From assembly GCA_963639765.1 (NCBI GenBank), contig CAVHXA010000011.1, positions 1-57,754 on the forward strand: 57,754 nucleotides of DNA, written 5' to 3'. Numbering within the stretch: the first letter of the stretch is position 1; the number at the start of each line of letters is the position of its first letter. The translations under genes and the position numbers were made by a program. Source of the DNA: Oscillospiraceae bacterium (GTDB lineage Bacteria > Bacillota > Clostridia > Oscillospirales > Oscillospiraceae). A model generated the notes under the pieces. The model did no database searches. It had not been told where the DNA came from and saw only the letters and a program-made list of their open reading frames with translations. Shown here one piece after another: positions 1-57,754 of the stretch.

Positions 1-74
1 TGGACACGTACAGTCACCTGTACCCCAACAAGCAGGTGGAGGTAGCCAGACAGCTTGACGGCATCATGCCGTGA
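1..74 (+). CDS. 3' end (last 24 codons, runs off the left edge) of a tyrosine recombinase / phage-type integrase
   Basis: Frame 3 is open from nt 3 to the TGA at 72-74. It translates to DTYSHLYPNKQVEVARQLDGIMP. The ...(T/M)DTYSHL... segment with the catalytic Tyr is the typical extreme C-terminus of Firmicutes site-specific integrases. It lies next to the guaA 3' end, a known integration site. Confidence 0.5.
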   Translation, partial: DTYSHLYPNKQVEVARQLDGIMP

Positions 75-80
75 GCCTCT

Positions 81-120
81 GGCTACAAAAAAAGCTTCAG
101 ATGTAGCCAATTTGTAGCCA
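81..120. repeat. inverted repeat GGCTACA(81-87)/TGTAGCC(102-108) plus tandem TGTAGCCA (102-109, 113-120) between integrase stop and guaA terminator; candidate att/arm-type site or integrase terminator
   Basis: Read directly from the sequence: 7-bp arms with a 14-nt A-rich loop, followed by a second copy of TGTAGCC 3 nt later. Confidence 0.3.
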
Positions 121-132
121 CTTAAAAAGTAA

Positions 133-172
133 AATCCCGAAAAACGCTGTAATATCAACGCTTTTCGGGATT
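133..172 (-). terminator. intrinsic terminator of guaA (minus strand)
   Basis: Arms AATCCCGAAAAACG (133-146) and CGCTTTTCGGGATT (159-172) pair with one mismatch. On the minus strand the hairpin is followed by TTTTACTTTTTAAG (complement of 119-132). It lies just downstream of the guaA stop at 190. Confidence 0.5.
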
Positions 173-189
173 CGGATAACACTAAATAT

Positions 190-1500
190 TTATTCCCACT
201 CGATGGTTCCGGTTGGCTTGGGAGTCAGGTCATACAGGACCCGGTTAACGCCGGGAACTTCGCTTGTGATACGCTGGGTGATGCGCTTCATTAACGGCCA
301 GGGGAGCTCTTCTACGGTGGCAGTCATCGCGTCGATCGTGTTGACAGCACGGATAATTACCGGCCACTCGTAGGCACGCTTGTTGTCTTTTACGCCTGTG
401 GAGCGGTAGTCCGGAACAATGGTAAAATACTGCCATACCTTGCCGCGAAGACCGGCAATTTCGAATTCTTCACGAAGAATGGCATCAGACTCACGAACGG
501 CCTGAAGACGGTCTCGCGTAATAGCACCGGTGCAGCGCACGCCCAGACCGGGCCCGGGGAAGGGCTGGCGATAAACCATGGAATCGGGCAGGCCCAACGC
601 GGCGCCAACGGCACGGACCTCGTCTTTAAAGAGCATCTTCAGAGGTTCAACGAGCGCAAAGTCAAAGTGCTCCGGCATGCCGCCGACATTGTGGTGAGAT
701 TTGATTACGCCGACCGTTTTTGTTCCGCTTTCAAGAATGTCGGGGTATATGGTACCCTGAGCCAGAAAGTGAATGCCCTCAAGTTTGTCTGCTTCTTCCT
801 GGAATACATCAATAAATTCGGCACCGATGATTTTGCGCTTTTTCTCCGGGTCACTTACGCCGGACAGTTTATCCAGAAAGCGATCGGTTGCATCTACATA
901 GATCAGATTGGCACCAAGCTGCTCACGGAAAACGCGAATAACCTGTTCAGGTTCGCCCTTGCGCAAAAGGCCGTGATTTACGTGAACACAGGTGAGCCTG
1001 TCGCCGACAGCACGAATCAGGAGCGCAGCCACAACAGAAGAATCCACACCACCCGACAGCGCAAGCAGTACTCTTCCACTGCCAACCTGCTGCCGGATTA
1101 TTTCAATCTGGTCTGCAATAAAATGCTCTGTGCTCCAGTTTTTCTGCGCACCGCAGCGGTCAAAGAGAAAGGCACTCAGAGCGTGGGCACGTTCTGCCTC
1201 GTCGGACGGCCAGACTGCCAGCGTTTCACAGCGATTTGCAGCAGCCGGATGATCTACGGCCAGAACCGGCAGACCGCATGTGTATATTTCCTCGCATACG
1301 TCAATGGAAACACCGTTTATCACCCGGTTTTTTCCACCGTTGAGGATAACACCCTTTACGTTGGGCAGTGCTTTCAGCTGCTCGGCTGTGATATCGTGGG
1401 CATGTATTTCAGAATAAACACCCAGGGCACGGATTTCTCTGGCCAGAATCGCATTTTTCTCGCTGCCCAGATCCAGAATCAGAATCATATCCTGCTGCAT
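190..1500 (-). CDS. guaA: GMP synthase (ATP pyrophosphatase domain intact; N-terminal glutamine amidotransferase domain truncated/degenerate)
   Basis: PP-loop SGGVDSS is present. The C-terminus ...PKPTGTIEWE matches the canonical GuaA end. The N-terminus ILILDLGS...GVYSEIHAHD aligns with the GuaA GATase start. The GxCxGxQ catalytic block is replaced by LPVLAVDHPAAAN, and about 80 aa including the His/Glu region are absent. Confidence 0.9.
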   Translation of the reverse strand: MQQDMILILDLGSEKNAILAREIRALGVYSEIHAHDITAEQLKALPNVKGVILNGGKNRVINGVSIDVCEEIYTCGLPVLAVDHPAAANRCETLAVWPSDEAERAHALSAFLFDRCGAQKNWSTEHFIADQIEIIRQQVGSGRVLLALSGGVDSSVVAALLIRAVGDRLTCVHVNHGLLRKGEPEQVIRVFREQLGANLIYVDATDRFLDKLSGVSDPEKKRKIIGAEFIDVFQEEADKLEGIHFLAQGTIYPDILESGTKTVGVIKSHHNVGGMPEHFDFALVEPLKMLFKDEVRAVGAALGLPDSMVYRQPFPGPGLGVRCTGAITRDRLQAVRESDAILREEFEIAGLRGKVWQYFTIVPDYRSTGVKDNKRAYEWPVIIRAVNTIDAMTATVEELPWPLMKRITQRITSEVPGVNRVLYDLTPKPTGTIEWE

Positions 1501-1609
1501 AGTTTTGCCTCCACCTCCCGGATCGCCCGGGATTATTTGCTGTCTCGCTCAGATTTTATGGTACACGCTAATATCGAAAAAGTCAATTTTCAGATGTCGG
1601 AGAAAGACG

Positions 1610-2065
1610 TCAGCGTTCTTCTAAAAGGCGGTTCAGCTCAACCATAAAGCTGTTGATATCCTTGAATTGACGATAGACCGAGGCAAATCGAACATAGGCT
1701 ACCTGGTCAAGCGGCTTCAGCTGATCCATAACCATCTCACCGATATCGGAAGTGGTGATTTCGCGTACCATGGAATTCTGCAGGGTCTGTTCTACACTGC
1801 GGGCAATGGCATCCATATCCTGTGCAGACACGGGACGCTTTTCGCAGGCGCGGACAAGGCCGTTTATAATTTTGTTGCGATCGTAGGGCTGTCGCCGACC
1901 GTCTCGCTTGACTACCATGATCGGAACGGTTTCAACGGTTTCATAGGTGGTGAATCGTTTTTGACAGTTTATACACTCTCGCCGACGGCGAATGGACAGA
2001 CCTTCGTCAGCCTGACGGGAATCTACAACTTTGGTTTCGTCTTCGCCGCAATATGGACAACGCAT
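1610..2065 (-). CDS. nrdR: transcriptional repressor NrdR (zinc ribbon + ATP-cone)
   Basis: MRCPYCG...CxxC zinc ribbon followed by an ATP-cone, ending ...[10 protein letters not shown]. Length 151 aa is typical. Confidence 0.95.
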
Positions 2066-2207
2066 GATGCGCCCTCACTTTCCTGATGTTTTTCTGGAAA
2101 AGTGCAGCAGACATAATGGACTCTGTCTGCTGCCTGCTTTGTCTGTTATGGAAACCGATTTATAAATGGAGTACCCAAGCCGGCGACTGCGTCGCAGACC
2201 GGGAGAG

Positions 2208-3005
2208 TCAGGGGTTTGACTGACCATCGATGCTTCTGGCAAAGGTGATATTGTCCTTTTGCAGGGTAATGTCCAACCGGACGCGATCTCCGCGGATAAG
2301 GGACTGTGTAAGCTCGAAGAGCTGCCCCTTTTCGGTGCGCGTGCGCCGCTGATGGGAAAAACCGATGCTGCCTGTTTTGCAGCCAAGCAGGGCTGTTTCC
2401 TCATGGCTGAACTTCACGGCCTCATAGGTATCAATCGCAGAATAGGGAACAATCCCGACATCATACAGAAGGGAATAAAAGGAATTGGTCTCAAGCATTT
2501 CACGATGCAGATTCGGATAGATAAAGGTTGGATAAAATGAGGTTTCCAGCATGAAGGGTTCGCCGTTGATGCGGCGGATTCGTGTGAACTTATATACATC
2601 TGCCGTGGCAGGAACCAGCTCAAGCAGGGCAACTATATCGGGAGCAGGACGGATTATGTCAAATTCGATCAGAGTGGATGATGGGTCAAGCCCCATAGCC
2701 AGTGCCTCAGAGGTAAAAGACCAGACGTTTTCTGTTTTTCTGCGCATTTTCGGCTCGGCCACATAGGTACCCCGGCCACGCTGGCGAATAACAAGACCCT
2801 CTTCTTCAAGGGCACCCATGGCAAGACGAACGGTAGACCGACTGATGCCGAAGCTCCGAATCATTTCGGATTCGGAAGGCAACAGATCGCCGGTTTTCAG
2901 AATGCCGGCAGAGATATATCGCTTGATTACACTGATAAGCTGAAAGTAAAGGGGATTGCTTCCGCCGCTGTTCAGCTGTGAGCTGAGAATCGGATTGCCT
3001 TCCAT
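2208..3005 (-). CDS. GntR-family (HutC/UTRA subfamily) transcriptional regulator
   Basis: N-terminal winged HTH (GDLLPSESEMIRSFGISRSTVRLAMGALEEEGLVIRQRGRGTYV) plus a C-terminal UTRA-like domain. The start is placed at ATG 3005 (MEGNPILSS), which has a GGAGGT RBS 7 nt upstream. The called ORF extends to 3095 without an RBS. Confidence 0.85.
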   Translation of the reverse strand: MEGNPILSSQLNSGGSNPLYFQLISVIKRYISAGILKTGDLLPSESEMIRSFGISRSTVRLAMGALEEEGLVIRQRGRGTYVAEPKMRRKTENVWSFTSEALAMGLDPSSTLIEFDIIRPAPDIVALLELVPATADVYKFTRIRRINGEPFMLETSFYPTFIYPNLHREMLETNSFYSLLYDVGIVPYSAIDTYEAVKFSHEETALLGCKTGSIGFSHQRRTRTEKGQLFELTQSLIRGDRVRLDITLQKDNITFARSIDGQSNP

Positions 3006-3127
3006 GGACAGTACCTCCGGTTGACATCGGATAAAGCTCTGAGTATCACAATATCCTTTTGTATCGTACCATAAGCGCGGATGGTTTGCAACCATTTTGC
3101 AGGCAGAGTATGCCGCACGGCTGCGTT

Positions 3128-4054
3128 TCAGTGTTTCTTTCTGCGGCTTTCAAGAGACGCACGCATCTGATCCAGAAGAGCCTGGCTGCCGTCGATCTTC
3201 ATCTCGGGAAAGGCCTTAAGAAGCCGCCGGGCTCCGGGCAGCCTGGCACGCAGCTGCTGCTCAAAAGCCAGAGCTGCCTCATTGCGGTGCTGACGCGCAC
3301 TGTCTCGCCGGTCCTCAAGCTGTTCACGGTGTTCCGCACGAAGGCTGGAAAGCAGTTCCATTTCCTGCGCCTTATGGGCTTCGAACAGGGCTTTTTCCTC
3401 GGCACGATGGGCATCTGCCATATTTTTTAACGGTGCGTAAAGAATGATGTTGTCTTTGGCGTCCAGCGTGGCTCCACTCAAGTGCTCGGCCAGAATATCG
3501 GATACACCATGTATTTTTCCGGCAAGCTCAGACAGCATGTGCAGACGGTTTTGCAGCTTATGTACCGTGGCAATTGTGGCAATCAGGTCTGCGAGTATCA
3601 AAACCAGAAACAGAGATATGAGAGACACGCCGATAGGCCTTGGAATGATTTCGATAAATCCTTCTACCAACGGTGAGACAATTCGCATGACAGCAGTTGC
3701 CGCCAGGCCCCAGATCAGGGAAAAGGCCAGACATATATAGCCTTTCAGATTAAATTGCATTTTGGAGTAGTCCCACCATCTGGTATGAAACAGCTTTTCC
3801 AGAATCCAGCCTGTAAAAAACTCCAATACTGTTGTCAGAATCATGGAGCCGAGAAACAAGAGCGGAAGGCTCTTTGACAGCGGAGAAAGACAGACTACTA
3901 TCAGGATCAGACCAAATCCATAGATAGGGCAGACCGGACCGTTGAGAAAGCCGCGGTTAATCAGCTTGCCATGCACAACGGCAGCAAAGACAACCTCACA
4001 GCACCAGCCCAGGAATGCGTAGATAAAAAACATCCAGAGCAGTTGATAGAGCAT
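3128..4054 (-). CDS. polytopic membrane protein of the DUF1113 ('ABC-transporter type IV'-like, PF06541) family with a C-terminal charged coiled-coil tail
   Basis: YAFLGWCCEVVFAAVVHGKLINRGFLNGPVCPIYGFG motif. Multiple TM helices. C-terminal ~110 aa are Arg/Glu/Ala-rich. The start is placed at the second ATG (4054) after a GAGGTG RBS. Confidence 0.7.
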   Translation of the reverse strand: MLYQLLWMFFIYAFLGWCCEVVFAAVVHGKLINRGFLNGPVCPIYGFGLILIVVCLSPLSKSLPLLFLGSMILTTVLEFFTGWILEKLFHTRWWDYSKMQFNLKGYICLAFSLIWGLAATAVMRIVSPLVEGFIEIIPRPIGVSLISLFLVLILADLIATIATVHKLQNRLHMLSELAGKIHGVSDILAEHLSGATLDAKDNIILYAPLKNMADAHRAEEKALFEAHKAQEMELLSSLRAEHREQLEDRRDSARQHRNEAALAFEQQLRARLPGARRLLKAFPEMKIDGSQALLDQMRASLESRRKKH

Positions 4055-4218
4055 ATGCAAAACACCTCATTCCGGGCCTGCTCCATGCGAAGAAACAGGC
4101 TCCGCAGAGTTCTGAAAGCGACGCATCATTCGGCAGGAGCGATTTGCGGGAGACATATTACGGTACGTCCGTTTTCAATGCGGGACGGGGAAGAGCAGAA
4201 AGTGCGCAGAAAACAGAC

Positions 4219-5928
4219 TCAGGCACGGACCAGAATCTGCCCCTGATATTTACCGGGCTTCGGGTCCAGAGCTTCTCCGTTTACGGTGATGCTTCCGGTG
4301 ATGGAACTTGCTGCATCAAGCTCCAGAACAGTAAGGTGGCTCTCACCCGAAACAACCCAGCTTGTATTCTTCAGCTTCAGAATCACGCCGTTGTTTACGG
4401 CAGGGGAGACCTCGTTTGTGACCTGACCAAGCTCTATGCGGTTTTCGGCTTCTGTGATGGACTGACCCGGTGCTACATTTGTATGGTGCTCTGTGGCGGA
4501 GGAAATCACGCCATGCACCCTGCATCCGTTCAGGCACAGAATCAAATTGATGCCGGTGAAGGATGGTTCCGATTCCGGAGCACCGGGCACGCCTGCCGCA
4601 GAAATCTTTTTTCCGGTGCGGGCGTTAAAGAAGCTGCCATCCAGGTCCATGTCCGAAAATTCCGCGAAAAGGTCGTCCGCATGTTCAAGGGAGACATCAA
4701 AATCCGGATCTTTTTCGGGGTTGCTGTTGTCGCATACCACATATCTGTCGGCAAAGAGGCCGGGGTCGTCTGAATCCATCATCTGCAGAATTACACCGTT
4801 TCCGGGTCTGAGGTCGGATCGGCACACCGACAGATGTGCACAGCAGCCCTTAAACAGAAAGGTTGTCATGCCAGTGTAAAAGGTGCTGTCTTCTATGGTG
4901 CAGGGCGCCGGATTGGTGTGGGAATGCCACATCAGCCCAAACCGTGCCGAGGAAACCATGGTATCGGAGAAGCTTGCCCTGCCTCCCGACGCCTGTGCCA
5001 GAACAAGCGCATAGTCCGGAACGACAAAGGTGCAGCTTCTGAAATGGTTTGAGGCAGAGCCCACGGAATAGGAGCCGTATCCGCTTGGACCCGTAATCTC
5101 AATCCGGCAGTTTTCTGCCTCGAGAACACAGCCGTCTGCCGCGTCGGTCGACAGAGCGCCCCAGCCAAAGGCCCTGATCTCACAATCCCGGTAGGTGGTG
5201 TGTGTCCCCTGAACCAGGTTGGTAGCCCTGCAGTTTCCGCTCAGACCCAGCACCCAGGGGACTTCATTCATACCGTCGGTTATTTCCTGCTCACGCAGAT
5301 CACCGCCATGGCACTCCATTGTGCAGTGTTCAAAGAGAACCTCGGATTTGCCCCCGGCCGTGATTACACCGCGAATGCAGCCCCAGGTTTCGAATTTGCT
5401 GTTTTTAACATGAAGATTTGCCGTTCCTGCCGCAATCAGACACGCGCCGTAGCCGTTAAAGTCGTCTCCGCCGCGCCCGGTAAGCTGCACATCCAGATCG
5501 GATATTTCATAGGAACAGTTGTTGACCACAACTGCGTTGAACAACGGACCCATCGAGGCAATATGTCCGCCGGAAATGCCGGAGCTGCTGTATTGGCAGG
5601 CAGCCAGGGCAGACAAAACGGATTTGTTTTCCGCGATACCGTTTTCGTCGACATACAGGGCCGTGCGGTAGTCGGGAGCCGGATTATTCGGATGCAGGTT
5701 CGCATTCAGAATGCCGCCCAGGTCATCTGTTATGGTGAAGCGGATGTCTCCAAGATAGGTGCCTGCTTTGATTTCGGTCTCAACACCGTTTATTGTCATT
5801 GTCAGCTGTTTGCCTTCGGGAGCTCGATAGAGCGTATCCGGCATCAATGTGATGCAGTCGGTTGAAAAGGACTTGTCGTATAATACGGTGTTTGTATAAA
5901 CAGGCCTGGGCTTTGGACCATATTTCAT
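4219..5928 (-). CDS. large hypothetical protein with right-handed parallel beta-helix-like repeats, no signal peptide
   Basis: 569-aa ORF with uniform coding statistics. Repetitive G/N/T/S/C-rich strands of about 22 aa (e.g. NNCSYEISDLDVQLTG, GACLIAAGTANLHVKNSKFETWGCIRGVITAG) typical of pectin-lyase-fold proteins. No N-terminal hydrophobic segment. Confidence 0.65.
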   Translation of the reverse strand: MKYGPKPRPVYTNTVLYDKSFSTDCITLMPDTLYRAPEGKQLTMTINGVETEIKAGTYLGDIRFTITDDLGGILNANLHPNNPAPDYRTALYVDENGIAENKSVLSALAACQYSSSGISGGHIASMGPLFNAVVVNNCSYEISDLDVQLTGRGGDDFNGYGACLIAAGTANLHVKNSKFETWGCIRGVITAGGKSEVLFEHCTMECHGGDLREQEITDGMNEVPWVLGLSGNCRATNLVQGTHTTYRDCEIRAFGWGALSTDAADGCVLEAENCRIEITGPSGYGSYSVGSASNHFRSCTFVVPDYALVLAQASGGRASFSDTMVSSARFGLMWHSHTNPAPCTIEDSTFYTGMTTFLFKGCCAHLSVCRSDLRPGNGVILQMMDSDDPGLFADRYVVCDNSNPEKDPDFDVSLEHADDLFAEFSDMDLDGSFFNARTGKKISAAGVPGAPESEPSFTGINLILCLNGCRVHGVISSATEHHTNVAPGQSITEAENRIELGQVTNEVSPAVNNGVILKLKNTSWVVSGESHLTVLELDAASSITGSITVNGEALDPKPGKYQGQILVRA

Positions 5929-6068
5929 AAGAAACTCTCCTTTATCTTTCGGTGGATTGGTGCGGTGTTATCTTTGACGGCGATATCATATCATGTTCCG
6001 GAACCCTTGGCAAGTGCTGCAACGTGTCGTTTTTCAGATGAACGGATCAAAAGCTCAAAAGAATGCGG

Positions 6069-6097
6069 TTGACAATCAGGTGACTGTATGATATAGT
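6069..6097 (+). promoter_or_regulatory. near-consensus sigma-A promoter (TTGACA-17-TATAGT) for the DUF1836-NfeD-flotillin operon
   Basis: TTGACA at 6069-6074, a 17-nt spacer, TATAGT at 6092-6097. A GGGGG RBS lies 7 nt before ATG 6126. Confidence 0.6.
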
Positions 6098-6125
6098 CAT
6101 ATTAACACCTCAAGGGGGTCTCACC

Positions 6126-6659
6126 ATGAACGGGAATATGCCGGGGGCGGTTATTGAGATAGACAGCAGCCGTCCGGATGCGGCCAATGTGCTGCTGACG
6201 GCGCTTTTTCTGGGCGGCGACCTTATCCTGTCACAGGTTTGCAACATCACCGGACTGGAACCGCACGTCATACAAAACTGGGTTGCCAGGGGATATCTCT
6301 CTCCTCCGACAAACAAAAGATACTCCAGGCGGCAGCTGTCGCGCATCCTGATCATCAACATGCTGCGCAGCACGCTGTCTCTTGATCTGATCTGCAGGCT
6401 GCTGAGCTATGTAAACGGGCACCTCAACGACGAGAGCGATGATCTGGTGGATGACAGTCAGCTTTACAGCTGGCTGGTGGAGCTGATTCTGCACACGGAC
6501 AGCCCCTGCATGGCCAATGTATTGTCAGACTATGAAGAACCCTTTCCCGGTGCACGGCGCCGTGTAGAACAGGTACTCGAAATTATGCTCACGGCATACC
6601 GTTCTTCCGAACTGCGTATCAGGGCCGAACAGATGATTCACGGTCTGGACACGGTATGA
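6126..6659 (+). CDS. DUF1836 domain protein
   Basis: 177 aa. Motif ...VIQNWVARGYLSPPTNKRYSRRQLSRILIINMLR... is characteristic of DUF1836. First gene after the promoter. Confidence 0.7.
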   Translation: MNGNMPGAVIEIDSSRPDAANVLLTALFLGGDLILSQVCNITGLEPHVIQNWVARGYLSPPTNKRYSRRQLSRILIINMLRSTLSLDLICRLLSYVNGHLNDESDDLVDDSQLYSWLVELILHTDSPCMANVLSDYEEPFPGARRRVEQVLEIMLTAYRSSELRIRAEQMIHGLDTV

Positions 6660-6703
6660 ACAAAACTGCCTTCCTGCAATGACAACAAAAGGATGTGACA
6701 AGG

Positions 6704-7378
6704 ATGTTTGGCTCTGTCTCGGCATGGTTTGATGCACTTTCCATACTCGAGCGTGGCCTGGCCTGCGTTGCAATACCGGCAACGGTTCTTCTGATTGTAC
6801 AGACTGTTTTGTCCGCTTTCGGATTGGCCGGCAGCGATGATGCAGACCACGACCACGATTTCGGCCACGATCATGACTTTGATCATGACCACGATTTCGA
6901 TCACGACCACAACTTCGATTCTGATTCAGAGCAGGATATGGATGATGCGGGCTGCGATCATCCGGAAGGGCTGCATCTCCATCTGATCAGCCTGCGCAGT
7001 GTTATCGCATTTCTGGCTGTATTCGGCTGGGGAGCTCTGGCGTTGTCCAGAGCGGGCCATACCTGGCTGGTGGCGCTTGGGATAGGGTTCCTTCTGGGCG
7101 GCGTTTCCATGTTTCTGGTGGCGCTTGTCACAGCGTGGTTTGTATCCATGCAATCCAACGGAGCCATTGATCTGGAAAACGCGGTTGGTCTGAACGGAAC
7201 GATATATCTTCCGGTTCCTCCAAATCGCTCCGGTTCCGGAAAGGTGAATATTATCCTTCAGGAGCGTTATACCGAGTGCGATGCCGTATCGGATGAGAGC
7301 GAAATTTTGCAAACGGGAACCGAAGTGACTGTGGTTGGTGTTGCCGCCGACGGACAGCTGGTAGTAATCAGAAAATAA
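6704..7378 (+). CDS. NfeD-family membrane protein (YuaF/YqiJ-like, C-terminal OB-fold) with a His/Asp-rich insert
   Basis: TM helices. C-terminal OB domain (GTIYLPVPPNRSGSGKVNIILQERYTECDAVSDESEILQTGTEVTVVGVAADGQLVVIRK). Immediately upstream of a flotillin gene, the classic nfeD-flotillin pairing. The start could be GTG 6695 or ATG 6704. Confidence 0.8.
   Translation: MFGSVSAWFDALSILERGLACVAIPATVLLIVQTVLSAFGLAGSDDADHDHDFGHDHDFDHDHDFDHDHNFDSDSEQDMDDAGCDHPEGLHLHLISLRSVIAFLAVFGWGALALSRAGHTWLVALGIGFLLGGVSMFLVALVTAWFVSMQSNGAIDLENAVGLNGTIYLPVPPNRSGSGKVNIILQERYTECDAVSDESEILQTGTEVTVVGVAADGQLVVIRK
6845..6918 (+). repeat. in-frame tandem nucleotide repeat encoding (H-D-H-D-F-D/G)4 inside nfeD
   Basis: gaccacgaccacgatttcggccacgatcatgactttgatcatgaccacgatttcgatcacgaccacaacttcgat encodes DHDHDFGHDHDFDHDHDFDHDHNFD. 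Confidence 0.8.
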
Positions 7379-7456
7379 AGACAGCACCGCACAATTTTTC
7401 TGCGTCTTTATTATGAGGTGCTGCCTGAAAATGTATTTACTTTGGGAGGGAATCAA

Positions 7457-8857
7457 ATGGAAACCATAATTCTTATCTGCGTTATTGTCATCATTGCATT
7501 TTCTCTGCTTGTGGCCATCCTCAAACGGTACAAACGCTGTCCGTCTGACAAGGTCATGGTTATCTACGGCAATGTCGGCAACAACTCCGACGGCACAAGC
7601 CGAAGCGCGAAATGCGTTCACGGCGGTGCGGCCTTTGTGTGGCCAATCATTCAGGCATATGCTTTTCTGGACCTCACGCCGCTGTCTATCCCGGTTGACC
7701 TTGAAAACGCCCTGTCACGCCAGAATATCCGCATCAATGTTCCGTCCAGCTTTACGGTTGGAATTTCTACAGAGCCCGGTATCATGCAGAATGCCGCTGA
7801 GCGGCTGCTTGGTCTGGGTCTGACGCAGATTCAGGATCTGGCCCGCGATATTATCTTCGGCCAGCTGCGTCTTGTAATTGCGACCATGGACATCGAAGAG
7901 ATCAACACAGACCGCGATAAGTTTCTGGATGCTGTTTCACGAAATGTAGAATCCGAGCTGAAAAAGATCGGACTGCGACTGATCAACGTAAACGTCACCG
8001 ATATTTCTGATGAGTCCGGCTACATCGAAGCCCTGGGCAAGGAGGCCGCGGCCAAGGCGATCAACGACGCGAAACGCACAGTGGCAGAAAAGAACCGCGA
8101 TGGTTCTATTGGCGAGGCCAACGCAAACCGCGACGAAAGGATTCAGGTTTCTCAGGCAGATTCTCTTGCCATCAAGGGCGAGAACGACGCCAAGGTAGAG
8201 ATTGCAATGTCCAATGCGGCCCGACGTGAAAAAGAAGCTGAGGCTCTGAAAATTGCAACCTCTGCCGAAAAAATACAAAGCGCCAGAGCACTGGAAGAAG
8301 CCTATGCCGCCGAGCAGCAGGCTGAAACAGCCCGTGCAGCCCGTGACCGGGCAACGCAGGAGGCCGATGTCATCGTCTCGTCGGAAATCGAAAAGCGCAA
8401 GGCGGAGCTGCAGGCAGAGGCTGAGGCTGAGATGATCCGCAGAAAAGCACAGGGCGAGGCAGATGCCATCCTGGCAAAGCGCAATGCAGAGGCTGAGGGT
8501 CAAAAGGCCATTCTGACCAAGCAGGCCGAAGGCTTCCGCGAGATTGTTGCTGCAGCGGGAGGCAGCGCAGAGGATGCCGTAAAGCTGCTTCTGGCCGATA
8601 AGATGGAAACACTGATGCGCATTCAGGTCGATGCGATCAAAAACATCAAAATCGACAAAGTTACGGTTTGGGATTCCGGCAGCGACAAAGACGGAAAGAG
8701 CGCGACGGCCGATTACATATCCGGCCTGATGAAGGCAATCCCGCCTATGAACGAAATGTTTCATATGGCAGGAATGAATCTGCCGGCCTATCTTGGAACC
8801 GACATCGAAGACCAACGAGAGCAGGATGCAGAGCCGATCGAAGCAGATAAAGAATAA
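7457..8857 (+). CDS. flotillin-like SPFH/band-7 protein (FloT/YqiK family)
   Basis: N-terminal TM, SPFH domain, then a long Ala/Glu-rich coiled coil (EAEAEMIRRKAQGEADAILAKRNAEAEGQKA) and the C-terminal flotillin region. The start is placed at ATG 7457 after a GGGAGGG RBS. Confidence 0.9.
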   Translation: METIILICVIVIIAFSLLVAILKRYKRCPSDKVMVIYGNVGNNSDGTSRSAKCVHGGAAFVWPIIQAYAFLDLTPLSIPVDLENALSRQNIRINVPSSFTVGISTEPGIMQNAAERLLGLGLTQIQDLARDIIFGQLRLVIATMDIEEINTDRDKFLDAVSRNVESELKKIGLRLINVNVTDISDESGYIEALGKEAAAKAINDAKRTVAEKNRDGSIGEANANRDERIQVSQADSLAIKGENDAKVEIAMSNAARREKEAEALKIATSAEKIQSARALEEAYAAEQQAETARAARDRATQEADVIVSSEIEKRKAELQAEAEAEMIRRKAQGEADAILAKRNAEAEGQKAILTKQAEGFREIVAAAGGSAEDAVKLLLADKMETLMRIQVDAIKNIKIDKVTVWDSGSDKDGKSATADYISGLMKAIPPMNEMFHMAGMNLPAYLGTDIEDQREQDAEPIEADKE

Positions 8858-8888
8858 TTTACGATCGGGCTGTGGCCCGAAACAGATC

Positions 8889-8924
8889 CGGGGGAGCCAG
8901 AACAGCTCCCCCGATTTGTGTTTG
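8889..8924. terminator. intrinsic terminator between convergent flotillin (+) and radical-SAM (-) genes
   Basis: Stem CGGGGGAGC (8889-8897) / GCTCCCCCG (8905-8913), 7-nt loop, then ATTTGTGTTTG. A T-rich tract (GGATCTGTTTCGGG) also lies on the minus side. Confidence 0.6.
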
Positions 8925-9123
8925 CAGGAGTATACAGATGCGTCTGTGGATCCCGATAGATTTTTTGCGGGAACCGCATTTGAAAAGCACAAGGGCAATA
9001 TCACAAAATTTGTCTGCGGTGCTGTCCAAAGTTTTCCGCCTGTTTTCAACGGGAAATCCCCGGACTCCGCTTTCGGCGCGGGACTGCTTTTCTGTCTGGC
9101 ATAGGACCACCGGCTCTTGCACG

Positions 9124-9993
9124 TTACAGGCCTCTGGCCCACTCACTGCGAATGCCGACGGTTCCGTGAATGGCCCCGTCCAGCAGAGCCAGAAGCCTTT
9201 CCCGATCCTGCTTCAGAGTGCCCTTTATCGGAAGATAATTTGAGGCGTGATCGCTCGTGAAATGCAGGTTGTCGTAATCGATGGCCGCGACGAGATCCCG
9301 GGTTTCCTGCAGACTTTCTTTGGCACTCAATACGGAAAAGCTGCCGGATACAACCTCCTGATAGAGCTTTGTTCCGCGTACGGGCGTGTAGTTCATGCTC
9401 GACAGATGTTGCGGCTGCATGGCGTTGATGATCTGAGCAGTTTTCTGAATGTGCTGTGCAGAGCCGTCACGCCCGCCAAGGCCGATGAGGATGATCCCCC
9501 ACAGGTCAATAGCAGCTTCTTTTAGACGCAGACCGGCCTGCAGCATCTGTGCAGCGGTTACACCTTTGTTTGTGTGTAAAAGCACGGCATCATCGCCGGA
9601 CTCAATACCAAGATAGGCCCGATCAAGGCCGGCTGCGTGAATTTCCTGCAGTTCCTGCAGAGATTTCGACAGCGTGCTTTTCGGACCGGCGTAAGTCGAA
9701 ATCAGACGGGCCTTTGGGAACCATTTTTTCAGCTCCTCGAGCACGCGAATCAGATCTGCGGTTGGCATGACAATCGGATCGCCATCTGCAATAAAGATTT
9801 TTTCGTATCCGCGATACATACAGGCTGCCTCACGGATATCGGCAAGAATCTCTTCTGTAGGCTTGATATAAAAGCGCTTGCCTTTATACATCCCGCAAAA
9901 AGTACAGCCATTATGGCTGCAGCCGACTGTAGCCTGCAGGATAAAGCTTCTTGCTTCACCGGGTGGACGATAGACCGGTTCGACATATTCCAT
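9124..9993 (-). CDS. radical SAM protein, Elp3/YhcC-like (TIGR01212-type)
   Basis: The CSHNGCTFC cluster (GCTFC as in YhcC), then ...IFIADGDPIV... and a TIM-barrel region. The start is placed at ATG 9993 (MEYVEP) with an AAAGGA RBS. The called ORF begins at GTG 10032. Confidence 0.75.
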   Translation of the reverse strand: MEYVEPVYRPPGEARSFILQATVGCSHNGCTFCGMYKGKRFYIKPTEEILADIREAACMYRGYEKIFIADGDPIVMPTADLIRVLEELKKWFPKARLISTYAGPKSTLSKSLQELQEIHAAGLDRAYLGIESGDDAVLLHTNKGVTAAQMLQAGLRLKEAAIDLWGIILIGLGGRDGSAQHIQKTAQIINAMQPQHLSSMNYTPVRGTKLYQEVVSGSFSVLSAKESLQETRDLVAAIDYDNLHFTSDHASNYLPIKGTLKQDRERLLALLDGAIHGTVGIRSEWARGL

Positions 9994-10012
9994 TGTGTTG
10001 TCCTTTCCGCCC

Positions 10013-10213
10013 TCAGGGCATATCTTTTTCACTGCGGTCCGGCTTAATCTGTCTGATGTTCCGTTCGGCTTTTGAGCGGGAAATGAGTATTTCGTGGCCG
10101 CAGCCCAGACATTTCAGGCGAAAATCCATTCCTACCCGCAGTGTTTTCCATTCTTTGCACCCGCAGGGATGCGCTTTTTTCATGACCAGGATATCACCGA
10201 GCTGAACATTCAT
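10013..10213 (-). CDS. DUF951 family small protein
   Basis: MNVQLGDILVMKKAHPCGCKEWKTLRVGMDFRLKCLGCGHEILISRSKAERNIRQI. GGAGGA RBS 6 nt upstream. ATGA overlap with the rarA stop. Confidence 0.75.
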   Translation of the reverse strand: MNVQLGDILVMKKAHPCGCKEWKTLRVGMDFRLKCLGCGHEILISRSKAERNIRQIKPDRSEKDMP

Positions 10214-11520
10214 GGTACTTCCTCCAAGGTATTGGTTTTGCCGGAAAGCAGAGAGTCGGCGGATTCCATGACGTTTTTCCAATATTGCTCAGCTGCCTGC
10301 TCGAGCTTGCTGCTGCCGTAGGCATAGTAGTGCCGGTCTTTCAGCTCGTCCGGCAGATACTGCTGACGGACCCAGTGATTGGGAAAGTTGTGCGGGTAAA
10401 TATAACCCTGTTCACGTTCAAAGCCGGTTCCGTCCGCATGGACATTTTGCAGATGTCGGGGAATGCTGCCGGCTTTTCCGCTCCGCACATCTGCGATTGC
10501 CGCATCGATTCCAAGCACAACGGAATTGGACTTTGGTGCCGTTGCCAGCAGCAGGGCAGCCTGGGCCAGCGGAAGTCTGGCCTCTGGCAGACCAAGCTGC
10601 AGGGCGGAATCTACGCAGGATTTTACAATGCTGACGGCCTGCGGATAAGCAAGCCCGATATCCTCACTTGCCGAACACAGAAGTCTCCGACAGGCACCCT
10701 GAAGATCTCCGGCTTCCAGCAGCCGCGCAAGATAGTGCAGGGCAGCATCCGGATCGCTGCCCCGAAGGGATTTCATCAGTGCGGAAACCACATCATAGTG
10801 CATATCGCCGTCTGTGTCATAATGCATGGCGGATGGCTGGCAGAGGGTTTTTGCATCCTCCATTGTGATGGAAATGATACCGTTCTGCGTTCTGGAGGCA
10901 TGAAACAGAACCTCAACTGCATTCATGGCCTTGCGAATGTCGCCTCCACAGCCACCGGCAAGGCGGGCTGCAACACCGTCTTCGAGCTTCGCCGAAACGC
11001 ATAGCTTGCGCTCTAAATAGGAGACAGCCCGGTTTACGGCGGGCAGGGCGTCTGCAGCAGTAAGCTGTTTGAATTCAAACACGGTGCTTCGACTGAGAAT
11101 GGCCTTGTATACATAGAAATACGGGTTTTCGGTAGTGGAGGCGATCAGCGTGATTTTTCCGTTTTCTATGAACTCCAAAAGGGATTGCTGCTGTTTCTTT
11201 GTAAAATATTGAATTTCGTCCAGGTATAGAAGAATTCCGTTTGGAGACAGAAAGGAATCGATCTGGCTGATAATCTGCTTTATATCGGCCGTTGATGCTG
11301 TGGTTGCATTCAGCCGATGCAGAGTACGGCTGGTACTTTTTGCAATGATGTTGGCAACCGTGGTTTTCCCCGTACCGGACGGACCATAAAAAATCAGGTT
11401 TGGAATTTCACCCGACTCGATCAGTCGCCGAAGCAGACCGCCGGGCCCTAAAATATGTTTCTGACCGCACACTTCGTCCAGAGTTTGCGGACGCAGTTCA
11501 TCTGCCAGCGGCTGATACAT
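10210..11520 (-). CDS. rarA: replication-associated recombination protein A (AAA+ ATPase RarA/MgsA)
   Basis: Walker A GPSGTGKTT, Walker B LLYLDEIQ, and the MgsA C-terminal helical domains. Start at ATG 11520 (MYQPLADEL) with an AAAGGAG RBS. Confidence 0.9.
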   Translation of the reverse strand: MYQPLADELRPQTLDEVCGQKHILGPGGLLRRLIESGEIPNLIFYGPSGTGKTTVANIIAKSTSRTLHRLNATTASTADIKQIISQIDSFLSPNGILLYLDEIQYFTKKQQQSLLEFIENGKITLIASTTENPYFYVYKAILSRSTVFEFKQLTAADALPAVNRAVSYLERKLCVSAKLEDGVAARLAGGCGGDIRKAMNAVEVLFHASRTQNGIISITMEDAKTLCQPSAMHYDTDGDMHYDVVSALMKSLRGSDPDAALHYLARLLEAGDLQGACRRLLCSASEDIGLAYPQAVSIVKSCVDSALQLGLPEARLPLAQAALLLATAPKSNSVVLGIDAAIADVRSGKAGSIPRHLQNVHADGTGFEREQGYIYPHNFPNHWVRQQYLPDELKDRHYYAYGSSKLEQAAEQYWKNVMESADSLLSGKTNTLEEVP

Positions 11521-11591
11521 AATGGATGTCTCCTTTTCGGGAAGTAGCGTCGCCGGACGGAATTGCGGGCAGACCCGTATTTGTTCCGACC

Positions 11592-11630
11592 GGCAGCACG
11601 CTTGCATGGTGCTGCCTGTGTTTTTTTGTT
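11592..11630 (+). terminator. terminator-like hairpin + T-tract in the rarA/nth divergent intergenic region (plus-strand sense)
   Basis: GGCAGCAC (11592-11599) / GTGCTGCC (11609-11616), 9-nt loop, then TGTGTTTTTTTGTT (11617-11630). It sits upstream of an extended -10 TGaTATACT (11639-11647) for nth. Confidence 0.4.
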
Positions 11631-11678
11631 TGTATGTGTGATATACTTGCGCAGAATGCTTTGAGGAGGTAAGGAAGT

Positions 11679-12311
11679 ATGCAGGCTTCACTTCGTGCGC
11701 CGGCTGTAATAGCTGCACTGAAAGATGCTTATCCAGAGGCTGTCTGCGCCTTGAACTACACAAAACCCTATGAGCTGCTGATTGCGGCGCGGCTGTCTGC
11801 ACAGTGCACGGATGTCCGCGTCAATCAGATCGCGCCGGAGCTGTTCTCACGATATCCAAGCCTGGAGGCTTTTGCCAATGCAGATATTGCGGAGCTTGAA
11901 CAGGTGATTCATTCCTGCGGCTTTTTCCGGACAAAGGCACGGGATATCGTTGGCGCGTGTCAAATGCTACTGCGTGATTATGACGGTCAGCTGCCGGACA
12001 CAATGGATAGGCTGCTGAAACTTCCCGGCGTAGGCAGAAAAACTGCGAATCTTCTGCTGGGCGACATATTTGGTCGTCCTGCCGTGGTCTGCGATACGCA
12101 CTGTATCCGGCTTTCAAATCGAATAGGCCTGGCGCAGGGGCAGAATCCGGAAAAGGTTGAGCAGCAGCTCCGGGATATTCTTCCGCCGGACGAGAGTTCT
12201 GACTTCTGCCACAGACTGGTTTTGCACGGCCGAGCCGTATGTACCGCACGAAAACCGGACTGTGCGCGCTGCACACTTGCACAATACTGCAAAACCGCTT
12301 CCGGAGAATAG
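11679..12311 (+). CDS. nth: endonuclease III (DNA glycosylase/AP lyase, HhH-GPD with 4Fe-4S loop)
   Basis: HhH motif LPGVGRKTANLLL. FCL Cys cluster C-x6-C-x2-C-x5-C at the C-terminus. GGAGGT RBS. Confidence 0.95.
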   Translation: MQASLRAPAVIAALKDAYPEAVCALNYTKPYELLIAARLSAQCTDVRVNQIAPELFSRYPSLEAFANADIAELEQVIHSCGFFRTKARDIVGACQMLLRDYDGQLPDTMDRLLKLPGVGRKTANLLLGDIFGRPAVVCDTHCIRLSNRIGLAQGQNPEKVEQQLRDILPPDESSDFCHRLVLHGRAVCTARKPDCARCTLAQYCKTASGE

Positions 12312-12349
12312 AGCAGGATCGCAACGCCGAAAGGCCTCTGCATATCGGC

Positions 12350-13066
12350 CTATTGTGCAGGCTGATCAGAATCGCTGCAGTAAAAATACCCAACGCCCCG
12401 TTTGGTTTTTATGTGAACCGGTTTGCCCGGGTCGTCTTCTATTTTTTCGCGAAGACGCCGGATGGTGACATCTACTGTGCGCATATCACCGTAGTAGTCG
12501 TAGTTCCAGACATTAGACATCAGATTCTCCCGGGTAAAAACCCTGTCGGGCGCGCTGAGCAGATACTGCAGAAGATCATATTCTTTTTGCGTCAGGTCTA
12601 TGGTTCGACCGTTTTTCAATACGGCATATCGATTGGTATCGAGCGTGAGACCGGCAGACGGATTCTGCAGGACTTCGGGTCGGGTGGCCGGAGCAGCTGT
12701 GTCAATGCTGCGGCGACGGATATTTGCCTTTACGCGTGCCATCAGTTCGCGCATGGAAAAGGGCTTTGTGATATAGTCGTCGGCGCCGGTTTCCAGACCA
12801 AGAATTTTGTCGTTCTCCTCTTCGCGGGCGGTAAGCATGATAATTGGAATTGTCTGCCCCTCTTCGCGAAGGATGCGGCAGACATCAAGACCGCTGAGCT
12901 TTGGAAGCATAAGGTCCAGCAGCATCAGATCCGGGTCTTCGGAGCGCGCCAGGGCCAGACCGGCCTCACCATCCAGAGCTTCAAGGGTAATGTAGCCTTC
13001 TTTTTTGAGATTGTATTTCAGAATTTCTACGATAGAGCGTTCATCGTCTACAATTAGAACAGTCAT
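12350..13066 (-). CDS. OmpR-family response regulator (REC + winged-helix), no cognate histidine kinase in the window
   Basis: LIVDDE, the phospho-acceptor in LLDLMLP, T in IMLTA, K in YITKPF. C-terminal OmpR wHTH ...RTVDVTIRRLREKIEDDPGKPVHIKTKRGVGY. Confidence 0.9.
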   Translation of the reverse strand: MTVLIVDDERSIVEILKYNLKKEGYITLEALDGEAGLALARSEDPDLMLLDLMLPKLSGLDVCRILREEGQTIPIIMLTAREEENDKILGLETGADDYITKPFSMRELMARVKANIRRRSIDTAAPATRPEVLQNPSAGLTLDTNRYAVLKNGRTIDLTQKEYDLLQYLLSAPDRVFTRENLMSNVWNYDYYGDMRTVDVTIRRLREKIEDDPGKPVHIKTKRGVGYFYCSDSDQPAQ

Positions 13067-14607
13067 GGTGCCTCCTTTTTGCCTGATTGCCCCCGCAGTG
13101 CCTGCAAAGCCGGGGAAAGAACGTCATAGAACAGCTGCGCGGTCTGCTGACTGTAACCTGTATTAAACCAGCCTGCTGCTTCAAGCTTCATCCGTCCAAA
13201 TCGAGCGGAAAATTCCCGACCCATTCCAAGTCCTTCGGCCCAGGGGAGCAGCCGATAATAGTACATGGGATCCTGACGAAGAGAAGAACGCAGATGTTCG
13301 GCCGGAACGGTAAGGATATACCTGCGAAAACTGAGAACCTGATTGAGAACATCCAGACCCTGCCGAGTGCGCGGTTCGCCAAAAGCACTTTGCAAACCGA
13401 CAAAAACCTGGAGAGCAAAGGAAAAAATCAGCATCCAGGCACCCTGAATCAGCCCAACAAGCCCCACAATACCCCAAAGACAGAGAACACCGATCCACTG
13501 GGCTCTGGACTGCGTAACCTGAATAACGGAACGTGCCGAACAGATCTGCAGATATATTCCGGCAACCAGCCCACACGGCAGACACAGAAGACTCAGGAGA
13601 GTCCATCCGGTACCCTGCGGCAAAAGGCCGCGAATGAGCGGTACAATCGCCAGCCCCAGAGCCAGCGCTGCAAGCAGCTGCAGAAAGATCATGGGACCGC
13701 GTCTGCGATCAAAGAGAAGGCGGCGCCAATCGCGCCGGATCTGCTTGCGGGCGGAAAGCCAGGCACGGTGAAATGCGGCATCGGGAAGCTGACACGTGGA
13801 GCCCTGAGAAAACAGCACGCCAAACAGCCACCGCTCAGCATCGGTTCGTTCATTTCCCATTGCCATGCGTCGGCGCAGAATAACCTGCTGGTTTTTGTAA
13901 TAAAGGGTCAGATACCCGGCTGCTGCCCATTCAAGCACAAGTGCGGCCGGGTCCGGCTGTGCGCCGTTCAGCAGGAAGGGAAGGCTGCCTGCCGTGGCTC
14001 CGTCGGGTGGAAGCGGGCGCATACGGATTTGAACAGATCCGTTTCGGCATCGACGCAGCCAATAGACAAACGCGGAAGCTGCGGCTGCCAGTGCAAGCAA
14101 GTTCAAAATCCCCCGAAACGAGAGAAGATAGCGGCCCATTGCATTTGGCACCGAAAAATAGCCGTCTTCGAAAGAAAGCTTTACGCAAAAGGAATCATAG
14201 GCCATAACTCCGCCGGGTACGGATCCTGTAATTTCATTTCCATGCACGTCAGAGGTGATGTCCTGCCCGGACAGCTGGCCATAGTATCCGCTTTCAAAGA
14301 TCGGAGAGCCGGAAAACTCCTCCGGCAGAATCAGAGAAAAGCCGAAGTCGGGAATATCCCAGCCCCAGTGTGAGCTCAAAAGATCAAGGGTTATGGTAAC
14401 GGCATTGCTGTCCGGAAGAGTTGACGGGGATGACCAGGTGATGTGAAATTGCCGTTTGCCGCTCAGAGCGTCGGTGCCTGTCAGAGTTAAAAGCGTGTTT
14501 CCCGCATCATCAAGACTGAGACTGTGGCGAACTCCGGAAATTTTCAGGCCGGAGACATCGCCGGGCAAGGCAAGAATAACGTTTTCTGTATCGTCCGGCA
14601 GAGACAT
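13063..14607 (-). CDS. DUF2207-family membrane protein; N-terminus probably mis-called or disrupted (see finding)
   Basis: 514-aa ORF with internal TM helices and the DUF2207 architecture. ATGA overlap with the response-regulator start. No signal peptide in the called ORF and a weak RBS. Confidence 0.7.
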   Translation of the reverse strand: MSLPDDTENVILALPGDVSGLKISGVRHSLSLDDAGNTLLTLTGTDALSGKRQFHITWSSPSTLPDSNAVTITLDLLSSHWGWDIPDFGFSLILPEEFSGSPIFESGYYGQLSGQDITSDVHGNEITGSVPGGVMAYDSFCVKLSFEDGYFSVPNAMGRYLLSFRGILNLLALAAAASAFVYWLRRCRNGSVQIRMRPLPPDGATAGSLPFLLNGAQPDPAALVLEWAAAGYLTLYYKNQQVILRRRMAMGNERTDAERWLFGVLFSQGSTCQLPDAAFHRAWLSARKQIRRDWRRLLFDRRRGPMIFLQLLAALALGLAIVPLIRGLLPQGTGWTLLSLLCLPCGLVAGIYLQICSARSVIQVTQSRAQWIGVLCLWGIVGLVGLIQGAWMLIFSFALQVFVGLQSAFGEPRTRQGLDVLNQVLSFRRYILTVPAEHLRSSLRQDPMYYYRLLPWAEGLGMGREFSARFGRMKLEAAGWFNTGYSQQTAQLFYDVLSPALQALRGQSGKKEAP

Positions 14608-14815
14608 GCAGACATCCAGAGCCCAGCTGTACGATCCGTTGCGGGCGATCTGACAGGAAATCTGATAGCTGCTGACTGAGATATTATCGGCCCGTACACA
14701 GATCAGGCAGAGAAGCAGGCACAGCAGAAAGCATCCTGCAGTGCGCAGAAAATGCTTGCGATTGAATGAATGACAGGCTGTTTTCGTGGCAGTTCCCTTC
14801 TTTCTGCAAAAAACT

Positions 14816-16681
14816 TCAATTGATGCGATTCACCTGACTCCTGCAGCTCTGCGGCTGAAGGTCTGCGTCAAGCAGGACATAACCGATACGGCTGAGCAGG
14901 CAGAACCGATTGCTGCCGGAGGCAAGATACCAGCTGTCTTTGCAGAGCCTGAAAGACTGAACCGGTTCAGGACCAAAATAAACACTGCATCGGAACAGGC
15001 AGACAAGTGTGTCATCCTGGACAGCCAGAAGGGGATAGCCTTGACTGATGCCTCGCCCGGAGATCAGACGGGCCCGGTCTGAAAAGGACATGCTCATGTA
15101 TTTTCTTGTGATATGTGTCGGATTTGAAACATTCAGAAGCACAAGCTCCAAACCGCTGCCACTACGTGCCGGACAGAGAGCAATCGCAACACCCTCAGCC
15201 AGAACGGTAAGATCACGGAAGTTCTGAACCTCAGCCAGAGGAGCTGAAAGAGGCTGCCCGGGATCTGATGTGCTTGCAGCGCGGAGAATGCCGTCTTTCT
15301 GCGTGACAAAATACAGGGTGCTGTCGTACAGGCCAAGAAATTCTGCCGCGTCGTTGGCCAGAACAAGCTCACCAAGGCAGGTGAGGGAATCGTCCAGCAT
15401 ATACAGACTGCTGACTGCAGAATCGGTTGGCGCGGAACTGTTGCTCCAACCATACAGAGGATCACGATAAACAGTGTTGACAGTGGTATTGAGGTTGACT
15501 CCCAGGCAGATCACACCGCTGCGATTGACCCCGATCAGGTCGGGAAGACCGCGGATGCGGCAGGAAGAAAGCAGCTGCCAGCCTGCACTGCCGTATTGCA
15601 TCAGCGCTATGCCGCAGTGCGTTTGATGTGTGGTTTCGGTTACGTTATATACGCTTTCCGTCCAGGTATCCGAAGCTTCATAGCTGATGGGCCAGGATAT
15701 AATCAAGAGGTCCTCCGAAAGCAGCATCGCCTCCGGAAGAGCTCCTGCCGCAGCAAACCATCCTTCACACAGACCGCTTTGCGTGCTGTAGTCGGAAACA
15801 ACGGTAAAGCGGGCAAGTTCCGGCCCGGATGGCATCAGGACCTGCCGAACGGGAAGCGGATAGACGTTGGCTTCGTCATAACGCGACGGAAGACGCAAAG
15901 AACCGGAATCGGGTTCAAAGTCGGTGATTATTGTCAGTCGATCCCGGCCAATATGTGCACGGATCAGCTGGCCGTCTATCGCGGAAAGACCGATAAAGAC
16001 CGGAGCGGACGGAACAGAAAGGTCGTAAAAAAGCATTGCGGTGCGTATGTCATCTTTCTGGTCTGTAAGTGCAAGCAGAACGACCAGACTGCTGTTTTCA
16101 AGCAAAAGCTGCTGCGGCTCACAGGAAAGACTCCACAGAGAGGACGGAAGAGGAATTTCGGCGGTCAGTATGCCGGAATGATAGACAACGGCTGTCTCAC
16201 GACCCAAAAGGCAGGCCAGCTCACCGCTGAGAGCGGCGCAGCTTTCTGATAACTGCGCGGGCAGTGTGTCGGGCAGACAAAGATATTCTGAGAGCTCAGA
16301 GGCCAATGTATCCGGATCGAGATCGTAGATGTTCTGTACAGGATCAACCGACGGCGGATCGGACGAGGCCTGCACGGACAAACGCTCGGCTACGGCATAC
16401 AGTGCAGACAAAACGACTGCACGACTGGATGAAAAGCTTACCGTAAAGGCCGAAAGCGCACAGTCGGATGAGGCGGTTACGGTTTTGTCGGCCAGAACGG
16501 GTTGTATTGCCTCGACTGCCTGAAGAGGCTGATCGGCTGGTACGGGCTCGTCGGTCGGTGTGGGCTGGGTTACGGAAGTTGGTGTAATCGACCACGAAAG
16601 GTTCGAGCCGGTGCAGCTGACCAGAATCAGACACAGGACCAGACTCAGGCACACGGCGCAAATGCGTTTTGCTGATATCAT
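14816..16681 (-). CDS. large secreted lipoprotein, hypothetical
   Basis: Start ATG 16681 (MISAKRICAVCLSLVLCLILVSCTG) gives a signal peptide plus the lipobox L-V-S-C. A Pro/Thr-rich linker follows, then a ~580-aa domain of unknown function. AGGAGG RBS. Confidence 0.75.
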   Translation of the reverse strand: MISAKRICAVCLSLVLCLILVSCTGSNLSWSITPTSVTQPTPTDEPVPADQPLQAVEAIQPVLADKTVTASSDCALSAFTVSFSSSRAVVLSALYAVAERLSVQASSDPPSVDPVQNIYDLDPDTLASELSEYLCLPDTLPAQLSESCAALSGELACLLGRETAVVYHSGILTAEIPLPSSLWSLSCEPQQLLLENSSLVVLLALTDQKDDIRTAMLFYDLSVPSAPVFIGLSAIDGQLIRAHIGRDRLTIITDFEPDSGSLRLPSRYDEANVYPLPVRQVLMPSGPELARFTVVSDYSTQSGLCEGWFAAAGALPEAMLLSEDLLIISWPISYEASDTWTESVYNVTETTHQTHCGIALMQYGSAGWQLLSSCRIRGLPDLIGVNRSGVICLGVNLNTTVNTVYRDPLYGWSNSSAPTDSAVSSLYMLDDSLTCLGELVLANDAAEFLGLYDSTLYFVTQKDGILRAASTSDPGQPLSAPLAEVQNFRDLTVLAEGVAIALCPARSGSGLELVLLNVSNPTHITRKYMSMSFSDRARLISGRGISQGYPLLAVQDDTLVCLFRCSVYFGPEPVQSFRLCKDSWYLASGSNRFCLLSRIGYVLLDADLQPQSCRSQVNRIN

Positions 16682-16698
16682 GAAACCTCCTGAGTACC

Positions 16699-17496
16699 CT
16701 AGAGCTGCGGAAAGGCCGGAGATTGTTTTTGATTTTTTTGATTTTTCTGATAGATCAGACGAAGACCCTTTAGGACGAGATTGCTGTCTTCGATGATGCT
16801 TCGGCGGCAATGGGGAATAACCAGGCCGGCCGTTTCACCGGTGGCAATTACGGTAGCCTGCATACCCAATTCGTCTTCGACCCGGTTGATCATGCCGTCG
16901 ATCATGCTTGCTGCTCCGAAGACCACACCGGATCGCATACAGTCTGCGGTATTGGTGGCAATCACATTTTTTGGGGCCTGTACGGTGATACCGGGCAGCT
17001 GGGAAGTTTCCTCCCGCAGGGCAGTCAGACTTACACGAATCCCGGGAGCAATCATGCCGCCGAGAAATTTGCCGCTGCTGTCTACCACGGAAAACACCGT
17101 GGCTGTTCCCATATCTATCACAATCAACGGTTTTTTGTATTCTGCCACGGCGGCAACTGCATTTACGGCAAGATCACTGCCAAGCTGACCGGGATTGTCG
17201 ATGGTAATATTCAACCCTGTTTTGATGCCGGGACCGACCACAAGTGCTCGAAGACCGGTGAGCTTTTCGATGGCGGACTGTATAACGCTGTTAAGCTGTG
17301 GAACCACACTGGAAATAATGGCCCCGGTAATGGCACAGTCTGCTCCATGCAGAACCAGCAGACTGTGAAAGTCGATGGCATATTCGTCCGAAGTCTTCTG
17401 AATGCGGGTTTCGAGGTGTGCTTTAAAGCAGACGTCTGTTTCACCGAGTCCGCCCATTGTAATAAAGGTGTTGCCGACATCCAACGCCAGCAGCAT
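16699..17496 (-). CDS. coaX: type III pantothenate kinase
   Basis: N-terminal LALDVGNT and the ASKHA fold motifs (IVIDMGTATV, GGMIAPG). 265 aa. Confidence 0.9.
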   Translation of the reverse strand: MLLALDVGNTFITMGGLGETDVCFKAHLETRIQKTSDEYAIDFHSLLVLHGADCAITGAIISSVVPQLNSVIQSAIEKLTGLRALVVGPGIKTGLNITIDNPGQLGSDLAVNAVAAVAEYKKPLIVIDMGTATVFSVVDSSGKFLGGMIAPGIRVSLTALREETSQLPGITVQAPKNVIATNTADCMRSGVVFGAASMIDGMINRVEDELGMQATVIATGETAGLVIPHCRRSIIEDSNLVLKGLRLIYQKNQKNQKQSPAFPQL

Positions 17497-17509
17497 GATG
17501 ATACCTCCT

Positions 17510-17950
17510 TCAGAACAACAGAATCAATCCGACAAGAGCAGCTGCAGCACCCACACAAATGGTGAGAATGGGCGTGAGCAGGGGATATTCCTGATAATAA
17601 ATCAGGCAATCCTCCGGATGATCGGGATTGATCATGATGTTGACAGTTACATCGGTCGGCCGCTGATCGGCCTCAAAAAGCTGATGGGCCGTGGTTTTTT
17701 CGTAGACTTTTTCGTTAAACCGGTATTGAAAAACGGGATAGAACACCCTCTGACTGATGGTCTGTGTACCTTCTTTGGTGGTTTCATAGGTTTCTTCATA
17801 GCCGGTGAGCGTGGCAACAGCACGGCCTGTATAGGGCCTGCGATGCAGCAGCTGCCGCAGCAGCAGGATGAGTCCGGTCAGAGCACACAGACTGCCCAGA
17901 GCCACAAGCACCAGACGATAGTCTATTACCATTGCGTTGATCTGATTCAT
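17510..17950 (-). CDS. small two-TM membrane protein (DUF3592-like)
   Basis: TM helices at both ends flank a ~90-aa soluble segment. Start at ATG 17950 (MNQINAMV) with an AAGGAG RBS. Confidence 0.55.
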   Translation of the reverse strand: MNQINAMVIDYRLVLVALGSLCALTGLILLLRQLLHRRPYTGRAVATLTGYEETYETTKEGTQTISQRVFYPVFQYRFNEKVYEKTTAHQLFEADQRPTDVTVNIMINPDHPEDCLIYYQEYPLLTPILTICVGAAAALVGLILLF

Positions 17951-18111
17951 AAGAAAGGGCACTCCTTGTTTTCGGTTTTACCATCGGGAAAAGAAATCGG
18001 GCAGAGTCGGTTCTTGAACCGCTGTCCATAATATACTCCATTTTTGCGAAATCGTCTACCATTTTGGACTCGACGAACGGAAGAAAGACAGACAAAAGTT
18101 TCATACAGCAG

Positions 18112-18140
18112 TTGCAATTCCAGGGGCATTTGATTAGAAT
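18112..18140 (+). promoter_or_regulatory. sigma-A-type promoter (TTGCAA-17-TAGAAT) for the oligopeptide ABC transporter operon
   Basis: TTGCAA at 18112-18117, 17-nt spacer, TAGAAT at 18135-18140. About 40 nt upstream of ATG 18179. Confidence 0.5.
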
Positions 18141-18178
18141 ATACCTGTGATTTATCCGAGAGGATTGAAACCAACACC

Positions 18179-19141
18179 ATGCCAAAGCTTTTAAAGTACA
18201 TCATAAAACGAATTCTGGTGGCCATTCCCATTTTTCTGGGAATCACGGCGGTGGTCTACCTGTTTTCATGTCTGGCTCCCGGCAATGTGGTAGACATTCT
18301 CGCCGGAGAAGGCACGATGACAAAAGAGGCCTATGATGCAGCTGTGATTGCCTACAATCTCGACAAACCCGTAATTGTGCGCTATATCCTGTGGCTGGGT
18401 CAAATTTTGCACGGAGACCTTGGCTATTCGTCCTACACCTCACAGACGGTTTCAAGCATGATTGCTGCCCGTATCGGACCTACATTGATCCTCACAGGCT
18501 CATCTCTGGCCCTGTCGGTGCTTATTTCCGTTCCTTTGGGCGTCCTGTCAGCCTACAAGCCTTATTCCATATGGGATAATCTGTCTACTGTAATCACCTT
18601 CATCGGTGCCTCTGTACCAAATTTCTTTATGGGCCTGATTGTGATCTATTTCTTTGCCGTAAAACTAAAATGGCTACCTGCGCAGGGAATGTACACAACA
18701 GGGCAGGAACACGCCTTCGGCGATCTGTGCCGACATCTGGTTCTTCCGTGTATTGTACTATGCGTACAGCTGATGGGCAACTACCTCAAGCAGACTCGCG
18801 GCAGCGTACTGGAAGTTATGAACGAAGAATACATCCGTACGGCCAGATCCAAGGGGATCAGCGAGCTGCGGGTGATGCTGCTTCATGCCCTTCGCAACGC
18901 ATGGATCCCCATTGTCACTACGATCGGGCTGAATGTTCCGTTTCTTATCGGCGGTGCCGTGGTGACCGAACAGATTTTCGGATGGCCCGGGCTGGGCAGC
19001 CTGATGATGACGGCCATCACTACCCGCGACTACAACCTGATCATGGGAATCACGGTGCTGATAGCGGTCACGGTTCTGGCAGTAAACATCCTGCTGGATA
19101 TACTATACGCCTATCTCGACCCCAAAATCACATTAAGCTAG
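18179..19141 (+). CDS. oligopeptide/dipeptide ABC transporter permease (OppB/DppB-like)
   Basis: MPKLLKYIIKRIL... N-terminus. Six TM helices. The EAA-like motif region ...YIRTARSKGISE... is present. Confidence 0.9.
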   Translation: MPKLLKYIIKRILVAIPIFLGITAVVYLFSCLAPGNVVDILAGEGTMTKEAYDAAVIAYNLDKPVIVRYILWLGQILHGDLGYSSYTSQTVSSMIAARIGPTLILTGSSLALSVLISVPLGVLSAYKPYSIWDNLSTVITFIGASVPNFFMGLIVIYFFAVKLKWLPAQGMYTTGQEHAFGDLCRHLVLPCIVLCVQLMGNYLKQTRGSVLEVMNEEYIRTARSKGISELRVMLLHALRNAWIPIVTTIGLNVPFLIGGAVVTEQIFGWPGLGSLMMTAITTRDYNLIMGITVLIAVTVLAVNILLDILYAYLDPKITLS

Positions 19142-19149
19142 GTACAGGC

Positions 19150-19992
19150 ATGAAAAATCGTTTTTTCAAAAACCTCATTCGACATCGGGCGGCGGCCATA
19201 AGTCTGGCTGTTCTGGCAATGATTCTGCTGGCCGTAATTCTGCTGCCGCTGCTCACACAGCTTGACCCCTACACGTCCGACGTGCTGGCGATGAACAAGG
19301 CCCCCAATGCAGAGCATCGGCTGGGCACCGACGGCCTGGGTCGGGATATCCTGGCAAGGCTGGTCTATGGTGGGCGCAATTCCCTTTTTATCGGTGTTGT
19401 TTCCACGGCTATCAGTGTAATTATCGGACTTCCCCTGGGCCTGCTGGCCGGATACTACAAGGGCCCGGTATCTACCTGCATTCTGCGTCTGGCAGATATG
19501 TTTCTGTCTTTTCCGTCCATGGTGCTCATCCTGGTTGTGGTTGCTCTTTTTGGTTCATCGGTATGGAGTATTACATGGATCATCGGCGTACTCGGATGGC
19601 CGGCTGTTGCAAGACTGCTCTCAGCCAACGTAATGGCTGAACGCGAAAAAGACTACATTCTGGCGGCGCGTGCCACAGGCACACGCAACAGTGTGATTCT
19701 ATGGCGCTATCTGCTGCCAAACTGCGTTTCACCTCTCTGGATGTCTCTGGCATTTCGGATTTCACAGGCCATGATTATGGAATCCGGCCTGAGCTTTTTG
19801 GGCGCAGGCGTAATGCCTCCCGAGTCATCTTGGGGAAACATTATCCATGAGGCCAACAACCTCGTGGTGCTGAGCACGCGCTGGTGGATTTGGGCCCCGG
19901 CAGGTCTGTGCCTGATTCTGACCATCGTATGCATCAACTTCGTAGGAGAGGGAATCCGAGATGCGCTCGATCCCAAGCTCAAACAGGTATAA
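19150..19992 (+). CDS. oligopeptide/dipeptide ABC transporter permease (OppC/DppC-like)
   Basis: Start ATG 19150 (MKNRFFKNLIRHRAAAISLAVL...). Motif ...DYILAARATGTRNSVILWRYLLPN... is typical of OppC. The longer called ORF from 18670 is an upstream in-frame extension overlapping oppB. Confidence 0.9.
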   Translation: MKNRFFKNLIRHRAAAISLAVLAMILLAVILLPLLTQLDPYTSDVLAMNKAPNAEHRLGTDGLGRDILARLVYGGRNSLFIGVVSTAISVIIGLPLGLLAGYYKGPVSTCILRLADMFLSFPSMVLILVVVALFGSSVWSITWIIGVLGWPAVARLLSANVMAEREKDYILAARATGTRNSVILWRYLLPNCVSPLWMSLAFRISQAMIMESGLSFLGAGVMPPESSWGNIIHEANNLVVLSTRWWIWAPAGLCLILTIVCINFVGEGIRDALDPKLKQV

Positions 19993-20007
19993 AGTTTGGA
20001 GAACACT

Positions 20008-21006
20008 ATGGCAATACTCGAAGTGGAACACCTGAGCGTAGCCTTTCAGACGGATAAAAAAACACTTCGCACGGCGGTTCGCGATGTCAGCTTCCAGGTA
20101 GACAGTGGCAGTATTCTCGGAATAGTTGGAGAATCCGGCTGTGGAAAGTCCGTAACAGCCTCGGCGATTATGGGCCTGCTGCCTCGAACCACGGCCCGCC
20201 TGACAGGCGGAAGCATCCGGCTGGATGGCCGGGAGCTGACCAATCTGTCAGACCGTCAGATGCGCGAGATTCGCGGCCGGAAGATTGCGATGATCTTTCA
20301 GGACCCTATAACCTCTCTGAATCCGGCCTATCCGATTGGCTGGCAGATGGCAGAAATGCTCTGTGCACACGAACGGCTGTCCAAAAGCGAAGCTCGGCAG
20401 CGCAGCATCGAGCTGCTGCGTCAGGTCGGCGTTGCTGACCCGCAAACCAGAATAAAAGATTTTCCGCATCAGCTTTCCGGGGGCATGAGTCAGCGCGTGA
20501 TGATTGCCATGGCCCTGTCTGCCAATCCGCAGGTGCTTATTGCCGACGAGCCGACCACCGCCCTGGATGTAACGATTCAGGCACAGGTGCTTGATCTGAT
20601 GACACGCCTGCAAAAGGAGCTCCACACTGCCGTGCTGCTCATTACGCATGATATGGGTGTTGTAGCGGATATGGCAGACCATGTTCTTGTAATGTACGCC
20701 GGCCAGGTTGTTGAGTATGCACCAATGCACGAGCTGTTTGGCAATCCCCGCCATCCCTATACGCAGGGTCTGCTTAGATCGCTCCCCCGAATCGACCGGG
20801 ATCAGAGTACGCTTTTCTCCATCGAGGGGACTGTTCCCTCCGCAGGAGAAGAGCTGCCCGGGTGCCGTTTTGCACCAAGATGTCCGCATTGCACCGAGCT
20901 GTGCCATACCTGCCCGCCGCAGCTGCACAGCATCGGACAGGCACGGATTCGCTGTCATCTGTATCACTCCAATGAGGAGGCACAGCCATGCCAGAGCCCA
21001 TCCTGA
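20008..21006 (+). CDS. oligopeptide ABC transporter ATP-binding protein (OppD-like)
   Basis: Walker A GESGCGKS, signature LSGGMSQR, Walker B LIADEPTTALD, C-terminal Cys-rich oligopeptide-ATPase extension. Start ATG 20008 after a TGGAGA RBS. Confidence 0.9.
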   Translation: MAILEVEHLSVAFQTDKKTLRTAVRDVSFQVDSGSILGIVGESGCGKSVTASAIMGLLPRTTARLTGGSIRLDGRELTNLSDRQMREIRGRKIAMIFQDPITSLNPAYPIGWQMAEMLCAHERLSKSEARQRSIELLRQVGVADPQTRIKDFPHQLSGGMSQRVMIAMALSANPQVLIADEPTTALDVTIQAQVLDLMTRLQKELHTAVLLITHDMGVVADMADHVLVMYAGQVVEYAPMHELFGNPRHPYTQGLLRSLPRIDRDQSTLFSIEGTVPSAGEELPGCRFAPRCPHCTELCHTCPPQLHSIGQARIRCHLYHSNEEAQPCQSPS

Positions 21007-21956
21007 CGGCCGCAGGCATCCGAAAACATTTCATTGCCCAAAGCAGTCTTCGAAAAAGCAGACGGGTATACCTCAGAGCAGTCGACGGAGTAGATCTTCA
21101 AATTTATCCGGGAGAGGCTGTTGGACTGGTTGGTGAGTCCGGCTGCGGCAAGTCCACGCTTGGGCGCTGTCTGCTTGGGCTTTATCCGCTCACAGCCGGA
21201 ACGGTCACATTTCAGGGCCGTGAGCTGCAGGATCTTTCGTTTTCACAGATGCGTCCCTACAGACAAAAGCTGCAGATGATTTTTCAGGATCCCTATTCCG
21301 CACTCAATCCGCGTATGACCATTGCACAGTCGGTCCGTGCTCCGCTGGACGTATTCGGACTGGGAACGAAGCAGCAGCGTGACGAGCAGGTACGTGAGAT
21401 ACTGGGCTATGTTGGTCTGAAAGACGAGCAGATTCACAAATACCCCCACGAAATGTCCGGCGGACAGCGACAGCGGGCTGTCATTGCCCGCGCGATGATT
21501 CTAAAGCCTGCTTTTGTGGTGTGTGATGAACCGGTTTCTGCGCTGGATGCGTCGGTTCAGTCGCAGGTGCTCAACCTGATGCGGCGTATGCAGAAGGATT
21601 TTGGACCGGCATACCTGTTCATATCACACGATCTGAGTGTGGTGCGGTATGTGTGCCAGCGTGTGGCGGTAATGTATCTTGGTCAGATTGTCGAGATGGG
21701 CACACGCACACAGATATTTGACTGTGCGGCCCATCCTTATACACAGGCTCTGCTGTCGGCTATTCCCATCCCGGATGCACACACCAAAACAAACAGAATT
21801 GTATTGCAGGGTGACGTACCCAGCCCTCTCGACCCGCCAACGGGATGCCGCTTCTGCACACGATGCCAACGGGCACAGGAATGCTGCAGCACCGAAGAGC
21901 CGCAGCTCAGGGAGCTTGCGGATGGTCATCTGGTGCGCTGCCATTTTGCCGGATAG
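20988..21956 (+). CDS. oligopeptide ABC transporter ATP-binding protein (OppF-like)
   Basis: Walker A GESGCGKST, signature MSGGQRQR, Walker B VVCDEPVSALD. GAGGAGG RBS. 19-nt overlap with the preceding gene. Confidence 0.9.
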   Translation: MPEPILTAAGIRKHFIAQSSLRKSRRVYLRAVDGVDLQIYPGEAVGLVGESGCGKSTLGRCLLGLYPLTAGTVTFQGRELQDLSFSQMRPYRQKLQMIFQDPYSALNPRMTIAQSVRAPLDVFGLGTKQQRDEQVREILGYVGLKDEQIHKYPHEMSGGQRQRAVIARAMILKPAFVVCDEPVSALDASVQSQVLNLMRRMQKDFGPAYLFISHDLSVVRYVCQRVAVMYLGQIVEMGTRTQIFDCAAHPYTQALLSAIPIPDAHTKTNRIVLQGDVPSPLDPPTGCRFCTRCQRAQECCSTEEPQLRELADGHLVRCHFAG

Positions 21957-22333
21957 AAAACCCGGGCGGTGCCGCACAAATACAGCTTCAGATTCCAACT
22001 AATTTTTGCCCGAGCTACGCTTGAAAAACTCTGCAAACCACAAAAAGCTCCTGCGGGCTTTCACCCTTTTTAAAGAAAAATCTCCCGTTGGACCTTCTCA
22101 CCGATTTGTGTGGGCTTGTCCGCAACTTCATAAAAAAGCGGTTTGACTGCTTTTTATACAGGCAAACACGGCACAGGGACACAAAAGCCCTTCGGCCAAC
22201 GACATACGACGGAAATACGGCCCGAAAACACAGCCGAGGCTGTATCCGATCCGTTTTTTCAAAAACCCCGGACCGAATCCTTTTGCTGACCGTGCGGCGT
22301 TTCCAAAAAGAAACAGAAATGAGGATATGCATC

Positions 22334-24052
22334 ATGAAAAAAACGATCAGCATGCTGCTGGTGCTGGTTATGCTGGTGAGCCTGGCTTTGGCAGGCTGTG
22401 CCAAAACCGAAGCCCCTGCGCAGACCACTGAGACTTCTGCTTCCGGCACTGAAGCCACAGAGACTCCGGCTACTGAAGCGAGCACCGAAACCGCAGAGGT
22501 TCCCACCGAGACAGCCGAGGCTGTCGATGCCGAGGGCGAGACCATTGTCTGGGGCATGAGCACCCTTTGGTCCAGCCTGCAGCCCTATAACAACACCAAC
22601 TACTATAACTCCATCATTATCAGCATGCTCTACGACCAGCTGGTATACATTGATGTTGAAGGCAACATCGAGCCGCGCGCGGCCGAAAGCTGGGAAATGA
22701 GTGAGGATGGAAAGACACTGACTTTCCACCTCAACCCCGATTGCCGCTTCCACGACGGAACCCCCGTCACCGCTGCCGACTGGGTATGGAGTCTTCAGCT
22801 TCTCACCAAAGAGGGTGTAGGTTTCAGCGATCAGAGCCTGATGAGCGTGTTTGAAGGAACAAACGACGCAGGCGTCGAAGCGTCTGAGAATTCTCTGGCC
22901 GTGTCCGCGCCGGATGATACAACGCTTACCATAACTTTTAAAAAAGTCACCAACATGGAATCCTTTCTGATGAGCAACTCCTACTTCATGGTAGTTTTGC
23001 CCAGCGCTCTGCTTAAAGACATCCCTGTGGCAGATATGGCGACCAACGAGTTCTGGTCTGCGCCCGTCGGTTCCGGACCGGCAAAGTTTGTCAGCCAGTC
23101 TGCAGACGGCACGGAGCTTACGCTGGCTCGCAATACCGAATACCAGCTGGGCAATGCCAACTGGGGAAAAATGATCTTCAAGCAGACCGATGCTTCCTCG
23201 GCCTCTTCGGCGATGCTCACGGGAGAAATTGACATTGCCTATTCTCCTATAGCAAACGATGAAGCACTTGGAATGGATGGACAGGCCGGCGTAACGGTTG
23301 ATATGCGCGACGAGGCCACGCAGGTATATGTTATTGCCGTAAACAACACACTGATCGCAGATGCACGCGTGCGTCAGGCGGTTAACTATGCCATCAACAA
23401 AGACAGCATCTGCACACTTCTGACCGGCGATGCTCCTGTCAGTCTGGCTACACCGATGGAGCTCTACATTACCGACTCCAACAAATATTATCCACAGGAG
23501 CTGACATCCGGGCAGGATGTGGAAAAGGCCAGGGAACTGCTCGAGCAGGCCAAGGCTGACGGCTATGACGGAAAGTTTGTACTTGCGGCACCCGAGGCTG
23601 GCCAGCGTGCACAGATCGCCGTTCTGGTCGGTCAGGATCTGCAGGCAGTCGGCTTTGATGTTGAACTGGTAACAATCGACGCCGCAACCATGATGTCTGA
23701 TCTCAAATCCGGTGCCGACGGAACCTATGATGGTGGCATCATCATCTATGGCATTACCCCTGATCCCATGAGCCGCAACGATATTCTCAGCGCATCAAAT
23801 CGTACCGTACTCAGCCTGCAGGATACTGCCTACGACGAAAAAGAAGAAGCCATCGGCAGTGAGCTGGATTCCGAAAAGCGTGCAGAGCTGATTGATGACT
23901 TCTACGGCTATCTCACCGAGCAGGAGCCTGCTGTGTGGATGGTTGGTAAAAAACAATACTACGTATACTCCAGCAAGCTGGGCAATGTGACAGATGATCT
24001 CATCGAGATTGCGCGCCGCAATGTGCCCGTATGGAACTGGAACCTTGGCTAA
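22334..24052 (+). CDS. oligopeptide ABC transporter substrate-binding lipoprotein (family 5 SBP)
   Basis: Start ATG 22334 (MKKTISMLLVLVMLVSLALAGCAKTE) gives a lipoprotein signal. A Thr/Glu/Ala-rich linker follows, then a ~520-aa SBP_bac_5 domain. Confidence 0.9.
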   Translation: MKKTISMLLVLVMLVSLALAGCAKTEAPAQTTETSASGTEATETPATEASTETAEVPTETAEAVDAEGETIVWGMSTLWSSLQPYNNTNYYNSIIISMLYDQLVYIDVEGNIEPRAAESWEMSEDGKTLTFHLNPDCRFHDGTPVTAADWVWSLQLLTKEGVGFSDQSLMSVFEGTNDAGVEASENSLAVSAPDDTTLTITFKKVTNMESFLMSNSYFMVVLPSALLKDIPVADMATNEFWSAPVGSGPAKFVSQSADGTELTLARNTEYQLGNANWGKMIFKQTDASSASSAMLTGEIDIAYSPIANDEALGMDGQAGVTVDMRDEATQVYVIAVNNTLIADARVRQAVNYAINKDSICTLLTGDAPVSLATPMELYITDSNKYYPQELTSGQDVEKARELLEQAKADGYDGKFVLAAPEAGQRAQIAVLVGQDLQAVGFDVELVTIDAATMMSDLKSGADGTYDGGIIIYGITPDPMSRNDILSASNRTVLSLQDTAYDEKEEAIGSELDSEKRAELIDDFYGYLTEQEPAVWMVGKKQYYVYSSKLGNVTDDLIEIARRNVPVWNWNLG

Positions 24053-24093
24053 AAGCACGGCTTCAAAAGAAAAGTCACTGCTGAAGTGAAAAC

Positions 24094-24132
24094 AGCGGGA
24101 GGAATCACAAATTTTTTGTGATTCCTCCCGCT
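24094..24132. terminator. strong hairpin between convergent SBP (+) and Sel1 (-) genes
   Basis: Perfect 15-bp stem AGCGGGAGGAATCAC (24094-24108) / GTGATTCCTCCCGCT (24118-24132) with loop AAATTTTTT. Confidence 0.6.
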
Positions 24133-24305
24133 GGAATATCAGGCCGAATTTCAGAAAAATCTATTCTGCAGCACGCCCGTTTCAGATGCACATACCGGCT
24201 TCAGCCGGCAGCACGACCGGTGGTCGGAAAACCTGTATATTCAGACAAAGGTGAGGCCCGGCAGTAAAGCTGCCCGGTATAATGCCGGTCAGAGCCGGGA
24301 ATCCA

Positions 24306-25019
24306 TTAAAGCTGCGCAGACAGAGCACGAATGCCGCTGTCAAAATAAGGGTAGGTAGAACCACTGGCTGCCAGGACAATTTCATTGCCCTTTTTCAGCC
24401 AGGCAATGGCCTCGGCATAGTTTTTTTCGGTGCCTTTGCCGGATTGATAGTGCTTGGCAATGGTTTCGCAAACGGCGGCATATTGGTCAACCAGGTCATC
24501 GGCAATATCCTTGAATGCGGAAAAACCGGGCTGGGTATACTGACGCCAGCAGTATTCAATCAGGTCGGCGGCATGAACCGACCACTCCAGCGCCTTGGCA
24601 TCACTTTGGTCAAAACCGGCACCGTCGTAGCGCTCACGCCCGTAGAAAAACGCGGTTGCCATGTTTCGAGCAGCCATCCAGCTCCCGCCTTCGGCAGCCT
24701 TTTGCAGCCACTGAAAATACAGTTCGTTTGACTCGTCAACACCGATTCCGCGAAAATAGCAATTGGCCAGCATAAACATTGCATCCTGATTTCCGGCCTC
24801 GGCCCCCTTTTGAAAAAGAGCGACGGCAACGGTGTCGTTTTTCTTTTCGTTATACATGCGTTCGGCCAGTTCTTCGAGAGCACACAGGTCGCCCTGACTG
24901 GCCAGGAGCTCCAATAGAGTCTGATCCAGTTTGTTGTAGGGCTGACAGGTGGGAGCGGCATCCGGCCCGTCCAAAACAGAAGCCTGCTGAAAAACAGGCA
25001 GATATTTGGGCATTATCAT
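24306..25019 (-). CDS. Sel1/TPR-like repeat protein, hypothetical
   Basis: Sel1-type motifs (GNQDAMFMLANCYFRGIGV, AAEGGSWMAARNMATAFFYG). No signal peptide. Confidence 0.6.
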   Translation of the reverse strand: MIMPKYLPVFQQASVLDGPDAAPTCQPYNKLDQTLLELLASQGDLCALEELAERMYNEKKNDTVAVALFQKGAEAGNQDAMFMLANCYFRGIGVDESNELYFQWLQKAAEGGSWMAARNMATAFFYGRERYDGAGFDQSDAKALEWSVHAADLIEYCWRQYTQPGFSAFKDIADDLVDQYAAVCETIAKHYQSGKGTEKNYAEAIAWLKKGNEIVLAASGSTYPYFDSGIRALSAQL

Positions 25020-25210
25020 AGCAGATTCCTCCTGATTACTGTCGCTGACGTTTCCTGAATCAGCGGCTGGCGTATCACAGTCTGATGCGGACGATAAACA
25101 TCTTATACTGCACGATCATAACCATCATAGCACAACTTTGAAAAAAAGAAACGGGTTTCTTTGGAATGATTGGGATGAAAGAAATCAGTGGATCAATTTT
25201 AAGCGCCGTT

Positions 25211-26086
25211 TCAGCCGTTTTCTCCAACCCAGCGGCATACAAAATCCGCAAAACTGTCCAGATAGGGCGCATCGCCATTGGTCTTGCGCACTGCCAGAGC
25301 CAATGTTCGATGAGCAGGGGGGTCCAGCTCCAGCACTGCAACCCGATCTGTCTGACCGCGCAGAAGAAGCTCCGGCATGATGCTTATGCCAAGTCCCTGC
25401 GCAACCATGGCAATCACAGCATAATCGTCCTTTGTGGTATAAGTTACATTGGGCACAATTCCGGCCGAATCCAGCGCCCGTCTAGCGTCGTGGTTGGAGC
25501 TTTCCAGCAGGCTGATAAAGCTTTCTTTTTCAACAGAAGAAACCGGAAACCTCGGCAGCGAGGCCAGAGGATGGTTTTTTGGCAAAATTGCCAGAAGCCG
25601 GTCTTCTTTTAAGGGCAGAATACGAAAGCCTTCCGGTCCGGGAAGTGTAACAAACCCTATGTCTACATCTCCGCCTTTCAGCCAATGGTCAACATCGTAA
25701 TAGTCGCCATTTTCAAGATGAAGCTCTACAAACGGATGCTCGCTTCGAAAAGCCTGAATCAGCGGAGGAAGCCAATGTACGGCTACACTGGTAAATGTAC
25801 CGATACGGATTGTGCCGGCCCGCCCGGAGCGGATTTGCTCGGCAAGCCGGTTTACCCGGTCACCCTGTTCAAGCAGTGTTCTGACCGCCGGAAGCAGCAG
25901 CCGGCCCTGTGCGGTGGTTTGAACTCCGCTGCGGCTGCGCGTAAGCACACAAAAACCCAGCTCGGCTTCCAGCGCCTGAATGAGATGACTCAGAGCTGAC
26001 TGTGTGCAGCCCATCTGTTCGGCGGCTTTGCTGACGGATCCGAGCTGCGCAGTAAAATAAAATGCTTCATATCTTTTCAGGTTCAT
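25211..26086 (-). CDS. LysR-family transcriptional regulator
   Basis: N-terminal HTH (LKRYEAFYFTAQLGSVSKAAEQMGCTQSALSHLIQALE) plus a LysR substrate-binding domain. Start ATG 26086. Divergent from the symporter gene across a 320-bp AT-rich region. Confidence 0.9.
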   Translation of the reverse strand: MNLKRYEAFYFTAQLGSVSKAAEQMGCTQSALSHLIQALEAELGFCVLTRSRSGVQTTAQGRLLLPAVRTLLEQGDRVNRLAEQIRSGRAGTIRIGTFTSVAVHWLPPLIQAFRSEHPFVELHLENGDYYDVDHWLKGGDVDIGFVTLPGPEGFRILPLKEDRLLAILPKNHPLASLPRFPVSSVEKESFISLLESSNHDARRALDSAGIVPNVTYTTKDDYAVIAMVAQGLGISIMPELLLRGQTDRVAVLELDPPAHRTLALAVRKTNGDAPYLDSFADFVCRWVGENG

Positions 26087-26409
26087 ATTTGCACCCCCTA
26101 AGACTATGAGAAAAAATAATTTATAAAGCAAAATTAAAATATAATATCAAAAACGCTCATACAATAGCACATAAAAACAAAAAAATCAACTGAAAACAAA
26201 AGATTCATTAAATAAACGCTTGAATTTATGACACGCATGAATTATAATACAGCTCACCGCCACATGGAAAAGAAAAATGAGAAAACATCATGCGAGTTGC
26301 CTGCGGACCGATTTGTGAGATACTCCGTTCGTCGCAACAGCCGCATACGGCTGCATGGTTTTTGTCCATTGGCGGAATTCCACACCCCTGATTCTAAGGA
26401 GCAGTTGGT

Positions 26410-27864
26410 ATGAACGTTGCAGAGCTGGTTGTTTTTATAGTTTATCTGGTATTCATGCTGGGTATAGGTGTTTTCTTTTTCCTGCGTTCAAGAGATGGCG
26501 GTGATAAAGAGTATTTTCTGGGTGGTCGGCAGATGGGACCCTGGGTTGCAGCCTTATCAGCCGGCGCGTCCGATATGTCCGCCTGGGTCCTGATGGGTCT
26601 GCCGGCCTCGATTTATGCAGCCGGCATCGGGCAGGCCTGGATTGCCATTGGACTTGCAATCGGCTATATTATAAGCTGGCTGGTTGAGGCGCCCCGTCTG
26701 CGGAAGTTTACCATTGTCTGCAAGGATTCTATCACTGTTCCGCAATATCTGACGAATCGATTTCTGTCAAAGAGCAAAACGCTGCAGGTTATTTGCGCGG
26801 TGATTTTTCTGGTGGCCTACACGGTCTATTCTGCTTCGTCAATCAAGGCCTGCGGAACATTGTTCCACACGGTGATTGGTATGAATGAAACCACGGCCAT
26901 GTATATTGCGGCATTGATCATTGTCGGCTATACGTTTTTGGGTGGGTTTAATGCCGTGTGCTGGACAGATTTTTTCCAGGGACTTTTGATGCTCGGCGCC
27001 CTGCTTGTTGCACCCATCTTTGCACTGTTTGTCATTCAGGGCGGCGGAGGTGCCGAAAACACGATTCTGCCTGCAGGCTACTGGAATCCGTTTCACAGCT
27101 GGAAGGATATTGTCTCCGGTCTCGGCTGGGGACTTGGATATTTTGGCATGCCGCATATTATTGTGCGTTTTATGTCGCTGCGCTCGGATAAAGACCTGAA
27201 AAAATCCGCGAAAATCGGCATCACATGGAATATCCTGATTGTCATTTTCTCTGTAGCAGCCGGCTGCATCGGACATATACTGCTCGGCGAAATCGAAGAC
27301 AGCTCGGTGGTGTTTATCACCATGGTCCGCAAGCTTTTTCCTGCACTCATCAGCGGTATCCTGCTGTCTGCTATTCTTGCGGCGGCCATGTCCACATGTG
27401 ATTCTCAGCTATTGGCTTCTGCTTCGGCCTTCTCTGCGGATGTTTATCAGCCGGTTCTGCGCAAAAACCGCGCATCCGACAAAGAAATGCTCTGGTCCGG
27501 ACGTTTTGTTGTGCTGGCGATTTCCGTCATAGCAGTACTGATTGCATCCAATCCCGACTCCGGAACCATCATGGGACTGGTTGAAAATGCCTGGGGTGTG
27601 TTTGGCGCGGCTTTTGGACCGGCGATTATGCTCAGTCTGTTCTGGCGCCGATTCACCTTCAGCGGCGCAATAGCCGGTATTGTGGTGGGTGCAGTGGTAG
27701 ATATCGGCTGGCTGCTGTTTATGTCGGAAACCGGTATCTATGAAATCATCCCCGGTTTTTTCGCAAGCCTTCTTGCTGCTGTCGCAGTAGCCCTGCTCAG
27801 CCGCAGCCCCTCACGCGAAATTACGGATCTCTATGATCGAGGCGTTGCGCTCGAAGACGAATAA
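26410..27864 (+). CDS. sodium:solute symporter (SSS family, PutP-like)
   Basis: 13-TM SSS architecture. N-terminal ...GGRQMGPWVAALSAGASDMSAW... AAGGAG RBS. Confidence 0.85.
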   Translation: MNVAELVVFIVYLVFMLGIGVFFFLRSRDGGDKEYFLGGRQMGPWVAALSAGASDMSAWVLMGLPASIYAAGIGQAWIAIGLAIGYIISWLVEAPRLRKFTIVCKDSITVPQYLTNRFLSKSKTLQVICAVIFLVAYTVYSASSIKACGTLFHTVIGMNETTAMYIAALIIVGYTFLGGFNAVCWTDFFQGLLMLGALLVAPIFALFVIQGGGGAENTILPAGYWNPFHSWKDIVSGLGWGLGYFGMPHIIVRFMSLRSDKDLKKSAKIGITWNILIVIFSVAAGCIGHILLGEIEDSSVVFITMVRKLFPALISGILLSAILAAAMSTCDSQLLASASAFSADVYQPVLRKNRASDKEMLWSGRFVVLAISVIAVLIASNPDSGTIMGLVENAWGVFGAAFGPAIMLSLFWRRFTFSGAIAGIVVGAVVDIGWLLFMSETGIYEIIPGFFASLLAAVAVALLSRSPSREITDLYDRGVALEDE

Positions 27865-28039
27865 ACAAAAAACCGCGAGCGACCGACATCCCGCATCTTT
27901 GTCTCTGTCGGCTGCATATATACAGGGACCCGCGCAGTCAGGGATCGAATCATCCAGCTGCCGCGGGCCCTTCACTGTGTACCCGGCGGGATTCTCCCCA
28001 CCGGGCTTGACATTCCCGGAGCGTTGCGATAGACTGAAC

Positions 28040-28810
28040 ATGTTGAAATTATCTCAAGTCTATACGAAAGGAATGGTTCCCTTGGCCAAATCCAAAGTCA
28101 CAACCGTAGAAGAAGCCATCAAGACCTATTGCTTCGACGGTATGACCGTTCTGCTGCCCGGTTTTGTGAATGTCGGCGTATCCGAAACTCTGATCGAGGG
28201 CCTGATCGCTGCGGGCATCAAAGATATTAGCGTTATATCCAACAACACATCTGTCCCACATCGCGGTATTGGCAAGCTAGTTGATGCCAACGTCATTAAA
28301 AAGATCACGGCATCCCACATCGGAAACAATGCGGTAACGGTCGAAAAGGTTGTTGCCGGCGAGATCAACCTGACATTTGTCCCTCAGGGCTCACTGTGCG
28401 AAAAGGTTCGTGCCGGCGGTGCCGGTATCGGCGGTATCCTTACTCCCACCGGTCTGTATACCCCCATGATGGATGGCAAGCAGGTTGTAGAATGGGATGA
28501 AGAGGCCGGCAAGTTCAAATTCCTCGAAGGCGAAATCGTTCCTGATGCCACCAAAAAGCGCTTTATTCTCGAGCTGCCCCTGCATGGCGATGTCTGCTTT
28601 GTCCACGCATGGAAGGCAGACAAGATGGGCAATGTGGTTTATCGCCGCACCTCCCGCAACTTCAACGAAGCTTTCTGCACTGCGGCTGACCACGTAATCG
28701 TAGAGGCCGAAGAAATCGTTGAAATCGGCGAGCTGGATCCCGACCAGATCATGACCCCGGGATTTGTGGTCGATGCCGTTGTGCAGGGCCGCGCCCTGAC
28801 CGAAGCGTAA
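28040..28810 (+). CDS. CoA-transferase family I subunit A (AtoD/ScoA-like)
   Basis: ...ITASHIGNNAVTVEKVVAGEINLTFVPQGSLCEKVRAGGAGIGGILTPTG... The start is ATG 28040 or ATG 28073 (both have weak RBSs). Confidence 0.8.
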   Translation: MLKLSQVYTKGMVPLAKSKVTTVEEAIKTYCFDGMTVLLPGFVNVGVSETLIEGLIAAGIKDISVISNNTSVPHRGIGKLVDANVIKKITASHIGNNAVTVEKVVAGEINLTFVPQGSLCEKVRAGGAGIGGILTPTGLYTPMMDGKQVVEWDEEAGKFKFLEGEIVPDATKKRFILELPLHGDVCFVHAWKADKMGNVVYRRTSRNFNEAFCTAADHVIVEAEEIVEIGELDPDQIMTPGFVVDAVVQGRALTEA

Positions 28811-28823
28811 GGAGGACTCAACC

Positions 28824-29489
28824 ATGGAACTGACCGGAAAAAATCTGATCGCTTATCGTACTGCCCGCCTTTTCAAAGACGGCGACGTTGTTAATCTGGG
28901 CATTGGCATGCCTACAATGTGCCTGGACTATCTGCCCGAAGGTGTTGATGTCTGGGTTGACTCCGAAAACGGCGTAGTTGGCCTGACCGGCGCTCCCAAA
29001 GAGGGCGAATATGCCGATCCCAACGTAGTTGATGCCGGCGGCAAGGTTTCAAAGCTTCGCGTTGGTGGCTCCTGCTTCGATTCCTTCCGTTCCTTCGGTT
29101 TTATCCGCGGCGGCCATGTGGACGCTACCGTTCTGGGTGCCTATGAGGTTGATGCAGAAGGCAATCTGGCCAACTGGATGATCCCGGGCAAGACTGCTGC
29201 CGGTATGGGCGGCGCCATGGACCTTGTCACCGGTTCAAAGACTACTATCGTAATGACAACCCATTGCGATAAGGCCGGCAACCCCAAGATTGTCCAAAAG
29301 ACATCCATGCCGTTGACAGGCTATCACTGCATCGACTACATCGTATCCGAGCTGGCTCTGATCCACATTACCCCCGAGGGGCCTGTCCTCCTCGAAACTG
29401 CTCCCGGTGTGAGCGTAGAAGATGTTGTTGCAAAAACCGGCGCCAAGCTGATTATCCCAGAAAAAGTTGGCTGCATGATCAAGGAATAA
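28824..29489 (+). CDS. CoA-transferase family I subunit B (AtoA/ScoB-like, catalytic Glu in SENG motif)
   Basis: DGDVVNLGIGMPT, VDSENGVVGL, HCDKAGNPKIV. AAGGAGG RBS. Confidence 0.85.
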   Translation: MELTGKNLIAYRTARLFKDGDVVNLGIGMPTMCLDYLPEGVDVWVDSENGVVGLTGAPKEGEYADPNVVDAGGKVSKLRVGGSCFDSFRSFGFIRGGHVDATVLGAYEVDAEGNLANWMIPGKTAAGMGGAMDLVTGSKTTIVMTTHCDKAGNPKIVQKTSMPLTGYHCIDYIVSELALIHITPEGPVLLETAPGVSVEDVVAKTGAKLIIPEKVGCMIKE

Positions 29490-29506
29490 GGCTGTTTCAA
29501 ATACAG

Positions 29507-29534
29507 GGTCCTCCCATACGGGAGGACCTTTTTT
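29507..29534 (+). terminator. intrinsic terminator after the CoA-transferase genes
   Basis: GGTCCTCCC (29507-29515), loop ATAC, GGGAGGACC (29520-29528), then TTTTTT (29529-29534). Confidence 0.8.
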
Positions 29535-29640
29535 ATTACTTATCGGCCAATGCAAAATCCATTTGTCGAAAACTGCAGTGCCGGCTTTACAGTTTTGCCG
29601 GATTCTTTGCACTTTCAACAAGAGATATTGACACAGAGGG

Positions 29641-29679
29641 ATGCATTTTGTGACAATGAAACAAATCACAGAAATGCAT
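29641..29679. repeat. imperfect 13/14-bp inverted repeat ATGCATTTTGTGA ... TCACAGAAATGCAT in the araC/CoA-transferase convergent spacer
   Basis: Arms at 29641-29653 and 29666-29679, 12-nt spacer. No flanking T-run. Confidence 0.35.
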
Positions 29680-29712
29680 TAGATGCTGCTCGTACAAATA
29701 CAGGATTCTGAC

Positions 29713-30999
29713 TTATTTTCCGCGTAGCTTCCCCGGAGCGGCACCTTCATATTTTGCGAAGGCCCGATACATGGTAGTCAGGCTGGAATATCCCGTCATG
29801 CGGGCAATATCCTGCACGGCCAGATCTGGGTTTGCAAGCAGCTGTTTGGCAGCGGCAATACGGGTTTGATGAATCAGATCGCGGACGCCTATACCAAAGG
29901 CTCTGCGAAACTGCGTAGCAATTTCCCGCGGCTCCATGGAAAATTCCTTGGCTACCAGTGTCAGGCAGGCCTCCGGCTGCAGGGCGATAGATCGAACATA
30001 GTCTGCCATTTTAGAAAGCAGCAATGCGCGGGATTCCGCTTTTTGGCGGGCCATCTGCTCAAGCAGCACGTCGGCAGCCTCCTCGGCCTTATCTACAAGA
30101 TCCCTGCGATATTCTGCACCCATAAAGCTCCGGCTCAGGTCTACAGTTCGCAGATACTTCAGCGGAATTACATCTTCGTCGGCAAGGTGATACTGGAGCG
30201 ATTCCCAGAAACGAAGAATACTGTTTCGCAGAGTATTCGGATAGGGCAAGCCCTGACAATTGTCGGCCAGTGCAGCCAGGGCCTCACGAAAACGTTCCAC
30301 TGTAGCACTGCGGTCCATGGCGGAAAGGGCACCGCAGATTCGCTCGGCGCGCTCATCCATCTGCTGCTCAAACTGTACTCGCTGGGTTGAGTCGTTCAGC
30401 CGCTGCATGTCTGTGTCACCGGTTGAATAGATCGGCAGACGGCCACCCTTGTGACCATAATAAAAGCGCAGGCTGTCTTCGAGCTTTGAAAACAAACGGC
30501 TGGCCTCCTGCATTTCTTCGATATCCCGATAGTAGGCACTTTCGATACCTCTGCAGCGAAACGGAATCCACGACTGTACCTGCCGACAGGCAGCTTCAAG
30601 TTCATGGTCCTGCGAATCGCAAAACCACAGAAGAAACAGATAACCGAACATCAATATTCCATATCCGCCGTTATTGCTGTTCTCCAGGGCCTGGGCCACA
30701 GCCTGACGCAGCGCCAGATGCAGACGCATACGTCCGTGATGCCGGGTTTCGATCGGCATGTTTTCCAGTGCCGGCTCCGTGATGGTGAACTTTACCAGCC
30801 GATACCCCTGCTGAGGAAAGCATACGCCTCGCTGCTTCAGTTCAAGCAGAATCTCGCCCGTATGTGCTCTGGAGTTAAAAAACAGTGCACCAAACAGACC
30901 TTCTGTCCCGTCCTGACTGGAGGGAGAGGAAAAGGAACCAAGAGAAACGACTGGGTCGAAGGAATCGTTGGACTGGAGCATTGTCTGCAGGTTCTGCAT
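29713..30999 (-). CDS. AraC/XylS-family transcriptional regulator with a ~320-aa non-receiver N-terminal sensor domain
   Basis: C-terminal double HTH (...IATQFRRAFGIGVRDLIHQTRIAAAKQLLANPDLAVQDIARMTGYSSLTTMYRAFAKYEG...). Divergent from the 31134 cluster. RBS GAGAGGTGG. Confidence 0.85.
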   Translation of the reverse strand: MQNLQTMLQSNDSFDPVVSLGSFSSPSSQDGTEGLFGALFFNSRAHTGEILLELKQRGVCFPQQGYRLVKFTITEPALENMPIETRHHGRMRLHLALRQAVAQALENSNNGGYGILMFGYLFLLWFCDSQDHELEAACRQVQSWIPFRCRGIESAYYRDIEEMQEASRLFSKLEDSLRFYYGHKGGRLPIYSTGDTDMQRLNDSTQRVQFEQQMDERAERICGALSAMDRSATVERFREALAALADNCQGLPYPNTLRNSILRFWESLQYHLADEDVIPLKYLRTVDLSRSFMGAEYRRDLVDKAEEAADVLLEQMARQKAESRALLLSKMADYVRSIALQPEACLTLVAKEFSMEPREIATQFRRAFGIGVRDLIHQTRIAAAKQLLANPDLAVQDIARMTGYSSLTTMYRAFAKYEGAAPGKLRGK

Positions 31000-31133
31000 G
31001 GGATGACACCACCTCTCACAGCATGAAATAAACTATACTCAACATCATAACATGACCGCGTTAAAAAGAAAAGCTGCAACACTGGATTTTATCCGGATGC
31101 AATATAAAAGAATTACTATAGGAGGAATTCCAT

Positions 31134-31991
31134 ATGCCTGAGATCAAGCGTTATAACTTTGACGATGTTGCCCGGGCTCTGGGTGCGAACGTCCAGCCCC
31201 GGGGCGGCGGTGCACCCGCCGGCGGACAGGGTGGTCCCGGAGGACCCGGCGGTGCTCCCGGCGGCCCCGGTGGTCCCGGCGGCCCCGGTGGTCCCGGCGG
31301 TCCCGGCGGTCCCGGCGGACCCGGCGGCCCCGGAGGACCCGGCGGCGGACAGGGTGGCCCCGGTGGCCCGGGAGGCCCTGGCGGCAAGGGCGGTATGCCT
31401 GCCGGACTGACAGCCAAGTTTGACCCGAAGGGCGTACGAAACACCGACGTTCGCATGGCTGAAACGTGGCCGGTCGAGCGTGCGCTGAAGCTGTATGACT
31501 ACTTCAAGGAAGAAGCCGAAAAGGGAACGATACTCGAGTTTGAGGGACATGCTTCCTGCTGGGCAACTATGGCTTTGTGCGCCAGACTTCCCAAAAACCA
31601 GGTCAAGCTCTACATGCCCCCGTTCCGCAAAAGCCTGGATCTGGCTCCTTTCCAGATCAGCGAGAAACTGACCGACGGTCAGATGTGTGACTACAGAATC
31701 CGCGAAGAGGGCGACGACATCTATCTTGAAGTTGTTCTGAGCGGAGACGGGAACCCTGACCCCTTTGCGGTGGCCTTTGCCGATACCACGGCTCCTGCTT
31801 TGCCCGCTGGGAAAAATATATATGTAAATCTATACGGGAACCACTATCTGCCCTGCTTCTGCCTGCCCTGGACCTATCCGGACTGCAAGACCATGTATAT
31901 GTGCACTCCCGTAGAAACCCATTGTGTCCTGTCCAATGACCCCAACGTAAAGGTGGGAGACGAGGGCAAGAACCCGTTTAAGGAGGACTGA
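31134..31991 (+). CDS. hypothetical protein with N-terminal (Gly-Gly-Pro)n low-complexity tract and Cys-rich C-terminus
   Basis: AGGAGG RBS. aa 24-87 are GG(P/Q/A/K) triplets. The ~200-aa C-terminal part ends LPCFCLPWTYPDCKTMYMCTPVETHC and has no recognisable family. Confidence 0.7.
   Translation: MPEIKRYNFDDVARALGANVQPRGGGAPAGGQGGPGGPGGAPGGPGGPGGPGGPGGPGGPGGPGGPGGPGGGQGGPGGPGGPGGKGGMPAGLTAKFDPKGVRNTDVRMAETWPVERALKLYDYFKEEAEKGTILEFEGHASCWATMALCARLPKNQVKLYMPPFRKSLDLAPFQISEKLTDGQMCDYRIREEGDDIYLEVVLSGDGNPDPFAVAFADTTAPALPAGKNIYVNLYGNHYLPCFCLPWTYPDCKTMYMCTPVETHCVLSNDPNVKVGDEGKNPFKED
31203..31394 (+). repeat. degenerate 9-nt tandem DNA repeat (ggYcccggY) encoding (GGP)n
   Basis: Read directly: ggtcccggaggacccggcggtgctcccggcggccccggtggtcccggc... 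The antisense shadow ORF reads PPGPPGPP. Confidence 0.85.
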
Positions 31992-31993
31992 GC

Positions 31994-32719
31994 GTGAAAT
32001 ACTCTTACACCCCCCAGCAATTGATTGATCGCTGCCTGATGATCCGGGAAGCCCAGAATGTGGTAGGCAGCGCACTGCACTACGATATGCTGGCGAAATT
32101 CGATGAAATTTTCGACAAATTCTGGGCAAAGAATGAGCCTGTCTGCTTTGGTCAGAACGATGGCTATTTCCAGGGCGCTGAGGCTGTGAAGGCCTATTAC
32201 GCCAAGAAGACGGAAAATGCCAGAATCGTGACCAGATTCCTTATGGAAAAGTGGCCGGACAAATTCAAGGACATGACTGAGGCCGAGGCCTACGGTGCCG
32301 GCTATGTAAAGGGCAACGACTTCCATACCCCTATCATTGAGGTAGCAGAGGATATGAAGTCCGTCAAGTGCCTGTTCCAGGTTCAGTCTGCCAATACCAA
32401 CATCACCCCCAAGGGCCCGCTGAGCTATTGGAATCTCAGCTATCTGGGCGTGGATCTGGTTTTGGAAAATGACGAGCTGAAGATCAAGAATATGCTGTGG
32501 GTCAACGACATCGACCATCCGGTGGCTGAGCCATGGACCGAACCTACAAAGTTCGAGGATCTTCCTGAGTTTGCAGCCCTGACAAAGATCGAACAGCCAA
32601 AGCCCAATGTTCCCCAGGAGCTTTTGGCGGCTTACTATCCCGGCCGTCCCTTCCCCAAGTATCCTGCCATGCCCGAGCCCTATACCACCCTGGCTGAGAC
32701 ATTCAGCTATGGCCTTTGA
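31994..32719 (+). CDS. NTF2/SnoaL-like fold protein, paralog 1 of 3 (GTG start)
   Basis: AGGAGG RBS 7 nt before GTG 31994. Shares with the next two genes a ~130-aa core (FWxK ... (V/I)(K/R)AYY ... GW/LKI(K/W)...). C-terminal Pro-rich tail. Confidence 0.65.
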   Translation: MKYSYTPQQLIDRCLMIREAQNVVGSALHYDMLAKFDEIFDKFWAKNEPVCFGQNDGYFQGAEAVKAYYAKKTENARIVTRFLMEKWPDKFKDMTEAEAYGAGYVKGNDFHTPIIEVAEDMKSVKCLFQVQSANTNITPKGPLSYWNLSYLGVDLVLENDELKIKNMLWVNDIDHPVAEPWTEPTKFEDLPEFAALTKIEQPKPNVPQELLAAYYPGRPFPKYPAMPEPYTTLAETFSYGL

Positions 32720-32736
32720 GAAAGGAGTTGACCTTG

Positions 32737-33462
32737 ATGTACAGCAAAGCAACGGATTTCTCCAAGTCTATTCAGGCCGAGCGGGCCTATGACTACGAGG
32801 AGATCAAAAAGATCATGGCCAAGCGTGCCTATCTCATGAGCACCAACCGTCGGGCAGAGGAGCTGGACACCCTCTGGACGAAAGAGCACAAGGACACCGC
32901 ATCCTATGGACGGAACTGGGGCTACTATGTTGGGCTGGACCAGATCCGGGCCTACTATGTGGATAAAAACTCCTTCGGCGGCGACGGAACAGCTATCTGC
33001 CACCCCTTCACCACCCACAAGATCAATATTGCAGACGATGGGAAGACCGCACAGGTAACCTGGTACTCCATCGGCTATGAGATCGTTAAAACCGACGACG
33101 GCTTTACCGGCTATTGGGACAACCAGCGCTGCGGCTGTGACCTTATCTTGGAGGCTGATGGCTGGAAGATCTGGCACTATTTCGCCGGCACCGACTTCTG
33201 TGTGGAGCCCGGCTACAAATATGCCGACCTGGATGTCTTTACCTACACACCTGTAGAGGCCATTCCCAAAGCAGAGTTCGGCACTCCCACGGTAGCTATG
33301 AACGCCTACAACTGCGACTATAACTATTATATGTATCCAACCATCACCCGTGAGCATGCCACCTTTAAGGATACCGTGAGCAACGGTCCTGAGGGCAACC
33401 CCAAGTTCACAGGCTTCTGGAAGCCCCACACTGGCAACTGGGAACCCCATACCGAAGGCTGA
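32737..33462 (+). CDS. NTF2/SnoaL-like fold protein, paralog 2 of 3
   Basis: AAAGGAG RBS. LDQIRAYYVDKNS ... ADGWKIWHYF. Tyr/Asn-rich C-terminal tail. Confidence 0.65.
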   Translation: MYSKATDFSKSIQAERAYDYEEIKKIMAKRAYLMSTNRRAEELDTLWTKEHKDTASYGRNWGYYVGLDQIRAYYVDKNSFGGDGTAICHPFTTHKINIADDGKTAQVTWYSIGYEIVKTDDGFTGYWDNQRCGCDLILEADGWKIWHYFAGTDFCVEPGYKYADLDVFTYTPVEAIPKAEFGTPTVAMNAYNCDYNYYMYPTITREHATFKDTVSNGPEGNPKFTGFWKPHTGNWEPHTEG

Positions 33463-33475
33463 GGAGGCGAAGAGA

Positions 33476-34414
33476 ATGAATAAGAACCTGGATTTTGACA
33501 CCAAGCTTGCCATTGTACAAGCTGGACAGGCAGTTGAGAACGTCCACAGCTGGCATGCCATCCTGCATGCCGGCGGCCATACCACAGAGGAAGTAGAGAC
33601 CTTCTGGAGCAAGTATCGGGATGATCTGTACTGGGGCTACAACATGGCAGGCAAGTACGGCCGCGACGAGGTTGTCGAGGGCTGGTGTAACGGCCTGGAG
33701 GGCGGCGCCTATGGTATGTACGCCCGGATGAACGAGCTGTATCCCGAAACAATCGGTATGGATCCGCTGCCTTTGAGCGAATACTCTCTGCACGCTGTGG
33801 GCCTGCCCGTGGTAGAGATCGGTCGTGATCTGAAGACAGCTCGTGCTGTGTTCTACTCCACTGGCATGCTCTGCCGGAACATTGCCACCAACGGCAAGAA
33901 GATGGCTGTTTGGATGCTCGAACGCTATGGCGAGGATTACGTTTTGGAAGACGGCTACTGGAAGATCCTTCATGAATGCGTGCTCAACGACTCCGGCGGC
34001 GCCCAGGATGTGACGAACTTTGGCTGGGATGCCTATCAGAAAATGCTGAATCCCGGTATGGGCCGCGGCCCCGGTGGCGGTCAGGGCGGACCCGGCGGCA
34101 AGGGCGGACCAGGCGGCCCAGGCGGTCAGGGTGGACCCGGTGGTCCCGGCGGCCAGGGTGGACCCGGTGGTCCCGGTGGCCAGGGAGGTCCCGGCGCTGC
34201 TCCCAACGGCAAGCAGTTTGACAAGAAAGCCTATTCCAAGATGGGTGCCGGAAGCGGCGCCGGAATGGGCAGCATGCCCGGTGCCCACATTACCTACACA
34301 CCTACCCAGACCCCCCAGGACTCTACGCCTCTTCCCGAGCCCTTCGAGACCCTGGACTTTGTAAAGACCCACTATGTTGTTGGTCTGGGAGAAAACAAGG
34401 GCGCAAAGCGCTGA
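33476..34414 (+). CDS. NTF2/SnoaL-like fold protein, paralog 3 of 3, with C-terminal (Gly-Gly-Pro/Gln)n tract and tail
   Basis: EDGYWKILHECV core. aa 196-240 are GG(P/Q/K) triplets, then a ~70-aa tail. Confidence 0.7.
   Translation: MNKNLDFDTKLAIVQAGQAVENVHSWHAILHAGGHTTEEVETFWSKYRDDLYWGYNMAGKYGRDEVVEGWCNGLEGGAYGMYARMNELYPETIGMDPLPLSEYSLHAVGLPVVEIGRDLKTARAVFYSTGMLCRNIATNGKKMAVWMLERYGEDYVLEDGYWKILHECVLNDSGGAQDVTNFGWDAYQKMLNPGMGRGPGGGQGGPGGKGGPGGPGGQGGPGGPGGQGGPGGPGGQGGPGAAPNGKQFDKKAYSKMGAGSGAGMGSMPGAHITYTPTQTPQDSTPLPEPFETLDFVKTHYVVGLGENKGAKR
34061..34195 (+). repeat. second degenerate 9-nt tandem repeat encoding (GGP/GGQ)n, direct repeat of the 31203-31394 tract
   Basis: ggacccggtggtcccggcggccagggtggacccggtggtcccggtggccaggga... 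Confidence 0.85.
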
Positions 34415-34634
34415 CGCTTCCTTTCTTTTTTGGCGGGCTGTCGTGTCAGCGGCGGCAGCCTGCCGAGATCTTTCCTACAACAGATTTGCTGCTGTATGTC
34501 AGACCGGTATGTGCACTGAACAACACAAGATTTCCGGATGTTTGCATATATGGAGACATTCTGCCTGTCAGACAGACAATCAAACGGAGTGTTATCATTT
34601 CATCGCTTGAAACCCGAAAAGAAGGAGGTTCCAA

Positions 34635-36383
34635 ATGAAAAAGTATCTGGCTCTTTTACTTGCTCTGGCCATGCTGTTTTCCGTGATGGCAGGCTGCGCA
34701 AAAACCGAAACCACAACCGAGCCTGCAGAAACGCAGGCATCATCCGAAACCGAGCCTGCAGCTGCTGCGGAAAGCAGTCAGACTGAAGAAGCCACCGAAC
34801 CTGCAGCAGCCGAGGAAGAAGCTGAGACTGTGCAGAGCGAAGAAGAAACGGCAGCAGAGACGGTTGTCGAAGAAGTAGAAGAGGTGATCGGCCCTGATTA
34901 TTACTATGTAACAGACGGCGATCCCATCGAAATTTCGCTGACCTTCAGCTATATGTACTGGTTTTCGACCATGTTTGATTCCTGGGGAAGCTCTCCGTGG
35001 TGGCAGCCTGTTGAAGAAGCCACAAACGTAAAGTTTGTCTTCAATGAGCTTATGAACACAACCTACAGCGAAAAAGTCAGTTTGATGATTGCCGGCGGGG
35101 ATACAACCGACACCATAACCGAACTTGCCTCTGTATATTCCGGCGGTCTCAAGGGTGCTATCGACGATGAGGTAATCTATGACGTGGCTCCCTATATTGA
35201 GGAATATGCTCCTCTGTATTATGAACGCCTGTATGCGGGCACAGAAGAAGCAGATAACATGCTTGACGGCATCACCAACGAAGACGGTACGATGGGCGCC
35301 ATGTATGCCATGCTCGAGGAGCCGCTCGGCATTACCGGCGGCAGCTGGATTCGCACCGACTGGCTCGAAGGTGTCGGCATGGAGATCCCAACCACTATCG
35401 ACGAGCTGTATGAGGTGCTCTGCGCCTTCCGCGACAAATACAACGCGGACGCGGCACTGTATCAGAATATCGGCGTTAACGATGTGGGCGTAAAGGTCCA
35501 GAACGTCTGGAACGCCTTTGGCGAGCTGGCCTACTTCGTGGAAGACGGCCAGGTGAAATACGGACTTGAGCAGCCTTATGCACAGGATTATTTCATCTAT
35601 CTGCGCAAGCTGGCCGATGCCGGCGTGTTTACCACCAGCGAATATACCGACCTGACCACAAAGGAGCTTATGAGCCAGAACCGTACCGGTATGTTTGGTG
35701 ACAATATCTCCACGATTGCAAACAATCTGGTTTTGATGGATGAGGGCGTTACCGTAAAAGCCATCGCTGCCTTCGGGGAGCCCACGGAATATGGCTCGTT
35801 CGATTCACTTATTCCCGGGCAGAGCGCTGCACTGAGCCTGTTTACAACCTGCGAATATCCGGAGCTGGTCCTCAAAATGTGCAACTGGCTGTATACCGAA
35901 GAGGGCAGCCTGCATGCCAATTATGGCCTGGAGGGGCTGAGCTTTGAATATGATGCAGACGGCAACCCAACCTTTACCGATCTTGTCATCAACAACCCGG
36001 ATGGCATTCCTGTTGATGCGGCTCTTGGGTATTGGACCGATCGCACCTTCCTTCCTGCCCTGCTCGATGGCTTCCGCACATACTACAACTACGAAGACTA
36101 TCAGCTTGAAGCCAGTGACATCTGGGCAACTGCCTATACAGGCAACTCCAAGACCATGCCCTCTGTTACCCTTACTACCGAAGAGAACGATTCTATCCGC
36201 AATGCCAGAAGTGATTTGAACACATATCTTAACGAGCAGGAAAACCTGCTGGTTTTCGGCAGCAAGGATCCCTCTGACGATGCTACCTGGCAGGCGTTTG
36301 TCGACGGAATGCAGTCTTATCTGCCTTTGCTGCTTGAGGTCAATCAGACGGCCTATGATCGCTATCTGAAGGCACACGAATAA
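34635..36383 (+). CDS. large extracellular solute-binding lipoprotein (family 1 SBP, ~580 aa), no adjacent permease genes
   Basis: MKKYLALLLALAMLFSVMAGCAKTE lipobox. A long Glu/Ala/Thr linker. The sugar-SBP-like domain is typical of the 'LipO'-type polysaccharide-utilisation SBPs. Confidence 0.8.
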   Translation: MKKYLALLLALAMLFSVMAGCAKTETTTEPAETQASSETEPAAAAESSQTEEATEPAAAEEEAETVQSEEETAAETVVEEVEEVIGPDYYYVTDGDPIEISLTFSYMYWFSTMFDSWGSSPWWQPVEEATNVKFVFNELMNTTYSEKVSLMIAGGDTTDTITELASVYSGGLKGAIDDEVIYDVAPYIEEYAPLYYERLYAGTEEADNMLDGITNEDGTMGAMYAMLEEPLGITGGSWIRTDWLEGVGMEIPTTIDELYEVLCAFRDKYNADAALYQNIGVNDVGVKVQNVWNAFGELAYFVEDGQVKYGLEQPYAQDYFIYLRKLADAGVFTTSEYTDLTTKELMSQNRTGMFGDNISTIANNLVLMDEGVTVKAIAAFGEPTEYGSFDSLIPGQSAALSLFTTCEYPELVLKMCNWLYTEEGSLHANYGLEGLSFEYDADGNPTFTDLVINNPDGIPVDAALGYWTDRTFLPALLDGFRTYYNYEDYQLEASDIWATAYTGNSKTMPSVTLTTEENDSIRNARSDLNTYLNEQENLLVFGSKDPSDDATWQAFVDGMQSYLPLLLEVNQTAYDRYLKAHE

Positions 36384-36415
36384 GCCATATTGCACAAATT
36401 TCTCGAAAATAGAAG

Positions 36416-36440
36416 CGCCCCTGCCGCAGCGGCAGGGGCG
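36416..36440. terminator. GC-rich hairpin between convergent SBP (+) and rpe (-) genes
   Basis: CGCCCCTGCC (36416-36425) / GGCAGGGGCG (36431-36440), loop GCAGC. Confidence 0.55.
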
Positions 36441-36472
36441 TCTGGCTTATTGGTGAAAAATCACTCAGGCGG

Positions 36473-37126
36473 TCAACCGCGCAGAGCTGCAATGTATTCA
36501 GACATATCCGGCGCGTGAAACAGCGCACTGCCTGAAACCAGTATATCGGCTCCGGCGTTGCGGCAGAGGACTGCCGTATCGAGGTTTATTCCACCGTCGA
36601 CTTCGAGCAGCGTGGCCGGGAAATGCAGTGAAATAATGTCATGAAGTGCACGAAGCTTGTCTATCTGGTCTGCCATAAAGCTCTGACCGCCGAAACCGGG
36701 CTCGACTGTCATGACCAGAATAAGGTCACACAGGGAAAGAAGCGGCTCGATTTCTGAAATGGGAGTGCCGGGCTTTAGCGAAAGACCTGCCTGGCCGCCA
36801 AGCTGACGGATCTGTGAAAGTGCTGCTGCCGTATTCTCAACGGTGTCGGATTCTATGTGTATGGTAAGGAAATGGGCGCCTGCCTGCATGAACTGGGAAA
36901 TATAGCGGATGGGACGATCAATCATCAGGTGCACGTCAAGAGGCAGCTGTGCTACGCGGTGGATAGCGGCTGTAACCGGGATGCCGATTGTGATGTTTGG
37001 TACAAAAAGGCCGTCCATTACGTCTATATGCAGGTAGTCTGCTCCGGCATTTTTGCATCGTTCAATGTCGTGCTGCAGGTTGACATAGTCTGCAGACAGA
37101 ATGGATGGTGCTATCCTGATATCCAT
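36473..37126 (-). CDS. rpe: ribulose-phosphate 3-epimerase
   Basis: MDIRIAPSILSADY...HIDVMDG...TVEPGFGGQ...LEVDGGIN: a full-length canonical Rpe. Confidence 0.95.
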   Translation of the reverse strand: MDIRIAPSILSADYVNLQHDIERCKNAGADYLHIDVMDGLFVPNITIGIPVTAAIHRVAQLPLDVHLMIDRPIRYISQFMQAGAHFLTIHIESDTVENTAAALSQIRQLGGQAGLSLKPGTPISEIEPLLSLCDLILVMTVEPGFGGQSFMADQIDKLRALHDIISLHFPATLLEVDGGINLDTAVLCRNAGADILVSGSALFHAPDMSEYIAALRG

Positions 37127-37338
37127 AAAAGATTCCTGCCCCTTTGTGTACTGAACTGTCGGGAGTATGTTGGCATGCTACATACGCGACACCCCTATTG
37201 TATGGCAGGTCATGGAAAAAGTCAACGTTCTGTGAACTGACTTGACGAAATCTATGGTCCGCGATACAATGAAGCTACTAGACCAATTGGGGCAGGTCGC
37301 ATCCGACCCTTACCCCGGACAAAGGAGGAAGGGCTGTA

Positions 37339-38003
37339 TGAAGGCGGTGAAAAAGCCATCTGCAATTCCCCTGTATGGAACGGCTGCGGTCTGGCTTATA
37401 TGGTGTCTTTGCCTTCCGCTGTATCGGCTGTGGCACTTTCTGCTTTTAGCGGCTTTTTGCAGCGGTGCCTTTCTGCTGCTGAAAAAATGCTTTCCGCCAA
37501 AGGTATACTATATCCGGCAGCCTGAGGCAGAACCAAACACCGGAAATGCTGCTCTTGACGAAACCATTCGCCTCGGAAGAAGCTATCTGGCCGAAATCCA
37601 ACAGCTGAATAACGACATTCCGGATGCCGAAATTTCAGATCAGCTTGACCGGATGCAGAGTACCACAAAAAAGATATTTGACTATCTGTCGCTGCACGAA
37701 GAGCAGCTGACACAAACCAGACGCTTTATGAACTACTACCTGCCCACCACGCTGAAGCTCCTGCACACCTATACTGAGCTGAGCAGCCAGGGCACTGCAG
37801 GAAAAAACGTTACAGAAGCAAAAGACAAAATCAAAAATATGCTTGATATGGTCAATCAGGCCTTCAGCAGACAACTCGACAGTCTGTTTGCAAGTCAGGT
37901 GATGGATATCACTGCTGAGATCCGGACTCTGCATACCATGATGGTATCCGAGGGATTTGCGGATGATGAGACATCTGCCTTTTCCACGAAGGATACGCAA
38001 TAA
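37339..38003 (+). CDS. xpaC: XpaC-like protein (5-bromo-4-chloroindolyl phosphate hydrolysis protein family, PF10112)
   Basis: Two N-terminal TM helices then a helical domain. AAGGAGG RBS at 37324. Immediately upstream of a telA/yaaN homolog, as in B. subtilis xpaC-yaaN. Confidence 0.6.
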
Positions 38004-38225
38004 TGCAGCCTTTAGCAGACAATGCCTGCCATACACCGACCTTGCTACTCTCAGCAAATCTGTACTGCAGTTCTCAAAAGAATCTGACCACGGCTGCAAT
38101 TGTTGGATGCCGTACACCTTAGAACAGTTCCTACTGCCAACAGAAGCATTTGTCCAAAATTCAACTGCCCCGCATACAGCCACAATCGGAATCGTATCAC
38201 AAACATCAAAAGGAGCCGCACCAAG

Positions 38226-39365
38226 ATGGACAATTTTGAAATGACATTGACCCCGGAGCTTGGCACACAGCCAGCCGCACCAGATGCCATACTTTCCATA
38301 CCTGAGGAAAAGAAAGCTGCACAGCCGGCAGGCCCGGATATGAGTATGCTTACCGAAGCTGAACAAAAAACAGTAATGGATTTTTCAGAAAAGATCGATA
38401 TCAGCAATTCTACCGTGGTTCTGCAATACGGCGCGGGGGCACAGAAAAATATTGCGGATTTTTCTGAGTCGGCACTTAATTCCGTGCGCACCAAAGACCT
38501 GGGTGAGGTCGGAACCATGATCGGCAGTCTGGTTGTTGAGTTGAAAAGCTTTGATGCAGACGAAGAACGCAAGGGTCTGCGCGGTCTTTTTAGGCGCGCA
38601 GGTGACAATATGGAGGCCATGAAGGCCAAGTATGCCAAAGTTGAGGTCAATGTAGACAAAATTGCCGAGCAGCTCGAAAAGCATCAGATAGTTCTGCTGA
38701 AGGATGTAGCTCTGCTCGACCAGATGTACGATAAAAACCTGGATTATTACAAACAGTTGACCATGTATATCCTTGCCGGGCAGCAACGTCTGCAGAAGGA
38801 ACGCAGCACGACTCTGCAGGAGCTGCGCAGCAAGGCTGCACAGACCGGCTCTGCTGCCGATGCACAGGCCGCAAATGATTTTGCCAATGCCTGCACTCGC
38901 TTTGAAAAAAAGCTGCATGACCTTGAACTTACACGGGTGATCTGTATCCAGATGGGCCCACAGATCCGAATGCTGCAAAACAACGACACAATCATGTCGG
39001 AGAAAATCCAGACCTCGCTGGTGAACACAATTCCTTTGTGGAAGAGCCAGATGGTTCTGGCTCTGGGCCTGAATCATTCACAGCAGGCATTGCAGGCCCA
39101 ACGCGCCGTTACCGATATGACCAATGCACTGCTGACCAAAAACGCGGATATGCTCAAGATGGGTACAATCGAAACTGCCAAAGAATCCGAACGCGCGATT
39201 GTAGACATCGAAACTCTGCAGCATACCAACGAAAGCCTTATCTCTACCCTCGATGAGGTGCTGACCATTCAGACTGAGGGCGCACAAAAACGTCGCGAGG
39301 CGGAGGCAGAGCTGCGCAGGATCGAGGGCGAGCTAAAACAGAAGCTTCTTGAGGTCAGAGGTTAG
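38226..39365 (+). CDS. telA: toxic anion resistance protein TelA family (YaaN-like)
   Basis: ~380-aa all-helical protein. The N-terminal ...QYGAGAQKNIADFSESALNSVRTKDLGEVG... matches the TelA family. Start ATG 38226 after AAAGGAG. Confidence 0.8.
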   Translation: MDNFEMTLTPELGTQPAAPDAILSIPEEKKAAQPAGPDMSMLTEAEQKTVMDFSEKIDISNSTVVLQYGAGAQKNIADFSESALNSVRTKDLGEVGTMIGSLVVELKSFDADEERKGLRGLFRRAGDNMEAMKAKYAKVEVNVDKIAEQLEKHQIVLLKDVALLDQMYDKNLDYYKQLTMYILAGQQRLQKERSTTLQELRSKAAQTGSAADAQAANDFANACTRFEKKLHDLELTRVICIQMGPQIRMLQNNDTIMSEKIQTSLVNTIPLWKSQMVLALGLNHSQQALQAQRAVTDMTNALLTKNADMLKMGTIETAKESERAIVDIETLQHTNESLISTLDEVLTIQTEGAQKRREAEAELRRIEGELKQKLLEVRG

Positions 39366-39368
39366 GCC

Positions 39369-40001
39369 GTGACGGATGTTCAGCAAAAAGACCGGGACAG
39401 TGCTGTTTTTTCGACAGCTCAGGAGTTTACACAACCGGACAGGCAGAATCTTTTGCAAAGCAGCCGGTTTGCGGCAGCTGTTCTGGTGGCGGTGATTGTA
39501 TTTGGCAGCCTGTTTGGCGTTCGTCGCAGCCTGAATCGTGCAGAAGAAAAAATAACCCGGCAGTTTTATACCATTTCCAGCGATGAACCGTATGGGATCG
39601 CCACCGATCTTGACAAAATCCTGGAGTTTTCCGGAAACCTCATAACCATTGCCAACAAATACGGCAGCGCATACTCCGATTGTGTTGAGAACGCCGCAGA
39701 GGCCAGACTTGCGCTGAGTGAGGCACAGGGCCCGGCTGAGAGCTATGCGGCCAATGAGAAGCTGACCCTGGCTGTGCAGGCTCTGAATGCAGCTATGGCA
39801 GATGGTAACCTGAGCGAAACGGACGAGCAATATCGTGTACAGCTATACGCGAGCATCCAGTCGCGCAATTCCATTATTGCGCATGAGGCAAGCGACTACA
39901 ATACACAGGTTCGTGAATTCAATCAAACCGTGCTGGGCTCCTTTCTTGCAGATATATTGGGGCCTCTGCTTGGAGTGGAAAAATTAGAGGAGTATCACTG
40001 A
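39369..40001 (+). CDS. lemA: LemA-family membrane protein
   Basis: Single N-terminal TM. C-terminal ...YNTQVREFNQTVLGSFLADILGP... resembles the LemA C-terminal signature. Followed by a TPM gene with 1-nt spacing. Confidence 0.6.
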   Translation: MTDVQQKDRDSAVFSTAQEFTQPDRQNLLQSSRFAAAVLVAVIVFGSLFGVRRSLNRAEEKITRQFYTISSDEPYGIATDLDKILEFSGNLITIANKYGSAYSDCVENAAEARLALSEAQGPAESYAANEKLTLAVQALNAAMADGNLSETDEQYRVQLYASIQSRNSIIAHEASDYNTQVREFNQTVLGSFLADILGPLLGVEKLEEYH

Positions 40002-40002
40002 T

Positions 40003-40995
40003 ATGAAGCAAAAACGACTGTTGGCTCGGCTTTTGCTGGTGGTGCTGCTGGCGTTGAGTTGCCTGCCGGATGCACTGGCTGCGAGAGATATTGTTCAGCC
40101 AACCGAACAGCTATATGCAGCAGATTATGCCAACATCCTGAGTCAGGAGACCGAACAGTGGATCGTTGATCAGTCAACGGAGCTGAAACAGCTCTGCGGC
40201 GGCGAGATTGCTGTGGTAACCATTGATTTTTTAAACGATCTCAATGCCGAAGAATACTGCTATGAGCTCATCAATCAATGGGGCGTGGGCGACAAGGATA
40301 AAAACAACGGAACAGTTCTGCTGCTGGTTCCCGGAGAGGGAAAGGGCTGGATTACCAGAGGCACCGGTCTGGAGGATTATCTGTCTGATGCCCAGCTTGA
40401 GACAATTCTGAACAAATACCTCTGGGATGATTTTGATGCAGGCCGATATGATATTGCCGTGAAAAACACCGTTGCATCGGTGCTTGAGTTCTACGAAAGC
40501 TATTATGGCATCAGCCTGGGCACACAGAATCAGCAGACCGATCAGCAGATTGTACAGCCTGAGCATGCGGCAGAGCCGGAGTCAAAGCACAATACCGGCG
40601 GATACGTTGCGCTGGTGATAGTTATTCTGGTTGTGTTTCTGGTTTGCGGTTCCTCGGGCAGATCATACGGGACGAGAAGAAGTACTGTTGTTTTTTTGCC
40701 GCGGTTCTTCGGTGGCCACCGCCGTCCTCCGCGCAATCCATCACCCAGAGGACCTCGCGGGCCGACAAGACCCGGCGGATTTGGCACGGGCAGCTTCCAT
40801 AGCGGCAGCTTTGGCGGAGGTGCAGGCCGAGGTGGCGGAGCCGGACGCAGCAGCAGTTTTAGAGGAAGCAATTTCCGAGGCGGCGGCTTCGGCGGAGGAG
40901 GTCGGAGCGGTGGCAGCTTTGGCGGCGGATCGGGTCGGAGCGGTGGCAGCTTTGGCGGCGGATCGGGTCGGGGCGGTGGAGCCGGACGAAAATAA
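40003..40995 (+). CDS. TPM-domain (TLP18.3/Psb32/MOLO-1) secreted phosphatase-like protein with TM anchor and Gly/Arg/Ser-rich C-terminal tail
   Basis: Signal peptide MKQKRLLARLLLVVLLALSCLPDALA. TPM core (...AVVTIDFLNDLNAEEYCYELINQWGVGDKDKNNGTVLLLV...). TM helix, then GGGAGRGGG...GGSFGGGSGRSGGSFGGGSGRGGGAGRK. Confidence 0.8.
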   Translation: MKQKRLLARLLLVVLLALSCLPDALAARDIVQPTEQLYAADYANILSQETEQWIVDQSTELKQLCGGEIAVVTIDFLNDLNAEEYCYELINQWGVGDKDKNNGTVLLLVPGEGKGWITRGTGLEDYLSDAQLETILNKYLWDDFDAGRYDIAVKNTVASVLEFYESYYGISLGTQNQQTDQQIVQPEHAAEPESKHNTGGYVALVIVILVVFLVCGSSGRSYGTRRSTVVFLPRFFGGHRRPPRNPSPRGPRGPTRPGGFGTGSFHSGSFGGGAGRGGGAGRSSSFRGSNFRGGGFGGGGRSGGSFGGGSGRSGGSFGGGSGRGGGAGRK

Positions 40996-41110
40996 ATCTG
41001 GCAGAACTTTGCCGGTTTGTGTAAGTCTGCCGCAGCAGTCATACCACAGAAAGCCCGGATTTGGTTCGGATGCGCGGCCTTGTGCAATGTCGAAAAGAAT
41101 CCTCTTCGCT

Positions 41111-41145
41111 GCGTCCCTCTCAAAAAGAGGGACGCTTTTCTGTTT
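41111..41145 (+). terminator. intrinsic terminator after the xpaC-telA-lemA-TPM cluster
   Basis: GCGTCCCTC (41111-41119) / GAGGGACGC (41127-41135), 7-nt loop, then TTTTCTGTTT. Confidence 0.8.
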
Positions 41146-41236
41146 CGCTGCATAAATTGTTTACGCGATTTGGGATGCAAAGCCGATCAAAGTGTGATAC
41201 AATTTCCGGGAGATTTTGCTTGAAGAGGAAATGTAT

Positions 41237-43114
41237 ATGACTACCTTTTTGGCAGGCAGCTATGATGTAGCAGTGGTTGGAGCAGGCCACGCAGGTATCG
41301 AGGCAGCTCTGGCCGCCTCGAGGATGGGCTGTAAAACGGTAATATTTACCATCAACCTTGATGCAGTGGGCAATATGCCCTGTAATCCGGCTATCGGAGG
41401 AACAGGAAAAGGACAGCTTGTACGTGAGTTGGACGCATTGGGGGGCCAGATGGCGCTGGCAGCGGATGCCTGCTGCATTCAATATCGAATGCTGGGCCTG
41501 GGCAAGGGACCTGCTGTCCATTCTCTGCGTGCACAGGCAGATCGCCGCCGTTATAGTGAATATATGAAAAACCTGCTCGAGAGGCAGGAAAATTGTGATC
41601 TCAAGCAGGCCATGGTAACAGGCCTTCTGACAGACAGGACCGGTGCCGCGACCGGCGTGCAGACCAGGCTTGGCGCACAATATCTGGCCCGGGCTGTGGT
41701 AATTGCTACCGGAACATATCTAAATGGCCTTGTGATTGTAGGAGAAGCGGCTTATTCCTCCGGCCCGGACGGAATGCATGCAGGAATCGGCTTGGCAGAG
41801 GATCTGGCATCAAAAGGCCTGGCTCTGCGCCGGTTTAAAACCGGAACACCTCCGCGCCTGAATCGGCGAAGCGTGGATGTGAGCCAGATGGAGCTGCAGC
41901 TCGGCGATGAGAAAACAGTTCCATTTTCGTTCAGAACCACAGATCCTCCGGAAAACCGGGCCGTATGTTATCTGACTTATACCAACGCCGAAACACACCG
42001 GGTAATTCGTGAGAACCTGTCGAGAAGTCCACTGTTCTCAGGCATTATTCGGGGTGTTGGTCCCCGGTATTGCCCTTCCATCGAAGACAAGGTTGTCCGT
42101 TTTGCCGACAAGCCGCGGCACCAGCTGTTTCTGGAGCCCTGCGGACTGGGTACCGATGAACTCTATCTGCAGGGTTTCTCCTCCAGTCTGCCGGAGGATG
42201 TGCAGCTGCAGATGTTGCACACGATCCGCGGTCTGCAGCATGCCGAAATGATGCGTCCGGCCTATGCTATTGAGTATGATTGCATGGATCCAACACAGCT
42301 GCGCCCCACACTGGAATGCAAGACGATTCCCGGGCTGTTTGGCGCGGGGCAGTTTAACGGCTCTTCCGGTTACGAGGAGGCAGCAGTTCAGGGGTTTGTG
42401 GCAGGAGTCAATGCTGCCCTGAGCGTACAGAAAAGAGATCCCTTTGTGCTAACCCGGCAGGACGGCTATATCGGTGTTTTGATTGATGATCTTGTAACCA
42501 AGGGTACAAATGAGCCCTACCGCATGATGACATCCCGCACGGAATACCGACTGATACACCGTCAGGACAATGCTGACGAACGTTTGAGCGGCATTGGATA
42601 TCGTCTCGGACTGGTAAACCGGGACCAATACGAAGCAGTGAGCGAAAAATACCGTCGGGTTCGGGACGAAATCAGACGTCTGGAGTCAACAGGTGTGGCC
42701 GAAAGTCTGGAACTGAATGCACTCATGCAGCAAAAGGGCACATCGCCGGTTTCGGGTTCGGCCAGGTTGTTGGATCTGATTCGCAGACCTCAGCTGACCT
42801 ACGAAGATCTGGCTGTATTCGATCCGTCACGGCCGAAGCTGGATCCGTCCATAACGCAGCAGGTTGAAATCCGTGTAAAATATCAGGGCTATATTGATCG
42901 GCAGGAAAACCAGATTCAGCAGGCACGCCAGGAAGAAAGTCGTCCGCTTCCGAAGGATATCGACTATCTGTCTATTGGCGGCCTGCGGTTAGAGGCAAGG
43001 CAAAAGCTGCAGCAGATTCAGCCGGAGAATATCGGGCAGGCCGGCCGAGTATCCGGTGTATCACCGGCAGATGTAGCTGTGCTGCTGATCTGGCTGGAAC
43101 AAAACGGAGGATAA
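41237..43114 (+). CDS. mnmG: tRNA uridine 5-carboxymethylaminomethyl modification enzyme MnmG (GidA)
   Basis: FAD-binding [16 protein letters not shown]. The full ~625-aa MnmG architecture. Preceded by an extended -10 TGTGATACAAT (41193-41203). Start ATG 41237 (AGAGGA RBS, 7-nt spacer). Confidence 0.95.
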
Positions 43115-43116
43115 AG

Positions 43117-43884
43117 ATGTATTTTGATACGCATGCCCATTATGATGACAGGGCCTTTGATAAGGACCGCGAGGCTGTTTTGCAGGATATCCACGGTGCC
43201 GGCGTAGCGTATATGGTAAATGTAGGATGTGATCTGAGCAGCTCGTTGCGCAGTGTTGCTCTGGCCAGACAATACGACTGGATCTATGCGGCTGTTGGTA
43301 CCCATCCCAGCGACACAGGGAAGATGTCTGATGCGGATCTTTCCATGTACCGCAGTATTTGCAGGACTGAAAAAAAGGTGGTTGCCATCGGAGAGATCGG
43401 TCTGGATTATCACTGGGATACAACCGCCAGGGAGATCCAGAAGCAGCGCTTTCGACAGCAGCTGGATCTGGCCATTGAGGTAAACAAGCCCGTTGTTATT
43501 CACGAGCGTGATGCCCATGCGGAAGCCATGCAGATCATCCGTGAATACAGGGGACGGGTGACCGGAGTATTTCATTGCTATTCCGGCGCACTGGATATGG
43601 CAAAAGAGTTGATTGAAATGGGCTGGTATCTCAGCTTCACCGGCGTGATTACCTACAAAAACGCGCGAAAGGCGCTGGAGGTGCTGCAATGGCTGCCTTT
43701 GGACCGCATAATGATTGAAACCGACTGCCCTTATCTTTCTCCGGAGCCAAACCGCGGTCGGCGAAACGACAGCCGAAATCTGCTGTATACCAATGCAAGA
43801 CTGGCAGAAATCAAAGGACTCTCACCCGAGACAACTGCACAGACAACACTGGAGAACGGAAAACGTTTTTTTGGAATTTCCTAG
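43117..43884 (+). CDS. tatD: TatD-family metal-dependent hydrolase (YabD-like DNase)
   Basis: MYFDTHAHYDD ... IGEIGLDYHW ... HCYSG ... ETDCPYL conserved metal ligands. Confidence 0.9.
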   Translation: MYFDTHAHYDDRAFDKDREAVLQDIHGAGVAYMVNVGCDLSSSLRSVALARQYDWIYAAVGTHPSDTGKMSDADLSMYRSICRTEKKVVAIGEIGLDYHWDTTAREIQKQRFRQQLDLAIEVNKPVVIHERDAHAEAMQIIREYRGRVTGVFHCYSGALDMAKELIEMGWYLSFTGVITYKNARKALEVLQWLPLDRIMIETDCPYLSPEPNRGRRNDSRNLLYTNARLAEIKGLSPETTAQTTLENGKRFFGIS

Positions 43885-43956
43885 ACAAAAGCGTCCTTTT
43901 TGGAATTCTTGCCAAAGGATTAGGCTGAAATTCTACGAATCAGCCAAAATCTTTGG

Positions 43957-43985
43957 TTGACGTTAAGGCTTGCTTATGTTATATT
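43957..43985 (+). promoter_or_regulatory. near-consensus sigma-A promoter (TTGACG-17-TATATT) upstream of the small membrane protein / radC / uvrB genes
   Basis: TTGACG at 43957-43962, 17-nt spacer, TATATT at 43980-43985. Confidence 0.55.
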
Positions 43986-44030
43986 GAGCATACAAAATGT
44001 TAATCATACGTTGAACTGGGGGGAAATTTC

Positions 44031-44351
44031 GTGGATTCGAGTTTCGACAAGTATAATGACGAGTTTAAAGAGCAACAGAAGACTGGCTTTAAGTACACAC
44101 TGGTGCTGATTGTTGCCTACATTTTTGCATTGGCCGGATTGGTAATTGATATTCTTGCCTTTGTCTATTGGAACGCCTATATTTCCTTAGGTGGTCTTGT
44201 GGCGGCACTGCTGTCTTTCCAGGCTCTCATGAAGGCAAAGGGCGGAGACTGGCGTCTGAAGACCAAGATTCCTCTGATCATCAACATCGTTGTTCTGGCT
44301 GTGGCTTTCGTGTTGCTGTATGTTGTCGGCAGCAAGATGAAGGGCAGATAA
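44031..44351 (+). CDS. small hypothetical 3-TM membrane protein (106 aa, GTG start)
   Basis: GGGGGG RBS 7 nt before GTG 44031. Three hydrophobic helices. Confidence 0.5.
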   Translation: MDSSFDKYNDEFKEQQKTGFKYTLVLIVAYIFALAGLVIDILAFVYWNAYISLGGLVAALLSFQALMKAKGGDWRLKTKIPLIINIVVLAVAFVLLYVVGSKMKGR

Positions 44352-44495
44352 AACATCAAAGGCCGGTTGTCCGGTCCGTGACAGTCCGCGCTGCTTGGCG
44401 CGGGCTGTTTGATTTTTCGGCACTGCGAAGATTCAATAAAATCCGGACAGAAAAGACTGCCGCGGTGCAAAGCGCCAGAAAAAGGAGAAAATGCA

Positions 44496-45194
44496 ATGTC
44501 CAACGAGCATGCCGGCCACCGCAAGCGGCTGCGCCAGCAATACATAAACCACGGCATCGAAACCTTCAACGACATAAACGCGCTCGAACTGCTTCTGTTT
44601 TATCTGGTCCCCCGACAGGATACCAATCTGTTGGCGCATCGGCTACTGGAAAAATTTGGATCGCTTTCGGGCGTTTTTTCTGCACCGGAATATCTGCTGT
44701 CTCAGGTCGAGGGAATGGGACAAATTACAGCCCAATTTTTTCCGCTTCTGCGGCAGCTGCAGGAGCGGGCTGAATTGCAGGGATGGCTCGACAGCCGCCG
44801 CAGTCAGAGGCTGCGCACTCCCGATAATTTCTATGTTTTTTTCCGCCCGTATTTCATTGAAAAACGCAAGGAAGCGGCATACCTGCTGTGCTTGTCGCCG
44901 CAGGGTGAGCCGCTGGGCTGTGAAAAGCTCAGCCAGGGAACAGGCAGCACCACGCTGTTTACCAACCGGGAGGCAGTGGAGGCCGTAATTCGAACACAGG
45001 CTCAGATCTGCGTGCTGGCACATAACCATCCGAAAACCAGCGCAAGACCTTCGTCCGAGGACATTCGTACAACCGAGCAGCTTCACCAGGCTATGTCCGG
45101 TATTGGCGTATTGCTGCTTGACCATTTGATATTGGGTAATGGAGAGTGGTATTCTCTGGCTCAGGAGGGATACCTGCAGCAATATTGGGAGTAG
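44496..45194 (+). CDS. radC: RadC-like JAB-domain protein (UPF0758)
   Basis: HhH-like N-terminal domain, then a JAMM motif region (...[26 protein letters not shown]...). Start ATG 44496 after AAAGGAG. Confidence 0.85.
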
Positions 45195-45198
45195 AACA

Positions 45199-47184
45199 AT
45201 GGAATTTCGGCTTCATAGTGATTATCAGCCTTCCGGTGATCAGCCTCAGGCTATCGAGACATTGGTACGCGGTGTGAATTTGGGCATCGATGAGCAGACT
45301 CTGCTGGGTGTGACCGGCTCCGGCAAGACGTTTACCATGGCCAGTGTGATTGCCCAGGTCAACCGTCCTACGCTGGTTCTGGCGCATAACAAAACCCTTG
45401 CGGCTCAGCTTTGCGAAGAGTTTCGAACCTTTTTCCCTGAAAATGCCGTGGAATACTTTGTGTCCTATTATGATTATTATCAGCCGGAGGCATATATCGC
45501 CCATACCGACACCTATATCGAAAAAGATTCTTCCGTAAACGACGAAATTGAACGCCTGCGTCACTCGGCGACCTCTGCTTTGTTTGAACGACGGGATGTT
45601 ATAGTGGTCTCATCGGTTAGCTGCATCTATGGACTGGGCGATCCCATCGACTATAAAAGCATGGTTATTTCGCTGCGATCTGGTATAACGATCAGCCGCG
45701 AAGCACTTATTCGCCGACTTGTGGATATCCGTTACGAGCGAAACGACATCAACTTTACACGCAACACCTTTCGCGTGAGGGGAGATACAGTTGAGATTTA
45801 TCCCGCCTATTACAGCGGACGTGCCATACGCGTGGAGCTTTTTGGAGATGAGGTAGATCGCATCAGCGAATTCAACCCGGTAACAGGTACGCCGAACCGA
45901 ATACTTGGACACGTGGCAATATATCCTGCCAGCCATTATGTAACGACACGAGAAAAGCTGCTCAAGGCCATTACAGTGATTGAGCAGGAGCTGCAGGTGC
46001 GTCTGCAGCAGTTTGAAGAATGCGGAAAGCTTCTTGAGGCCCAACGCCTGCGTCAACGAACCATGTATGATATAGAGATGATGCAGGAGCTTGGCTATTG
46101 TACCGGAATTGAAAACTATTCCAGAATTCTTGCAGGCCGGGAACCAGGCTCGCCGCCCACCACGCTGCTGGACTATTTCCCAAAGGATTTTCTGCTGTTT
46201 ATCGATGAGAGCCACCAGACTTTGCCACAAGTCCGTGCCATGTATAACGGAGATCGGGCCAGGAAAGAAAGCTTAGTAGAATATGGGTTTCGTTTGCCCT
46301 GTGCTTTTGACAATCGACCATTGAAATTTGATGAATTCCAGCAGAGAATCAATCAGGTTATCTATGTTTCCGCAACCCCCGGAGACTACGAACGCAGCCG
46401 GTCCGGACAGATTGCCGAGCAGGTCATTCGTCCAACCGGTTTGCTGGATCCAAGGGTTACGGTCCGCCCGGCTGTTGGGCAGGTGGATGATTTGCTGGCA
46501 GAGATTCGTACTGTGACCGAACAGGGCCTGCGCACACTGGTAACCACACTGACCAAGAAAATGGCCGAGGATCTGACTGCTTATCTGCAAAAGGTCGGAG
46601 TGCTTGTTCGATATATGCACTCAGACATCACCGCCATGGAGCGTATGGAGATTATACGGGACCTGCGTCTGAAAAAATTTGATGTTCTTGTGGGCATAAA
46701 TCTTCTGCGCGAAGGGTTGGATTTGCCTGAGGTTGCACTGGTTGCCATTCTGGATGCGGATAAAGAGGGCTTTTTGCGTTCAGAAACCAGTCTGATTCAG
46801 ACAATTGGTCGCGCTGCACGAAATGCCGGAGGCCACGTTATACTGTATGCTGATAAAACAACGCCGGCTATGGCGGCTGCCATAGCTGAGACAAACCGGC
46901 GGCGCGCAATTCAGGATGCATACAACCGGTCTCATGGAATTGAACCCAGGACCATCATCAAAGACGTGCGTGATCTGATTGAAATCAGCAGCACCATAAA
47001 GACCACCGAAGCACTTCGCGCCGATGGTGTGAAGATGACCGAAAAGGAAAGACAGCTCGAAATAAATCGTCTGGAAAAGGAAATGAAAAAAGCAGCACGC
47101 ATGATGGAATACGAATATGCCGCTGTGCTGCGGGATCAACTGATTGAGCTGAGAGGCGAGAAAACGAAGACCCCGGAGTCCTGA
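45199..47184 (+). CDS. uvrB: excinuclease ABC subunit B
   Basis: Walker A GVTGSGKT. Helicase motifs. The beta-hairpin region. C-terminal UvrB/UvrC interaction domain (...[18 protein letters not shown]). Start ATG 45199. Confidence 0.95.
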
Positions 47185-47290
47185 GAAAGCTGCACAAAAA
47201 GGCCGGGAAGCAATAAAGGACCGACGGCAGAAAATACAGCCATGGAGTTGAAATCAGAATCCGCCGACGGTTCAAAAAAGGAGTTAAACC

Positions 47291-50092
47291 ATGCAAGACA
47301 TGATCCGTGTGCGAGGTGCACGCGAAAACAACCTGAAAAACATCGATCTGGATATTCCGCGAGACAAGCTGGTGGTATTTACCGGCCTGTCGGGCAGCGG
47401 AAAGTCCAGTCTGGCCTTTGATACCATTTATGCCGAGGGGCAGCGTCGATATGTGGAGTCTCTCAGTTCGTATGCACGGCAGTTTTTGGGGCAGATGGAC
47501 AAACCGGATGTTGATCGGATTGACGGATTGTCACCGGCTATTTCCATCGATCAGAAAACCACATCCAGGAATCCAAGGTCTACAGTTGGAACGGTGACGG
47601 AAATTTATGATTATCTCCGTCTTCTGTGGGCACGGGTTGGTGTACCGCATTGCCCAAAATGCGGCAGAGAAATACGTCGTCAGACCATAGACCAGATTGT
47701 GGACCGCGTGATGCAGATGCCGGAAGGAACGAGGTTTCAGGTTCTGGCACCTGTTATACGAGGCAAAAAGGGTGAGCATCAGAAAATATTTGACGATGCG
47801 AGAAAAAGCGGCTATGTGCGCGTACGGGTGGATGGCATTCTGTATGATCTGGCTGAGCCAATCAAACTGGAAAAAAACAAAAAGCACACCATCGAGGTGA
47901 TTGTGGACCGATTGATTATGCGCGCGGATCTGCAGCGCAGGCTTACAGATTCCATTGAAACCGCAGCAAAGGCATCCGACGGACTGGTCGGCATCCATAC
48001 TCTGGAGGACGATCGCGTGGAGCTTTACAGCCAAAATTATGCCTGTGAGGAATGTGGCGTATCTCTTCCGGAATTTTCACCGCGGATGTTTTCGTTTAAT
48101 GCTCCTTACGGCTCCTGCCCAACCTGCTCGGGGCTTGGAACTCTCCTGAAGGTTGACCCGAACAGCGTTGTTCCGGACAAAAGCCTCTCTATCAACGAGG
48201 GGGCTGTTGTGGCCAACGGCTGGGGCAACATCAGCACAAACAGTATTGCTGCCATGTATTTTCGCGCTCTGTCAAAAAAATACGGGTTTTCTCTGGACAT
48301 ACCCTTTAAGGATCTCTCGCAGCAGGCACAGGATATATTGTTGTATGGAACAAAAGGAGAGAAGCTGCAGATAAACCGCTATTATAATCAGGCTTTTGAG
48401 GGCATTATCGGAAACATCGAACGTCGGTATCGCGAAACACAGTCAGAATCCATGAAACGCGAGCTGGAAACCTATATGTTAGCCAGCCCTTGCCCGGACT
48501 GCCATGCGGATCGCCTGAACCCGGTGGTGCTGGCTGTTACGGTGGGTGGGATGAACATTGCGGAGTTTTGCCGTTTGCCGATTAACCAGGGGATCGAGTT
48601 TCTGCAAAACCTTCAGCTTGTCGGCACCGAGGCTGTGATTGCCGAGCAGGTTCTCAAGGAAATCAAATCCCGAATGAGCTTCTTACAGTCAGTTGGCCTG
48701 CAGTATCTTACTTTGGCCAGAAGTGCGGCCAGCCTGTCGGGCGGTGAAAGCCAGCGAATCCGTCTGGCTACGCAGATTGGCTCCTCGCTGATGGGTGTTG
48801 TGTATATTCTGGATGAACCCTCTATTGGTCTGCACCAGCGGGATAATCGTCGTCTACTGGATACGCTGTGCAAAATGCGCGATCTGGGCAATACACTGAT
48901 TGTTGTAGAGCACGATGAGGATACCATTCGGGAAGCGGATCATATTGTGGATATCGGTCCCGGAGCCGGCGTAAACGGGGGCTTTGTGGTAGCACAGGGG
49001 AGCCTTGCGGATATCATAGCCTGCGAGCAATCGGTTACCGGTCAGTATCTATCCGGGAAAAAACAGATTCCCGTTCCGATACAGCGCAGGCAGGGAAATG
49101 GAAAATATCTGAGAATATTCGGCGCACGGGCAAACAATCTGCAGGGCATCGATGCAGAAATTCCACTGGGTACATTTACCTGTGTGACAGGTGTTTCCGG
49201 AAGCGGAAAATCCAGTCTCGTCAATGAGATTATCTACAATCGCCTGGCGGCCGATTTGAACCACGCGCGGCTGCATGCCGGTGCCCATGATCGCATGGAG
49301 GGAATTACACATCTGGATAAGGTTGTTGGGATAGATCAAAGCCCTATCGGGCGCACACCGAGGTCAAATCCCGCAACCTATACAGGCCTGTTCGGCGATA
49401 TCCGTGAGCTGTTTGCCTCCACTGCAGAAGCCAGGCAGAGAGGCTATACCGCAGGACGATTTTCGTTTAATATCAAAGGCGGGCGTTGCGAGGCCTGCGG
49501 CGGAGACGGTCTCGTAAAGATCGAGATGAATTTTCTGCCGGATGTATATGTCAACTGCGATGTGTGTCAGGGCAGACGCTATAACCGTGAGACTCTTGAG
49601 ATTCGCTACAAAGGAAAGAGCATTGCGGATGTGCTGGATATGACCGCAGAAGAGGCACTGGCTTTTTTTGAAAATCTTCCGAAGATTCGCAGCAAAATCC
49701 AGACGCTGTGTCAGGTAGGTCTTGGCTATGTGCAGCTGGGCCAAAGCAGTACAACCCTTTCCGGCGGTGAGGCCCAGCGTGTCAAGCTGGCCACAGAGCT
49801 GTCGCGTCGGGCTACGGGACGCACATTGTATATTCTTGATGAACCAACCACAGGGCTGCATACGGCCGATGTACATCGACTTATCGAGGTGCTCAGCGCA
49901 TTGGTCGACGCAGGCAATACCGTATTGGTTATCGAACACAACCTTGATGTGATCAAAACTGCCGACTACCTCATTGATCTTGGCCCCGAAGGGGGAGACG
50001 AAGGCGGAAGAATTGTTGCTTCCGGCACACCTGAACAGGTTGCTGCCTGTCCAAACAGTTACACAGGCCAGTTTTTAAGACATATGCTGTAA
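47291..50092 (+). CDS. uvrA: excinuclease ABC subunit A
   Basis: Two ABC ATPase modules ([12 protein letters not shown]; [10 protein letters not shown]). Zinc-finger Cys pairs. 933 aa. Confidence 0.95.
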
Positions 50093-50235
50093 GAACGCGG
50101 AGCAATACATTGCGCGAAAGCGGCAGGATACAGATAATGCGCTGAAATCCAATGTCCTCTTTGGCAGAAGACCCTACAAACACGTGAACGACACCGTTTT
50201 TTTAAACAGCTATTCTGATAGCAGGAGGTAACACC

Positions 50236-51162
50236 ATGCAGGAATTTGACCTGATTTCTCAATGCGGCGGTCCGCTTCATTGTCGATTATGGCTACCGAA
50301 CGGGCATCCGAGGGCTGTGGTGCAGCTGGTGCATGGCATTGCTGAGCATACTGCCAGATATGACCATTTTGCACGGTATCTGACGGAGCATGACCTTGCT
50401 GTTGCAGCAGAGGACCATATGGGCCATGGCGGCTCTATCAGCAAGGCAACGCCACAGGGGTGCTTTGCCGGCGGCTGGCAGGGTGCGGTTGAAGACGTGC
50501 ATATTCTCTTTGAACACATGCAGATGCAGATTGATGCACCCTTCTTCCTGCTTGGTCATTCCATGGGCTCGTTTCTTACACGAAGCTTTCTGATTCGTTA
50601 TCCGGAGACCCGGCTGCGCGGCGCAATTCTCAGCGGCACAGCCTGGCAGCCCAACGCGGTACTTCTGACAGGCAGAGCCATTTGCAGACTCGAAATTTGC
50701 CGCCATGGCGAGCAGGGAGTCAGTCATCTGGCATATAATCTGGCTTTCGGAGCATATAACAGGCACTGCAAGCCCGCACGTACGTCCAGCGACTGGATCA
50801 GCCGCGATGAGCAGCAGGTGGATCTCTATAACGCCGATCCGCTGTGCGGCTTTGTCCCATCGGTTGGACTGCTGTCTGATATGATGCAGGGCATAGCCTA
50901 TAATCAGAAGACGGAGCATTTGCAGCAGATGAACCCCGCACTGCCTGTGCTGTTTATGTCAGGAGATAAGGATCCTGTCGGATCCTATGGTAAAGGCGTA
51001 ATTCAAAGCGCCAGGGCTTTTGAGCGGGCAGGAATGCAGGATATCGGTGTTCGACTGTGGCCGGGAGGCCGACATGAAATGCTCAACGAGATCAATCGTG
51101 ATGCAGTGTATCGGACTGTTCTGGATTGGCTGAACGAAAAAATCCAAGGAAGCACCGTATAA
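50236..51162 (+). CDS. alpha/beta hydrolase (lysophospholipase / monoacylglycerol lipase-like)
   Basis: HGIAEH oxyanion region, nucleophile elbow GHSMGS, C-terminal Asp/His. AGGAGG RBS. Confidence 0.8.
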   Translation: MQEFDLISQCGGPLHCRLWLPNGHPRAVVQLVHGIAEHTARYDHFARYLTEHDLAVAAEDHMGHGGSISKATPQGCFAGGWQGAVEDVHILFEHMQMQIDAPFFLLGHSMGSFLTRSFLIRYPETRLRGAILSGTAWQPNAVLLTGRAICRLEICRHGEQGVSHLAYNLAFGAYNRHCKPARTSSDWISRDEQQVDLYNADPLCGFVPSVGLLSDMMQGIAYNQKTEHLQQMNPALPVLFMSGDKDPVGSYGKGVIQSARAFERAGMQDIGVRLWPGGRHEMLNEINRDAVYRTVLDWLNEKIQGSTV

Positions 51163-51458
51163 TGCGGCAAGTGTATTCGGCGGGAAATTTTGTCCAGGGA
51201 CAAGGTTCTGGAAACGCAGGAATATACTGTATGCATTTCAAGCCTTCCAAACTGCAGGATTGGGGCAGAAGGCTACGGACAAATTGTGCGGTGTTTCCCT
51301 AAGGCAGCACTGCACAAACATATTTGGAAACCTGAAAAACTGCAAAGGCTTCTTTCGGTTTTCCGCTTTTTCCTAACGATAAATATCTTGGCTTTCCAGC
51401 AGATTTGCACAGGTTTGCCCCGAACATAAAGGCCGTCTGCGGCAAGGAGGAGCGCACA

Positions 51459-52136
51459 ATGTATCAGCAGCATATATTCCTCGACCTTGAAATGAATCCA
51501 ATTCCACGGCGATATGAAGCAGAGCGCAGGATTGCCAGAGCGGAGATAATCGAGATCGGCGCGGTAAAACTGGGACCGGACTATCAGCTTGTTGATCGCT
51601 ACTCTGCTTTTGTTCGTCCGATATACGGCGGTATCGCTGCACACATCTCAAGCCTGACCGGCATTACGGATGATGAGGTGGCTGCAGCTCCGGAGCTCGC
51701 CGAGGCACTGGAAAAATTTGGACAATGGATCGGACCGGCGAAAAGCCGTATTTATTCCTGGAGTATGTCCGACTGGCGGCAGCTTGACAGTGAATGTCAG
51801 CTCAAGCAGCTGAATATGCCGGATGGGTTATGTCACCGCTGGATGGATTTTCAACGTGTGTATACCAGACTTCTGGGCCTCTCACGGCAAAATCCACTGA
51901 GTCTGAAAAATGCCATAGGTGCTGTTGAAACAACATTTGACGGCAGGGCTCACCGGGCTGTGCAGGATGCTGAGAATTCTGCTTCGCTGCTTATCCTTGT
52001 GGAAACCGGTGACTTTAAGGCGCGCACAGAAACCATCCGCGCAACACTGCACCCGACAACGGGCTATAGTATCGCCGATTCTGCGGGCGCCGGTGCTCTT
52101 GCACAGCTGCTTGCTCGCATGAAGGCTGAGGGGTAA
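51459..52136 (+). CDS. DEDDh-family 3'-5' exonuclease (DnaQ/KapD-like)
   Basis: Exo I motif FLDLEMN, Exo II, Exo III with H/D (...GRAHRAVQDAEN...). AAGGAGG RBS. Confidence 0.8.
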   Translation: MYQQHIFLDLEMNPIPRRYEAERRIARAEIIEIGAVKLGPDYQLVDRYSAFVRPIYGGIAAHISSLTGITDDEVAAAPELAEALEKFGQWIGPAKSRIYSWSMSDWRQLDSECQLKQLNMPDGLCHRWMDFQRVYTRLLGLSRQNPLSLKNAIGAVETTFDGRAHRAVQDAENSASLLILVETGDFKARTETIRATLHPTTGYSIADSAGAGALAQLLARMKAEG

Positions 52137-52166
52137 GAAAACGCATGCGGGATTACCCTGACATTT

Positions 52167-52210
52167 CAGCGGGAGAAACCAAGGATTTTGTGGTTTCTCC
52201 CGCTGTTTTT
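52167..52210 (+). terminator. strong intrinsic terminator after the exonuclease gene
   Basis: Perfect 15-bp stem CAGCGGGAGAAACCA (52167-52181) / TGGTTTCTCCCGCTG (52191-52205), 9-nt loop, TTTTT (52206-52210). Confidence 0.85.
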
Positions 52211-52275
52211 AAAGAAGCAGTGGCTTTATGAAAATATATTAGGAGCGTATTTGCGGTTTTCGAAAATAAATGAGA

Positions 52276-54039
52276 TTACAGGTTGTTGCGTGCGGCACGA
52301 TATTTATCCTGAGCCTGGTAGGTGGTGTGGAGAATCTCTTCGGCTTTTTCACTGCCCCAGGCACCGAGATAGTCTGCATAAACCTGCTGTACGATGGGGT
52401 TCAGGTGGCTGCGGCGCAGCTGTTTGGCAGCGTCATTTCGATACAGGGCTGCAGCACGCAGGGCGGTAAGGTTGGTAAACGAGCGGACTTTGGCAGGCTG
52501 CCATGGCTGACCTCCACCATTGACACAACCGCCGGGGCAGCACATAACCTCAATAAAGTCGTATTGTTTTTCTCCACGTCTGACAAGATCCAAAAGGGCA
52601 GCTGCATTGGCTGTACCGGAGGTTACCGCCACACGTACGGTACGACCGGGAAGCTCGTAGACTGCTTCTCTTGTGTTTTCGAGCCCACGTACTTCTGTAA
52701 ATTCCAGCGGGGAGTTTTCGTCGCCGCCCAACACAATAGACACAACGCTGCGCAGAGCAGCCTCCATTACACCGCCCGAGGCACCAAAGATAACCGATGC
52801 ACCTGTGGAAATGCCGAACAGATCATCAAATTCTCCATCCTCGAGGTTGTCAAACTGCATTCCCAGACGTTTGATCATTGAGGCAAGCTCTCGTGTGGTC
52901 AGTGATACGTCGATATCCGGGTATGGTCCCTCCTGCATATTTGGACGAAGCACTTCGTATTTTTTAGCTGTGCAGGGCATTACACTGACAACAAAGATAT
53001 CCTTTGGATCCAGACCGAGCTTTTCGGCATAATAGGTTTTCATCAGTGCACCAAACATGCCCTGCGGACTTTTGCAGGAAGAAAGATTCGGCAAAAAGTC
53101 AGAGCAGTATTGTTCACAAAAACGAATCCAGCCGGGAGAGCATGAGGTGATGAGCGGCAAGGGGCCGCCTTCACCCTTCAGCCGGCGCAGAAGCTCGGTT
53201 CCTTCTTCGATAATGGTAAAGTCGGCAGCAGTGTCTACATCAAACACGGCATTAAAACCAAGGTTTCGCAGCGCAGTGACCATTTTGCCCTCGACATCGG
53301 TTCCGATGGGATAGTCAAAGCATTCACCCAGGGTGGCACGTACAGACGGAGCTGTACCAACCACCACATGCTTGGAAGGATCGGACAAGGCCTGCCAGAC
53401 CAGATCGGTCTGGTCTTTTTCATAGAGTGCACCGGTAGGGCAGGCTACAATACACTGGCCGCACGAAATGCAGCCGACTTCTGCAAGCTTGCGGTTGAAC
53501 TCACAGCCGATGCTTGTGGAAAAGCCGCGATCGTTTGGACCGATAACGCTCACACCCTGCTTGGCACATGCGGCCACGCAGCGTCTGCAAAGCACACACT
53601 TGGAATTGTCACGAACCAGATGAGCTGCCGAATCTTCGATTTCAGGTTCAGGTCTTGTTTTCTGAAAGGGAACCTCGGAAATTCCCAGCTGACGTGAGAG
53701 AATCTGAAGCTCACAGGTGCCGTTGCGGTGGCAGGTCAGGCACTCCATCCGGTGATTGGAGAGAATCAGTTCGAGGGTCATTTTTCTGGCCTTGAGCACC
53801 TTGGCCGTGTTGGTCCAAACTGACATGTTCTCGCTGACAGGATATACACATGCGGCACACAGGCTTCGGGCACCTTCAACTTCAACCAGGCAAAGACGGC
53901 ATGAGCCGATTTCATTTAAACCCTTCAGATAGCAAAGTGAGGGAACGTCTACCCCTGCGATGTGTGCGGCCTCCATGATAGTGGCCCCGGCTGGCACGGT
54001 GACCTCACGGCCGTTGACTTTCATATTGATGGTATCCAT
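52276..54039 (-). CDS. hydA: [FeFe]-hydrogenase catalytic subunit (group A3-type, ~580 aa, N-terminal 2Fe-2S + 2x4Fe-4S + H-domain) with non-canonical L1 motif
   Basis: L2 MPCTAKKYE and L3 EVMCCPGGCVNGGGQP are present. L1 reads TSCSPGW, confirmed on the DNA (ACC TCA TGC TCT CCC GGC TGG), instead of TSCCPxW. AAGGGAGG RBS. Confidence 0.9.
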   Translation of the reverse strand: MDTINMKVNGREVTVPAGATIMEAAHIAGVDVPSLCYLKGLNEIGSCRLCLVEVEGARSLCAACVYPVSENMSVWTNTAKVLKARKMTLELILSNHRMECLTCHRNGTCELQILSRQLGISEVPFQKTRPEPEIEDSAAHLVRDNSKCVLCRRCVAACAKQGVSVIGPNDRGFSTSIGCEFNRKLAEVGCISCGQCIVACPTGALYEKDQTDLVWQALSDPSKHVVVGTAPSVRATLGECFDYPIGTDVEGKMVTALRNLGFNAVFDVDTAADFTIIEEGTELLRRLKGEGGPLPLITSCSPGWIRFCEQYCSDFLPNLSSCKSPQGMFGALMKTYYAEKLGLDPKDIFVVSVMPCTAKKYEVLRPNMQEGPYPDIDVSLTTRELASMIKRLGMQFDNLEDGEFDDLFGISTGASVIFGASGGVMEAALRSVVSIVLGGDENSPLEFTEVRGLENTREAVYELPGRTVRVAVTSGTANAAALLDLVRRGEKQYDFIEVMCCPGGCVNGGGQPWQPAKVRSFTNLTALRAAALYRNDAAKQLRRSHLNPIVQQVYADYLGAWGSEKAEEILHTTYQAQDKYRAARNNL

Positions 54040-54054
54040 TGATGCAAACCTCCC

Positions 54055-55851
54055 TTAGCCCTTGTGAATCGCGCCAAACTTGCACTTGGTCACGCAGGTG
54101 CCGCATTTAATACATTTATTCGGGTCGATGGAGTGCGGTTTTTTTACCTGACCGGAAATGGCCACAGCGGGGCATACACGAGCACAGGCCGTACAGCCTT
54201 TGCACTTATCCGGGTCGATAATATAACGGAACAGATTGGGACATACGCCGGCAGGGCAGCGCTTGTCAACTACGTGGGCAATATACTCATCGCGGAAATT
54301 ACGCAAGGTAGACAGTACAGGGTTTGGCGCGGTCTGTCCAAGGGCGCACAGGGCGCTGGATTTGATGTGGGCTGCCAGCTGTTCAAGCAGATCGATGTCC
54401 TCAAGCGTACCATTGCCCTCAGTGATTTTTTCCATGAGCTCATACATCCGGCGAACACCGATGCGGCAGGGAGCGCACTTGCCGCAGCTTTCACCCACGG
54501 TGAAGGACAGAAAATACTTGGCAATGTCGACCATGCAGTTGTCTTCGTCCATAACTACCATACCGCCGGAGCCCATCATGCCGCCGATTTTGGTCAGATT
54601 GTCATAATCTACAGGCACGTCAAGATCCTTTTCACTGATACAGGCACCGGATGGACCGCCCATCTGCACGGCCTTAAATTTTTTGCCGTTTGGAACTCCA
54701 CCGCCGATTTCCTCCACAATTTCGCGGATAGTTGTGCCCATGGGCACCTCGACGAGACCGGTGTTGTTGATTTTGCCGCCAAGAGCAAAGACCTTTGTTC
54801 CCTTGCTTCCCTCAGTGCCGATGGCCGAAAAGGCCTGTGCACCATGATAGATGATCCAGGGAATATTGGCCCAGGTTTCGACATTGTTGAGAACCGTGGG
54901 CTTGCCGAACAGGCCCTTGACCGCCGGGAAAGGAGGACGGGGCCGCGGCTCACCGCGCTTGCCCTCGATAGAAACCATCAGAGCCGTTTCTTCACCGCAG
55001 ACAAACGCACCGGATCCCAGGCGAACCTCGATATCAAAAGCAAAGCCTGTCCCAAGAATATTGTTGCCCAAAAAGCCATACTCCCGGCTTTGCGCGATGG
55101 CTGTTTTCAGACGCTGAACGGCAATGGGATATTCTGCGCGAACATAGATATAGCCATAAGTAGCGCCGATTGCGTAGGCAGCAATGGTCATGGCCTCAAG
55201 CACCGAATGTGGGTCGCCTTCGAGAATCGAACGGTCCATAAAAGCACCGGGGTCGCCCTCGTCGGCATTGCAGCAGACATATTTTACCGGAGCCGGAGCT
55301 GTGGCAAATGACCATTTCAGTCCCGTAGAGAAACCGGCACCGCCGCGGCCACGCAGACCTGAGGCCTTTACTTCGTCGATAACCTGTTGTGGAGTCATTT
55401 CGGTGAGGACTTTGGCCAGTGCGGCATAGCCGTCATAGCCGATGTATTCATCAATGTTTTCGGGATTGATTACACCACAGTTACGCAGCGCTATACGATG
55501 CTGTTTTTTATAGAATTCAATGTTTTCGAGATTACCGGGATTTTCCGAGTCTTCTTCCTGGTCACTCATAAGAAGACGTTCAACCATCCGCCCCTTAACC
55601 AGATGCTCTTCAACGATTTCGGGCACGTCTTCTACCGTTACATGACTGTAGTAGCAGCCCTCGGGATAAACTACCACAATGGGTCCCCTGGCACACAGAC
55701 CATGGCAGCCGGTTTTTACTACGTGAATTTCTTTGTCGAGGCCGCGATTTTTCAGCTGAAAGTTAAAAGCCTCGATGATATCAAGACTGTGCGACGAGGT
55801 GCAGCCTGTTCCGGCACATACCAGAACATGGGCTCGATAACGCTGTGTCAT
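54055..55851 (-). CDS. hydB: NuoF-like flavoprotein subunit of bifurcating hydrogenase (NAD(H)/FMN, 2Fe-2S + 4Fe-4S)
   Basis: N-terminal thioredoxin-like 2Fe-2S. FMN/NADH motifs (GGAGFSTGLKW, GEETAL). Two C-terminal CxxCxxCxxxCP ferredoxin motifs. Confidence 0.9.
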   Translation of the reverse strand: MTQRYRAHVLVCAGTGCTSSHSLDIIEAFNFQLKNRGLDKEIHVVKTGCHGLCARGPIVVVYPEGCYYSHVTVEDVPEIVEEHLVKGRMVERLLMSDQEEDSENPGNLENIEFYKKQHRIALRNCGVINPENIDEYIGYDGYAALAKVLTEMTPQQVIDEVKASGLRGRGGAGFSTGLKWSFATAPAPVKYVCCNADEGDPGAFMDRSILEGDPHSVLEAMTIAAYAIGATYGYIYVRAEYPIAVQRLKTAIAQSREYGFLGNNILGTGFAFDIEVRLGSGAFVCGEETALMVSIEGKRGEPRPRPPFPAVKGLFGKPTVLNNVETWANIPWIIYHGAQAFSAIGTEGSKGTKVFALGGKINNTGLVEVPMGTTIREIVEEIGGGVPNGKKFKAVQMGGPSGACISEKDLDVPVDYDNLTKIGGMMGSGGMVVMDEDNCMVDIAKYFLSFTVGESCGKCAPCRIGVRRMYELMEKITEGNGTLEDIDLLEQLAAHIKSSALCALGQTAPNPVLSTLRNFRDEYIAHVVDKRCPAGVCPNLFRYIIDPDKCKGCTACARVCPAVAISGQVKKPHSIDPNKCIKCGTCVTKCKFGAIHKG

Positions 55852-55863
55852 GTGTCCGCCTCC

Positions 55864-56232
55864 TTATTCTGTGGCGCCGACGGTGTATTCTGTGACAACC
55901 TGCCCGCCGATCAGATGCTGCTCAACTACCTTGCGAGCCTTTTCTGCGGTCATTTTAACGTAGGTGACCTTTTCCTTGCCTGGTGTCATAACTTCAACGA
56001 TGGGCTCAAGACGACACATGCCGATACAGCCCGTTTGAGTTACGTGTATATTTTTCAGGTTGCGCGTATTTACTTCTTCTACAAGAGCGTTAAGCACAGG
56101 ACGAGCCCCTGCTGCGATGCCGCAGGTAGCCATACCGACTACCACACGGATGGTGTCAGAGTCGGAGCTGCGCATTCCGTTCTGGCTTTGCATTTTTTCG
56201 CGAATGGCTTTGAGGTCTTCCAAGGTTTTCAT
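55864..56232 (-). CDS. thioredoxin-like [2Fe-2S] ferredoxin (HndB-like small subunit)
   Basis: 122 aa. CGIAAGA...GCIGMC cluster motif. Between the ATPase-like gene and hydB. Confidence 0.75.
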   Translation of the reverse strand: MKTLEDLKAIREKMQSQNGMRSSDSDTIRVVVGMATCGIAAGARPVLNALVEEVNTRNLKNIHVTQTGCIGMCRLEPIVEVMTPGKEKVTYVKMTAEKARKVVEQHLIGGQVVTEYTVGATE

Positions 56233-56287
56233 CTGGTTAACATCCCTTCTGTGGAATCAGGCAGCAGCACTGCCAGGTCTGTATGGT

Positions 56288-56307
56288 GCAGTCGGTCTGC
56301 CGACTGC
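56288..56307. other. perfect 8-bp stem / 4-nt loop hairpin inside the hyd operon (between HK-like ATPase and ferredoxin genes)
   Basis: GCAGTCGG TCTG CCGACTGC. No T-run. Confidence 0.4.
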
Positions 56308-56317
56308 CTGCAGAACC

Positions 56318-56857
56318 TCAGGTCTGCTGCAAACCGGCTTCGTGTTCGGTGAGATAATCATAAATCCAGCTGCACACCTGTGGCGTATCCAGAGGTACGT
56401 TTCCCAGAACCTGGCGCAGCTGACGGGTATCAAGTTCAAAATGCCCGAGCGGTGTCTGACGATAATAGTAGAAGTCCAGATCGGGTGAACCCTGAATCAG
56501 AGCACAGATACTGGACGCTAGGTCGCCAAGTGGCGGCATGTCGATGCTTTGCGGTATAAATACAGCTGTAAGAACGGTTCCTTTTCCGGGCTGCGATTGG
56601 ATGCTGAGGCTTCCGCCAGTTTGCTCCGCAGTCATTTTCAGTAGGGGAATTCCCATACCTACCCGACGCGTGGTGCGTGTGGTAGTAAAAGGATCGGTGA
56701 CCCTGGCCAGCAATTCGGAAGACATTCCGCAGCCGTTGTCTTCTATTTTCAGGCTGAGTGTATTGTCACACAAGACCAGACTGATGCAGGTCACTGAGGA
56801 TCCGGCAGCTGTTGAGTTTTTTGCAATGTCAAGCAGAAACAGACTCAGGTCTTTCAT
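56318..56857 (-). CDS. histidine-kinase-like ATPase (HATPase_c only, no DHp/His) embedded in the hydrogenase operon
   Basis: N-box LDIAKNSTAAG, G1 IEDNGCGM, G2 GMGIPLL. No phospho-acceptor domain. 6 nt downstream of the hydC stop. Confidence 0.75.
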   Translation of the reverse strand: MKDLSLFLLDIAKNSTAAGSSVTCISLVLCDNTLSLKIEDNGCGMSSELLARVTDPFTTTRTTRRVGMGIPLLKMTAEQTGGSLSIQSQPGKGTVLTAVFIPQSIDMPPLGDLASSICALIQGSPDLDFYYYRQTPLGHFELDTRQLRQVLGNVPLDTPQVCSWIYDYLTEHEAGLQQT

Positions 56858-56863
56858 TTTGCG

Positions 56864-57358
56864 TCAGACATATTTGTCAAGAATTTCGTCTACCATTGCA
56901 GGAGTCATGCGTCCATAGACATCGTCGTTTACCATCATGACCGGCGCAAGACCACAGGCACCTATACAGCGCAGAGATTCGACGGAGTATTTGCCATCTG
57001 GAGAAATTGAACCGTCTTTGCAGTTCAGCTTCAGCTCAATACGGTCGAGTATCTTCTGAGAACCCTTAACATAACAGGCTGTGCCCAGGCAGACCTTAAC
57101 GGCATACTTACCTTTTGGATTAAAGGTGAAGAAAGAGTAGAATGTTGCGATACCGTAGACCTCTTCGAGAGGGATATTCAATCCCTCGGCTACCATTACC
57201 TGTACCTCTTCGGGAAGATAGCCGTAAATATTCTGGGCCTCCTGAAGCACGGGCATAGTGCCACCGGGAACGTCTTTATATTGCTCGATCACCGCCCGGA
57301 GCCTGGCTTCCTGTTCGGCAGTACCCTGAAAGGGGACAACGGTCTTTGTGTTCGGCAT
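56864..57358 (-). CDS. hydC: NuoE-like [2Fe-2S] subunit of bifurcating hydrogenase
   Basis: Start ATG 57358 (MPNTKTVVPF). ...CLGTACYVKG...CIGACGLAPVMMVND 2Fe-2S motif. AAGGAGG RBS. Confidence 0.85.
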   Translation of the reverse strand: MPNTKTVVPFQGTAEQEARLRAVIEQYKDVPGGTMPVLQEAQNIYGYLPEEVQVMVAEGLNIPLEEVYGIATFYSFFTFNPKGKYAVKVCLGTACYVKGSQKILDRIELKLNCKDGSISPDGKYSVESLRCIGACGLAPVMMVNDDVYGRMTPAMVDEILDKYV

Positions 57359-57580
57359 GGTTTGAGATTCCTCCTTAAGGCGCTTTCTAAAGCTGCGGTC
57401 AAATACTTGGCGTATTTTATTATAATGATTTGCCAACGAAAAGGAAAGAGGGGGAAAAAGTTTATTTTTTAACGATACAGTTTTCGCATAAAATTTAAAA
57501 TTTGCAGGATAACTGCGTCGATAATGCAATAAATCCTGCAAATCAGCGGAAATGTTTGGGAACAATCAGAATATTTTGCA

Positions 57581-57598
57581 AGTTAGTTTTAACTAACT
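57581..57598. promoter_or_regulatory. perfect palindrome AGTTAGTT-tt-AACTAACT ~220 nt upstream of the hyd operon; candidate operator
   Basis: Read directly. A second inverted repeat TTGCAGGA (57502-57509) ... TCCTGCAA (57534-57541) lies nearby. Confidence 0.35.
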
Positions 57599-57682
57599 AT
57601 TTAATTATGCAGGGAAACATGTCATTTATATATTAGACAAAATAAACAAATCATACGTATTATAACGTTTGTATAAAAAAGG

Positions 57683-57714
57683 AATAACCGCTCCGCCAGA
57701 GCAGAACGGTTATT
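57683..57714 (-). terminator. weak AT-rich hairpin with minus-strand T-tract (terminator of an upstream minus-strand gene outside the window, preceding the hyd promoter region)
   Basis: AATAACCG (57683-57690) / CGGTTATT (57707-57714), 16-nt loop. On the minus strand it is followed by CCTTTTTTAT. Confidence 0.35.
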
Positions 57715-57754
57715 TTTCAGATTTGTGGATGTTTTCTGATCGACTTCTTTGAGG

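Follow-up and report, generated by a model that had tools for sequence, protein, structure and literature searches.

The window analysed here, a stretch of 57,754 nucleotides from an Oscillospiraceae bacterium (contig CAVHXA010000011.1), carries on its minus strand a guaA gene whose uninterrupted open reading frame encodes a short GMP synthetase (GuaA) of 436 amino acids, with MQQDMILILDLG as its N-terminal start. The protein is comprised of a remnant of a class-I glutamine amidotransferase (GATase) domain, a linker, an interdomain junction and a synthetase part, and it shows 74-86% identity to more than 115 clusters of proteins sized 434-436 aa. The gene and the signals around it are as follows.

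1558-1586, minus strand: promoter-like TTGACT-17-TACCAT in the 109-nt spacer between nrdR and guaA (weak; 9/12 in a consensus scan)
1508-1519, minus strand: Shine-Dalgarno-like GGGAGGTGGAGG, 8 nt 5' of the ATG, read off the sequence
190-1500, minus strand: entire coding sequence for the short GuaA paralogue (436 aa and a stop codon), taken from the list of open reading frames
1249-1500, minus strand: N-terminal half of the class-I GATase fold, surviving as a vestige (aa 1-84) and aligning to E. coli 8-87
1249-1254, minus strand: Asp83-His84, which by alignment occupy the site of the E. coli catalytic Cys86-Tyr87
1186-1248, minus strand: variable linker (aa 85-105), which cannot be aligned to canonical GuaA and stands in for about 100 GATase residues including the His/Glu loop
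1081-1185, minus strand: last GATase helix and interdomain junction (aa 106-140), kept, aligning to E. coli 193-226
193-1080, minus strand: ATP-pyrophosphatase (ATPPase) and C-terminal dimerisation/XMP-binding domain (aa 141-436; TIGR00884, PF00958)
132-173, minus strand: intrinsic-terminator-like hairpin with an 18-bp stem and a T run, 17 nt past the stop codon

A comparable hairpin is located 3' of the homologous gene at locus L083.

A preliminary description of this DNA had called the ATP-pyrophosphatase and dimerisation part of the protein canonical, and this holds in full. NCBIfam guaA_Cterm (TIGR00884) matches aa 126-436 with 448 bits, where 339 are required, PF00958 scores 124 bits over aa 344-435, and the match to NF000848 (532 bits) is confined to aa 106-436. 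The P-loop SGGxDS of N-type ATP pyrophosphatases is present as SGGVDSS (S149-S155), the lid motif IK(T/S)HHN as IKSHHN (266-271), the DxxES of helix alpha11 as D254-ILES-258, the KD(D/E)V(K/R) of helix alpha12 as K292-DEVR-296 (motifs as defined in bioRxiv 10.1101/808618), and the C-terminal loop KPPxTxE(F/W)x as KPTGTIEWE from K428. Ninety-seven alignment columns are invariant across the short and the canonical sequences, and the residues invariant in both comprise the P-loop S149-S155, D254, E257 and S258 of alpha11, K267, H269, H270 and N271 of the lid, K292-D293-E294 and R296 of alpha12, and K428, P429, T432 and E434. The K, first P, T and E of the C-terminal loop thus never vary, while family members carry T, V, S, C, I or P where its second Pro would be. 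By this alignment, the synthetase keeps every residue known to be required to bind ATP and XMP, to form adenyl-XMP and for the attack by ammonia. Substitutions peculiar to the short family are found near the nucleotide site: H173 and N175 take the place of canonical F259 and D261, and A391 and E397, also fully conserved in the short family, that of a canonical F and A.

In a match to E. coli GuaA (PDB 1GPM), residues 4-84 of the window protein correspond to E. coli 8-87 and residues 107-436 to E. coli 193-525; the N-terminal part was also compared with E. coli GuaA and six canonical Firmicute GuaA in a MAFFT alignment. A complete class-I GATase domain would span about 190-200 aa; the Pfam GATase profile matches the window protein solely at aa 7-82 (profile positions 1-78 of 190), with a score of 22.6 bits that lies just below the cut-off of 22.8, and NCBIfam guaA_Nterm (TIGR00888) reaches 46 of the 172 bits set as its cut-off. 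E. coli residues ~88-190, including His181 and Glu183, have no counterpart and are replaced by about 20 unalignable residues. Cys86 and Tyr87 of E. coli correspond to Asp83 and His84, so that the Cys-His-Glu triad (E. coli C86, H181 and E183) is absent, and the alignment picks up again at the last GATase helix, where LSAFLFDRCGAQKNW equals E. coli MLERFVRDICQCEALW. The manual alignment of the preliminary description, which had reported a truncated GATase part without the catalytic Cys, an in-frame deletion of the His/Glu segment, a realignment at this same point and a continuous frame free of a simple frameshift, was therefore right throughout. Because about 100 GATase residues are deleted and Cys86 is replaced, the short form should be unable to hydrolyse glutamine by the triad mechanism; with the His and Glu gone, the Cys usually an Asp and half of the fold lost, its glutaminase is predicted to be dead, and glutamine-dependent GMP formation to be absent.

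What remains of the GATase domain (aa 1-84) consists of strands beta1-beta4 and helix alpha1 and stops at the former nucleophile elbow. An AlphaFold model shows this stub as b-a-b-a-b-a-b with a pLDDT of 77-93, and a helix at aa 101-115 with a pLDDT of 88-97. Over diverse family members D10, L11, G12, A20, R21, R24, G27, V28, Y29, E31, G63 and P78 are invariant in the stub, and F111, C116 and W122 are conserved in the junction. R21 and R24 belong to helix alpha1, of whose motif positions 2 and 5 are free to vary; the stub retains exactly the two alpha1 arginines that form salt bridges to the synthetase domain in canonical enzymes. The linker (aa 85-105) differs in length among family members and has a majority-residue frequency of 0.48. 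Position 83 is occupied by D in 55 of 73 family members, by G in ten, E in four, C in two, and N and S in one each, and position 84 is H in all 73 genomic members and also Y, F or C in distant metagenomic members. Asp83-His84 was considered as a substitute catalytic dyad and rejected on account of this variation at both positions.

The preliminary description had treated the gene as an oddity of a single genome, a view that did not survive comparison, as it belongs to a large family. The 429-442-aa architecture is present in at least 598 species-representative genomes, mostly of gut Clostridia and also of Bacteroidales and a few others, and wherever the record title of a carrier genome gives a source, this is gut, rumen or faeces. 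Every one of the 73 complete homologues retrieved from other genomes (429-442 aa, frame intact) shares the same deletion, as the preliminary description had proposed to check in relatives, so the feature reflects neither chance nor sequencing error. Hallmarks of the family are M(Q/K)QDMI..LDLGS...ARxIRxLGVYSEI...NGGxN at the N-terminus, the deletion of E. coli ~88-190, and CVHVNHG in place of CVFVDxG. The window protein has every one of them and is placed beside L003 and L007 in the short clade, which a neighbour-joining tree (distance-based, with seven canonical sequences) separates from canonical GuaA. In the computed pairs, the ATPPase identity was ~70-76% between other short forms and the window protein, and 55-62% between short forms and the canonical copies of their own genomes. 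Purifying selection acts on the N-terminal stub: across 419 pairs its dN/dS was ~0.18, compared with ~0.10 in the synthetase part and ~0.55 in the linker. P0002 (539 aa) and P0008 (481 aa), candidates for full-length relatives, were rejected: both are short forms whose internal tandem duplications of the ATPPase mark them as assembly artefacts. Most likely, a canonical two-domain guaA lost about 100 GATase residues in one internal deletion, after which the short form would have dispersed through the gut-associated Clostridia and reached the Bacteroidales as well as a few further lineages.

A canonical guaA (509-516 aa, with GICYG and HPE motifs) was found within 10 kb of the short gene in six of 80 fetched loci, against a chance expectation of ~0.35, and this triad-bearing neighbour identifies the short form as a paralogue. 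Some carriers, at least, use the short form in addition to a canonical glutamine-dependent GuaA. The two genes are directly adjacent in Anaerotruncus massiliensis and Caryophanon tenue; in the latter a purine riboswitch (78 bits) is followed after 180 nt by the short gene and then by the canonical guaA. This riboswitch was the sole match of the Rfam search, with none in the window and none in 20 other loci. Gene neighbourhood was discarded as a clue to function: no neighbour family occurs in more than nine of 81 loci, the commonest being purC. In several genomes purC, purF and purA are found next to the short gene. The window contains no GATase gene, and the 10 kb around the short gene hold no stand-alone GATase of the GuaA type in any of the 80 related loci.

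Compared with the two-domain GuaA (EC 6.3.5.2; E. coli, PDB 1GPM), the short form has the same order of parts, all synthetase motifs, ATPPase and dimerisation domains that are 52-55% identical to those of E. coli, and the first ~84 GATase residues with alpha1 and its two interface arginines. Its AlphaFold model superimposes on 7SBC and 1GPM with TM scores of 0.71-0.76, and a fold search with this model returned ordinary GMP synthetases only. It differs by the absence of ~100 GATase residues and of Cys86, by its separate clade, and by its occurrence together with a canonical copy, seen in at least six genomes. With the archaeal GuaAb (Methanocaldococcus jannaschii 6JP9 and Pyrococcus horikoshii 2DPL), the short form has in common that the synthetase polypeptide lacks a glutaminase of its own, and the two are 46-49% identical in structural alignments (sequence E-values 1e-98 to 1e-102). 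GuaAb alone makes GMP from NH4+ in vitro (PMC10526850). It is, however, a protein of ~305 aa with no N-terminal remnant and with a dedicated GATase partner gene, whereas the short form carries a conserved fused remnant of 125 residues, had no partner gene in the window or within 10 kb in the 80 loci, and is not a stand-alone ATPPase free of a GATase-derived N-terminus. An analogy is provided by NadE, a member of the same N-type ATP pyrophosphatase superfamily of which NH3-dependent and glutamine-dependent forms are both natural, the former using free ammonia because it has no glutaminase domain. The lost domains are not homologous: that of NadE is of the nitrilase type and wholly absent, while the short GuaA keeps a halved class-I GATase stump. 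One member of the short family has been automatically annotated as 'NH(3)-dependent NAD(+) synthetase'.

The gene at 190-1500 belongs to a widespread and conserved family of GMP synthetase paralogues; it is reasonably likely that these are glutaminase-dead enzymes using free ammonia, and the short GuaA probably makes GMP directly from ammonia. The enzyme would act as a homodimeric XMP aminase, in which ATP adenylates XMP and NH3 is taken straight from the cytoplasm, and GMP synthesis would thereby be uncoupled from glutamine in ammonia-rich gut habitats. The ATPPase module of GMP synthetases is independent of the GATase and accepts external ammonia in vitro (PMC10526850). In canonical enzymes, salt bridges link the first and fourth residues of the alpha1 motif (K/R)(K/R)xRE to KD(D/E)V(K/R) of alpha12, the second residue touches the His/Glu loop, and the K24L substitution halves the kcat of NH4Cl-dependent synthesis (bioRxiv 10.1101/808618). 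The conservation described above suggests that the 84-residue stub, although non-catalytic, has been retained because helix alpha1 still clamps the ATPPase helices alpha11 and alpha12, which bear catalytic residues, through R21 and R24 as the counterparts of the interdomain salt-bridge arginines. Of the three functional alternatives raised in the preliminary description, free ammonia is thus the one to which the evidence points best, a separate glutaminase subunit found no counterpart in the loci searched, and 'decaying paralogue' is half right, since the gene is a paralogue and shows no sign of decay.

Several points weigh against an ammonia-using enzyme and lead to other readings. The Km of known GMP synthetases for NH4+ is poor (26-174 mM; PMC10526850), so an efficient ammonia enzyme would need adaptations, none of which was identified, and related loci show no conserved linkage to genes of ammonium transport or nitrogen regulation. 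H173 and N175, together with the frequent loss of the second Pro of KPP, could signal an altered substrate or function, and the fact that two genomes have the gene in tandem or co-transcribed with a canonical guaA agrees with cooperation or heteromer formation as readily as with an alternative isozyme. A new role, such as the amidation of another substrate, a regulatory or heterodimeric partnership with GuaA, or a back-up insensitive to glutamine analogues, with the half-domain as a new binding module, would accommodate the four family-specific residues near the nucleotide site, the invariance of His84 in the 73 genomic copies and a conservation of the stub beyond the need of a mere spacer; a coexisting canonical copy would also leave the short gene free to diverge. 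We nevertheless hold it to be unlikely, as the known XMP- and ATP-binding and adenyl-XMP-forming residues are all invariant, the Asp83-His84 pair varies among more distant members, and the riboswitch of one genome and the purC, purF and purA neighbours of several argue for purine/GMP synthesis. We give an equally low probability to the related proposal that the stub itself is a new functional module, for instance a ligand-sensing or gating domain that regulates how NH3 reaches the adenyl-XMP site, or a heteromer surface for canonical GuaA. If true, gut anaerobes would run a two-enzyme GMP synthesis responsive to nitrogen status, and the short form would constitute a new functional class of 'pseudo-amidotransferase' synthetases.

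Slightly more doubtful still is that glutamine remains the donor, with the short protein serving as the synthetase partner of a glutaminase acting in trans, be it a stand-alone class-I GATase or the GATase of a canonical GuaA. Two-subunit GMP synthetases that associate only transiently do exist in archaea (PMC10526850), the alpha11 and alpha12 motifs that communicate with the GATase are intact, and a canonical guaA is adjacent in A. massiliensis and C. tenue and no more than 10 kb away in another four genomes. Yet 74 of the 80 loci have no canonical copy nearby, neither the window nor these loci offered a separate GATase gene, no neighbour family is conserved, and a stub that keeps the salt-bridging arginines of alpha1 should itself fill the alpha11/alpha12 surface where a separate GATase docks. 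Decay of a non-functional copy towards a pseudogene might be suspected from the loss of the triad and of half a domain and from the canonical copy present in at least some genomes; this reading is effectively refuted, being contradicted by the intact frame of all 73 complete homologues, which come from different species, the dN/dS of 0.10-0.18, the invariance of all catalytic synthetase residues, the gene's own ribosome-binding site and terminator, and deletion boundaries shared by 598 or more species. An artefact in the assembly or sequencing of the contig can be dismissed with near certainty: the relatives P0002 and P0008 do have assembly artefacts, but the same architecture is found in isolate genomes as well as complete ones (Flavonifractor sp. 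An82, Clostridiales bacterium CCNA10, Faecalicatena contorta, A. massiliensis and C. tenue) and in thousands of metagenomic sequences.

No description of the short GuaA was found in the literature searched, and two recent reviews recognise only two-domain and two-subunit architectures of GMP synthetase. A homology search started from a Bacteroidales member yielded nothing but automatic 'glutamine-hydrolyzing GMP synthase' names; a 'putative GMP synthase 2' of Bacteroides is presumably listed in Swiss-Prot. GMP synthetase figures in textbooks as a glutamine amidotransferase, and since the NCBIfam GuaA equivalog cut-off is passed via the C-terminal part alone, the short form is systematically misannotated as 'glutamine-hydrolyzing'. 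Metabolic reconstructions of the carriers may consequently err on nitrogen donor and gene redundancy. A synthetase joined to a conserved, triad-less half-domain represents a third natural architecture, found in hundreds of gut species and very abundant metagenomic lineages, and would show, as a natural experiment, how the GATase domain serves the synthetase beyond making ammonia, namely through the alpha1-alpha12 clamp. As a candidate obligate ammonia-dependent GMP synthetase, the short form bears on the nitrogen economy and purine supply of gut anaerobes, and it would also bear on drugs and toxins aimed at the GATase cysteine.

The guaA gene of the window and its immediate signals are arranged as follows:

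190-1500, minus strand: short guaA CDS, a single unbroken ORF of 436 aa
8 nt upstream of the short guaA start, minus strand: ribosome-binding site GGGAGGTGGAGG, read from the sequence
173-132, minus strand: strong terminator-like hairpin, 3' of the short guaA stop codon

A 326-aa ORF lying antisense over most of guaA (667-1647, plus strand) is not itself a gene, being a shadow ORF of this conserved one. In Pfam, PP-loop ATPase signals accompany a 124-bit match to the GMP synthase C-terminal domain at aa 344-435, and the protein matches only the first 78 of 190 positions of the GATase profile, slightly below threshold. In NCBIfam, guaA_Cterm scores 448 bits and guaA_Nterm 46 bits (cut-off 172), while the full-length equivalog NF000848 is exceeded (532 versus 400 bits) via aa 106-436 alone. 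Alignment to solved structures equates aa 4-84 with E. coli residues 8-87, and aa 107-436 with residues 193-525. In a multi-sequence alignment of E. coli GuaA (annotated K-12 record), six canonical Firmicute GuaA and 74 short forms, Asp83 and His84 occupy the places of E. coli Cys86 and Tyr87, about 20 unalignable residues stand for E. coli positions ~88-190, including His181 and Glu183, and the final GATase helix is kept. The manual alignment behind the preliminary description's claim that the GATase domain is truncated and lacks its triad was right on every point when compared with E. coli and the six Firmicute enzymes.

Public records label the family 'glutamine-hydrolyzing GMP synthase' and, in one case, 'NH(3)-dependent NAD(+) synthetase'. 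The former is a systematic annotation error: since the C-terminal two thirds alone pass NF000848, the whole triad-less family is named automatically. In contrast to EC 6.3.5.2 enzymes, the short form lacks two defining features, a complete GATase domain and the catalytic triad, and its fused, conserved GATase remnant sets it apart from the archaeal ATPPase subunit. Two recent reviews of GMP synthetases name no architecture other than two-domain and two-subunit enzymes, one review having dropped sequences covering <80% of the canonical domains before its phylogeny, and a full-text literature search (ammonia-dependent GMP synthetase, guaA paralogues, guaA2) returned no description of the short form.

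Homology searches yielded >115 clusters at 74-86% identity to the window protein, all of 429-436 aa except for a few longer gene calls; those inspected were one upstream start, one read-through C-terminus and two internal duplications. The latter, P0002 (539 aa) and P0008 (481 aa) from ENA/NCBI assemblies, carry exact tandem duplications of an ATPPase-domain stretch, probably artefacts of assembly, that inflate their length, so that they could pass for full-length GuaA. Searching 1.84 billion cluster representatives with the N-terminal 137 aa produced 270 matches at E <= 1e-10, the short architecture persisting to ~41% identity. When one genome per GTDB species was scanned with the stub pattern [IV]Rx[LM]GVY[ST]EI, at least 600 stretches matched, at least 598 of them encoding a relative, and the best 80 were fetched; complete copies measured 429-442 aa in 73 of 73. 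Among the matches listed, named hosts were mostly Oscillospiraceae, Acutalibacteraceae, Ruminococcaceae and Lachnospiraceae, and the source, whenever stated, was gut, rumen or faeces. Isolates include Flavonifractor sp. An82, Clostridiales bacterium CCNA10 (complete genome), Anaerotruncus massiliensis, Bianquea renquensis, Faecalicatena contorta and Lientehia hominis, and hosts beyond Clostridia are a tight cluster of Bacteroidales MAGs, one Kiritimatiellae MAG and the bacillus Caryophanon tenue. Some short forms are very abundant, one exact sequence occurring on at least 1000 contigs.

Short GuaA is a paralogue of canonical GuaA. E. coli aa 86-195, the segment missing from short forms, served as tblastn query against the 80 loci; in six of them a canonical guaA (509-516 aa, with GICYG and HPE motifs) lies no more than 10 kb from its short counterpart, versus ~0.35 expected in ~1.04 Mb of flanks, assuming a single canonical copy per genome at a random position in 3 Mb. 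A neighbour-joining tree of the ATPPase and dimerisation part, with seven canonical sequences for comparison, places every short form in a single clade with short branches; over this part they share 70-76% identity with the window protein, 55-62% with the canonical enzyme of the same genome, and 53-55% with E. coli. The Bacteroidales short forms constitute one subclade nested within Clostridia, which suggests horizontal transfer. In Anaerotruncus massiliensis (locus L034, 8433-11305), a canonical guaA (510 aa) is followed by the short gene after 35 nt, or overlaps it if an upstream start at 9956 is taken, suggesting that both paralogues belong to one operon. In Caryophanon tenue (locus L076) the order is reversed, the canonical gene lying ~170 nt after the short one, which a purine riboswitch (RF00167) precedes by 180 nt:

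L076 9719-9820: purine riboswitch aptamer 1, 78 bits, preceding the short-guaA/canonical-guaA pair
L076 17410-17511: purine riboswitch aptamer 2, 78 bits, preceding a 456-aa ORF

Genes assigned by eye to an ammonium transporter, a PII protein and an NH3-type NAD synthetase are located 4-9 kb upstream in L076.

Selection was estimated by the Nei-Gojobori method from 419 pairs with 0.15 < dS < 1.6:

Stub (aa 1-84): dN/dS ~0.18
Linker (aa 85-105): dN/dS ~0.55
Last GATase helix and junction: dN/dS ~0.21
Synthetase: dN/dS ~0.10

Ninety-seven alignment columns are invariant over all aligned short and canonical sequences, including the P-loop, the alpha11 DxxES motif (D254, E257, S258), the lid IKxHHN (K267, H269, H270, N271), alpha12 KDEVR (K292, D293, E294, R296) and the XMP-binding C-terminal loop (K428, P429, T432, E434). 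Mutagenesis of the Plasmodium enzyme showed that these motif residues bind ATP/XMP, form adenyl-XMP and promote ammonia attack (bioRxiv 10.1101/808618). The values of 0.10-0.21 in stub, helix and synthetase and the invariant columns contradict the decay implied by the earlier suggestion of a decaying paralogue. Among 73 short forms, four sites differ from the canonical enzymes and are fixed in each group: H173 and N175 versus F259 and D261 (CVHVNHG versus CVFVDxG; nt ~976-984 of the window), beside the nucleotide site, and A391 and E397 versus F480 and A486 (nt ~310-330). The second Pro of the C-terminal KPP motif is often lost in short forms.

For aa 1-125 AlphaFold predicts a compact b-a-b-a-b-a-b half-domain with a terminal helix (pLDDT 77-97), and superposing the full model on bacterial GMP synthetases gives TM 0.71-0.76. 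At rest, the two domains of canonical enzymes meet chiefly through GATase alpha1 and ATPPase alpha11/alpha12; in the alpha1 motif (K/R)(K/R)xRE, positions 1 and 4 form salt bridges to alpha12, position 2 touches the His/Glu catalytic loop, and mutation of position 1 halves kcat even in NH4Cl-dependent synthesis (bioRxiv 10.1101/808618). R21 and R24 (positions 1 and 4) are invariant throughout the short family, including its most divergent members, while position 2 is E/A/Q/D/K/W and position 5 A/D/S/T/E/N, as expected if the synthetase contact is still needed with the glutaminase loop gone. The stub would thus read as a retained structural clamp on the synthetase, its contacts being predicted from this conservation pattern. 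Asp83-His84 as a new catalytic pair was ruled out, position 83 being variable and position 84 varying in distant members.

The contig start cuts a tyrosine integrase, whose 3' end occupies 3-71 (plus strand, stop 72-74). Its tail DTYSHLYPNKQVEVARQLDGIMP, ending at the stop, matches the C-terminus of an integrase just downstream of short guaA in a related locus, L083, where HTH, AAA_25 and Mob_Pre genes follow. Repeats GTGGCTACA, TGGCTACA and TGTAGCCA, which could be arm-type sites, lie between guaA terminator and integrase in both the window (74-130) and L083. With integrase, XRE and mobilisation genes downstream of short guaA at at least seven other loci, e.g. L034, its 3' flank looks like a hot spot where mobilisable elements integrate. 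Elsewhere in the window, four successive ORFs (31134-34414, plus strand) have a divergent AraC-type regulator gene upstream; two encode SnoaL-like domains, two have no Pfam match, and long Gly/Pro-rich (GGPGGPGG...) low-complexity tracts occur in at least two, an uncommon combination.

The ATPPase module operates independently of the GATase (reviews, PMC10526850), and external ammonia can serve as nitrogen source in vitro for two-domain enzymes as well as for the archaeal ATPPase subunit. Because the glutaminase is dead, the synthetase is intact and constrained, a purine riboswitch precedes the gene in one genome, and purC, purF and purA neighbour it at several loci, the most economical reading of the sequences is a predicted ammonia-dependent XMP aminase. 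Against it speak the poor ammonia binding of canonical enzymes (Km(NH4+) 26-174 mM; reviews), the family-specific substitutions next to the nucleotide site and the lack of any conserved nitrogen-related neighbour across the short-form loci, and the tandem arrangements in two genomes fit cooperation with the canonical enzyme as well. Supply of a glutaminase in trans, to which those two genomes lend some weight, is otherwise not supported: the 57.7-kb window holds no second guaA or GATase gene, a stand-alone GuaA-type GATase was likewise not found within 10 kb in the 80 loci, and the docking surface should already be filled by the stub. As an ammonia-dependent XMP aminase, short GuaA would serve gut anaerobes living at high ammonia.

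Follow-up and report, generated by a model that had tools for sequence, protein, structure and literature searches.

What is specified by an island in which glycine- and proline-rich tracts, three small paralogous proteins and a large solute-binding lipoprotein lie beside a regulator of the AraC family, and does it correspond to any pathway already known? The island occurs in a stretch of 57,754 nucleotides from an Oscillospiraceae bacterium (assembly GCA_963639765.1, contig CAVHXA010000011.1), which we refer to in its entirety as the window. The six genes described in the initial annotation, with the two Gly-Gly-Pro tracts and the orphan lipoprotein, were all found at the places it had given. 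The island represents a single copy of a so far undescribed cassette that recurs many times in uncultured Oscillospiraceae of the gut and rumen. No description of it was found in the literature, and its homologs are all unnamed or designated simply as "NTF2 family protein", which bears out the earlier view that it matches no characterised pathway. On balance, and by a little more than an even judgement, we read it as a recurrent cassette for a three-subunit, cofactor-free enzyme related to LdpA, with a Csx3-like accessory protein of a fold met otherwise in CRISPR signalling.

Boundaries, transcription and regulation

The island had been described as bounded by terminators at 29507 and 36416. 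Hairpins do exist at 29505-29530 and 36416-36440, but the second scores on the minus strand only and is therefore the terminator of rpe. The AraC/XylS-family regulator (428 aa, 29713-30999, minus strand) diverges from ORF1 across an intergenic region (31000-31133) that presumably holds the promoter and operator; no Rfam family matched this region and no consensus promoter scored in it, and by our reading of the sequence the ORF1 ATG is preceded, at a distance of 8 nt, by an AGGAGG ribosome-binding site. Two hairpins at 34406-34468 (plus strand), directly after the stop of the third paralog and 5' of the binding-protein gene, might act as a weak terminator or attenuator. Since a weak hairpin with a T-run is followed here by a promoter-like site (34569-34598), co-transcription of the binding-protein gene is not a given, and this gene may be transcribed separately from the rest of the island. 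A reductase, glycosidase or permease partner is absent from the window. CoA-transferase genes end ~220 bp from the AraC gene.

The regulator consists of a ~310-aa N-terminal sensor region followed by a C-terminal HTH_18 domain (67.8 bits, 1e-18), and the absence of a receiver domain agrees with its earlier description. Pfam GGDEF_2 is matched by 9 of 22 triplet-adjacent AraC orthologs (best E = 1.3e-7), the window copy scoring only 0.1; in the PDB, a profile of the regulator matched AraC DNA-binding domains and nothing else, and by our reading the sensor consensus holds just glycines and hydrophobic residues at the expected position of the GGDEF motif. The sensor appears, from its sequence, to be GGDEF_2-like, and the regulator would switch on the operon in response to a small molecule.

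The A-B-C triplet

The core of the cassette consists of three paralogs, A, B and C, that share 23-26% identity; in each, a cone domain is followed by a long C-terminal arm, and a P-x-P-[YF]-x-T motif at the end of the arm is common to all three. Subunit A (ORF2, 241 aa, 31994-32719, plus strand) has an NTF2-like cone and an arm that terminates in PEPYTTLAETFSYGL; it begins at a GTG codon as annotated, but 2 nt rather than 3 nt past the ORF1 stop, and an identical 241-aa protein exists in public sequences (NCBI and Logan). Subunit B (ORF3, 32716-33462, plus strand) might start at TTG 32716 or at ATG 32737, the latter being the choice of an independent gene call that yields 241 aa. It provides the best match to Pfam SnoaL_4 (56.6 bits, 3.4e-15; cut-off 24 bits), and its AlphaFold2 model has a pLDDT of 86.6. 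Subunit C (ORF4, 312 aa, 33476-34414, plus strand; SnoaL_4 29.5 bits, 8.4e-7) comprises a core (aa 1-190), a G/P linker (aa 193-243; 34052-34204) and an arm (aa 244-312) that bears the motif PLPEPFETLD...HY, so that the glycine-rich tract and 70-aa tail noted previously stand, the tail being 69 aa. The assignment of all three to the NTF2/SnoaL-like proteins is upheld: B and C pass the SnoaL_4 threshold, and A, which falls under it, is linked to B by BLASTP (E = 5e-12).

To call this core a tandem triplication undersells it, for it is an ancient, fixed triplet of subfunctionalised subunits. Among 74 non-redundant related loci, selected by similarity to the B of the window, we counted 97 intact triplets, invariably in the order A-B-C, with families of nearly equal size (A 113, B 108 and C 104 members) and translationally coupled genes whose spacings are grouped at -4 or 12-14 nt. 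When one genome per species was scanned, 349 relatives came up, and the best 80 of these 349 came mostly from Oscillospiraceae or Clostridiales assemblies. Several copies of the cassette can reside in one genome assembly, with metabolic and transport genes as neighbours.

The link to LdpA comes from both structure and sequence. The top Foldseek match of the B model was LdpA (1.5e-8), above BaiE and LinA, and profiles of A, B and C matched LdpA with E-values of 3.9e-9, 3.6e-3 and 5.1e-7, respectively; nothing else in the PDB fell under E = 0.1. LdpA is a trimer held together through its C-terminal arms, and its catalytic residues are Tyr35, Asp40, His97, Glu143 and Tyr147 (PMC9942872). Residues H27, H31, H106, E149, R150 and Y151 of C are invariant among 27 members; H106, E149 and Y151 align with His97, Glu143 and Tyr147 of LdpA, and these three equivalents are invariant across ~100 members. 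In a profile alignment B keeps only H96, aligned with His97, and A, for which conservation was computed on 110 members, retains none of the LdpA-type catalytic residues. The cores of B and C are lined by many conserved polar residues.

By analogy with LdpA, and given the gene order, A, B and C would form a 1:1:1 heterotrimer. The pattern of conserved residues suggests that C is the catalytic subunit, which would perform an elimination that needs no cofactor (a dehydration, lyase or isomerase reaction), and that A and B would have turned into structural or substrate-shaping subunits.

The Csx3-like protein, the linkers and the binding protein

ORF1 (285 aa, 31134-31991, plus strand), which had been assigned to no known family, encodes a protein, D, that the model and the fold and profile comparisons place instead as one tandem Csx3-like domain, related to CARF and SAVED proteins. 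Residues 1-20 (a strand and a helix) precede a disordered G/P loop (24-91) and the remainder of the domain (94-285); in the AlphaFold2 model the N-terminal peptide packs into the domain, the first 20 residues returning onto its C-terminal part. A profile of D matched only 134 proteins among 1.84 billion. D itself falls below the Pfam Cas_csx3 threshold, which 8 of 10 fusion proteins tested pass. Of the 36 D-like ORFs in the collected loci, 34 have a triplet within 5 kb; only ~40% of triplets have D, and fusions in which D is joined to the C-terminus of C were found in several lineages (at least eight loci, plus P0112 and P0173). D is thus a tandem Csx3-like ligand-binding domain that is genetically tied to the trimer, and would serve as a tethered accessory subunit, either regulatory or binding the handle of a ligand.

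The Gly-Gly-Pro tracts had been seen as features of two proteins that bracket the paralogs; one of the two, however, is the third paralog itself, in which the tract links the core to the C-terminal arm. The tract in D (aa 24-91; 31203-31406, plus strand) is an imperfect 9/18/27-bp repeat at the DNA level, in which Tandem Repeats Finder delimited 31219-31345 and 31356-31385 (77-83% matches); that in C yielded repeats at 34076-34196. An origin as assembly or repeat artefacts was considered and is ruled out: these imperfect 9/27-bp repeats show synonymous variation, tracts occupy matching positions in orthologs, and an identical C protein comes from an independent assembly. In a second public sequence of C (NCBI) a single 27-nt unit is gained or lost in frame, and the length of the C tract is therefore uncertain by about one unit. 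In orthologs of D the tract runs from 12 to 82 residues at the corresponding place or is missing; taken together, the tracts are missing from many orthologs and fusions. Predicted to be disordered, as had been suggested, the tracts are linkers whose length varies but whose two positions are fixed, the junction of core and arm in C and the interior of D, where they would provide reach and flexibility.

The last gene (34635-36383, plus strand) specifies a 582-aa lipoprotein with an MAGC lipobox and an acidic linker of ~80 aa. It falls below every Pfam threshold, and its orthologs match SBP_bac_1 or SBP_bac_8 weakly; its matches in the PDB (5xs8 at 6.5e-17, 5gub, AlgQ1, AlgQ2 and FusA) sustain its assignment to the family-1 solute-binding proteins. 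It is also an orphan, as proposed; the nearest transporter genes (18179-24052) belong to an Opp-type operon that includes a family-5 binding protein. Of 99 triplets, 48 have a binding protein of the lipoprotein's family within 5 kb. The lipoprotein would bind substrate, probably an oligosaccharide or plant glycoside, on the outside of the cell and supply it to a permease whose gene lies elsewhere.

The AraC regulator, D, the binding protein and the G/P linker in C make up one flavour of the cassette: the linker co-occurs with the other three at odds ratios of 6-11 (Fisher p 1e-4 to 6e-7), values that ignore phylogeny and derive from loci picked by similarity to the window's B. In a second flavour the triplet is paired with ene-reductases, with which the flavour of the window is anti-correlated (odds ratio 0.17, phylogeny again ignored). 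The commonest other neighbours of triplets are NCR/dienoyl-CoA-reductase-like flavoenzymes, FAD_binding_2-Fer4 proteins and molybdopterin oxidoreductases, along with LysR, PucR and HxlR regulators.

Alternative readings and relation to known systems

NTF2-like proteins, such as Rieske dioxygenase beta subunits, are often non-catalytic, which is a point against the enzyme reading. Those beta subunits are among the fold matches here, catalytic-type residues number none in A and one in B, and the His-Asp dyad is incomplete, so that A-B-C might instead be a ligand-binding, sequestering or scaffolding complex, for example for a hydrophobic compound or for partner ene-reductases. We hold this possible, at a clearly lower probability than an enzyme, as three invariant equivalents of LdpA catalytic residues persist in C across ~100 members, many conserved polar residues line the cores of B and C, the neighbourhood lacks an oxygenase alpha subunit, and an anaerobic life is most likely for the hosts, judging from lineage and habitat. 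A steroid or bile-acid dehydratase like BaiE, acting on a CoA thioester whose nucleotide part is bound by D, seems to us improbable. The fold comparison does return BaiE structures (4l8p at 3.6e-6), the CoA-transferase genes lie close to the AraC gene, and other triplets adjoin thiolase and ChsH2-type genes as well as NCR/2,4-dienoyl-CoA-reductase-like flavoenzymes, the class that includes BaiCD and BaiH; yet the sequence profiles match LdpA and not BaiE, bai-type genes are absent from the window, and its flavour of cassette is anti-correlated with the reductases and accompanies an oligosaccharide-type binding protein.

The fold of D, which is that of Csx3/Crn3 and SAVED sensors, and the GGDEF-like (palm-related) domain of the adjacent regulator might suggest an effector or anti-phage defence controlled by a cyclic oligonucleotide. 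This is very unlikely: PADLOC matches none of the proteins, cyclase, CD-NTase and cas genes are absent from the window and from the recurrent neighbour families and gene tables examined at other loci, assemblies carry multiple copies among metabolic and transport genes, the AraC sensor has the consensus of glycines and hydrophobic residues noted above, and D is missing from more than half of the triplets. Least credible of all is a structural or condensate-forming assembly, already raised in the initial annotation, in which collagen-like or elastomeric tracts would cross-link the complexes. Glycine does recur at every third position through 15 consecutive triplets in both tracts, and collagen peptides show weak similarities that are not significant, but such periodicity is trivial where two of three residues are Gly, only one chain per presumed trimer bears a tract, orthologous tracts can be short and irregular (12-30 residues) or, often, absent, some C-D fusions have linkers other than G/P, and the tracts are disordered in the model. 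An LdpA-related enzyme stays the best reading, and its role would be catabolic, with a plant- or host-derived compound as the target, as was suggested at the outset; more speculatively, the most plausible substrate would be a plant phenylpropanoid dimer, a glycoside or a similar hydroxylated compound.

LdpA and PcfL (PDB 8abt, 8abv), the sole solved family reached by sequence profile from A, B and C, are NTF2-superfamily C-gamma-formaldehyde lyases of sphingomonads; LdpA itself, a lyase that acts on lignin dimers, needs no cofactor and forms a homotrimer in which C-terminal arms clasp the adjacent subunit. The likeness lies in chains of ~240 aa, in the cone with its extended arm and in the His97, Glu143 and Tyr147 equivalents kept in C. 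In contrast to that homotrimer of one gene from aerobic sphingomonads, the cassette has three diverged paralogs in fixed order (identity to LdpA only 16-20%) in Firmicutes that are most likely anaerobic, lacks a stilbene dioxygenase partner, and adds a Csx3-like partner and G/P linkers. No subunit conserves Asp40 of the His-Asp dyad, and C has His in place of Tyr35, so that the reaction may not be the one that LdpA performs. BaiE (bile-acid 7-alpha-dehydratase), LinA and scytalone dehydratase are catalytic trimers of the same fold and Pfam family with a His-based acid-base site within the cone, and ene-reductases of the BaiCD/BaiH class pair with other triplets; these enzymes are, however, homotrimers of ~150-170 aa chains that have no long arm and are unmatched at the sequence level, and the context of the bai operon is absent here. 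The lipoprotein resembles family-1 binding proteins of the AlgQ1/AlgQ2, Smon0123 and FusA type over ~450 residues, in its anchoring and in the large size typical of oligosaccharide binders, but it is sub-threshold in Pfam and recurs just downstream of C with no adjacent permease or ATPase. D, finally, reaches genuine members of PF09620, the family of the Csx3/Crn3 ring nuclease, by profile, and its two Csx3-like halves per chain recall the pseudo-dimeric layout of SAVED sensor domains; unlike both it stands outside any CRISPR or CBASS context, scores below the Pfam threshold, carries a long G/P insertion and is dedicated to NTF2-like triplets, to one subunit of which it is sometimes fused.

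Gene order and surroundings of the island

The island at 29713-36440 contains all six of the genes that the initial annotation had assigned to it, and they are as described there. The AraC regulator gene was called on the minus strand (29713-30999) and the other five genes are read from the plus strand: ORF1 (31134-31991), which encodes the 285-aa protein D; ORF2 (31994-32719), ORF3 (32716-33462, with an alternative ATG at 32737) and ORF4 (33476-34414, 312 aa), which encode the consecutive NTF2-like paralogs A, B and C, here called the triplet; and the gene for a 582-aa lipoprotein (34635-36383). Protein A does begin at a GTG, but the gap after the ORF1 stop, earlier counted as 3 nt, is 2 nt. 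The hairpins on either side of the island are real (29505-29530 and 36416-36440). The stop codon of C is followed by a weak hairpin with a T-run, and a promoter-like site lies ahead of the lipoprotein gene, so that this last gene is possibly not co-transcribed with the others. A comparison with Rfam gave no riboswitch or leader RNA match at E <= 1.

The flanking genes are unrelated to the island. Upstream (25211-29489), a LysR regulator gene diverges from an operon for an SSF sodium:solute symporter and both CoA-transferase subunits (A and B), and ~220 bp separate the end of this operon from the 3' end of the AraC gene. The downstream genes encode Rpe, a Halogen_Hydrol-family (PF10112) protein and TelA. 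Elsewhere in the window, a 664-aa ORF on the minus strand (14816-16810) has no Pfam match at E <= 1e-4 and adjoins the gene for a DUF2207 membrane protein (13063-14607).

The triplet and its kinship to LdpA

The NTF2/SnoaL-like nature previously ascribed to the three paralogs was confirmed for B and C by Pfam (SnoaL_4, PF13577; 56.6 and 29.5 bits against a gathering cut-off of 24) and for A by BLASTP to B. Protein A has no SnoaL_4 match, yet it is a paralog of B (5e-12) and its orthologs match SnoaL_4 weakly; the pairwise identities among A, B and C are 23-26%. An AlphaFold2 model of B (pLDDT 86.6) shows the NTF2 cone followed by a C-terminal extension that is ordered in part, and the alpha+beta cone fold finds 139 PDB matches at E <= 0.001, led by NTF2-like proteins.

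Relatives of these genes are numerous and essentially unannotated. The 85 homologs of B in an index of 5.8 billion proteins are either unnamed or called "NTF2 family protein [Oscillospiraceae]", and their neighbourhoods contain consecutive paralogs of ~241, 236-256 and 260-507 aa, often as two sets per locus. A scan with one genome per species yielded 349 relatives, the best 80 of which come mostly from assemblies labelled Oscillospiraceae, Clostridiales or Eubacteriales, with human (Hadza), rumen and deer samples as sources. Since several triplet copies can also occur within a single genome assembly, the triplet makes up a sizeable unannotated share of the metabolic repertoire in an abundant gut lineage, mostly uncultured Oscillospiraceae. 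A few triplet contigs (L018, L021, L024, L031, L056, L071 and L084) lie in bins labelled Barnesiella, Bacteroidaceae, Bacteroides or Flexilinea; their 62-66% identity to Oscillospiraceae copies suggests that these labels reflect errors of binning and not the true hosts.

When ORFs were called in all 88 collected sequences and sorted by subfamily HMMs, the non-redundant loci were found to contain 113 proteins of type A, 108 of type B and 104 of type C, with 97 intact triplets in 74 loci. The order is A-B-C without exception, and the distances between the genes fall mostly at -4 or 12-14 nt. This fixed order, the tight coupling and the equal numbers of the three proteins are indicative of a hetero-oligomer.

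The form that such a complex might take is suggested by LdpA, a cofactor-free homotrimeric lignin-dimer lyase (PDB 8abt and 8abv) in which C-terminal arms clasp the neighbouring subunit. This diarylpropane lyase was the first Foldseek match of the B model in the PDB (E = 1.5e-8), followed by BaiE, LinA and scytalone-dehydratase-like proteins, and the profiles of A, B and C all match it (3.9e-9, 3.6e-3 and 5.1e-7, respectively), with no other PDB entry below E = 0.1. Each of the three proteins carries a C-terminal arm of 50-120 residues with a terminal motif common to all of them, which reads P-E-P-Y-T-T-L-A-E-T-F-S-Y-G in A and P-E-P-F-E-T-L-D in C, with the related A-T-F-x-D-T-x-S-x-G-P-E-G in B. 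From this kinship and the shared arm ends we infer that A, B and C would form a heterotrimer built on the plan of the LdpA trimer.

The residues essential to LdpA include Asp40, His97 and Glu143, and its oxyanion hole is formed by Tyr35 and Tyr147 (PMC9942872). In HMMER alignments His106, Glu149 and Tyr151 of C are equivalent to His97, Glu143 and Tyr147, and a sample of 27 C proteins shows no variation at these three positions, with conservation of at least 90% across 103. Motif II of LdpA (Glu143 and Tyr147) is retained only in C; B has D135 and C139 at these positions, neither of them conserved. The central-strand His97 does have a counterpart in B (H96, at least 70% conserved) and none in A, which thus carries none of the LdpA-type catalytic residues. 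With the site residues kept in C, only the His kept in B and none in A, C is the likely catalytic subunit, and A and B are degenerate.

Neither Asp40 of the His-Asp dyad nor Tyr35 of the oxyanion hole is retained in the alignments of A or C. The Tyr35 position is occupied by A27 in A and H27 in C (via the A and A/C alignments) and the Asp40 position by M32 and A32, respectively, with the register in both cases good to within ~1 residue. Helix 1 of C contains two invariant histidines, His27 and His31, the second of which is one residue ahead of the Asp40 position (again within ~1 residue). Because the Asp and Tyr35 equivalents are changed, the complex is not classed as an LdpA orthologue; its chemistry is nevertheless expected to be a related acid-base elimination.

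A Csx3-like partner and the Gly-Gly-Pro-rich tracts

Homologs of ORF1 have in common an N-terminal peptide (R-x-N-F-x-x-V-A-x-x-L-G), a Gly-Gly-Pro-rich (G/P) tract of variable length and a core of ~190 residues, a profile of which matched only 134 proteins among 1.84 billion representatives. The earlier view that ORF1 belongs to no known family is overturned by relatives found with this profile that pass the Pfam threshold for Cas_csx3 (PF09620). Eight of ten multidomain matches do so, each with two stretches, and two of these proteins also bear an HD domain; among the stand-alone relatives, 6 of 88 score above the same threshold. ORF1 itself has no Cas_csx3 match at E <= 1, and in its fold it was found to be Csx3-like. 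The stand-alone relatives keep the N-terminal peptide and have a short structured connector in place of the G/P loop. Given the Cas_csx3-passing relatives and the peptide common to the stand-alone ones, ORF1 is a tandem Csx3-like domain into which a G/P tract is inserted.

A triplet lies no more than 5 kb away from 34 of the 36 D-like ORFs that the collected loci contain, those lacking a G/P tract included. In locus L006 and in protein P0112, C continues at its C-terminus into the D module, and such fusions make a physical association between D and C likely. Three D-family relatives (P0149, P0216 and P0260) have signal-peptide-like or lipoprotein-like starts, so that some members of this family are perhaps exported. 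A single-protein metagenome scan for the wider D family gave no match.

The tracts themselves are confined to C and D; A, B, the binding proteins and the regulators have practically none. In 36 of 104 C proteins they separate core from arm and always begin at about residue 190, and in D they always come after the N-terminal peptide; their lengths range from 12 to ~80 residues, and the C-D fusion P0173 has a linker of another composition. That they might be artefacts of assembly was rejected, since the DNA consists of imperfect repeats of 9, 18 or 27 bp (68-83% matches, with synonymous variation), the tracts occupy the same positions in orthologs, and an independent Logan assembly (L088, SRR13434646) contains an identical C protein. 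The contig of that assembly stops inside ORF1, which suggests that G/P repeat DNA is difficult to assemble. One other public C sequence (NCBI; P0132 compared with P0133) is identical except for one additional in-frame 27-nt unit (9 aa) in the tract at 34052-34204 of the window, a difference that is either a strain polymorphism or a short-read collapse. The tracts are therefore real, with an exact length that is uncertain by about one unit. They are disordered in the predicted model and irregular among orthologs; the collagen Gly-X-Y periodicity is formally present, but trivially so, as Gly makes up two thirds of the residues, and the similarity to PDB collagen entries is not significant. The tracts behave as flexible spacers.

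Several other readings were weighed. The first 20 residues of ORF1 might have been a docking or encapsulation peptide, but the model folds them into the domain (pLDDT 94) and relatives without the G/P loop have the same peptide. The Csx3 likeness could point to a defence system, a reading that we reject: PADLOC gave no match, the neighbours are metabolic, and cas genes were found neither in the window nor among the recurrent neighbour families of related loci. It is possible, although we think it rather unlikely, that a heterotrimeric NTF2-like catabolic enzyme has co-opted a Csx3/CARF-type fold as a dedicated subunit tethered by linkers, where it would serve in control by a nucleotide second messenger or in binding a nucleotide-like handle of the substrate, such as a CoA moiety. 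If this recruitment were true, the D family as a whole (~130 clusters at 50% identity) would represent a branch of the Csx3 lineage with no part in immunity. To our knowledge the Csx3/CARF-type fold is so far described solely for the cyclic-oligonucleotide signalling of CRISPR and CBASS systems, and the present case, if confirmed, would be the only one known to us of a Csx3-like domain at work outside nucleotide-based immunity.

Cassette flavours, a proposed mechanism and known relatives

The triplet recurs with accessory genes as a cassette, and a comparison of 99 triplets, in which kinship among loci was ignored, distinguishes two flavours. Triplets whose C has a G/P linker tend also to be accompanied by D (odds ratio 6.0), a family-1 binding protein (11.4) and an AraC regulator (10.5), and tend to lack OYE-type reductases (0.25); binding protein and reductases avoid each other (0.17). 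The window cassette is of this first flavour. Neighbours in the second include flavoenzymes nearest to 2-naphthoyl-CoA reductase (NCR) and 2,4-dienoyl-CoA reductase, FAD_binding_2-Fer4 proteins, molybdopterin oxidoreductases and Opp transporters, with regulators of the LysR, PucR and HxlR types. Second-flavour triplets in L004 (6524-13642) and L009 (599-4359) adjoin arrays of two or three NCR/dienoyl-CoA-reductase-like flavoenzymes and a FAD_binding_2-Fer4 protein, and L005 (in part also L004) has thiolase and ChsH2-type zinc-ribbon genes as well. In several loci (L001, 6397-7015; L007, 6581-7191; L023, 2905-3516) pairs of short HxlR-family ORFs lie between the AraC gene and the triplet, and HxlR-type regulators respond to formaldehyde or electrophiles. 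Their position beside triplets is notable in view of the LdpA reaction, in which formaldehyde is released via a quinone methide (PMC9942872).

The AraC regulator of the window has the C-terminal double helix-turn-helix domain of its family (HTH_18, 67.8 bits), and its profile matches AraC-type DNA-binding domains in the PDB. A GGDEF_2 domain, a sensor type that also occurs in PucR regulators, was detected in 9 of 22 AraC orthologs (best E = 1.3e-7), with the window copy below threshold. An active cyclase in this sensor region was rejected, as the consensus at the site of the GGDEF motif has only glycines and hydrophobic residues. The lipoprotein has a lipobox and no Pfam match, and its sequence matches in the PDB are large family-1 binding proteins (5xs8 at 6.5e-17, Smon0123, AlgQ1/2 and FusA); it is probably a family-1 solute-binding protein, and with no cognate permease in the window it is an orphan, as described earlier. 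The one set of ABC transporter genes in the window is a complete Opp-type operon (18179-24052), which encodes two permeases, two ATPases and its own family-5 binding protein of 654 aa and is located ~6 kb upstream of the island; Opp components recur beside triplets elsewhere.

Taken as a pathway, a small molecule would activate the AraC regulator and thereby turn on D-A-B-C and probably also the binding-protein gene; the lipoprotein might capture an oligosaccharide or glycoside and deliver it to a permease whose gene lies elsewhere; the ABC trimer would carry out a cofactor-free elimination in the pocket of C; and D, tethered by its own linker and that of C, would regulate or assist the reaction. 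The link to LdpA thus offers a chemical hypothesis, namely cofactor-free elimination on benzylic or allylic alcohols, with the residues named here as targets for mutation. If confirmed, such cassettes would be candidates for the anaerobic conversion of lignans, neolignans and similar dietary compounds.

The initial annotation had found no characterised pathway to which the island corresponds, and this still holds: homologs are without informative names, and literature searches for the cassette, for NTF2 heterotrimers and for NTF2 proteins with SAVED or Csx3 partners found nothing relevant. Among known systems, a Rieske dioxygenase beta subunit, another possible identity for such proteins, was rejected because no alpha subunit is nearby. 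The BaiE-type dehydratases resemble B at the level of the fold only, the profiles of A, B and C having no BaiE match, and the window contains no bai genes. If confirmed, the complex would be the only obligate heterotrimeric NTF2-like enzyme known to us. The cassette would take its place among the catalytic NTF2-like trimers, and is unusual among them in its obligate three-paralog composition and its dedicated Csx3-like partner.
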